A DNA stretch of 48,156 nt, filler included, from Sphacelaria rigidula (Eukaryota): the NCBI GenBank assembly GCA_964200075.2. It is 2 parts of 2 records of this genome, joined end to end, with 100 filler letters (N's around TTAATTAATTAA, not from the genome) between each part and the next. Parts side by side here need not be neighbours in the genome. Positions count along the whole stretch, not along the records: positions 1 to 24,032 come from CAXNAA020000229.1; 1 more part is not named here. One strand, given 5' to 3'. The position numbers and the translations under genes were made by a program. Below, in pieces: positions 1 through 48,156 of this stretch. The notes below the pieces were generated by a model. That model was not told the DNA's origin. It made no database searches and saw nothing but the letters and a program-made list of their open reading frames with translations. Each line of letters opens with the position of its first letter. The stretch's first letter is position 1.

Positions 1-695
1 CCCCAATTGCTCCGTCTCGAATGGGATGCGTGGTCAATGGTCAAATGACTAAGGCAAGCAGCAAATGAGTACGCCCCCCCCCCCACCCCCAACTGGCCTG
101 TGGCAGGCTCTTGTGCTCATGTCGGGTAAAATTATCGATGAATAACACCCCCCAAGTTCAAATTTGATCATCTGTTATTTTTGCCGCGCAGCGCACCGTC
201 CTTGCTGGCATGTGTGTGACAGAGAACAGTAGTAGCGGTGACGGGAACATTGCCCAGTTTTTCAGCGCACAGAAGCGCGGCCTGTCCAACAAGAGAGGCA
301 GAGAGAAATTGATCTTCGCATAAAGATACGAAATCTGTCCGCAGCTCGATGTGCTTTGGGGATGCCTACAGGCACATGAGAAATTCGGCACGTGCTGGTA
401 ACATGCATGATGCCAGTCTCTCGAGCGATTGGTAATCGCCCAGCGAGGGCACACGGACATGGGCGAGGAGCTTCCTCTCTGTCGTTGCTTCTCTCTCTGG
501 TGATATCGTCATCGGCACGCGTGTACACCGCAGTCGTTATGTGCATTTAGCCACAAATGATGATTCACAGTTGCGGAGTTTTGGGGGGAAAGATGGTTTC
601 GCTCTGTGTTACTGTTTCGCGTCGTCCCTGCAAAAAAGATATGCCAGTTGAACCTCATTTTCCAGATTAACCTCATTTTTCAGGATCCGCTGTTA
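1..695. repeat. Dispersed repeat ending GTTGAACCTCATTTT...GCTGTTA (family also at 24133-24197 and, inverted, 36221-36620)
   Basis: 150-320 aligns to the reverse complement of ~36360-36545 (GAGAACAGTAG..GGTGACGGGAACAT, AGAGAGGCAGAGAGAAAT). All three copies share the terminus GxATCxGCTGTTA. Confidence 0.7.
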
Positions 696-811
696 GTACC
701 AGTTTTCTCCCAGAGACCACTACAAACTCCCATCTGCCGTACTAACCTCGAGCGAACCCCGATCCCCGACCGCCGCCAACATACACTGCGGAAGACGCCC
801 ACGCCGTCGCT

Positions 812-1104
812 ATGGACACTCAGCAGCGACCGCCGAACACACTCGCGTACGCCTATTGCCATGGCTTCCTCAGCGGCCCCGGCTCCGTGAAAGGGCAGGA
901 GCTCCGCAAGAGCATGCTCGAGGGCGGCGTGGATATGACGTTATTGAACCTCAACGGCGCCGAAAACGATCCAGGTGCTATCACGTGCTCGGGGGCTGTG
1001 CAGGCTGTTCGAGATTTCCACCTCGAAAAGAAGGCCGCCGCTGGAGATCCCGAGCTGAAGCTCCGGCTCGTCGGGAGTAGTCTCGGGGGATATGTCGTGG
1101 CGAG
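812..1104 (+). CDS. Exon 1 of YqiA/YcfP (UPF0227)-like alpha/beta hydrolase-CYTH fusion gene
   Basis: ATG at 812. Translation has HGFLSGPGSVKG (oxyanion-hole region, cf. YqiA HGFxSSPxSxK) and the nucleophile elbow GSSLGGYV. Donor GAG|GTTTGT at 1104/1105, phase 2. Confidence 0.85.
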
Positions 1105-1507
1105 GTTTGTTCACGTTTGTGGTTCATGGTTTGCACATCGCGATCGCAGTGATAGTCGTGTTAGTGCTGCCGCGTTGCGTTGATTACATACTTTACGGTC
1201 GATATTCAGAGCCACCTTCTGCAGAAGCCAGAGCTTGCTGGTCTTGTCCATATATGATCCCCCAAAGTATGTTGTCAATTAAATTCTCTCCCTTCGCTAT
1301 ACACCTGTTTTCCTCCCTTCAGCTTTTGCTTTCGAGTTTTTTTGTTTCCGAAGCCTACCGCAGTAGCTGTCAAGCAATTATGAAAGTCGTGGTCATGGCC
1401 GGAAGTCAGGCAACCCTGGGGATTCAAGCAGCACCTGTTCAAAATGCTAGGCTGAGACGAATGTTAGGAATTACTTGCTCTTCTGGAATTACTATGAATG
1501 TGGCCAG

Positions 1508-1638
1508 GTACGCCGACTTGTACCCAGATGAGGTGGATCGCATCTTTATGCTTTGTCCTAGCTTTGGGCTAGCGACACGGGTTCCCAAAATCGCAAGCGA
1601 AGAAGACATGAAGTCATGGGAACGAGATGGGGCAAGAG
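1508..1638 (+). CDS. Exon 2 of hydrolase-CYTH fusion gene
   Basis: CAG| acceptor at 1507 and GAG|GTGAGA donor at 1638/1639. Phase-compatible with exon 1; reads (R)YADLYPDEVDRIFMLCPSFGLATRVPKIASEEDMKSWERDGAR, the helix-strand that follows the nucleophile. Confidence 0.85.
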
Positions 1639-2041
1639 GTGAGAGAGGAGCCGAGACCGCCATAGTACTAGCACTCTCATCCGTCTGGATAGCGCTGGGT
1701 AAATACTGCACGTGGGCATACACCCATCCATCTCAAGCGAATGGGTCATGCTTTGCCTCATTCGAATACACATCTAGATTGCATGTCTCCTTTGCCGTCT
1801 GCCATCATTTTGCTGTGCATCCCCACCCGAGCTGGGCTCACAAGGGCACAGCGCGACTGTGTGACATTGCGGGTGCAACGGGGCTCAAGAGTTTAGATGG
1901 CTTCGCAGTGCTGGGTACGTACAAGCGGCCAGTGTGAATGACATAACCAGTCGTACCTGACTCGTTCCCCTCGCTCCTCGGCTCGTGTCGGCTGTGACTA
2001 CAACTTTGCTTCCCCCCCATCCTCCGTCCGTGCGGATCCAG

Positions 2042-2207
2042 AATTCCCCTTGTCTACCGGTGGGATTGCAAGCGTCCCGTGGACGTTCGTACAAGACGCT
2101 TTATTACAGCCCGACTATCCTGAATATGTCTGTCCTGCTGCAATCGTGCACGGTCTGCAAGACGAGATTGTACCGGTGCAATCGACTAGGGCGCTTGTCG
2201 AAGGAAG
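2042..2207 (+). CDS. Exon 3 of hydrolase-CYTH fusion gene (catalytic Asp)
   Basis: Pyrimidine-rich acceptor ending CAG at 2041 and donor AAG|GTGAGT at 2207/2208. Reads (E)FPLSTGGIASVPWTFVQDALLQPDYPEYVCPAAIVHGLQDEIVPVQSTRALVEG, containing HGxxDxxVP. This frame is not in the supplied ORF track. Confidence 0.85.
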
Positions 2208-4278
2208 GTGAGTCTACGAGCGACAACGTGGTGTGCACTCTCGTTACCCCCCCAGCGGGCATAGACAAAGGTCATCACTTTTGCTCACGAGCGTGTTGGC
2301 TTCTCTCATGGAGTAGTAGTGTGATTAAGCTTGATTGTATCACACTGATGAAAAGAGATGCAACTTTTGACGACAGAGCATAGTGTGTATCGCTTGTCGC
2401 CATGTTTTGGATTGGTGAAGTAAGGTGGCCGACGGCCTGCTGCTCGGGGCAAGTACTTCGATGAAATATTCGAACCATCTTCCAACCACCAATGGGATGA
2501 TACGATTAGTGGTCAGCCAATCGGGCAGTATAGTCCACACCGTTCTGTGTGAACTACCTAGCAATTGTTAATAACCTGTGTCCCATTCGTTGCAGTGTTG
2601 CTCTGGGGTGTAGGGTGCCAGGATTGAGTGCACCACGAATTACTTTGCAGAGGACGTGGCCTTGTAAAAGCGCAGGAAATCAAAATTGCTGACATATGCA
2701 GCGCTAGGTTTGATGATGAACTGCCCGCCGCACACTGCACGGCACAGAGGACTAATGACATACCTAAAAACGTTGTTAGGAGCTCTCCGACCTAACACAC
2801 CCTCGGCCATCGCTCGTCTGTCGGCGACTGTACGCTCGCCGACTGAGTTTGGTTGCCCCAGGACACGCTGCGCGCGCAGACACTAGATCGTCGGTACAAC
2901 ACAATTTATGTGGCAGCGCTGGGTTGATCGCATGGTTTATAATTTTTGCGCATCAACTGATGTGCCACGAATCTAGTTGTGATAACAAATTGGGCTGACT
3001 AAAGGAAAATAGATCGAAATACTCGCTGAAAATTACCGAAAAAAAATCGAGAAAAAAGCGAGAATGGAACAGTGAAGAACAAACAAACAAAATCAATTTG
3101 CTGTAAAAGATGGACTAGGAAATAGTACCGGTTCCGAAATTACGCCCGAGAGCCCCCTGGCAGGGCTCAAGGTAGGGGGAGCGTACAAAAAGCAAGGCCA
3201 TGGGAGCAGATACTCTATCTGTAGATCGCACTACGAGGCAGAAATTCTCAACCGCCAGCTCTGCAGAAAGGAAGCCCAGGCCCTGACCTAGCAGGCTAAT
3301 AAAAAAGAAGGAGAAGGGTAATACAAAACAGAAATAAGGGACAGGAGGAAAAACAGTAGACGAGGAGAAGAAGGGAGAAATAAAAAAGGAGTTGAGTGGT
3401 CGTAATGTTGATTTCAGAATTGACGTTTCAAAAACGGTCTGTAGATCTGGGCCGTCAGCATTCCCTATTCCTTATGGCGTGTCACTGTACACCGCATGAT
3501 GCACAATGTGGACGATGTCGCTCGAAAAGCATTGCTTACTTGTCGATCGCAACGTATATCTACGCCCCGCCAAACATGAGCTTCCGCCACGATTTCTGGG
3601 CGCTAGAGCAAAACACGGCAGACGAGCGATGAAGCGGTACTCTGGTTACTTTATTTGCTATTGGCGGTTGTGGCCTGTGTCCAGGTTCAGTGGAGTATGA
3701 CCACGTGAAATCTAAAGTCATCTGTGTGTGTGTGTTTTTTTTTCTTCATTTTCGTACTCGTCCGCGTGTTTGATGAGTCCTGTGGTGACTGTTGTGGACC
3801 GTTTGCGCGGACCGTGGTTTGATGCATTGACACATGAGGCACCTGTTGTTTCCTGCTGACCATCCTTCGCCGCGTAACCAGATATGAACAGGAAAGCACG
3901 ACGTTGCCACTGCACATCCAGCGGCACAACCGCTTGGCTTTTATGATGTTGTACACGGTAGTGCTGATACAGTCTTCATTGGCATCCATACTTTCACTAA
4001 TTTCAGATTCTTACTAAAATGTAGCGATCACAGAGCGGTACAATGCGGTACAGTACAACACAGTGAGTGCAGTAGTGTGCTACTATAGTGCACAGCTCGG
4101 ATGGAGTCAGTGTAGGTCGTAGTTCCCACCTGTTGACGAGGTAACACCTCACCGCATAAGAGAATGTAACCTGCTGTAGATGGGACGACCTACCACGACA
4201 ATCTCAGAACACAAAATGAGCCCCGTTCTCCCTGTCCTGCCGACCGTGGATGGTGCACCGTACACGCGAAAACCGCAG

Positions 4279-4531
4279 CACTCGGTTGGCAAAGATAACA
4301 TCTGCCACACTCGTCGAAGACAACCATGCCCTGACTGCGCCGGCGACGTTGAGTCTCCTGATGAAGATGCTGGCTGAATTTTTCGAACTCGGGGGCAAAG
4401 CCGAAGCTATGTCAGCGTGCCAGGCACCAGAACGTGATGGGGAAGCGGGCACGCAAAAGCCAGGGCCTCCCGCGCGAGCAAACGTTGAGGTGGAAGGCAA
4501 ATTTTCAGCCGAAAACTTGGATCGGGTGAAG
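4279..4531 (+). CDS. Exon 4 of fusion gene: hydrolase His motif, linker and start of CYTH domain
   Basis: CGCAG| acceptor, phase 2 matching exon 3. Reads (S)TRLAKITSATLVEDNHAL...FFEL, a linker, then NVEVEGKF (CYTH ExExK motif). Donor AAG|GTGCAG at 4531/4532, phase 0. Confidence 0.8.
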
Positions 4532-5092
4532 GTGCAGAGCTGTCCAGTTTTGTGGTACAGAAATGTGGTCATTGAGTGTTCTTGATAGTATCTGACGGCT
4601 CCATATACGCGGGTTTGCGAACGTGGTTTCAGTGGCTTCGACGCTTAAGCAGGAAATGTCGACGCCATGCTTCTAGGACATCATGAATCACCTCAATGCA
4701 ACGGGGACCGACCCACCATTTCGATTCTCTAGTTTCCCGGCTTTCACGAACGACCACTTGGTCAAAATCCAGCCAGAAATGAGTTCTGTTGCGGTATTTG
4801 CGGATATTCGCATATCGTCTTCACTTTCTCCATTTCCAGTTGAAACTCGAGCGAGTGAAAACTCGGAAAGGCTTGGAGCCTGGAAATCGGAGAAGGGGGC
4901 CAGCCTCCTTGCAGTAAGATGATGCAGAGTGTTCATGACACGTGGCGGCGATATTAACTGTTTTCAGTCAAAAACGCTGTTGAATGTGTCAAACTGGGAA
5001 ACCTGAAGTAAACCCATATTCCATAAGAAGCGATCTGAGGTGGGCTCCGACGCCCACACCCCTGCCGATAATTAAACACATGTTCAATTCCA

Positions 5093-5390
5093 CCGCGCCC
5101 CGGTGGTGAACCGGTACATCTGACAGCCGGTTAGGGGGGAGGTTGAGGGTTCGGCTCATGACAGACACGGTGCTTTTCCTGAGGAATTGTGTGGTTTCAC
5201 TCGATGAAAGCGTGAAAACGTGAGTAGCAAGGGAAATTTGACCAGAGTCGACGCGGCGCGGGTCTGGTGGGTCTGGCCCAATCCGCGATACCGAAATGTC
5301 TGGTTTGTACAGGGTTAGAGGGGGGTTGATTCCTTGATACTGCGGATTCGTCTGGAGGAAGTGGAGGAGTAGAAAATATGACGAGAGAGA
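5093..5390 (+). mobile_element. tRNA-derived SINE, family 2
   Basis: Head CCGCGCCCCGGTGGTGAA...GGGTTCGGCTC. Body AACGTGAGTAGCAAGG...GTCGACGCGGCGCG is shared (inverted) with 46010-46308. Confidence 0.6.
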
Positions 5391-5608
5391 ACAAGGTTGT
5401 AGGATCTCGCCTTTGTGTCTCCTGCTCCGAGCTCAGCGTAAGATGTGGGCGTCTTGCTGCGCCTCCTCGAGCTCTTACCCGAGAGAAAAGAAGGTAATCG
5501 TCGTTGGCCTCGTCCTTATCTCCGAAGACGTGTGCCATGCCATAAGAGGTAACCCGTGTGTTCCATCCTTGTGCCTGACCCGGGGCTTTGTCCCATATCG
5601 CACGGCAG

Positions 5609-5743
5609 GACGCCATATCCGCACGCGGCGGTAAGCTCGTTGGAGAGCAGGTGTTCACCGACATTTACTGGGATGCACCACAATGCGGGTTGACAGAAAT
5701 GGACTGGTGGTTGCGTTGCCGCGCTGGTCGATGGGAGTTGAAG
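5609..5743 (+). CDS. Exon 5 of fusion gene: CYTH / thiamine-triphosphatase-like domain (partial)
   Basis: GGCAG| acceptor and AAG|GTGCGC donor, 45 codons, phase 0/0. Reads DAISARGGKLVGEQVFTDIYWDAPQCGLTEMDWWLRCRAGRWELK, resembling ThTPase FxDxYYD...WLRxR...WELK. Later exons not found. Confidence 0.8.
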
Positions 5744-6559
5744 GTGCGCTCAGGAGCAGTTTGTGAACCTTTTTTGGACCTTGTCTTCCCGCGACAGTTT
5801 GAGCGTACGTACGCATTGATGCTTGGTGTAGAGTGAAGGCAATTTGATGTCCCTCGGCTAAGACTGTGTTGCCGACGTCGGAACATGCATGTGCTTTGTT
5901 TTGTTCGGCAGCGCTATCTTGGCTACGCCGGCGATAACGTCTCGCTGCGTGGCGCAGCGAAGTGGGGTAGTCTTTGTTGGGTTTTGTCGCAGCGGTGATG
6001 TTCACTTTTTTCTCAAAAATAGTTCAATATTGTTAAGGGTGGGACTGGGGCCCGATTTTGGGTACTGTATTTCGGGAAAATGGATCACGAACGCTATATG
6101 CGTAAGAACTGGACCGTAATCAGGCGAATCATATCAATCCAAAATACATGCGTCACCTAGAAACAACGACCTGGCTCATATAAAATGTACCATAAATATG
6201 GTACATATCTTCAAGCCTGCGAGTGCTCGGTGTTGAGATTATATTGTTCCTCCGGATAACTCCCTCCAGATCAGTGTGTGGAAACTCTTGGTGCACCAGT
6301 GTTAAGCTGTTGTACTACTCGGGAAGCGCACGCCCCCGAGCTGCCACCTCACGTTTACCAACATTGCGAAGACAACAAGACAAGAGCACGAACAGCAGCA
6401 CTTGTGGCCGCCACACATCAACGCATCTGCAGTGAAAGACGTGCCTGACATCGTGCTAGAACGAGAAAGTACGGAAATTTGCATACCATGAGCAGCAGCG
6501 TTGCGCATCCCTTGGGTTCTGTCTCGAAAACGTCTGTGAGAAGACGGCCGTGTTTCATC

Positions 6560-7420
6560 GGTGAACTCGTCCTCGACAAGCCTAGGGTTGAAAGGGCATT
6601 CGCTCATGATAAGTGAGGTTGTCCTTTGTACACGTCCCCACAGAACTGAGCAGCACATGGCAGACCGCCACCAAAGCAAATGTTGTGACATTGGTGCCAA
6701 AAAATAGCATTTTGTCGAAGATGCAAGTTGGTGTAAATCGCATGGTTTACACATTATTTTCAGTATATACAGGCAGTCAGTTGAAACACCGTGGCTCTGC
6801 TGACCTGTTTATACATAGTCAGTGTGTAGTCTAAAATAATAATCGCCCTTGACGCCCTGGTTTCTCCGCTGGAACCCTCAGATCCAACAGTCGAAGTTCA
6901 TGTGTTACGTCGCCCTCTGCAACTCAATACATGAAGGGTACTCGCTGTTGAAAGGCTAATTTGCTCATTGTGCACAGCCGTACAGAACGAAGCAACACCT
7001 GGCGGCACGCCACAAAGTGGAACACCGTCACACACTGCTCGCTGCAAGAGAAAAATATGCAGCCCAAAACGAAGCTGTCGACCGTCGCATAGTTTGCATC
7101 TCACTCTCACATTAGTATAATATAAACAGACAATTACCATGTACATGATCACAACAGTCGCCAGCAGATGTAAGGCGGTGCAAGTACTACAATCGCTCTA
7201 GAAGCCTCGGCTTCTGCCCTGGAGCTCTGACACGAAGCAGCCGCTAGCTTTGTCTTTCTTCTGTGAACTCCCCCTCTGAAATTCGACACTTGAAGGGATA
7301 CTCGCTGTTGAAAGGCGAAATTGCCTTTTGTGCACAGCGGCACAGAACTAATCAGCAGCGCCTGCCGACACGCAACCAAACTGCATGTTGTGACAACTTG
7401 CGGCGAGAAAAAACAATATA
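6560..7420. repeat. Degenerate tandem array, three units with ~350-bp period
   Basis: Core AAGGG..TCGCT..TGA.A.G....TTG.....TGT.CAC......ACAGAAC recurs at ~6592, ~6934 and ~7292. Confidence 0.7.
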
Positions 7421-8933
7421 CGCACCGATCTTTTTCAATTTGCGATGTTGGACCTCTTATAGCGCTAGATACTAATCCTCAACCCAAAAGTGCCGATCGC
7501 GCAACGCGTAGAACTCGGCGACGAAGCAGAGGATTTGACTGCAGTTTCTTGCGTGCGCTTCCCACACACCCAAGCTAGGTCAATCTATTTTACTTTTTCG
7601 TTTGACCGTGATGCTGAGCCGCAACAAACCCAAACGTTCAGAAATGAGGTGTTTTGCGCTCTGGTAGGGGGGTTTCTCGCTGCTGGCGCGACGCCAGGAA
7701 AATGTGAAATAGAATCCCCTAGATCTTGTGTGTATGCGGGGGTGTGTGAAGTGCCGTGGGCTGGCTTGCTTCCTGTGTCGAGAACCGCGCGATCTCCCGT
7801 GCTAGAGCTGTCCCATAGTAAACCAAGTTTATAAGTGATGAAGCGTGCGTTCTGCTCGAGAGGGCCTCGGCACAGGTGTAACCACCTACTGACGTGTTCA
7901 TTATTCCTCCGCACTTCTGTTTTTGTTAGTTTGCCGCTGATTTTTGGTCGTTAGGCCCTCCAGTCCCACCCATAACAGTCGGTGTTGGATACCGGCTGTG
8001 TGCTAAAGCTAAGCGAAACTTCTGCGCGATCTATTTCATGGCATGAATGAAACGTTGTCAAACATTTTGCAATGGATTCCTCGTGCTCTGTAAACCACGT
8101 ACATTTATTTCGTGCTTCATTAGACCATGAGTGCGTACAGTAGCGCAGGAGGTTCCTGCGGTTGATATCAGCAAATATACAAAACGTGGCCGCCTAGGCG
8201 AAGATCGAACCTGAAGTGAAATCGAGTGGAATTCTAAGGCTGTTCTTCTTGCACGCTATCGGACTTCAACCGAAGTGTTTGGCTGGCGAGGTTTATATAG
8301 GCCTACCAAGAGTTTGTAGTGGAACGCTCATTCTCCAGGGTGCGTGCGTTCTCTTCGGAACGTAAGGAGCGATGCATTTCGAGACAAGCTCGCAACATCG
8401 TGACCTGGTCCGCGCGAGGGGATCAGTAGACACCAAAGCGTCCACAAACTTCGCCTCCCCTCACTCCGCACCACATTGTTTTCTCCGAAGCTTAGGTTAC
8501 ACTTCGTTCCCCACATGTGTGACATATTTCAGTCATTCTCACGATTGGCTATACTCGCTGCGTGCTGTATTTTCACCCTGACGAATGGCGGTCAAGTGTG
8601 TAGCGTACAGCTTGATATCCGAAATGTTCTTCATGGGCTACTAGATATGAAGAAGTTTTCACCGGTATGAAAGAAAAATTACGGCGAAACACGGGCAAAT
8701 GTGACAACGCCGTCGAGTCTTGGAAAGTATCAGTAGTGTAGGTGGCGATGGCCGCTAGTTTGGCAGTCCGGGCGCTTCAGAGATTTTCTTTCGCGCGGTG
8801 GTTTTGCACGATATTATTGCGGCCTCACATGGTCGACAGGGTTGGTTGGGGATACGAAGTTCGCCGCTGCGGTTCCATGCGTGTTTCGCGTGTGTTCACG
8901 TGTGTTTGTCTAGCTCAACTGACTGTTGAGAAT

Positions 8934-9022
8934 GTGTTGTGTGTTTTCATCCCATCTATTCTGCACGCCAGTCTACCCCTTTCGGTATATGTGGGCGCAT
9001 CAGCCGGGGTCACACAAGAAGC
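8934..9022 (-). mobile_element. 3' fragment of SINE family 1
   Basis: TCCCATCTATT...GTATATGTGGGCGCATCAGCCGGGGTC matches 38054-38115 and the reverse complement of 41240-41315. Confidence 0.75.
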
Positions 9023-10089
9023 AAATTTCCGCCATACTCCGGCCCGAAATCAAGACACGGACCCAACCACATCCGCACGTGCCGCCTGATTCGTATGTCG
9101 CCCACCAAGTGTGCCACGCCCTTCAGCTGTTGAGCAACAAACAGCCCAGTCGTGTGTCTTGAGCGCAGTATGTACCGCGGCCGGCCCGATCACAGCTACT
9201 GTAGCGAACTGTTGAAAATTGTATCATGGCAACGGCACTGCCCCCGGCTTTTGCACAAATGACTGTACTGTGACGCGCCCATGTGTCTGACAACAGCCTT
9301 TTCTCTGCAGGCGTTGCCTTTCCACCGAAAATAGCTATCGTGAACCCTCGGGTAGTAGGTAGGAAGAGAAGGAGCTAGTTGATCATCGGGCGCTACAAGA
9401 CTTATCCCCTTGGCCACCAGCTTCGTCTTGGAGCAGTATCGCTGCTGACAGTTCAGGGGTTTCCGTGGGGCACGGGACGGAGGGTGGCTTCGGGTTCCCA
9501 GATCGTCGAACAAAGCTCTTCAGGTCAACCACATATCTTTTGAGGATTCGTCTAAGTCAGGCAATTGGCTTGAACGGAGCTGTATGATGATTTCGATAGT
9601 TTCGATCAGTCCAATGATCCATAATTTTCTCTCCAAATCGCAAAAATGTTTCCACTTGGCGGTCAATCTGTAAAATCTGTAGTTGATCATCACTGCAACC
9701 GTCCCAGGAAGAAATCACAATAAAAAGAAGGGATATTTGTTTCTGGTTGCGCCGCGACTTTCGATCTAATTGTTTCCTCTGGTGGCGAGGAGGAAGCTGT
9801 ACACCGTTCTTATACAAGAACTGAGCTAAGATGGAAGCGACGTAGACTCCCTGCAGTGGAGCGATGACACACAAATTGGTTCATGCTGTTGCACTTTTCC
9901 GTTCATGAAAAGAAGTTGCATGCGTGGTTCATGAACAGTTTAGTGGAGGAGACTTGGGACGATGCGAGGTGGTATCCGAAATATGCTCGGTGTGTGTCAG
10001 TACTGCCCCGGAAGTATCCAGGTTGCAAACGCGTAGGCAGAGAGTCTGTGTATATCCCGGTAGGACTGGTGGCTAGGGTATGCCACCTT

Positions 10090-10700
10090 TTTTTTTCTTC
10101 GTTACACTTTCAATCCCTCTTTTTGGTGGGGACGAGTCCGTGGTCTGGAGGGATCAATCCACCTCCCACGCCTTACATTTTGGTATTGCAGGTTGGATCT
10201 GCACTCCCGCACCGCGTTGATTTTCGGCGAACAAACTATCTTCGCTATTGTAGTCTTAACCTTCCTAACGACGGAAATCAGACACTAAAAAACCCCCCAA
10301 ATGCGTCTGCCGAGGTTCGAACATTCATTCTTCGTTCAGGACTGGTTCCAGGTGTGTCAGTTAGCCCACCGCGGTGCGTTTTTTCTTTCCTTTACTTCTT
10401 ACCCCCCACGTTTCTCGGGACATATCCGTGGTCTCAAGGGATCCATTTTTCATTCATCTCTCCCGGTACACGCTTTGATATTTGGTGTCGTGGAGTGGAT
10501 CAGCACTCCCACCCCGCGTGAAGCGTAGTCTAGCAAATTCAGTGAGGTAGACCTTTTTTGTCACACATGCTCTCGCGATTCCAACGACGAAAATTGAAAA
10601 CTCCTGAGAAAAAAGTCAAACTAGATTTATCTCGTGGGAATCGAACCCGCGCTTTTCCCCCTATAATGCTGCGAGTTGTAGTACTTCACCACCGAATAGC
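10090..10700 (-). mobile_element. Two adjacent SINE family 2 copies (~10090-10375 and ~10385-10700)
   Basis: Two tRNA-like heads on the minus strand (B boxes GGTTCGATTCC at ~10637-10648 and GTTCGAACCTC-like at ~10310-10325). Body GAGTGCTGATC...CCACGACA is shared with 46120-46150, and TCCGTGGTCT..AGGGATC occurs twice. Confidence 0.55.
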
Positions 10701-12807
10701 TCAGGGAACACGCGCGTACTCTTGTCTTGGCTCAAAACCGATCAGTGGTTCTTCTGCACGCCTTTCCATCCGTACTGATGTTCAACACCCGTGTGCTTGT
10801 GTAAAAAGGCGTACTGTGGTACTCTAAAACGGTAGTTCCGAAATCCAAACTGGCCATGGGCATTTTTGGGCGATCTGCGCTGGGGCTGCGGCCGGGGGTT
10901 GACCCTGCATTTCAAACCCTCGGACCGTTGGGTTGGACGCTGAACGAGCATACTCTCTCGGGGGGTCTGAGTTGATTTTTGAGAGGCACTGCCTTCATAG
11001 AAAAAGTTGCTGCCACGCATATGATTCCCGCCAAAACAGTTCGTGCTCAACCTGCGGCCACTACAGTATTGCCGTCCCAGCGCAGCAGCAGAAGCGAACT
11101 TCGCGCCAGCCGTTGTCGAGGCCATGCCTGTATCAAGATATCAGCAGACACAGCCGAATGATCCATGAAGACACACACACGCACACACACACATCGTGGG
11201 CCTTCCTCTTTCAACAATGGCAACGGCTGCTGCGTGTCTACCGCCTTTTTCGTATTTTGCAACATTCCTGCCAAGCGACCATATCCACTTAGCGTCCATC
11301 TACGCCGGAATGAACCATTGCCCAAAATCTCGTGGGACTCTCAGCGAACAAGATTATATGGTTGAAAGAGTGGAGGCTTGAAGCGCTAGCCTATGCACTC
11401 ACATGAACAGTGTTTCAACGTCCGTTGGTTGGGATCAGCAGTAGCCATTATAGCGTCACCGGTACTCATATCATTGGAACGCTCCCTCTCGAAATCGACC
11501 CTTCATGTGTAAGATAATGGGCCACATCGGTGTATATGTGTACTTGTTCGTAGTCTATGATTTGCGCCTCGTAGATTCTAGGTTGGGTTGAGTAAAAAAA
11601 TCAAGGGAATAGGCCGAAGCCACCCCCATTGGGCAATCACAACGCTTTCTTCCCACGCTCACACATGATCAATGAGTTTTCCGTTTTTCTTAGAGGATAG
11701 GGTTGGGCTTGCCATTTTGATTGGTTTTCCACCAGTCAGCACCTTCAAGTCATAAAAAGCTGTGTGGTCGTTGTGAGACCTAGTTCACGTAGAGCTTGGG
11801 AGCCAAGTCACTCGACGAAGCATTTGACAAAATATCAAACCCTGGCTTTTCTGTGACCGCATGGTTGGCGTTATTCTGTTCCACTCTATTCCTCGAACGA
11901 ATGAGAACGATGAACACCAAAGATACAGCCTCATACACTGTAAATACTGCAACAACCATCGCATTCGAGTGTGTGATAAACCCCTGCCTGGCTGCTACCG
12001 AAAGACAGGCATAAAACATGCAGGACGTGGTTATGGTTCCACAAACGCAACGGTTCACATTCCGAAGATGACTTTTATCAGGGCATTACCCTAGGACCCT
12101 GTTTCCTCCTATGGGGTCGTCAACTGTGACTTCGCTGTGCTGGTTGCGCCGGAAATCTCCAGCAAGATCAGCAGAATCGCCGCTCACCAGACCAGTTGAA
12201 TTCATGCTTCGAATGTCAGCGGCACAGCTTGTCCAACAGCCAATGTTACGACCAGGACTTCAAAAACGCCTGTCACACTCGATAGGTGCACAGCACGTAT
12301 GGATGAATAGCCAAGACGACAAGTAGGGTGTCTGCGATAAATTTTGTGCTTGCGGGAGGCAGCCAAGTATTTGACGAAAGCAGCTTTTTCGGCACTTGTT
12401 TTCTGGCTGTGCTGTTGACGTAGAAGCAGTAACACCGCAGCTGCTTTGTGATCGAGGCTATTGCACAATCAGTGTACACACGGGTCGACGACACTGCGCC
12501 AACAGCGCGAGTTCGTGGCCGGCTCGGTCGAAGGTGAAACTCAGTCGCGACGCCAGTGTGGGCACAGCGCGGCAATACTGTCTGTGCACAACAACACATG
12601 GAGTGCATAGTGATGCGAATAGGCACCGCAAGTATACTGTAAGCGCCGCCGTTGTTGATGATCATATATATAACCGTGCTTGAATATTCATGGGTTGACC
12701 GGTAATCCAGATTTTGATAAAGCGATAGCTAAATGATGCTATTGTCCACGTATATTTTAATGTGTCATGCTGACGATGACGGCACTTCCCGACGCTATCA
12801 TGAGCAG

Positions 12808-13037
12808 GTGCCACAGTGGTAAGCGTGAGCCGCAGCGGCTCGAAGCCGACAAAGTGGGCGGATGGACAAAGCTGGGTCGAGCGTGTGTCGTGGACGAAAG
12901 GCGACCCTTCAACGATGGACCTTAGCAGTGTCTTCTCAGGTGCCACAGCGGTAATATCTTGCGTGGGTGTGATCGGAGGTAGCGACGAGGACATGGAGAA
13001 AGGAAACGGCGATGTCAATGTAGCGGCGGCTGCGCAG
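12808..13037 (+). CDS. Internal exon of atypical SDR / NAD(P)-binding Rossmann protein (At1g32220-like)
   Basis: GCAG| acceptor and CAG|GTGGGT donor. Reads (G)ATVVSVSRSG...WVERVSWTKGD...AVISCVGVIGGSDEDMEKGNGDVNVAAAAQ, typical of the extended/atypical SDR N-terminal half. Confidence 0.85.
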
Positions 13038-13639
13038 GTGGGTACGTACTGTTAGTATGACGATTGCTGCTCCCTGTCACTAAATGAAGTGGCATGAGTA
13101 ATGTTCCGTGCTATTTTTGTTTACTCTCCTTCCTTGTTTCTTCAATCACCATTGCCAACTTGATGGTCAGCACATGAAACGTGGAGGAAGATTGACGACT
13201 ATGATACTCTTTTTGACCCGGGTGGGCTGAGCGTGGCGGACCTGTGCCGTTGTATATATGTTGTAGTTTGCAGTCAAATGCAGGTATTCGTCGAATTTCA
13301 CTTTTGGGAAGGGTCAACAAGTAGTGCTACTGGCATCATCAGTGTATCCGTGATCGCTGCAGGGGGGCGTGGTAAATACATTGAGTTGCGTACACATCAA
13401 GGTGGCATGTGTAGGCTAATTCCAGTTTTTTTTGTAGTAGTAGTAGTCTTTGTCGTTTCAGCAATTATTATTGTTTGAATTTGAAGATGATTCGAGTGTA
13501 GCGTCATGTGAGGTTTGTACATCGGGAGCGAAGCTTACAGTATTCACCGCCGAGATAATTGAATCGATCAGATGAACAAGAGTATCATCCCGCACAGTAG
13601 GATATTTGGCAGGAAAGTGATGATATCATGTTTTGATAG

Positions 13640-14590
13640 ATCGCGGGAGCCCTGCCTAGACAACCGACGAACGACTTCCGAAGCGACTGGCATTCGAAAC
13701 AGTCCTGGGGTGTAGTCATAAGACCATTGAACCAGTCCTGGGGGGGGGGGATCCAGGACCAGGGTGCCCGGAGCAAAACTGGCTGGAGTGTCTGAGAGAC
13801 GATCTCCAAGCTTTAGGAGCCACGAACCGCTTTACGGACGACAATATTCTGAGTTGAAAATGTCCTCTGGCCCCCAGCAGCGAAGAAGGAAGGAGGGACA
13901 CTGGGGCACGCGGGGGTGCTGCAGGGAGCGGAGAGATTTGTGTTCTCGTGGCACAAGAACGAGGACGAGGCCAGTCAAATACTTGCGATTAAACGGAATC
14001 TTCGAGGAGGGCAGGAAGTAGATGGAAGAACGTGTAGCCAGCTTGTACCGAAACTGTACATGGCGGAGGTGGCAGGACTCGTCATCATCTCTTCATGTCT
14101 TTTTCTTCCCTACTAACTGTTGCCTTCCATGTACCCCTCCCCCGAGGTGGATTGTTGATATGTGGTGCTTTTCTTGTTATGGCTAGCATATTCGTACACA
14201 CGGCTGTCCCTCTAGAGGTACAAGGATAGAACCCTGTGATTCTTGTCGCTGTGGTTGGTGTTCTTGGTTTCTGAGTTCGGCTCCATTTCTGTTTGGCCTC
14301 GCGTACTGAGCTGACAATTGGGCCCTGCCTCCAGTAGATCGAGTGGTCGCATACGGCGCCGGAACTTCTGAGGTTGTCAGTATTTTCACTCTTCTTTCTG
14401 TTTATTTTTTGTATCGCGTCTGTGTGAATTTTTGTGGGTCCGATTTTATTTTTCGATTTCCTTATACTGTACCTTGTTTGGGTGGTTAGCCTGTGACCAC
14501 TCCACCTTAGATGCCCTGTACAGAGTACTGCGTAGATATCGAAATGTTTTTTCTGTGTGAAGACAGCAACAATAACAAGACAAACAAACC
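13640..14590 (+). mobile_element. 3' remnant of RTE-like non-LTR retrotransposon (LINE)
   Basis: Frameshifted translation AGALPRQ/DERLPKRLAFE...WLECLRDDL matches the RTE ORF2 C-terminal pattern (RLPK...W.d.i..DL). Followed by a long 3' UTR ending TGTGAAGAC and a degenerate CAA-rich tail. Confidence 0.7.
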
Positions 14591-15140
14591 ATCGCGATAT
14601 CGGAAGAAGGTAGGCAGCTGCCAGTACAGAGCAGTAAGCAGGCATTACGAATATTCCAGTTTTACAGAGGAGCAGGCAATTTTGTTCATTCCGTCGCTAT
14701 TCGCGCGATACTGTGCACCTCTTCTCTTTCCGTTTTGGCGGTGGAGCTAAGCTGCTTCGCTAGACGTGCGACAAGCGATTTTCGACTTGTTGCTGGCGAG
14801 GATACTTGATCAACCATCTCGGTCACCCATGGTCAGTTTTCGGTGATGAAGTGCCATGCTCGGGCACCTGTATCTCCATGAGCCCGAGCCTTTGCGGGGC
14901 GTGGTATCCCATCACTTGCTGGATAACAACTGAGAGGAGGATGTCATTTTCCGGATATCACCCCTCCTCCCCCCCCAAAAAAAAACGAGAAGAAAATGAA
15001 GAAACACACCGGTTTTCAACTTTCGGGGTCTTGGGGTGTTGGAAAAAGTGCATGAGTTTCCTTGCTTGTAATACAAAACCAAAACTGGCATGCACGTCCT
15101 ACAGTCAATGCCGCTAATATTCTAATTACGCTCTCCTTTC

Positions 15141-15141
15141 G

Positions 15142-15220
<79 letters not shown>
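15141..15220. repeat. (GTT)n microsatellite, about 27 units
   Basis: Perfect trinucleotide run forming the 3' tail of the minus-strand LINE. Confidence 0.98.
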
Positions 15221-15880
15221 CTTCACATGAAAGACCGTTCCGATATTTGGGTATCACTCTGTACTGGGTATCTGATGCGGACGCCTTCCGTGGCCACAGG
15301 CTAACTACCCCAAGTTAGGGTAAAAGAGAAATTATAAATTAAAGCCGGACGCAGAAACAATTCACACAGACGCGATACGAAATAAAAAAATGAAATAAAA
15401 AAAGTACGAGGAAAGAAGAAAAAGAGGAAGGAAAAAGGAATACTGCTAGCCCTCTAAGTTCCGTTGCCGTGTGCGACCATTCGGGCTAGTGGAGGCACGG
15501 CTCATTGGTCCGCTCAACACGCGAGGTGAAGCACGACGGGAGCCAAACTCGAGAGCCACGATCACCGGCCAAAGCGATACGAGTCGTACGGTCCCATCCT
15601 TGTACCTCTTGGACCGACTATGCGTAGGAATGTACTAGGCATAACAGGAAAAGTACTACATGGTAACAGGCACCACCTCGGGGGGGAGGAGTGCATAGGA
15701 GTCATCAGTTCGTAGGAAAAAGAATACAGGGATGGATGTTGGGGGGTCCTTGCCCCTTCCGCCATGTTGAGTTCGGTACAAGCTTGCTACGCGCTCTTCC
15801 ATCTCCTCCCTCCTGTCTTGAAAGCTCCAGTTTAATCGCACGTAGTCGGCTGGCCTCTTCCTCGATCTTGTTGAATTGAA
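15141..15880 (-). mobile_element. Second copy of the same LINE 3' end, inverted, with (CAA)n tail
   Basis: Reverse complement aligns with ~13960-14575 (e.g. GCGATTAAAC, AGCTTGTACCGAA, CCCCCGAGGTGG, TATCGCGTCTGTGTGAAT, TGTGAAGAC) and ends in the microsatellite. Confidence 0.8.
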
Positions 15881-17049
15881 TTATTCTGTGCCCGAATTTT
15901 CCCTGTAGCGATCAGGTCGACTCTCCGCTCGCTTGCGCGTGGTTAGTTGGAGAGCATGTATGTTCTGCCCAGCCAGTGTTTCTGTTTCCTCGCTCACCTC
16001 GCTTTCCTGCCTGTCGTGCTGCTATGGATCTTCCGGGAAACATGAACGAACCCATCAGTATACGCAACTTTCTTGAATCCCGTACAAAGAAGGAAATTCC
16101 TTACGAGTACGCTTTTTCTCGTTCGATTGGGTAATAATGTACAGTGTGTGCATTTGCGCAAAGCCTTCTCCACCTGAAGCCATGCTGCAGAGGCTGACCA
16201 TTTTTGTTTTGTTTTGTCCATGTTTCGTTCGTTCGTCTATTTGTTTTCTCGCTTGTTTGGTTGTTTTTCAGTCTACTCTGTTTGCTTCACCTTTCTGTTT
16301 TGTTCACTTTCCTTCAGCTAATGTCCCCGTTTTGTTTCATCTCGGGTACTCTACTTGCATCATGTGAATGATGACCACGACTGGATCATGACTCCTGGGG
16401 GAGCAGTGAATGTGCGACAATCAACCAATCAAATCGATCAATCAATCGATCGAACATGCATGTGTGTGCTGCCCGAGCAAGGGAATACGTTTACACATCG
16501 GACGAGTCACTTTTCATTGGACGCAGGTCATACAGCTTGAGTGTGAATACACCTGTGTACCCGATTCGAATGATACAGTGCAACTAGTTATGGAACGGTC
16601 CTCGTGTTCCGGGTATCATCGATCAGGAGGGAGGTATCTTCTACGAGTTACATGAAAACACAGATCCTTCTTGACGTTTCGTATACACCTGATTTGGATT
16701 ACATAGATGTGCCCAAGGAAGTGATGTACGGATAAATAGAGTTTACAAATCACTCGTGGCAGGTTCGTACGGATACTCGGGTCATACAGATCATCAGACA
16801 TATATGTACGAATCATACGGGTCATACAGGTCAGTCATCACGCCATTTGTGCAGAGCAACCGGGTTAGATAGGTCACCACGCGAGAAATGTGTGTATATA
16901 TTGAACAGGTGATACGGATATAGATCAATTTCAGATCGCAAAGGTCATACGCCTGATCGTCGAGCAGGCTTGTGGGACATAACCTTGCTTCATCGCCGGC
17001 AATGTACATGTCGATGACTCCTCTCGGGAAATTTTCGTCCGATGTTGGC

Positions 17050-19897
17050 CGAACAAATTTTCGTCCGCCTAGCTGAGCCCGATGAACCTGCGGTTTACCC
17101 TTTTCGACGGTTTTCAACGCCGGTGTATGCCCTCGACCGTCAGGGTCCAAAAACTGGTATGCACATGGGAGGACCTCACCCTCCACCGTATGACGTCGTC
17201 TTGGGTGGGTTAAAGCCCACAACCTCCGATTTTGTCGATTTCTGCACTTTTGGTCCTCGCGCGAATTTTTTCACGTCGCCACCTTCGGTTATCCACCAAA
17301 TATCCGACAACACTCGCTCTCGGCCTGCCGCCGCACTACCCCCCCGAGTGCCCCGTCGCCACCGATAACACCTACAAGTTCCACGAGCCGCGCAGCACCG
17401 ACCTCACAAACCCGCACGCAACGCTCCGCCACGACTACTAGCGCGCAACACACGCCGCGGACAATCTTCGCCGCGCACTGCCACAACACCGCCGTCAATA
17501 ACGGCGCCACCAACACCTACCCCTCCCGAGCACGGCGTGGACAACTCGGCTCCTGCTCCCGAGGCAGATACTGACGTCGGCATTTCTGCCCCGTCGCCTA
17601 TTTCCCCGCTGCCTACCCCACCATGTTTGGTCGGCTATCCAGAGGAAGGCCAACAGCGCGAGTTTCTCGCCAGCTACTCCCACCGCGATTGGGCTCGCGA
17701 ACAAAACGTCGAACCTTTATGCCGCGCAGCTATTCGGTACTTACAGCTTGACTGTCCAGTCCCTTTTCCACCCGCCCTTCTGGCCCCGGTTGGCACACTG
17801 CTACCACCAGATATCTCTGAGGTATCCAAACTCGTGCGTAAAGGCACTATTTTCACTACGGATGATGGCGTACAACTACTCGTACGTCGCCCCACGCCTT
17901 TGACGGGCGAACTTTCCGTCTCGACCACGGGACGCCACGTACGTCTACTCGATGGCAAACCAATACGCATATATGTTCCATTATTCATGCGCCCCTGGGT
18001 CATGAAAGGCTGCCACACAGACTTGTCGTGTCACCTTGGCGTCACTCGCACCCCAGCGCTCCTTGAACGCTTATACTGGTGGGATGGCATGGAAACCTCC
18101 CCTCACCTCTGGATTCGGCGACAGTACGTTGGCCCGTCATTTCTATGGGACTCCCAAACGCCCCGGGCCACCCTGTGTCTTTTGACTACTTCGGCCCTCT
18201 ACCGACCACAGGTCGCGGTAACACCTACATCTTACTCTTCACTGACCGCTTCAGCCGCCACGCGTCCATGTACGCAGTAACCGCTGGGGATTTCACTGCC
18301 GTCGGAACGGCCGATATGTTGGTCTACGACTACATGAAGCACTACGGTTGTCCGACGTCGGAACGGCCGATGCGTTGGTTTACGACTACATTAAGCACTA
18401 CAGTTGTCCGAAACGACTCCTTTCAGACATTGGTCAACGATTTTGCTCAGGTCTCTCTGATAAGCTTTACAAGCTCCTGGGCATCCGCAAGATTGCCACG
18501 AGCACCCACGACCCGAATGGTAACGGTGGTACCGAGAGGGTTTACCACGCCATGGCCCAGATACTGTCTATGGTCGTCAATGACCACCAAAATGACTGGG
18601 ACCTACTTTTCTCGCACATCATGTTGCCCTTCAGCAACTCGGTTAACGCCGCCATAGTTCTTTCCCCGAACGAACTCTATCTTGAACGTTACCCTCGGCT
18701 GCCCATCACCGTGTTTGAGCGACACACGTTCGATGGCCACCAAGGATTGGATTAGGATCAGATATCCTATCACGAACTAGCACTTTCACGACAGCGCAAA
18801 GCGTTCACCCTCGTGCGCGAACAACACGCTATCAACGTCTCACGCCTTGAGAGATCTGACACTGCCCTCTACAACCTCATGCACAAACGATCCATCAGGA
18901 AAGTTGCTAATTGGGTTTGGATCTACAACAGCTTGTCGACCATCCGTCAAGGCACCAGCAAGGCGGCCAACGAAATAGTTTTCAAGACGAAAATGTCTCT
19001 CAATTGGACAGGACCATTCAAGATCCTGACAGTCGGACCATCGCCATTATCAACGGATGATAAACCCGTTGGTGACAAACGGCTCTATTTCGATCTGCCT
19101 CGCGACCCTCAGGGCAAAGACACCAAACCCCGCGTCTCCGTGCACAGGTGTAAACCCTGCACGAACCCGCATGATACAAGCGACATGCCCAAGTACCCAC
19201 CTGCCGGACTCACACAGTACGTTCTCAACAGCTACTCGACCAAGTTCCTGCCCTATCACGTTACAACCGACGACGTGACGAAACAGCCCCTCCGATTGAC
19301 CGTGTCCACCGTCTCCAGTCACCAGATTACTTGTGGTCGAGGTGGCAAAAATGCTGTCATGTGTAAGACCCACTGGCAAGGTCTTCGGAGAGCGTCTTGG
19401 GAACGCGAATCCGACCTTCAATTGCACCGCCGTGCGATCCTCCTGTACTGGACACCATCCCAAGATCAGCATCTTGCTCAAAACAAGAAATATCGCAACA
19501 TGCGTCGTGGTGCAGCAGCCCGCGAACTTCACCGCGATCGAGGACTACGCTTTGCCGACGATGGCTACGAACTTGTACTCACCAAGACTTGTGAGGCAAG
19601 TTCTTCGCAAACCAGCGAATACTACCCAAGGGCACCTACCTGTGCTTCAAAGGCAGTGACAACCTCTGGTGGTTGGGCCAGACCCACTCCGCTAACCTCG
19701 TTTCTGCCGACAAATACATCGTGCGCTTCCTCGATGACCCTGGACCCATAGGGCTCAAGGTCCGGCTAGCACTATGCACCACCAGCCCATCTGCACCACG
19801 CGGATCGTGGTGCCTTCAGCGATTCAAACCCAAAAGACCTCGCCGCGGCATTCAGCGCAACATCGACCACACCCACAATGTCCACGCACCGCTTTGA
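17050..19897 (+). pseudogene. pol: 5'-truncated Gypsy pol (RH-IN linker, integrase, chromodomain, Tudor-like tail)
   Basis: IYVPLFMRPWVMKGCH..CHLGV, FDYFGPLP, LFTDRFSR, LLSDIG, GNGGTER, WTGPF, then VSSHQ...KTHWQGLRRASWERESDL. Collinear with the minus-strand element, frameshifted, and located inside the SDR intron. Confidence 0.92.
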
Positions 19898-20684
19898 ACC
19901 ACGTCCTTCACTGCCACGTTTCTTCCCTATATATTATTTTCCCCTCCCCTTTTCGCTATTAATAGGGCCAGCCTTTACGAAATCCACGAAAAGACCACCT
20001 ACACCGGACCACGATCGGATACTGTAAGGAGTCGCTCATCATCTACGAATACTGGAGCTCTAGTACCCTCCTTTTGGCTGGCGCTGGATCTCATTGGATT
20101 TCCGATTTTCTGATCTTGTTTCTTCTTGCTTCCGACCAACATGCGTTGGTCGCATGTCACTGATTTTGTCGTTTTCCCTTTGGAATCCCCCAGGTAGAAG
20201 CTCTGCCCCCTGTTGTACCTTCCTGGTTTCCCCCTTCGTTTTGCTAGGACGCCGAAGCAATTTGTGCTCCTTCTTTGGTGGCTAGCACGCGGAAGCAGTT
20301 TGTCCTCCCGCCTTTTGAAGCACTTTTTTCTGCTCCTCGAAGCAGAAGATGCCTCCCTTATTTTTGAGGTGTGGGAGTGGGCCTCCACATGATTATTATA
20401 TTCGTCACATTAGCCCGATCTACAGCACCCGTAGTCACAAGAGTGCAAGGAGCATATCACCCATACCCCCACGTATCGAACAGCCCGCAGAGGAAGGCAA
20501 GAAACGAAACATCTACACGAAAGAGGGCACCCACACTACGAAAAAAGGCACCCGCACCTTGTCGCCTCCTTGGGCGTGCTTTATTAGCCGCTCACGACTT
20601 GACGAGTAAAGGAAAACCTTAGTTTTCGCTGCTTTTGAGGATGCATCCTCGCAGCTGTAATAATGGTTCGTCTATATGGGATAG

Positions 20685-21234
20685 TGTCATGAGGAGCGTA
20701 TTAGCCTGCTGTCATGCCGCCTCAGATCCGTCGATGGGTCCGGCTATATATTGCATCTCAGGCTATTTCAAGACTGCAGGTCTGTTCAGAGTTGGTCAGA
20801 TACGAGTATGAACTACTCGTATATAGCAGGGATGGTAACGTGGGTGACCGCACTTGGTGTTCACTACTTCACATTCGCGAGCGAAGTCAAACATCACGGT
20901 GAGACTGATTGATTGAACATGAGGGGTTGGATACGAAGAAGATCTAACATCAAGTAATCAAGAAGAGATACTATCATACCTACGCGCAAACATTCTGATA
21001 CTTTTGGACACATGGATACGAGGGCGGTGCCCAGCATTGTGAATACACTGCCGGGTGCTTTTGCCTACAGCTCGGTTATCAGCCTATTGTCTGCCCCCCT
21101 TCCCTTGCCCAGTGAGGCGTTCTTGCCATACATCCGGCACAACCCCATTACAGCACGCTTTGGAACTCCGAAATGTCGGGCCTCGTCGAGGCTTGAACAA
21201 AATACCCTCAACAACTCAAGACAATTTTGTGACA
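20685..21234 (+). repeat. Candidate 3' LTR of the plus-strand Gypsy remnant (550 bp)
   Basis: TGTCA...TGACA inverted termini. Preceded by ATGGGATAG, similar to the GATGGGCTAA before the other element's 3' LTR. Distal CCCCATTACAGC...TTGGAA resembles the U5 end of the other LTR. No partner LTR in the window. Confidence 0.5.
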
Positions 21235-22120
21235 ACGGAATGGGGAGTTTTTTCTATCCTATGCTTCTCTGTGCTGTAGGTCTGCTTCTGTTTGCCCGGA
21301 TCCTTGAGGGTGTCTGGTTCTTACTCGTTTTTTTAATTGCATGCTGAAGAGTTTTGGTGTTTGAAATCCATTCTTGTTTCGACAGTTGCCGCTTGCCCGT
21401 GTGCCGCCGAACGACCGCTAAAATTAACAACCGGTCCGAAAATGGTAGTGTTACACCCATTTTTCCAGGGGCAAAAGCAGAGAAAATAATCATGTTCTCC
21501 GTCACTTGATGCTCGCAAGTCAAACAAGACTTGAAACACATTTTTCGTAGAAACCAAAATGGGGTACACTGTAACTCATTTTCTTCTACGAAAAACAACA
21601 AAGTTTCTGCAAAAATGTTGTCTGCGTTGTGCCTCTTTAATGAACCGGACTGCAGCATAGTCACTGAGACCGTCATACCCAATCGCCCAAATAACATAAC
21701 CAAGCTCCATGAGACAGAGACATACAGTAGCTTCAGCCTCAACAGCAGTCGGACGCAGTGACATTTTGTTACCACCAACCGGGAATTTGTTTGTCACGAG
21801 CAACATATATCCTGGATGTAACCATGAATTTCTGCTGATATCTCTGACTGTTTCCCGCACAGGTTTGCCTCTGCGTTTTGTTGGTGCTTTCACCAGCAAC
21901 ATCATTCCCAGTGATAACCCGACAAACCAAAGCTCAGCAAAATGTCTCCGACATCTCCAAACTTTGAAGAATGTCGCACCTCGAATTGAAAATACGTAAA
22001 GTGCGGTGATATCTGGATACGCCAGGCTCACGAAAGTGTCCCTTCAGGGGCAAATCTTTGACAGCGTTCGGTATGTCGTCTTGTTCACGTACGCGGTGTA
22101 TTTTGTGCATCCCGCTGCAG

Positions 22121-22206
22121 GCTTCAAAAGCTAAGGCTGGACGATTCGTGTACGTGTCCGTGTCTCACCTGGTACCGGAAGCGTTCGGAGGGGCTGCTTT
22201 TCAAGG
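22121..22206 (+). CDS. Internal exon of SDR gene
   Basis: CTGCAG| acceptor, phase 0 matching the previous exon. Reads ASKAKAGRFVYVSVSHLVPEAFGGAAFQ(G), with the RFVYVS motif. Donor GG|GTACGT. Confidence 0.85.
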
Positions 22207-22711
22207 GTACGTTATGCCGTCTGTTCCGTTTAGGGGTCACAGTCGTACCCGCTGTGTATCACGAGTAGCGGGACTACGATGTACTGAAACGAAACGTAGG
22301 GCAACTGAGTGAACATTCGATGAAGCAAAAACGCTAGCTGACCCAGAAGATCTGCGAGCCTTTTGCGACGCAGTCCCTTCAAGTGTTACGGGACAGCACT
22401 TTTGACCCTTTTCATGTTGGCGTAGTAATGGGTGGTAGGTATGGCGCTGGGATGTTCGCTAGGCCTTGGAATAGGAGACGTACGGGAGTTTTCAGGAGGT
22501 GCCGTGCACTCTCCATCGAGACAGCAGCTTCTTGCGCGCCTCAACAGGATGAAGCACAAATAATCAACATCATATATTCTTTCTTTCATCAGCCCCTTCG
22601 TGGCACTAATGTACAGCATGTGCCGTTACACCCGAGTTTCTGGAAGACCTGTGTCGTGGCGACGTTGCCGATAAATGCGTGCCCTGTCCTGTACCACACG
22701 TCTTTCGCCAG

Positions 22712-22922
22712 ATACTTTGACGGCAAGAAGCGAGCGGAAGAGGCGATCGCAAAATCCTTCCCGTCTTCGAGAGTATTGATCAAGCCTACTTTCATCTACG
22801 GCGGGGACTCGTTCGGGCTCACCCCTCCCCGGGTGTCTGACGGGTACGGCTCTGGAATCGATTCGCTGCTGTCCAGCGGCCCCATTCGAGCTATCGCTGG
22901 TATCTCTCCTGGTCTCATCAAG
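22712..22922 (+). CDS. Internal exon of SDR gene (YxxxK region)
   Basis: TTTCGCCAG| acceptor, phase 2. Reads YFDGKKRAEEAI...LIKPTFIYGG...PPRV...PGLIK. Donor AAG|GTATGT. The last exon was not found before the assembly gap. Confidence 0.85.
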
Positions 22923-24032
22923 GTATGTGTAGCGTAGCTGCAGCTGCAGCTGCAGCTTTGGAGACTTTTGGTGCATGAGACACAGTTGTCAGTATTTGGA
23001 TATGGGTTTCCCCCTCGAAGTTCGTTTATTCGATCCGCGTCTAGCACCTGTGAAGTAAAATTATCGCTTTTCTCCATCGATAGTGGCTGAAGTGGGTATA
23101 CCACGTTTGTTTTCTGTGTATCTCCAGCTGAGTGTACAGAGCCACACATCCAGTCTTTTCTGACTTGAACATCCCGCAGCGCAATGCATACGAATGCTGG
23201 TGCCGACATGGTGACGCAGAGGGCGCCCACGCTGGTGGCCAATCTCCGCTGACTTTTTATACTCCACTGGGTGGCTGCTTCCCACGCATAGCTGTACATT
23301 TCGAGTATTTTTCCTCTCTCACCTTCTCACGAGCGCTCTGTTCTAACAACGAAGAGAAGAGCGCTGGTGCCCTCTCCTGGTTCCCCGTTTTAAGTGGATG
23401 ACTATGCCTCCCCCACGCCGCCCCGCAGGGGGACAGCGTGGTGCGTTGAACCGTGGGGGAGGCACACCACCTGATACGTTCGTGCGTTGCCTGGCGCCAA
23501 TGTAGATCAAGTTTCAGAGAAGCACGTTGCTCATAACCCGACTATTTAGTGTGGAAGACCTGCTCATATTCCAGTTATGCAGAACGTTCACTTGGACAGA
23601 AGCTTGGGAATGCTTGGAACGATTGGTGGAACGGTGCAGTGGGTGGTGAATCACAGTTGCTGCACCATGGCCAAGTTTTTTCTAGATTTTCGAATTCGGC
23701 GGAGAATGGGGATCTGGCACTCTAGACCCAAGTAATTAGGCTACCAGGCGTTGTCAAACTCCCGAAAATGCAGTTGGTTCAAGCGTTGGAAGCACGTCCT
23801 GGACTCAGGGCAAGAAGGTACGCTGTACACTGTCTACCAGATATTGGTGCGAGTTGACCCTGAGTCTGAAATGTGGAACAGATCTGGTGACTGAAGAAAA
23901 CTGCTGAGGCGGCTGATTGTTGGAGTTGCCTCGAGACTGCTTCACACCCTATTGGGAGGAGGTAGTACTCATGATCATGCATGTCATAGTCATGAGGCCG
24001 TTGACCTCGCATCCCTACAAAGCCGGGACGGA

Positions 24033-24132
24033 NNNNNNNNNNNNNNNNNNNNNNNNNNNNNNNNNNNNNNNNNNNNTTAATTAATTAANNNNNNNNNNNN
24101 NNNNNNNNNNNNNNNNNNNNNNNNNNNNNNNN
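24033..24132. other. Assembly spacer: 44 N + TTAATTAATTAA + 44 N
   Basis: Symmetric 100-bp block whose 12-mer places stop codons in all six frames, typical of an artificial scaffold linker. Confidence 0.95.
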
Positions 24133-24199
24133 GGGAAAGCACGGCTTTTGAGTTGAACCTCATTTTTTTCAACCCCATTTTCGAGAATCGGCTGTTACT

Positions 24200-24323
24200 A
24201 CACAGACCTTGGACCAACGATCACTTCCAGACCCGCCGCATTTCTGAACCTGCGTGTAGATCTGGAGTATAATCTGCACAAAATTGCTTCTCGATGCTCG
24301 TAGGATTCAGGACGGGTCGTTAT
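24200..24323. mobile_element. Left part of MITE copy split by the Gypsy insertion (continues at 34694-34757)
   Basis: ACACAGACCTTGGACCAACG...GGTCGTTAT matches 45391-45508; the continuation is found on the far side of the LTR element. Confidence 0.8.
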
Positions 24324-25117
24324 ATAATGCCAGGAGAAGACCTTGCGCTCAGATTTCCAACAAAGGTTGAACCACTGTTATGGGGCTGAGGTGATGCGAT
24401 TCGCAGAACCTCGAAGTGATGAAACGTGTAGAGTCCCAAAAAGTTGTCCAAAGGTGATGTGTTGGCCACTTGCATTGATTCTTTTATGCTACGATACTGA
24501 AAGGCCCCAGAAATCGACACAAGAGCAATCTATAACCGGAAAACAGACCGAAACTTGACCTAAAACTGCAGAACAAAGCTGTTGCTGAGGCTGAGAGAAG
24601 GGTGTAGAACGAAGTGATCATCAGGGGGGTTTGCGTTAATGCTTGAGTGCACCCCGCTAGCCTTTGACCCTTTTGTCCTTGCTCATTCACTTGAACCCAA
24701 ATCTGTGAGTTCACGTTTCGAAGAATCGTTCTACTCGGGAATATCCCACAGGTTTTCATCCTTTGTCTACCCTCAACACACAAAAGCTCCAAAGATCGTA
24801 TCTTGTTTTGTTGTATTTTCTTAGATATACCCCAGATTCCCAAACCTGCTATAATATTAATTATAAGTAAGAAATAATCCGTGTACAAATTTTCTTGACT
24901 TTCAAACAACTCAACTTCGAATATATCTCCCCACTTGTGTGCAAACCTCAACTTGTGGCTCACAATGCCTATAAACACTATAGCACAATCCCTGTACCGC
25001 GGATTAGAGCTATTTTATGTTGTTTTACCCCGGTTCCCATCCGCACATATCTTACTTTTACCCGTAGAACTGGTTTATTACAAAACCATAAAGCCTCCGA
25101 GAGTTTGGCTCACCACA
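24324..25117 (-). repeat. 3' LTR of minus-strand Gypsy element (~794 bp)
   Basis: Direct repeat of 33927-34689, with an extra ~26-nt AT-rich insert near 24850-24875. Preceded on the minus strand by the purine-biased AGGATGGG-CTAA. Confidence 0.93.
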
Positions 25118-25579
25118 TTAGCCCATCCTGTGAACCTAAATTCCATCTCATGATCAGATAAATTTGGTGAACAAACTACTGTAAAGCGCAAAAACCCTGG
25201 TGAGCCTCAATATTTCCACCCGATACTCAAACTAAGCACCCCCAACCCCTGAACCTGGAAGAGAAAACTCCAAGAAGAAAAATCGCAACATCCATTATTT
25301 TACAATACTTTCCGCACAATCTACTTCACAAATCGGCTCTCTTCCTTGTAATTTCTGCCTGTGTTCGACCCACACAATTATTTCAACAGTCAAACCCACA
25401 GTAAAACGGAGAAAAACATTCAAACTAAGATCACAAATCAGCCAGGGCATTTCATCGTTCTCCTGGCTCCTTCTGCTCCTCGTTGTCATGTACCGATGCC
25501 AAACCACCCCCAATCATCTACGTCTTCTGATGTCCGTCTGCATATGCGATGATGGTCGATGGGCTCCCTCAATCCTCTC

Positions 25580-28500
25580 CAGCTACAATGTGTGTGCGAA
25601 GATCTTCGATTTCCCTTGCTGCACATGAACATGCCAACACCAATCCCCTCCTTGGTTCCTAGAGGTGTTCAATTTTTCCGCCAACAGGTGGACATTGTAC
25701 CGCCTTCCCAGGTCCAGCATCCTCAAGGTATGCGGGCGATTGCAGCGCTGCATTTTCCTGGAGTCTCATTATTCGTGCTAACTGCCACCCTGCTTTCTGC
25801 GTACAAAAATAAATGTAGCATCCAACAAGTTGCGGATCGTGTACGTGAGGGCCATCATTGACGTTGCCCTTGACTTCGTAACCCTTAGCCACAAACATTT
25901 TTCCTCGCCTCCTCGCCTCCTCCCTTCGTGCCAAGTTTATACGATACTTTGCGTTGTCGGGTTTTTCCATCTTCGGACTTCCCATCCAGTATGTTGAAAT
26001 CACACGACGATATTGTTTGACGTCCTCTTCATGTTCCCATCTCGGCCTTTCCAAATTTTCCCAATACAGTAGGTATTGTACGGACAGCTTCCCCCCCAAA
26101 CCGCGAGATATACGGTGGCTCACGATTTTTGTGGGTTTCAACCTTTACTTGTCTAACTGCACTGACACATCCTCCTCTGTCAGGTGTCACGGCGGTGACA
26201 ATCCCGAGTACTGGTTCAACGCGTATTCACTCAGGCCCCAAGGTAACGATTTAGGTGGCTTCGGCTCATCTTTTGGATTGTAGCACCGCTTACATCGCAA
26301 CACCGAAACTCGAGGACTCACGATTACTCCCGGCTCATTTTTCCGAAGTTCGAGCGAGAGCATTTTTTCTCCTACTAGCTCTCCCTTTTTCGAAATGCCT
26401 GGTCCTACCACCAAAATTTTATACGGACCCTTCCATGAGTGAGACTGTTTAGACGATAAGGATGTTTTTCTCCCCTCTCGTACCGCATTTCCTCCCGACA
26501 TGATCGTACCCTTGGTATCATAAACGAATACCCAGTTACCTACCTCCCATTTTGGTCGTCGATTCAAGACTTCCTCCACTTGCTCATTGTTTGCCTCATG
26601 TTTGGATTTTAATAAATAGTCTTCTTGTCTCAAAAGATCGTACGCTTTGGCTCGACGATCCTTCATTAACCGCAAATACTCGAGTTGATCTGCCTTCAGT
26701 CCTTGGTGTCCGGACGCACCCTTCTTCTCCAGGGTGGTCATGGGTCACCTGGGATATCTTCCGATATGCACCTCATCCGGCGCCAATCCTATTCCCCTAA
26801 TTACGTTATTGTTGTGTGCGGAAATGGCGTGTAGCAACCACTTATCCCAACCCTTCTGGCCATCAGCCACCAGATACGACAACATTTGACACAACGTGTG
26901 GTTTAGTCGCTCTACCATTCCGTTTGACTGTGGGTGATACGCACTTGTGTATCATTTCACGGCTCCCAACATCTCATAAACCAACCTCGCTACTTTTGCT
27001 GTAAACCCCGTTCCTCGATCCGATAGTAACGTGTGAGGACATCCTCACCTTGGAAAATAATCATGCGCTAAAATATTTGCACAACCTCCGGCTGCTTTCT
27101 CTTCTTTGGTGAGAGCATACGCTTCCGCGTGCTTACTAAATAGGTCCACCATCAAGAGAATGTATGTATTTCATCTCGTTGATCTCGGCAACGGACCCAA
27201 CAAATCGAACGAAACCATCTGCCCTTGTTGACTTGGCAGCGGTAAAGAGATGAGTGGCCACCTCACCGTATGTTTTGGATTTTTCCGATCTTGACATGTA
27301 TAACATCGTCCAATCCAGAATTTCACACTGTCCTTCATTCCAATCCACCAGCAATACCGTTTCAACAGAGATGGCGTAATACCTTCTCCCAAGTGGAAAG
27401 CTTCTTTGTGGGTTTGGTCCATCACCCAAGGTCTCGATAACAGTGGCACGTACGTCCTGGTTGGCTCTTCTCCCAAGTACCTCTCAAATTATCCCGGATT
27501 TTGGTCCATTTGACTGGGCATTGGAGTCTTCATTTTTACCAATACAACGCTTCCGTCCGCCATTTCAAAAAGTGTTTCATTTTTCAACAATCTTTTGAAG
27601 TCGGATAAGTCAATTCGTGTGGGGACACCCTTCTCCTGATCTTTCGTCAACACCGTCACTCGTTTTTTCAAATATTCGAAAACAGTCCCTGACGTGAGAT
27701 CTTTCTGCTCTATCCGAGCCCGACCTGTTCCCCAAAATTACAGGAGCTTCAAGAGTCGGTTATACCGTCATTTGTGGCCCCGCACTACTGCTTCCTATTT
27801 CAGTTATGGGTTGGATTATCGACACTGCCCTGTGTTCTAGAGGCTGTCGTAATCTCCTCCCTATTTCCGTGATCGGACATGCATTCAAGGTTGAACCCTG
27901 TTCCCATTGTCCACTGACCATGTGACTACGATGGGGATAAACCAACGGGGAGTAGTCCGGTACTACGTACAGCGGCTTGTTCGCTAGTTTCCTCCCTATT
28001 TTACTTGTATCACGACTACTCTCGGCTCTTTGTAGCTCCATCCATTGTTGATCAGCTCTCTCAGAGGTCGTGAGCGGTGCTGTGCTTACTTCTTTCCCCC
28101 CAATTTTGAAAACCGATCCAGGGTCCAGCCCATTCAACTTTGAATCCTGGGTACTCACTACCGATCCTATGTGTTTGTCCCTGGTGGGGCTTTCGAAATT
28201 ACTTGGCCAAACACCACTAGCACCAATGGAATAGACATCCATGTCTCCGGGGTCTGTCATTTGGGCATCCCCAGGCAGGTCATTTTCATTTGGTGGCCGT
28301 GGTAGACACGACAACATATCGGCGTCTGCGTTAACACGCCCTGGCTTGTACTTTATTTCGCAGAAGTCGTGCCAACGCTGAACTCGCGGAACCTTTTCTG
28401 CTAGGCTCAGTAAATTTCTCAACGGTTGGTGATCCGTGTAAATCTCGAAAGGCACACCATAGGAAAGTGGTCTGTTCTTTTCGATGGCCCTTCCAGATCC

Positions 28501-30345
28501 TCTACACGTTGTCCTCCTGTTCCACTGAACGTACACACATCGTCAATGTATAGGCGACATCGTGCTAAACCATCACATCTTATTGTCATGATATACTGGA
28601 ACCAACCTGGACTTCCGCTACATCCCATAGGCATGACCAACCATTCATAGACCACTCTGCGTGCTAATCGCCGTCAAAGGAATGGAGTCCTGGTGTATAG
28701 TTACGTCAAAATTTCCGGAGGTGATGTCCAGGCATGAAAATATTTTGGCACCCTCCAGTTCATCCAGGAGTTCCTCAATTATTGGAATCGGTAACACCGG
28801 AATTATCGTGCTATCATTAAGCTTTTTGTAGTTGCACGTAATGCGAGTGGACCTATCCGCTTTGTCCACCAGTACGAGCGGACTACTCCAACTGGAATAT
28901 GATCTCCTCAAAATGCCTGCAGCCAACATGCGATCGATTTCCACTTCTACTTTCTTTTGGATCGCCGGGTTATGCCGATACGGGCGCTGTTATACGGGCC
29001 TCCTTCCCGGTTTGAGTTCAATCTTGAGCGGATCCACCGTGCAATACCCCAAATCCATCTTGTCCTTGGAGAATCGATGTGAATATCTGCACAAGAGTTC
29101 TCCCAAATGTTGGATGTCCTTAACCGTCCAATGCGCTCCTTCCAACCCAAACATTATTTTTCGTATATGTGTGGGAAGTTTCACCCACATATCCTTAAAC
29201 GCTTGTTGTTGCTCACCGTCCAAGCCTGCTAAGACTGGAGGCTCTTCTAATTTCGGGTTCACTGTGAATACCTCCTCGGGTTCCGGCTCCGTTGTTTCAG
29301 AGATATTAACTTATTCCAAAGAACATGGCACTGAAGGTGCTCCAGCGAAACCTAGAGTGGTGTTCGGAGTCAACATCTGTCCTTCTAAACCGGTATAACG
29401 GAGAGGGATGATGGATTCACCTGCTCCTATAATAATCTCATGTAGAGACCAATCTGGATCCAGAGTTACATAGTAGGAGCCACTTTCAGGCGGAGTTCCG
29501 TCCATGTTACAGAGTTTGACAGGGACCCATGGCAATGTATCTGGTCGTATCATATCCTGAGATCCGTTGTAAACTACTATAATTTGAGCTGTCGACGACT
29601 TTGATTCAACCAAGCCAACAGCACTGCGGACTTGTTCCGCAAACGCACGATCAACAGAGTCGATGTTATTTCCTTGCAGGGTCATGACTGTTTCTCGTTG
29701 GTTTACATCACGATACGTTCTGACCGGGAATAAACCCAGGCCATCGCGTCCTACTAAAACGTCATAGTTCATTGTTCCGTCAGGTACTACGTAGGCGTAA
29801 ATGGCCAAACATGCTCGTCCGGGTTGAACTGACATTGTTGGGTTGGGTCCTCTAGGCCACAGTCGAATATTCAACCGCACCTGTGAAGAAGTACACAACG
29901 GGACACCATTGAAACCACCCCAGGATACAGCGTCTATCTCCCGGGTACCTTCGATGGTAGCCAGCCCGACATCAACCATTTTTTTCCATATTTTTTAATG
30001 AATAAATGTCGCGGGACTCCCCGTGTCTATCAAAGCTTATACTTCCAAAGTTCTAGCTGCCTTCGGGCCTGAGAAAATTTGTGCCCAGGTCGAACCTTCT
30101 TTGCGGTTGAAGCTCACTTTCCGTCCCATCACTTGCTGAATTTCTGCCAAGTAAGGTCCTTTCCTCCCTCGCGCAACCTGGCTAGATATTATCGCTGGCA
30201 CGCGGACATAAACTGATTCTGTAGGCAAACGACTGCCAGTTTTCGGGCCCAGCGCGTAAATACAATCGGCCGGTGTCTTACTTGGGTCGTTACCATTTCC
30301 TACAACTACACTACGCACGACGCAGCACGAAGATTCATCACTCAT
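25580..30345 (-). pseudogene. pol: pol region of Gypsy element: protease, RT, RNase H (partly deleted), integrase, chromodomain, Tudor-like tail
   Basis: ALIDTGSPATFI (DTG at 30019-30027); RT motifs SSWSSPLVLV, CLDITSG, VMPMG and YIDD (28539-28550); RH motif FEIYTDHQPL; IN HHCC (H..H...CYTC), FDLLGPLP and WKGPY; then IVSHR...QYLLYWENLERPRWEHEEDV. Multiple stops and frameshifts. Confidence 0.95.
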
Positions 30346-31508
30346 CTATTTGACATCAAGTATCTTGGGATGCGTCAACGACACTATCGGGGAAAACAAT
30401 AGTCATGTAATCCTGCACATCGTTACCGTCATCAGCTGATCCACTTCCGTGCACGGTTGCTAGATCGAGAGTAGAACCAGCTACGCTTGATCCTCCCTGA
30501 CCTATCTTACTGTCACCCCGACTGTTGCGTGCTGATCGGCTAGGCACATCGGAGTCTCTACTGGAAGAAATTTGATTGAATGCTACTAATTATCGAACGG
30601 ATACTTTTGTGTTCATCTTGCCCATTGGAAATTTCGGCGGGGCAATTCTTCTTTTCCCCTACCGAAGTATTTCTATTTTCCCGACTGTCACGGGCATTTT
30701 TACCGTGCACCGCGGGAGTTCTAGATTCGGCGGGAGAATTATCATTCCGTCCAAATAGGTGACTACTATTACTAATGCTCCCGGTGCGGGCGTTTTTGCC
30801 TTGCACGGGCGAACTTTCGGCGGGAATATCCTGGCATGTGGTCCCCGGTTCAACTGGGTAGCGAGATTTATTTTGATCACTTTTTCGACCATGCGGAAGT
30901 CTTGCCTCACCCGAGATGCTTACATTATCTACTGGTTGCTCTGTAACATGTGACTGTACAGTCACATCGGGTCCATCCATGACCCTGGCAGCGACCGAAG
31001 GCTCAACTGATACAACTCGGCTGCATGCTTTTGCAGTCGATGTTTTACTGTCACCTAAAATATCCTTGAGAATCGGCGCACAACTAGGGGAGCTACCCCT
31101 ACCCGACACACCATTTTTTCCGGCCGGACTGGAATGTCCCGCAAGATTTCAACACTAAGACCCTACTTGCACCCGTCTGCAATAATTTGCCTACAGACTA
31201 GTTGACATTTTCATCTGTACGGGATTGTGATTTTTTCCAACCTTGAGAATACCGTTACGGGGATGATTTGTCACCGTGCTGGATTCCAACGTTTCAACGG
31301 AACCACAAAGCGTACCCTTCTGAAACGGATCTCCCCCGTTTCCCCAACTAGATTTCTTCCCGTGCGTGGATGACCTAGTTGGACCGTGCGGACTAGAAAC
31401 AGAGCCGCTACTTGTGCTTGCATTATCTGCGAGAGGGTCAGGTCCTCTAGTTAATATAGCGGGCCGAGGTGCTGTCGGGGAATTGGCCAACTCTTCACCC
31501 TCGCATCC

Positions 31509-33875
31509 TTAATGTCTGTTCCTATTACGATGGTAGTCACACAGTCTTCGCTGCCATCGTCGCCATTTGGATGACACATCCTGTGACGTACCATTTCCAA
31601 TTTCATGGTGAATGATTCCAGATTTACTCATGAAGTCGTGTGGACATTCTCTAGCCAGGAGATGATCCTCACTTCCACAGTTCAAACAAAATAGTCCGAA
31701 TGCTTTTCTAGCGGCATCCTTGGCCTCGCGAGAGTCAAACGGTTCATAAAAAGGAGAATCTCTACCCTTCTTCCCAAACCGATGGTTGTTTTTCATACCG
31801 ATGGAGTTGACATACTGCATTTCAATGTCTCCCTCCTCAAACATGTCAGTGGTTGCCATTACACCACCAAATTTTCGACTCTGAAAGGCTTTTGCATGAT
31901 GCCTGGCCATGGTTGTTACGCCACCTACCAGCCCTATTTTGGCAGATGGTTTCGTGACAAGAAGTCCAGACAATCTCTTGGCTAATGCCTCATCTTTCCT
32001 CAACCTTGCTGCTGCTTGCTTACGTCTACGAGCCGCCGCTCGAAGTTCCGCTTGGTACAGTACCAGAGCGAGAGCTTCATCGCCGTCCGTATCTGAACCG
32101 GCGAGTGAAATGACTTCCCGGGAAGGGACCAACTGTACTTGAGATAGCGAGACATCCCTACCCATGTTTTCTACATCGGCTTCTGAAATGCGGGTGCATT
32201 TTCCCATCATGGTTTCGACGTATGTGACCCTGGGTCCTGTCTGTACAGCCTGAATAGGGGTATATACACACCCCGGTGCCGCTACAGTAGTGCACGGACG
32301 CCGATCATCATTGGCATCGATGCCCATCACTCGGCAACGATCCGCATATGACAGCGCGTCCAACATTTGACGAACATTGTCCAACACATCGTCTATCGCT
32401 GTTCTCTGGTGCTCTACTTCTACCGTGGTGTTCACCATGGGTGCACCTGGTTCAACTTCAACCGTACTGGGTTATTTACCTCAACGGCCGTAGTAGCCGG
32501 AGTATCCGAAGTGTCCGGAGGGCCTGCAGGGTTGCCAGCCCGGGCCTCTTCGGGACGTGAGGTGTGAGGTACCATCACCCCCGGCACTCCTACCCCTGAG
32601 GATCTTAGAATTCCCCTTGAATATTTTGCGATCCTCCGTGTCTGTGGGCGAGAGGACAGTACCAGCAACAGGCATGGCACTCATGGTCACTACAAGTTCC
32701 GACGATGAATCATCTGGTTGTGTGAGCAAATGAGATTGACTATTCGACTGACCGGTAGTGGCCTGCGATCTACCTTCTGAACCGCACCCTATCTCTGATA
32801 TTACTGGTGCAGCGCGCACCTCCGGCATCCGACTATCGTGCCGCTGGGCACGGATCCGCTCATTGTCTTCCGTGATATCACCGCCCAGTTCGATTTCCGA
32901 CAGGACCGAAGGCAACTTGGATTTTGTTTTATGCAGCATGACAATTTGTTGAATTACCCCGGATGCATTTGATCGTGAACTCCCTTGCTCTACATCGGGC
33001 GTGGACAGACGAGGTGCAAATTCACTAGAAGATGAACTCGAGTATGAACAAATTTCGTTGTTCTGTTCGAGGTTGATATCACGCTCATTGTGATTTCGGG
33101 ACAATGGCGCGAGGGTATCCAGCCTTCTTTCAACATTACTGAGAGATCGCGTACGATTCTCCGCGGGCTCATCCTTTACATCTCTGGACACCTGCGAAAT
33201 GTCATCCTCATGGCATCGTGTAGTGGGCAAATCACTACTGGTTTTTTCAGGGGGCGAGGAAACCAACTCTGCATCAGTTCTATTCGATACCACCCTGTTA
33301 ACAACATCAACTGGAGTCCGTTCGGTATCTTCGCCGGTCACGCTTTCTACACATTTCATGTTGTTTCTACTTGGGGTGCAAGATCCAAACTTTGAACGTT
33401 GGTGTCTCTCGCCCCAACGGTGTCCCTCACGGACCCAACGTTTCCTACCTGAGGCGAAATATCCACAATGTCATGTGAAGTGCCCCGCGAGCAGGTCATG
33501 TTCTCTACTTCAGGGAGGGGGCGTTCTCATGTGTTGCTTGCCGTCGTCGTTTGACCATTGACCACGCATCCCTTTCGAGACGGGGCATACTTCAGGGATG
33601 GGAAGGGCTAACTGAACTTGATTCGTTACACCTCTTTCCCCCACAGTGGTGGACACTGCATTTGCTAAAAGTCTCGACCCCTCGTCCGACACACTCTCAA
33701 CTGACTTCGTCTGTACCTGTTCACCTTGTACGGCTAACATTTCGGATGCAACTGTCACTCGGTCTGAACTATCCGTGGGTGGACACAACTCAGCGTCTAC
33801 TTTCTTCTGGGCTCTGGTACGTACACCAGTTGAAAAACTCGCAGCGCTGTTCGAACGGCTTTTCTTACCGGACAT
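31509..33875 (-). pseudogene. gag: gag-like region of Gypsy element (interrupted)
   Basis: Chain of same-frame ORFs (33510-33875, 32481-33359, 31509-32438) just downstream of the PBS. Zinc knuckle CLNCGSEDHLLAREC at 31644-31688. Confidence 0.75.
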
Positions 33876-33910
33876 CTCTGAAGTTATGCTGCTGTCTTCA
33901 CCCCTGTGGA

Positions 33911-33926
33911 CTACCGTCGATCGCCA
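33911..33926 (-). promoter_or_regulatory. Candidate primer-binding site (PBS)
   Basis: Minus strand reads TGGCGATCGACGGTAG immediately after the 5' LTR; TGG is complementary to the tRNA CCA end. The cognate tRNA was not identified. Confidence 0.65.
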
Positions 33927-34689
33927 ATATTACCAGAAGACCTTGCGCTCAGATCTCCAACAAAGGTTGAACCACTGTTATGGGACTGAGGTGATGCGAT
34001 TCGCAGAACCTCGAAGTGATGAAACGTGTAGAGTCCCAAAAAGTTGTCCAAAGGTGATGTGGTGCCACTTGTTTCAATTCTTTATGCTACAGTACTGGAA
34101 GGCCCCAGAAATCAACACAAGAGCAATCTATAACCGGAAAACAGACCGGAACTTGACCTAAAACTGCAGAACAAAGCTGTTGCTGAGGCTGAGAGTAGAG
34201 TGTAGAACGAAGTGATCATCAGGGAGGTTTGCGTCAATGCTTGAGTGCACCCCGCTAGCCTTTGACCCTTTTGTCCTTGCTCACGCACTTGAACCCAAAT
34301 CTGTGAGTTCACGTTTCGAAGAATCGTTCTACTCGGGAATATCCCACAGGTTTTCATCCTTTGTCTACCCTCAACACACAAAAGCTCCAAAGATCGTATC
34401 TTGCTTTGTTGTATTTTCTTAGACACACCCCAGATTCCCAAACCTGCCAATCCGTGTACAAATTTTCTTGTCTTTTAAACAACTCAACTTCGAATATATC
34501 TCCCCACTGTGTACAAACCTCGACTTGTGGCTCACAATGACTAGAAACACTATAGCGCAATCCCTGTACCCCAGGTTAGAGCTATTTTATGTTGTTTTAC
34601 CCCGGTTCCCATACGCACATATCTTACTTTTACCCGTAGAGCTGGTTCAGCACAAAACCATGAAGCCTCCGAGAGTTTGGCTCACCACA
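33927..34689 (-). repeat. 5' LTR of minus-strand Gypsy element (~763 bp)
   Basis: Direct repeat of 24324-25117, roughly 90-95% identical by eye. Starts TGTGG on the minus strand and is followed directly by TGGCGATCGACGG. Confidence 0.93.
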
Positions 34690-34751
34690 TTATGGGTCCA
34701 ATCCGCTGGCGAAAGGGGTTGTGAAAAAGGGGTAATTCCCCTCGTTATGAA

Positions 34752-35645
34752 GGGCCCGAAGGGGATAATCCCCTTTTGACACGGGATTGGCCCCATAACG
34801 ATCAGTCACGAGTCCTATCGACAAGCAGTTTTACACAATTTGAAACCCAGATCTGCACGCAGGTTGAGGAATGTGGCGGGTCTGGAAGTGGTCGTTAGTC
34901 CAAGCAGGCCCAAGGTCTGTGTAATGCTNNNNNNNNNNTAATGCTGCAGACAAGACACAACAAGGCGACACAACACCTACACACCCAGCCCCGAAAAAAG
35001 ATGCACAGACGCCCACCACTCACGCGCATTAGTCTCACTGCCAGGCCTTGCCAATCTACACACGGCAGTCTTCGTTCGACAGAAATCAGTCTTGTATTGG
35101 ACAAATGGTGGCCGCATGCGTCTCAGAAACAACCGAAAACGTGTCGTTGCTGACCGTTTTGTAAGCGTTCGCCGCACGCGCGTCTCACACAAATCATGAT
35201 TTCTCAATGAATTCTGAACACACTTAACCCTTAGACCGCGAGATTAGTCTTTCTGGATCATGCATACTTTCTTTCACTTGAAATTGATGCCGATTCAACA
35301 GAAGACTAACCTCGCGGTCCAAGGGTTAAGCAAGGTCGCGCACAACGTGCACAGCTGATGAGCAGCTAGGGCTGGAGCTGTGTATTTTTGGTGTGCGGAG
35401 GCACCAAGTTCCTCAGGTTCAGCTCTGATTGTGTTGGGCTGTATGGTAAGCCATTGCATGTGCCCCTGTCAACCGGACAGGTATGTTCCCCTTCGAGGCG
35501 TTCGGAAATCCCCTCTCCAGAGGGAGTTTCTGTGCATGTTGAAGGATTTTTGGGGGGGGGGTGGTATCGCAGCGACCAGTCACTGGTCGTTTTTGAAAAA
35601 GGGGGTTTTGAAAAAAGGGATTATCCCCTTCGTTAAGAAGGGCCC
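34752..35645. mobile_element. GGGCCC-ended MITE (PIF/Harbinger-like termini, superfamily inferred)
   Basis: Perfect 15-bp inverted repeat GAAGGGGATAATCCC (34758-34772) / GGGATTATCCCCTTC (35617-35631), with GGGCCC at both ends. Other copies at 45058-45571 and 24200-24323 plus 34694-34757. Confidence 0.7.
35228..35325. mobile_element. 98-bp piggyBac-type MITE
   Basis: TTAA at 35224-35227 and 35326-35329. Termini CCCTTAGACCGCGAGATTAGTCTT / AAGACTAACCTCGCGGTCCAAGGG form a ~24-bp imperfect TIR. Absent from the homologous site near 45100-45110. Confidence 0.9.
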
Positions 35646-35944
35646 TCGGCGAAAAAAGAGTTGAAGCCGAAGGCGTAAATTTCCGAGAAATTTTCATACC
35701 TACGAAGTGGTGAACCAACCTCATCTTGATTTTCACCGCACTGTACTATTTCGGCCGAAAAGTGATATGCTGAGACACAGACGGCCTTCGCACATTTTTT
35801 TCGATTCAAAAACGAGCGGTAGAATTCCTTTCAGCGCAATTTGCTGCTCATTTTTGTGGGGTTGAGTGCGTGTCTTAGCACGTTTGTTTTCGATCGAAAA
35901 GTTGCGGTGGAAAAGAAGATTTTCGACCTGATAGGTCGACCACA

Positions 35945-36218
35945 TTTCTGTTCCTAGCTGGCTTCAACTATTTTTATAGGTAGTGGCGGGTGGAGAAAAA
36001 GTGAAGAACAGTAAAGCTAAGCTTTTTCGATCGAAAGCATTCGGTTGAAAGGCACGAAGGGGCACTTGACTTCTATCTTACAGACCACCGCACCAGATAC
36101 CACCGGTTCACAGAACCATACAAGCTGCCTCCAACTTATTCCCAGCTACCACTGCAACCCTGCAGCATAGAGCACGAGTTGAGCACAGGGATAGATACAC
36201 TGCAGTAGTTGGGTATGC
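35945..36218. repeat. Repeat arm with inverted partner at ~39650-39910
   Basis: TGTTCCTAGCTGGCTTCAACTAT...GCACGAGTTGAGCACAGGGATAGATACACTGCAGTAG is reverse-complemented at 39650-39908. The end motif recurs at ~44133-44158. Confidence 0.8.
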
Positions 36219-36220
36219 TT

Positions 36221-36620
36221 TAACAGCCGATTCTATTTCTTGGGGTTGAACACTAAAATGGGGTTCAACCCCGATTCGAAAAATCGAGAATTCGCGCCCA
36301 CAACAACGCGCACAAGATCGCGGGATGCCCCGGTTGTCATCTCCTGTCCGTGGCGCTGACCAATGCAAGTATCGATTTCTCTCTGCCTCTCTGCTTGGAC
36401 AGGGATTGTCTCTTTGTGCAGTAGAACACGTCGTCGAAAAGCAGGGTGATGTTCCCGTCACCTCTACTGTTCTCTCACACACACATGCGAGCAAGGACGG
36501 CTGTGCCCTTGCGGCAAGATCTAACAATCGGGAGCTGGGGGGTGTTATTGCAGTCGTTGGTTTCATCCGACGTCTGCAAAACAAGAACAACAGACAGTCT
36601 GCCGCATCCCAGTTGGGGGG
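36221..36620. repeat. Inverted copy of the TAACAGC-terminated dispersed repeat, with subterminal hairpin
   Basis: Begins TAACAGCCGATTC; hairpin GGGGTTGAAC...GTTCAACCCC at 36242-36271; homologous to 1-695. Confidence 0.7.
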
Positions 36621-38039
36621 ATGGATGTGTGAAAGATCAAACACTCGTGTAGGCCTTCTTGGTATGTAGAGTGAAAAAAGATACCTCGTGCGGGTGACTC
36701 AACTCTTGCCGGCGTGACCGAAATAGGCGCTGACACCCTGTAATTGAGCTTCTTTGCTGTCGACCGGTCGCGTGCATGGTGTGTGTGTCGGGACGGGTGC
36801 CTGTCGCAGATAATGTTCCGTTAGGAAATTCATTCCGGACTCAGACGAGACATGGTTAGAAGAATAGGGGTATCCTACGATTAACCACCTGCAATTGCAT
36901 TCCTGACCCGCGCCGTTAAGCGCTGACCAGGAAGATATTGCCTGAGAAAAGCTTTGGAGCAAGGGCAGTAGTAGGCAGGCAGTTCAGCCCGGAATATTAC
37001 TGTAATTTCGTTGCTGCATGTACTGACTGCCTGTAGCAATCCGATTGTACAAGCCTTGCGAGGGAGAAGGGTAATCATATTAGAATCTCATTCCATAGTA
37101 TCAACATTTTTTATGTACATTTCGAGATTGGTGATAGCCCTAAAAATTGGTCTAAAGGCCGGATGTTGTGACACACAGAATTTTGGCCCTCGGATTGTTG
37201 ATTTTTGGGCCGATTGAGCCATTTTGTTATCCCCAAACAGGCAAGCTGTCCTTTTTCGATCATAAAGGCTTGTAAATTCGCTTGGATCCAACTGGCGAAC
37301 AACAGTAGATGAACACGCTGAAATCAATTCCACCGCCTTTCTGTTTCGATCGAAGAAAAATGTGCTAAGACGCGCCCTTGTCGAAAGCAAAAAAGAAGTG
37401 AGACGAGGCACAAGCGTTCAAGAGCAGCATGTTGATTGCTTGCCCGGTCGGTCCATGGTCCCGGCATCAGATCACTTTCCGACTCTTGTTCTTTCCCCGC
37501 TTCTTTGTATGGTCCACCGTCTGAGGACTTATCACAGCAGATTTTTCAAAATCCGAAACGCACCACCTGAGGGCGTATCTCAGCACATTGTTTAAAAATC
37601 GAAACAAAAGGGCGGCCGAATTGATTCCGGCGAATACGTTCATTTTTTGTTCGTTCCTTCCAAGCGAATTTTCGATCGAAGAAAGGCAGTAAACTTCTTC
37701 GTGAAACGGTATTCGTTCGCTTGCCAACAGTACAAGAGGTCAGACAAATCTATGTATCTCTGTGCTACCTGAATACAGTGCGTCCGAGTGTTTGTGCGTG
37801 TTTCGCACGGTAGGATATGAAGAAGAAGCGGGCAACGTGCAACGGAGGCAGCACAAGACTATCTGTATTCATTGCATACAAAGCGACGTGAGCGCAGTTC
37901 TGTACTGCCTGCACTGTACATGAGCGTGTACGCAAGTCGGTGGCCCACCCTACCATGCATTGCCATCACCAATCCTTTCCATCGAAGGAGATGCTCAAGT
38001 TTCCGCCAAGGAAAAATAAACAGATCACACCCAAGTCCT

Positions 38040-39522
38040 GTGTTGTGTTGTCGTCCCATCTATTGTGGACGCCTGTGCACAACTTTCTGTATATGTGGGC
38101 GCATCAGCCGGGGTCCCACAGGAGGACGACCAACACAAGAGTATTTGCTTTTTTTTATTTTGTTTTAGTTCTTCACCTTCCTTCTGCGGTGCTTGCCTCA
38201 TTTTATATCGCGAGGGGGGTTAAGCGGTCCCTTTCCCTCGTCGACCGTGAAGTCGAAATTTGCAAGGTTGTGCTCTGCAAGGTACGGTTTTCTGTATACC
38301 CGGGGTATTTTTCCGGGTATGTGCCGTACCCGACAGTTCTGTGACTTCTGTAAGACTTTCATACCGGTACCCGACAATTCTGTAATCTCTGTAAGATTTT
38401 CATACCCTTGCCCGACAGTGCTGTAAGTTCTGTACAATACATTTACCCGAACCCGAAGGGCGGGTATACCCGAAAAGAGTTACCTGATTGCCGGTGCGGT
38501 TCTCTGTAAGCCTCCCATACGGTACCCGACAAGTTCTGTAAAGTCTGTAAGACTTTCATACCGGTACCCGACAGTTCTGTAAACTCTGTGAGACTTCCAT
38601 ACCGGTACCCGATATTTCTGTAAGCTCTTTAAGCTCTGTAAGCTTCCTGTCCCCTTACCCGGGGTTAGGGTATACCCTTGCAGATAAACCCCGTTGCAGG
38701 TACGAGCACAGGTATATACCTTCTCGAAGTATGAATATAGGTTCAATCAAAACATACCCTAATGGCCCGAACATGTACCTCCCAGCTCCTACCGCCACAC
38801 CCTGCCCTCTCATTCATTTCAGCACCCCAACCAAAAAATCCAAGGTTGTGTTCTGTAAGGTACGATTTTCTGTATACCCGGTGTATTTTTACGGGCATAT
38901 ACCGTACCCGACAGTTTCGTGACTTCTGTAAGACTTTCATACCGGTACCCGACAGTTCTGTAATCTCTGTCAGATTTTCATACCCTTGCCCGACAGTGCT
39001 GTAAGTTCTGTACAATATATTTACCCGAACCCGAAGGGCGGGTATACCCGAAAGGACTTACCCGAATGCCGGTACCGGTTCTCTGTAAGCCTCCCATGCC
39101 GTACCCGACAAGTTCTGTAAAGTCTGTAAGACTTTCATACCGGTACCCGACAGTTCTGTACGTTCTGTACATAACGCTCACCCGAACCCGAGGGGCAGGT
39201 ATACCCGAAAAGAGTCACCCGACTGCCGGTACCGGTTCTCTGTAAGCCTCCCGTACCGTACCAAGTTCTGTGAAGTCTGTACGACTTTCATACCGGTACC
39301 CGACAGTTCTGTAAACTCTGTACGGAATCTGATACCCTACAGAACGTACCCGTACCTTACAGAACACAACTGTGAATTTGTGTACCCACGACATGCTTAC
39401 TCTCCATAGTTGGGCATGGTGTGAGGAAAATCCCAGATTGTTGGACTGCACCGAGATTCGAACCCACGACTCAGCCTTCAGAAGGTTCCGAGGTTATCAA
39501 CTGAGCCACCGGGGCGACCGGC
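38040..39522 (-). mobile_element. tRNA-derived SINE, family 1, interrupted by a 1.1-kb TIR element
   Basis: Minus strand has A box TGGCTCAGTTGA and B box GGTTCGAATC at ~39449-39510. Segments 39375-39522 and 38040-38262 together align to 40968-41321. Confidence 0.8.
38263..39374. mobile_element. Non-autonomous TIR element with internal tandem repeats
   Basis: Left GTTGTGCTCTGCAAGGTACGG and right CCGTACCTTACAGAACACAAC are inverted. AATTTG is duplicated at 38257-38262 and 39375-39380. The interior is built of TCTGTAAGACTTTCATACCGGTACCCGACAGT-type units, with a second left end at 38841. Confidence 0.8.
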
Positions 39523-39649
39523 TCCCAGCTACTGCGGTGTATCTATCCCTGTGCTCGACTCGTGTTCCATGGTGCAAGGTTGGGGTGATGGCTGAGAATA
39601 AACTGTGCGGGGCTCCGAGGTTACCAACTGAGCCACAGTGGTGACCAGC

Positions 39650-39910
39650 CTCCAGCTACTGCAGTGTATCTATCCCTGTGCTCAACTCGTGCTGCATGGT
39701 TGCGGTGGTAGTTGAGAATAAGTTGGATGCAATTTGCATGGTTCTGTGAACGGATGATATCTGGCATGGTGGTCTGAAAGTAAGAGTCACGTGCCCCTTT
39801 GTATATTTTCCCCTCATGGTTTCGATCGAAAAAGCTTAGCTAGGGCATATTTGCCCTCGTGTCCGCGCGCCACTGATGATAAAACATAGTTGAAGCCAGC
39901 TAGGAACAAA
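39650..39910. repeat. Inverted partner of 35945-36218
   Basis: CTACTGCAGTGTATCTATCCCTGTGCTCAACTCGTGC ... ATAGTTGAAGCCAGCTAGGAACA. Confidence 0.8.
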
Positions 39911-40967
39911 AGCATGGCATGATGGGAAGCGCAGCAGTCGTCGTGGTTTGTGTAGGTGAGGGCGGTGACGCCATCCTCACGTGATGCCTGTGAAGAATGC
40001 TTCTATGCAGGCGGCCGTGTGTCTCGTGTGATTGGAGGTAAACATGCAGTTTGGGTGTTGCCGTATCTTATGTACGCTGTCCGGTGATCTCTTTCTGTGG
40101 TATCTGGAAAATTGCGGTTTGTAGGTGGTGAGTGAGGATTTCGCATCACGATAATCTTGTGGCGATCTCTGAGAAACGATAACTTTCACCCGTCGCTACT
40201 CTGCTGTCAACCGTATCCATCTTTGATCGGCTATGCTTGCCGTAGCCATCTAATACGCGGGACTTGAGGCATGCGAACGATTCGTCCCCCGTAGCTCCGT
40301 TCGTACACGACTTTGCCTGCGATCGTCGATACCACCCATACATCCGACTTCAGCCGCAAATTTGCTGGCGTGATTCATTTACAAATAGTTGTCTCCTTCG
40401 CAACGTGCACACCGTGCAGTACTGCCAAATATTCATTTAAAAAACTGAAGGCCAGTTTCCTCTCATATTGTACTCTACGTATTCTCTGGTAGTTGAGACG
40501 CGATGGGCAACTGGACAACCGCACAGGGATATGAAATACTCCTGCGGAGGCTGGGAGAATGTTTATCCTTCAGTGCGGTACAGCACCCCACAGGATCATA
40601 TGGCGCTGTGTTCCCTCTTTGAAGAAGGTAGCAATATCATAGCCGCGTTGGTTTGGTTCGCCGAGCTTCTGAGACTTCAGGGTGTTTCAGAAGGGTGCGG
40701 TGTGGCAAACACACAGTTTCTTCAGCTGCTAGACAACATAACCGGCGTCAGCGTTGGAGTATTCCCCGCTGTCCTCCGCCAATCTCCCCGCTCTCTTCTT
40801 CTCTCTTTCGCTTTCCAGATAGTTTGTCAATCATATGTGCGAGGACTTGCCGTTGCCTAGCCGACCCTTTTCCCCTCTTATAACGACAATATGCGCTCGT
40901 ATTCGACCGTAGACCAATGTTTTTGCCACTCTCGATCTCCGCATTACGCTTCCCACTTTATATAAAA

Positions 40968-41321
40968 GCCGGTCGCCCCGGTGGCTCAGTTGGTAACCTC
41001 GAAACCCTCTGACGGTTGGGTCGTGGATTCAACTCTCGGAGTGATCTGTTTTTTTTTTCACACCATGCCCAACGGTGGAGAGCGATGATGTCGTGGGTAC
41101 ACAAAAATCGACTTCACGGTCGACGAGGGAAATGGACTGCTGAACCCCTCTCGCGATAACAAAAGGCAAGCACCGCAGAAGGAAGGTGGGGTACCAAAAA
41201 CAAATAAAAACGAAAAAGCTCCTGTGTTGACCTTCCTCCTGTGTGACCCCGGCTGGTGCGCCCATATATACCGAAAGGTGTAGACCGGCGCCCAGAACAG
41301 ATGGGACGACAACACACACAC
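40968..41321 (+). mobile_element. tRNA-derived SINE, family 1 (intact copy)
   Basis: Head GCCGGTCGCCCCGGTGGCTCAGTTGG (A box) and GGATTCAACTC (degenerate B box), body shared with 38040-39522 and 8934-9022, tail GACAACACACACAC. Confidence 0.8.
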
Positions 41322-41556
41322 CCTATGGGAGTGTGAATGAGATGAGGCGGTGAATTTTCGATGTTTGGCGCCCGAAGCATGGCTGTGTGCTAGTAGTATC
41401 CGTCACCTGGCTTTCGCCTTCAGATCGATCTGAAAGCGAGTCAAAAACTGTATTCTGTACTGCTTCTCACGAACTACTTAATGGATGAGAGTAGTCTACC
41501 CTCTCAATTTCTCGTTGCTGCATTTCTCTGTGTTCGCAACAGGTCGTGCTGCAAAC

Positions 41557-41675
41557 ATGTCGGGCACAACGAGCTTTTATGATCGCGTCATGGGGTACCC
41601 TTGTACAGGCACCACTGCCGGCTTGGCGGCACTTGCGGGGTACATGATCATCATCCAAATGCTCCGTTTCCGCAG
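41557..41675 (+). CDS. Probable first coding exon of a membrane-anchored protein (N-terminus reminiscent of MpaB/DUF2236-type ER-bound oxygenases)
   Basis: Pyrimidine tract plus ACAG| at 41542, AAAC-ATG at 41557 and CAG|GTAGGA donor. Reads MSGTTSFYDRVMGYPCTGTTAGLAALAGYMIIIQMLRFR(R), a hydrophobic anchor ending LRFRR. The family guess rests on this short motif only, and no downstream exon was recognised. Confidence 0.4.
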
Positions 41676-44524
41676 GTAGGATGGTGCTGCGCCTGGTTAG
41701 TGTATTTTGAATGCGCTAAAGTAAAGTAATATTTTATTCACTGTGAAAAATGACCAATATCTGGCATTTGCTGCTGGAGGCCGCGCTTGGCCCCCGATAT
41801 TTTCGGACCATACTACGTCATCAAACGACCATAGTCAACGATATCAATCTCTCTGTAGATACAAAGGCACATGCGGACGGCGTAGTCACTACAAGCCGGT
41901 GTACCACAAATGAGGCCAGGTGCCGTCACTACACGTCGCAGCCCCCCACCTCCACCCACCGTTAGGCCAACATCCTGATGTGGCGAAAGGCACCGGCGCT
42001 GGCGATGGCGCTTCCTAACCCACCAAAGGTAAGGAGAGTATGTAGGGACCAAGGATGTTCCATTTTTTCGCAGACTCTCGTGGTTGTTACTTTCCATCAA
42101 GGAAGTCCACAGGTTTTCACAAACGCGCAACAGACTTGCCTTCAGTACTGACTGAACTTCGGCGCCGACTTCGTGAATGCAGTTGCGACTTGCACATTCA
42201 CGATTGGCCACGGGTCACCTTGCATGGTATTATGTCCGCGGGTGGCCTGCTCTAGTGCTGTCAGATTGTGTAAGACCCTGATAACCACCCTGGCAACTCA
42301 CCTGCAACCATCAATATCTAATTTCCCCTGTAAGGTGGGGGGAAGGTATCTTGTGAGGACATTGCGGAGCCCATACTTGACGCCCGGGATTACCTAGACA
42401 TTACGGGTCGACAGTGGATGGAAGACGATATGTGGGTTGTTTTGATCAACGTCGGACTCCGGTGTTTTCATGTGTCGGGGTATAGATGAGGCCCTGATTG
42501 CGCAAATCCCATACATCGAAGGCTTAACTGTGGTTGCCTGATACTTGTGGTGACGGTATTCATGTGTATTGTTCATGACAACTGCACGAGATCAGTGTTG
42601 ATGTTTAATCACCCGAGGTAATTGTACAGTGTTCGATGCCAATATCGAAACACTCAAGTTTATTACTGACTTTAGACTAGTTGAATTTGGTGTCGATACT
42701 ATAATTACCTAAAGTTCCTGTACGTTAGGTCATTCGAGTTATGTGTTGACACTAGACTCCCCTTTCACGTGGAATGACGGCTGAAGTTGTGAAACTCTTG
42801 TCATCCAACCACGTTATGGGCGTGCTCGTTACGCAACCTGAAGGCATCACGCTCTCTTACGTTGCACAACAACCTACGCTGTGAAGTGCATGTGGACCAG
42901 GTGAACCAATTTCTTCGCCAGATTGAGAGTCTAGTTTTTAGTTGAGAGAGACCTTTCCAGCCCGTGTTTTCTTGAAGAAAAAGTGAACCTAATGCCAATT
43001 CCACAAAATGACAGTTAGCGCCGAAGTTGTCCGTTTGTGAAAGCTGCATCATTTTCGCTTGAACCGTTGCTGCGTGACGCACATCGCCAAGCCTGGCGCT
43101 CAACATTCCGAAGAGTAGTCGTTGGATATATAATCCGAAGGCGAACAAACACGAACACACGATTCTTTGTAATCGCGGCGGATCAATACCCTACACTTGT
43201 TCAATGTTCCGATGGTTGATATCACGATTCCCCTGCTTTGATTGGCCGGTCAACAACGTGAGTCGTTCCCTGTCATTGCTCGTACAGCGAACGACTCTTA
43301 GTCTAAACGTGCTCCGCAACATCATTCGCATTTCCCTTTGATCACCAGGGTGGGTGACCTGTTGAATCGGCACCATTACACTCGGCATCCAGACATGTCA
43401 GGGTTTCATTCAATAGTGGCCCACAATTAAATGGCGTTTTTCGATTAGAAGCTAACACTCAAATCAAATGCTAGAACCTGACGAAGCGGTTGTAATAATT
43501 TGCGTCGTCCTTGCCTCACCTACGATAAACTCTGTACCAGTGACCACCTGTGCAGAAACACGCGCGTGCTACGCCCCGTACCAAGGCACAGTAGATACAT
43601 CCATGTAACAAGTGCTGAGCTTTGGATTGCAAAAGGCTCGACGCCGTCTCATACACTCCGTTCATTTCATGTCTAAATTGAACTTGAAAATAACTACTTC
43701 CGGTACGCTAGGCGTGTATCATATTTCACTCGGCTTGGTATGCATTGCCTTTATTTTTCCCAATTTTCAAACTTGTTGTTGATTCAGGCTATTCCAGATC
43801 CGGTATTGGATTTCTGTGACAGAAAAATGAGCAAAACTTTTGGAGAACTTTTCAAAAAACAAACAGAACTTTTCAAGAACCGCTCGAAACATGACCCCAT
43901 TACCTGGAGTACAGGGTGGTACATTTAGCACAAGACAACTCTGCAGTGGTATAATAAGTGCAGAGTACTACACTGAACACCAGACAACACGGCAGTTATG
44001 CAGTGCTTTCTGGTTTTAGAACCTGAAGACGGACTGTATACAGTATGACACCGCCACTACGGTACTCTCTGTTTGCAGAGTACAGCCTGTACTCGGGCAG
44101 GGGAGGTGGACAGCACGCTATCACTTGTGGATATATACACTGCAGTAGCTGGGTATGCGTTGTTATTTTTTGGTGGTGAAAACTTGCACGTCTTCTCTCA
44201 TGATGGGCATCAGCGACAGAACTGCGTGGTACGGTGGGCAACCGAGTTGCGTGCACCCTCATGGATAGTGCAGTCTGTACAAAGCTGCACGTTGCTACAG
44301 TCCTCTTCACGTCGCATTGTAAGCAGGGAGGACTGATAGTCCTGGGCTCTCTGCACTGCATGTTGCCCGCTTCTCCTTCATATCCTCCTGAACGAAACAC
44401 GCACTCACGCACTCAAGACACCCTGCTTGCAAGCGGTGCAGACAGTATAGATTGTGCGTATTGTACACGAGTGACCATGTGCCGCGTCACGAATATCGGT
44501 CACAGGATCCATACATGGGGATAA

Positions 44525-45052
44525 TTTAATTTACAAGTATTTGCGCGAAGGGCGATCCCGTCCGAGCGTTCAACATCGGCACCCTGCAAACAGTGAGGGC
44601 CCGTTAAAAATCAGCCGAAGAACTAAAACATTGGACGTGTCTTGTCTCACTGTACTGTAGCACAATTACATTCACTTCCGCTCTCATGTGCTGTAGCTAT
44701 CACTGTTCTGGGGTGTGTTTAGAACTTGCGAAGGCGGTTTGGTCTGCGCTGAGATTGAGCGTACACACAACAGTCTTTGTTTGACAGCTTTAATTTACAA
44801 GTATTTGCGCGAAAGGCGATCATGTCCGAACGTTCAACATCGGCACCCTGCAAACAGTGAGGGCCCGTTGAACATCAGCCGAAGAACTGAAACATGGGAC
44901 GTGTCTTGTTTCACTGTACTGCAGCACAAACACACTCACTCCCGCTCTCATGTGCTGTAGCTATCACTGTTCTGGGGTGTGTTTAGACCTTGCGAAGGCG
45001 GTTTGGTCTCCGCTGAGATTGAGCGTACACACAATAGTCTTTGTTTAACAGC
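44525..45052. repeat. Tandem duplication, 2 x 264 bp
   Basis: Units start TTTAATTTACAAGTATTTGCGCGAA at 44525 and 44789, with high identity throughout. Confidence 0.95.
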
Positions 45053-45057
45053 AAATC

Positions 45058-45571
45058 GAGCCGTAGCTGCTCATCAGCTGTGCACGTTGTGCGTGACCTT
45101 GCTCACATGTGTTCGGAACTCACGGAGAAATGATGGTTTGTGTGAGACGCGCGCGCAGCACACGCTGACAAAACGGTCAGCAACGACACCTTTTCGGTTA
45201 TTCGTGAAACGCCTGCGGCCATCATTCGTCCAATACCAAACGGATTTTTGTCAAATAAAGACTGCCGTGTGTAGATCAGCAAGGGCTCGCAGTGAAAGTA
45301 ATGTGCGTGAGTGGTGGGTGTCTGTGCGTGTTTTTTCGAGGCTGGGTGTGTAGGTGTTGTGTTGCCTTGTTGTGTCTTGTCTGCAGCATTACACAGACCT
45401 TGGACCAACGACCACTTCCAGACCCGCCGCATTTCTGAACCTGCGTGCAGATCTGGGTTCGAATCTGTACAAAACTGCTTGTCGATAGGACTGGGGACTG
45501 GTCGTTATAGGGCCAATCCCCTGTTGAAGTGGATTGTGAAAAAGGGGAATCCCCTTCGTGAAGGAGGGCCC
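45058..45571. mobile_element. Partial copy of GGGCCC-ended MITE family, inverted relative to 34752-35645
   Basis: Aligns to the reverse complement of ~34760-35373, lacks both the piggyBac and Gypsy insertions, and ends CCCCTTCGTGAAGGAGGGCCC. Confidence 0.8.
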
Positions 45572-46009
45572 TGACAGCTCTGGCACTCTTTCTCCTTCAC
45601 GCCGACGGCTCAGATGCCACCAAAGAAGGCGAGTCCCATCGCTCTTCTTCGAGGGCGTCTGTCTCTTCTGTCCCTTTTCCATTACATTCCAATGTCAGCA
45701 AGGATAGGAAAATTGGGAGCGCGATGCGAAGCAGAGCGATCTATATTTCACCAGACTCGCTGCACTCGCTGTAGTCTGTAACAGTTGTACAACGAATTCC
45801 AATGACGAAAAAAGGCTTCGTCGCGCACTTGAAATATTGAATGGCTCCGTCCAGGTGATAATTAGAGGCTTATTTGCAAGCGTCACGAGGAGTATACCAT
45901 CACAACGCTGACATGAGGCCCTAGGAGGGTGAGTCGCCAGCCAAAGCTACTGCATCGTATTCTATACTGCTTATATTTGGTTCGGTAAGGATTGAGCCCA
46001 AACATTCAT

Positions 46010-46308
46010 GCCCTCGTCCTCCACCCACCTTTTCACACTCATTCCATCCCCTCCCTCGAGACGGGTCCCTAGTCTCGGGAGATCAAATCCATCTTTCCCC
46101 CGGGACGTGCCCAACACTTCGCTGTCGTGGATACGATCAGCACTCGCGCGCCGCGTCGACCGTCATGAGTGTCCTTTGCTACTCACGTTCGCCCGTTTTG
46201 AACGGACCGCCGATCCTGCGATGAAGATTCGCATCTGCCGGAATTTAAACCCGCAACCATACACCCTAGCTGGCTATTGGTGTAGAAGTTACACCACCGT
46301 GGCGCGGC
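46010..46308 (-). mobile_element. tRNA-derived SINE, family 2
   Basis: Minus strand reads GCCGCGCCACGGTGGTGTAAC...GGGTTTAAATTCC; body aligns to 5093-5390. Confidence 0.6.
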
Positions 46309-48156
46309 AGTAAAACACTGCATGTTTTTGGCCAAAATGCTTGAGTGTTGAATCAGTATTGACGAGTTGCTTGGCGTGAACATACTCACGGACGATTAAC
46401 TTTTGAGTGTTGGGTAAAACCCACTTGATACTCGTGTGAGGAAAAACTACATTTTTTTTCCAGTGTGAGATGAATACCTAGTGTGGGGTCAGAGAGACAA
46501 GATATTGCGCGAGGCACTCTACCGTATACAGAACCTAGAAATACCCATTCGCAGCCGATAGGGTGCCAGCACCTGAAAGCCGGTTGATATCCCCCAGCAT
46601 TGCCAGTATTTCACCTGTCGATTCGAACATCTGTACGCGTGTGTAGTGGAGGTGACAATCCCTATAGTTGGACATGAGGCATGGATTGGTTGACAACTGT
46701 ATACGGCATATTTGTACGAAGTTGCGTACGTCATTTTCGAAACTCGTGGGGGGAGGTGGGGTGGCGGAGGATGTGGTTGACTTATCATTCTACCGCTCTC
46801 CCTCAGAGTGGATTCGCCATATTTTTACGTCATTGCGCCATGTTATCCGGGCACACTGCAGCATACCGCGAGAGCAACTGATTGTGCTAGCGATTGTAAC
46901 ATACCTCGTGTTTGGAGGGCAGCCCGTGATGGATATTCCGAGGGTGCAATATGTCATGTGAGACAAAAGAGGGCAGAGGTTGTCGCTGCTTTTGTGCTCG
47001 CTCGTCCCCGTTGCGAAGCAGTACATCGTTGCGGGAGTCTACCGCTCTCGTACTGTTCCTTTGATGCTGATGCAAGCGACGCCAATAGTGTTGAAATCAT
47101 CAGCATTTGATTTTGAAACGTCTACAGGATTTGCGCAAACTTGAGTCAACTAAACGTTCTATTCGAGTATTATGCCATAACTTGGCGCACAAGTCGCATT
47201 TGGCTTTACTTGAGTAGTCTGTCGCGCTCCGTAGTGTGTCAAAATACCAGAACATTGCATACGATATACATATCGCGAGCGTTCCATATAAAATGATATC
47301 GGTTGAAACACTTGAATGCTGCAATCAGCTACGTGGAAAAAAATAGGCGGTGGTGAAAATGCCGCGATACTGAAAGCGTACGTGAACTGATTGAAGTACA
47401 GCCCATACCCGACGCACTGAATACGCGGGGTTGTGCCGACCTTCAAGCGCAAGAGACAAATGCTGGTCATACGATACGACACCTGTATCAAACCAGTACA
47501 AGAATAATGGATGGACGACTCAAGGCCAAAGGCATCCAAGACGTCAAGAACGAATCTTTGATAGCACAAGGCCCATAAAACTTGAATTAGAGACCAGTCA
47601 TGCGCGGCGGAATTGGCAAATAGGTAATCTTTTGATACGTCTACAAGCACAATCTTGGGCTTGAGTGGCTGTTGACAGTTTTTTCTTCAGTATGAACTTT
47701 ATGCAGTCGTGTTTTGGAGGATCAAATTGAAGACATTCTTCGGTTTGTAGAACAAGGGTACTTACATATTACTACTAGAGCCTCGTATAGATTTAGGCCT
47801 AGCCTCTATACGCCCTATACTAAATGATATTTCATATACCTTAGTTGTGGAGGATATCTCTTTGCAGTGATATACCAGAGACTGATGTCACACGTGTGTG
47901 CAGACCCAGCGCAAGCAGGGACAAAGTAGGAACGCTCCGGAAGGACCAGACTACCGAGGAACCTGTAATGCCGACGTAACTAGGTAACTCGGGGTGATGC
48001 CAGGAAGAGCCTAATATAGGACGGTCCAACATCCCCCGAGGACTTGGTCGCCCCTATCGACCACTTCTCGTCTGACCCCACTTCTTGCCTACATATACAA
48101 GAGGAAGTCATCGCCAGCCTCGGAGTTCCTTCGACATCAGGACGGCAGTCTCCCCC

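Follow-up and report, generated by a model that had tools for sequence, protein, structure and literature searches.

The window, a 48,156-nucleotide stretch of the Sphacelaria rigidula genome (GCA_964200075.2), carries near its beginning five internal exons from the middle of a nuclear gene. The gene is that of a stramenopile of brown-alga type, and its full protein is about 500 residues long. The features of the locus are as follows.

1..794, plus strand: 3′ part of an upstream intron, with the preceding exon outside the window
795..1104, plus strand: exon (first exon of the initial annotation, extended at the 5′ side), encoding the oxyanion region (HGF) and the GSSLGG nucleophile elbow
1105..1507, plus strand: intron, 403 nt, with a GT..AG joint in 3/4 runs
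1508..1638, plus strand: exon encoding strand beta6 and the first part of the inserted cap, with joints on both sides
1639..2041, plus strand: intron, 403 nt, with a GT..AG joint in 4/4 runs
2042..2207, plus strand: exon encoding what is left of the cap as well as the triad Asp (in HGLQDEIVP), with joints in RNA contigs
2208..4278, plus strand: intron, 2071 nt, with a GT..AG joint in 4/4 runs
4279..4531, plus strand: exon, the triad His (EDNH), a variable linker, and the CYTH ExExK motif (EVEGK)
4532..5608, plus strand: intron, 1077 nt, with a GT..AG joint in 4/4 runs
5609..5743, plus strand: exon, the ThTPase equivalents Tyr39 (FTDIYWD), Trp53-Arg55-Arg57 (WWLRCR), and Lys65 (WELK)
5744..6097, plus strand: beginning of the next intron, with an unspliced contig over 5714-6097

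The initial annotation had spliced five phase-compatible exons into 326 codons with a complete candidate catalytic triad, and this model is borne out: the exons from 812-1104 through 5609-5743 total 978 nt and are stop-free, and every intron begins with GT and ends with AG. RNA contigs from runs X5-X8 (two studies) confirm the four junctions, with 1104 joined to 1508 in 3/4 runs and 1638 to 2042, 2207 to 4279, and 4531 to 5609 in 4/4 runs each; in the fourth run, the first 18 letters of the second exon form a loose end at the first joint. The depth of spliced contigs is ∼380-510, compared with 2-11 for intron contigs. The His motif EDNH and the CYTH signature EVEGKF had been placed in one exon with no stop between them, and they do share a single, uninterrupted open frame (4220-4585). 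RNA contigs cover 4277-4529 without gaps.

Using the homologue P0001 as a tblastn query, all five exons were matched (E = 7e-46 to 1.6e-17), the first at 7e-46, the second at 1.2e-22 with 89% identity, and the third at 2.7e-27. The spliced product contains every expected motif (GSSLGG, HGLQDEIVP, EDNH, EVEGKF, FTDIYWD, WWLRCR, and WELK) and keeps 66/66 columns that are invariant in 10 homologues. Against profiles built from free-standing proteins, it scored 228.6 bits for the hydrolases and 72.7 bits for the THTPA-like CYTH proteins (positions 3-65 of 203); the best of 200 shuffles stayed below 2 bits. The esterase-CYTH fusion is real and expressed, of which we are practically certain.

The gene extends beyond the window on both sides. 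The first exon in the window has an acceptor AG at 793-794 and a donor reading GAG before and gtttgt after the cut, and RNA contigs lie on the exon from 794. It thus begins at 795 rather than at 812, while the other annotated exon limits hold. Contigs of 4/4 runs continue before 794 with letters absent from the window, for up to 605 nt (X7 record 13), and the final 30 letters of the upstream exon read in frame M-S-Q-F-A-M-S-R-L-N. As the exon begins at 795 and the frame is open upstream, the ATG at 812 is probably not the start codon. At the other end, 5743 is a true donor: behind it, in 4/4 runs, lies a 27-letter loose end that reads R-P-A-G-D-G-G-Q-G, against MPAGDGGQE in P0001 (7/9 residues identical). 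These 27 letters had 0 matches in the 48-kb window with up to 3 mismatches allowed, and P0001 residues 339-507 had no tblastn match within it. About 170 codons, or two thirds of the CYTH domain, are absent from the window, which encodes only 63 of the ∼203 CYTH profile positions. The 326-codon model stands as in frame and transcribed, but it covers only the middle of the gene. For the C-terminal two thirds of this domain, we used homologues with 35-77% identity.

The missing 3′ end could also mean that the copy in the window is chimeric through misassembly or is a truncated leftover, with repeats or a misjoin having interrupted the gene after exon 5, in which case the locus as assembled could not encode the CYTH domain. 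In line with such a break, the ∼170 C-terminal codons were found neither in the 42 kb downstream nor on the opposite strand, multicopy sequence with many variant contigs lies just beyond 6.1 kb with retroelement fragments further on, a second plus-strand gene (exon 12807-13038) is also without its upstream exon in the window, and the window holds three runs of N. The data are equally compatible, however, with a scaffolding error or an intron of very great length. The transcripts match the five exons without other letters and continue past 5743 into the homologue-matching exon, so the expressed gene is intact and contains precisely these exons. We consider a remnant or chimera unlikely.

Both domains occur together in 20 proteins, two of them in UniRef, so the remark in the initial annotation that the architecture was not known from elsewhere has been overtaken. 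The hosts are Scytosiphon, Ectocarpus, Laminaria, Undaria, Discosporangium, Chrysoparadoxa, Vitrella, Chromera, and Euglena longa, along with metagenome proteins. The fusion is thus conserved across brown algae, chromerids, and euglenids and is not unique to this genome. Labels of the fused proteins are absent or automatic, and to our knowledge nobody has studied this pairing of an esterase with a THTPA-like domain, common as it is to many algae. N-terminal, targeting-like extensions are present in four orthologues of the brown-alga lineage and in two of euglenid type.

Judged by motifs and a predicted structure, the N-terminal domain has an alpha/beta hydrolase fold with a cap, and its Ser-Asp-His triad is invariant. 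The G-x-S-x-G elbow, the acid, and the His are all in the window (GSSLG, HGLQD, and DNH), and the triad is present in 20/20 fused proteins; among 57 free-standing relatives, Ser and Asp are found in 57/57 and His in 53 (4 gaps). In the model of P0001, the triad positions follow strands 93-99 (beta5), 184-189 (beta7), and 214-219 (beta8). The earlier label “YqiA/YcfP-like” survives in part, as the domain is weakly UPF0227/YqiA-like but not YcfP-like. The first exon passes the Pfam UPF0227 (PF05728) cutoff modestly (26.1 bits; cutoff, 21), as do 4/4 and 9/10 fused homologues in two sets (27-43 bits, with mostly partial profile coverage), and the generic Hydrolase_4 and Abhydrolase_1 models usually score similarly or higher. 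The NCBIfam esterase YqiA equivalog was matched in only 1/3 proteins, at 22.2 bits compared with the 252 required, and hhalign gave 95.6% to YqiA over only 75 columns and 1.2% to YcfP. The nearest language-model clusters (scores, 0.82-0.83) are bacterial UPF0227 proteins of 211-243 residues and serve as leads only.

Escherichia coli YqiA/UPF0227 (solved relatives 4FLE and 9BI7) shares the signature HGF-x-S-x(4)-S-x-K and the elbow GSSLGGY with this domain. The likeness lies mainly in the first 75-110 residues, however, and the domain here is ∼45 residues longer than YqiA and carries a cap that is inserted between beta6 and beta7. The best solved relative by sequence is ABHD10 (PDB 6NY9; E = 7e-11 in a PDB profile search), whereas bacterial cinnamoyl/feruloyl esterases and monoacylglycerol-lipase-type enzymes (3PF8, 7WWH, and 7Q4J) are best by fold; all have the same triad order and a small cap. 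VIA-align gave Z scores of 20-23 over ∼215 residues to feruloyl esterases, monoacylglycerol-lipase-type enzymes, and ABHD10. None of these proteins has a CYTH fusion, and as identity to them is only 17-22%, substrate specificity is not transferable.

The C-terminal domain, on the evidence of alignments and a model, is of the same CYTH subfamily as the animal 25-kDa thiamine triphosphatase THTPA. Against Pfam CYTH (PF01928), exon 5609..5743 reached E = 0.022 (15.1 bits; cutoff, 23.2), and exon 4279..4531 had no match. Full-length fused homologues exceed the cutoff in 4/4 cases in one set and 9/10 in another; Chromera P0027 had no match at E = 1e-4. The ExExK motif (EVEGK, residues 267-271 of the spliced product) is found in 19/20 fused proteins, the remaining one having a gap in its gene model. 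Equivalents of E7, Y39, R55, R57, and K65 are kept in 20/20 and that of W53 in 19/20, with Phe in one. In an alignment made via P0001, the second Trp of WWLRCR aligns with Trp53 of human ThTPase (3tvl), and the Tyr of FTDIYWD and the Lys of WELK align with its Tyr39 and Lys65. The WxRxR motif with W53 is described as the ThTPase signature, its aromatic ring stacking on the thiazolium ring (PMC8233210), and roles in ThTPase are also described for Y39, K65, and W53 (PMC8615392).

In a PDB profile search, ThTPases were matched at E = 4.5e-26 to 2.8e-25, and the next CYTH structures at E = 0.009. The AF2 model of P0001 (pLDDT, 79; pTM, 0.80) matched mouse ThTPase with ThTP (5a64_A) in Foldseek at E = 1.5e-17 (TM, 0.88), compared with ∼1e-9 (TM, 0.64-0.74) for other TTMs, and VIA-align superposed it on 5a64_A with a Z score of 24.9 and an rmsd of 2.0 over 201 residues (30% identity). 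The eight-stranded beta-barrel tunnel and C-terminal plug helix were seen on the P0001 model only. Common to the domain and THTPA (PDB 5A64, 5A65, 3TVL, 3BHD, and 2JMU) are ExExK, Tyr39, Trp53-x-Arg-x-Arg, Lys65, DxD, ExE, and the Lys of the C-terminal helix. THTPA, in contrast, is a free-standing cytosolic protein of ∼220-230 residues, whereas the domain here is the C-terminal half of a ∼500-residue protein behind an esterase, and some fused orthologues have an N-terminal extension that THTPA does not.

Taken together, we favor, at a probability of roughly 60%, a two-headed hydrolase that combines a probable phosphatase of ThTP or another organic triphosphate with a predicted esterase. The N-terminal 240 residues form the small capped hydrolase (Ser in GSSLGG, Asp in HGxxDxxVP, and His in D(D/N)H), most likely cleaving a carboxylic ester or thioester. 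A disordered linker of ∼25 residues (P0001 model residues 247-270; pLDDT, <50) leads to the CYTH head. This head keeps the glutamates of ExExK and ExE that bind metal, the Arg/Lys residues that bind phosphate, the Tyr39-Lys65 catalytic dyad, and Trp53, and it probably takes the terminal phosphate off ThTP or a similar organic triphosphate by a two-metal mechanism. Both domains are probably catalytic. ThTP as the physiological substrate is a more tentative proposal, to which we give slightly less than even odds: the THTPA orthologues of fish and pig reportedly show next to no ThTPase activity (PMC8615392), which means that family membership does not guarantee the substrate, and plant TTM1/2, in which the W53 position is aromatic as it is here, prefer pyrophosphate (PMC8233210). 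We infer both activities, the substrate, and the sharing of one pathway or compartment by the two heads.

In the most serious competing reading, with perhaps a quarter of the weight, the CYTH domain would act generally on inorganic tripolyphosphate or short-chain polyphosphate, as ancestral TTMs presumably did, with no thiamine specificity and with the esterase as an unrelated passenger; the finding would then be a new domain architecture only. Tripolyphosphatase activity is what most characterized non-animal CYTH enzymes show (PMC8615392 and PMC8233210), and the phosphate- and metal-binding residues that it needs are all present. Sequence and fold are nevertheless far nearer to ThTPases than to any solved tripolyphosphatase, and the W53 position, which is occupied by small residues in TTM clusters (PMC8233210), keeps its Trp in 19/20 fused proteins and in 56/56 free-standing relatives examined. 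It is distinctly improbable that one domain is a noncatalytic binding, regulatory, or scaffolding module, like the THTPA-derived ciliary pseudoenzyme Jhc1. Jhc1 illustrates that vertebrates have put a THTPA-like fold to noncatalytic use (bioRxiv 10.64898/2026.02.04.703868), but it has lost ExExK and the catalytic Lys, whereas all catalytic residues of both domains are conserved here from brown algae to chromerids to euglenids. A CyaB-type class IV adenylyl cyclase, suggested by the automatic label of P0016 (“adenylate cyclase class IV”) and a weak, subthreshold NCBIfam cyaB match (23.7 versus 57.95 bits), can be practically dismissed, since by the AC-IV criteria of PMC8233210 the HF motif four residues before ExExK is absent in 20/20 proteins (the window has PPARANV before EVEGK), the second Glu of ExE, replaced by Ala in AC-IV, is retained in 18/20 (2 gaps), and the central Arg of WxRxR is kept.

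The thiamine side of the initial annotation is backed more strongly than that annotation could know, because the domain is specifically THTPA-like. The Rosetta-stone link that it drew from the fusion to UPF0227 function is hypothetical. ThTP is present in nearly all organisms, and its role is unsettled. Its synthesis has been tied to plastid and mitochondrial ATP synthases, and ThTPase activity has so far been attributed to animals (PMC8615392). According to one review, plants have no reported ThTPase and their route of ThTP breakdown is unknown, although ThTP appears in light (PMC9544542). This makes the conserved THTPA-type domain of photosynthetic protists a concrete candidate for the missing enzyme, and its obligatory fusion to a UPF0227-like esterase is a testable starting point for working out what a large orphan family of hydrolases, bacterial and eukaryotic, does.

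More speculatively, and with little probability, the fusion may be an undescribed housekeeping enzyme for thiamine cofactors in algal organelles, in which the THTPA-like head would clear ThTP formed as a side product of plastid and mitochondrial ATP synthases and the UPF0227-like head would hydrolyze an acyl or ester derivative of the same pathway. If so, it would be the first ThTPase outside animals and give orphan YqiA/UPF0227 esterases their first physiological role. The targeting-like extensions would fit this idea, as would the thiK-ycfP neighborhood in E. coli, where the gene orders given in the initial annotation are correct (hinT-ycfL-lpoB-thiK-nagZ-ycfP and nudF-yqiB-cpdA-yqiA).

As domains that accompany CYTH, PMC8233210 names HD hydrolase, exopolyphosphatase, nucleotide kinase, and CHAD; its list does not include an alpha/beta hydrolase. 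Arabidopsis TTM1/2 (uridine-kinase-like plus CYTH) and E. coli YgiF (CYTH-CHAD) are precedents for a CYTH domain with a second module, but they differ from this fusion in partner domain and domain order.

We aligned contigs of four public sequencing runs (two studies) to positions 1-20000 of the window. The five exons proposed by the initial annotation (812-1104, 1508-1638, 2042-2207, 4279-4531 and 5609-5743) join into 978 nt, or 326 stop-free codons, and the introns of the rebuilt model all have GT..AG borders. All four exon joints are present in spliced contigs: 1638|2042, 2207|4279 and 4531|5609 in each of the four runs and 1104|1508 in three; in the fourth, the opening 18 letters of exon 2 form a loose end. 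The runs were called RNA by guess only, and reliance was placed on the spliced contigs. Contig depth was roughly 380 to 510 for spliced forms versus 2 to 11 for intron contigs, a depth and splice pattern that is as expected from RNA.

The histidine motif of the hydrolase (EDNH) and the CYTH motif (EVEGK) share a single open frame (4220-4585), as had been claimed, so the fusion is independent of any splice. A misreading of two neighboring genes as one is ruled out, because a single exon holds both motifs and spliced contigs contain them as well.

The gene extends past both ends of the model. Upstream of position 794, all four runs carry transcript letters that are absent from the window, with an acceptor AG at 793-794, 5′ of the proposed first exon. 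In frame, the last 30 of these foreign letters read M-S-Q-F-A-M-S-R-L-N, followed by D-A-H-A-V-A and then the Met at 812. Because the upstream letters are in frame with this Met, the ATG at 812 is probably internal, with the real start in an exon to the left of the window. On the 3′ side, 5743 is a true donor, since all four runs continue there with 27 extra letters whose translation, R-P-A-G-D-G-G-Q-G, resembles the matching stretch of the closest homologue (MPAGDGGQE). The window thus encodes a complete hydrolase domain and the linker, yet only 63 of the ∼203 CYTH positions.

The architecture, which the initial annotation did not know from elsewhere, is not confined to this gene. A search with exon 1 returned proteins of 507 to 526 residues that matched the CYTH as well as the alpha/beta-hydrolase families of Pfam. 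Their sources are Scytosiphon, Ectocarpus, Discosporangium and Chrysoparadoxa, plus a transcript-like contig (P0001, 76.5% identical to the window's product). A second search added fused proteins from Undaria and Laminaria and two eukprot-source sequences, and a profile of ten fused proteins gave 3771 matches (E ≤ 0.001) among 1.84 billion representatives. Both domains occur in 20 of the 158 proteins collected; 18 have more than 70% of each domain, and P0024 and P0027, also within the 20, have 62 to 67% of the CYTH part. Fused proteins include those of Vitrella brassicaformis (UniRef A0A0G4EN47) and Chromera velia (A0A0G4GR45) and a Euglena longa transcript. Free-standing THTPA-like CYTH proteins occur in a haptophyte, a chlorarachniophyte and a pelagophyte, and the free-standing hydrolase half in Bryopsis and Creolimax.

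Two metagenome proteins, P0014 (884 aa) and P0019 (1351 aa), carry a SET domain C-terminal to the hydrolase-CYTH pair; they represent either a three-domain form or the product of merged gene models. Phaeothamnion confervicola has two products annotated as "partial" (P0028 and P0064), one for the hydrolase half and one for the CYTH half, with the contig given as 3490 nt for each; they are probably a single fused gene divided by annotation.

The deep nodes of a CYTH tree of 78 rows were unresolved, with 37 of 74 branches open. Placing the 20 fused proteins and four fragments in one clade was not rejected by the AU test (P = 0.83), and the tree constrained to this clade scored 29 log-likelihood units better. 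The group was chosen after the tree had been inspected, and the test therefore shows only that a single origin of the fusion would be compatible with the CYTH tree.

To solved animal ThTPases, the CYTH half had profile E values of 4.5e-26 to 2.8e-25, and the next solved CYTH protein followed at 0.009. The AlphaFold model of P0001 (pLDDT 79.2; pTM 0.80; linker 247-270 disordered) matched mouse ThTPase in complex with ThTP (Foldseek E 1.5e-17, TM 0.88; Z 24.9, rmsd 2.0, 201 residues); archaeal and bacterial TTMs and class IV cyclases matched it at E ∼1e-9. In an alignment to human ThTPase, the Tyr of FTD(I/V)YWD corresponds to Tyr39, the second Trp of WWLRCR to Trp53, followed by Arg55 and Arg57, and the Lys of WELK to Lys65. 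According to PMC8233210, ThTPases are marked by a W-x-R-x-R motif that includes Trp53, and according to PMC8615392, Tyr39-Lys65 is their catalytic dyad. Tyr39, Arg55, Arg57 and Lys65 are kept in all 20 fused proteins and Trp53 in 19 (one Phe). The HF motif of adenylyl cyclases was found in none of the 20, and an adenylyl cyclase identity of the CYTH half is ruled out by its motifs.

In the hydrolase half, the candidate Ser-Asp-His triad of the initial annotation is invariant across the fused proteins (20/20), and its residues come after strands β5, β7 and β8, respectively, in the P0001 model. The sequence YAYCHGF is likewise conserved. The proposed "YqiA/YcfP-like" identity was only weakly borne out. 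Pfam UPF0227 scored above its cutoff but was covered in part and did not outscore generic families, and hhalign gave a weak match to YqiA (95.6%, first 75 columns of the hydrolase half) and no link to YcfP. The nearest solved relative by sequence is ABHD10 (E 7e-11), and the nearest solved folds are capped feruloyl esterases and monoacylglycerol-lipase-type enzymes (Z 20 to 23); the YqiA structures 4FLE and 9BI7 were not among the best 50 matches listed in either structure comparison. ESM Atlas scores of 0.82 to 0.83, below 0.9, provide leads only. Given the resemblance to ABHD10 in sequence and to capped esterases in fold, together with the partial UPF0227 match, we call this half a putative small capped serine esterase or thioesterase that resembles UPF0227 at the fringe of that family.

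The best-supported reading of these sequence and model comparisons is a two-headed hydrolase. The CYTH head would be a two-metal triphosphatase, likely for ThTP or a similar organic triphosphate, and a flexible linker would join it to a putative serine esterase. The CYTH and hydrolase families are each already known, and fused proteins are public under automatic names. Full-text searches listed no paper on a CYTH-alpha/beta-hydrolase fusion, with the architectures of Iyer and Aravind (2002) taken from PMC8233210. That source lists HD, exopolyphosphatase, nucleotide kinase and CHAD as CYTH partners, and alpha/beta hydrolase is not listed there.

The fusion had also been proposed as a Rosetta-stone link between orphan UPF0227 esterases and thiamine or nucleotide polyphosphate metabolism. 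The Escherichia coli gene contexts quoted for it are correct (ycfP in the hinT-ycfL-lpoB-thiK-nagZ cluster; yqiA after nudF and cpdA). As these contexts concern YcfP, which has no match here, and YqiA, which has a weak one, the link to UPF0227 function is a fair hypothesis, not a result.

By a crude count of charge and hydropathy, four proteins of the brown-alga lineage (P0002, P0004, P0005 and P0006) have basic N-terminal extensions of 40 to 52 residues, the Euglena longa protein (P0021) has a basic extension of 39 residues, and in the euglenid-type P0020 the extension is 140 residues long and includes two hydrophobic stretches. We take these to resemble targeting signals, which hints at organelle targeting of the orthologues.

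The flanking exons were sought throughout the window. Short-sequence searches with their ends, on both sides of the gene, gave no match, nor did the 27 letters behind 5743 with up to three mismatches allowed. With six full-length homologues, tblastn did not find the last ∼170 residues on either strand of the 48 kb (best downstream plus-strand match, E 2.5). In homologues, this missing part bears R-x-K, D-x-D, E-x-E and K-G-K-L motifs. An assembly problem at the locus is plausible: multi-copy sequence starts near 6.1 kb, fragments of retroelements lie farther downstream, and a second plus-strand gene likewise has no upstream exon in the window. The remaining exons may be past a very long intron, inside an N gap (the window has three) or on a piece that was misjoined. 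N runs lie at 24033-24076, 24089-24132 and 34929-34938 (98 in all), which we took as a sign of a gapped scaffold. The other features are as follows.

6100-8000, especially 6594-7400: diverged repeat with a unit of ∼350 bp, three copies, spacing 342 and 360
12807-13038, plus strand: internal exon of the second gene, with AG and GT borders, in contigs of 1816 to 2630 nt in all four runs
13953-14052 with 15772-15871 (80%) and 14214-14384 with 15439-15609 (73%): inverted repeat arms
15141-15220: perfect (GTT)27 microsatellite, enclosed by the inverted repeat arms of 13953-15871
17369-18280, plus strand: open frame with an integrase zinc-binding H2C2 domain (E 1.8e-6)
27760-28542, minus strand: open frame with a reverse-transcriptase RNase H domain (E 1.7e-6)

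The region 6100-8000 begins right past the unique part of the intron. Many contigs align to it, with differences at ∼1 to 5% of letters, so it is a multi-copy repeat, transcribed or DNA-contaminating. For the exon at 12807-13038, the 30 transcript letters upstream had no match in the window; its translation contains SGATAVISCVGVIGGSDEDMEKGNGD, which has an NAD(P)-binding look, judged by eye only. By their domain matches, the frames at 17369-18280 and 27760-28542 are classed as retrotransposon fragments; thirteen other long frames in the window had no Pfam match, and the window contained no tRNA genes or Rfam families. The segment 13953-15871 may represent an element of the foldback or TIR type. 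Summed contig depth was very high at 1-667 (∼40,000) and 8672-9338 (∼5,000 to 10,000), and odd joints led from a C-run near 75-90 to 8978, 10197, 10425 and 16326; the joints and extreme depth probably reflect k-mer tangles in low-complexity sequence or short matches with abundant transcripts.
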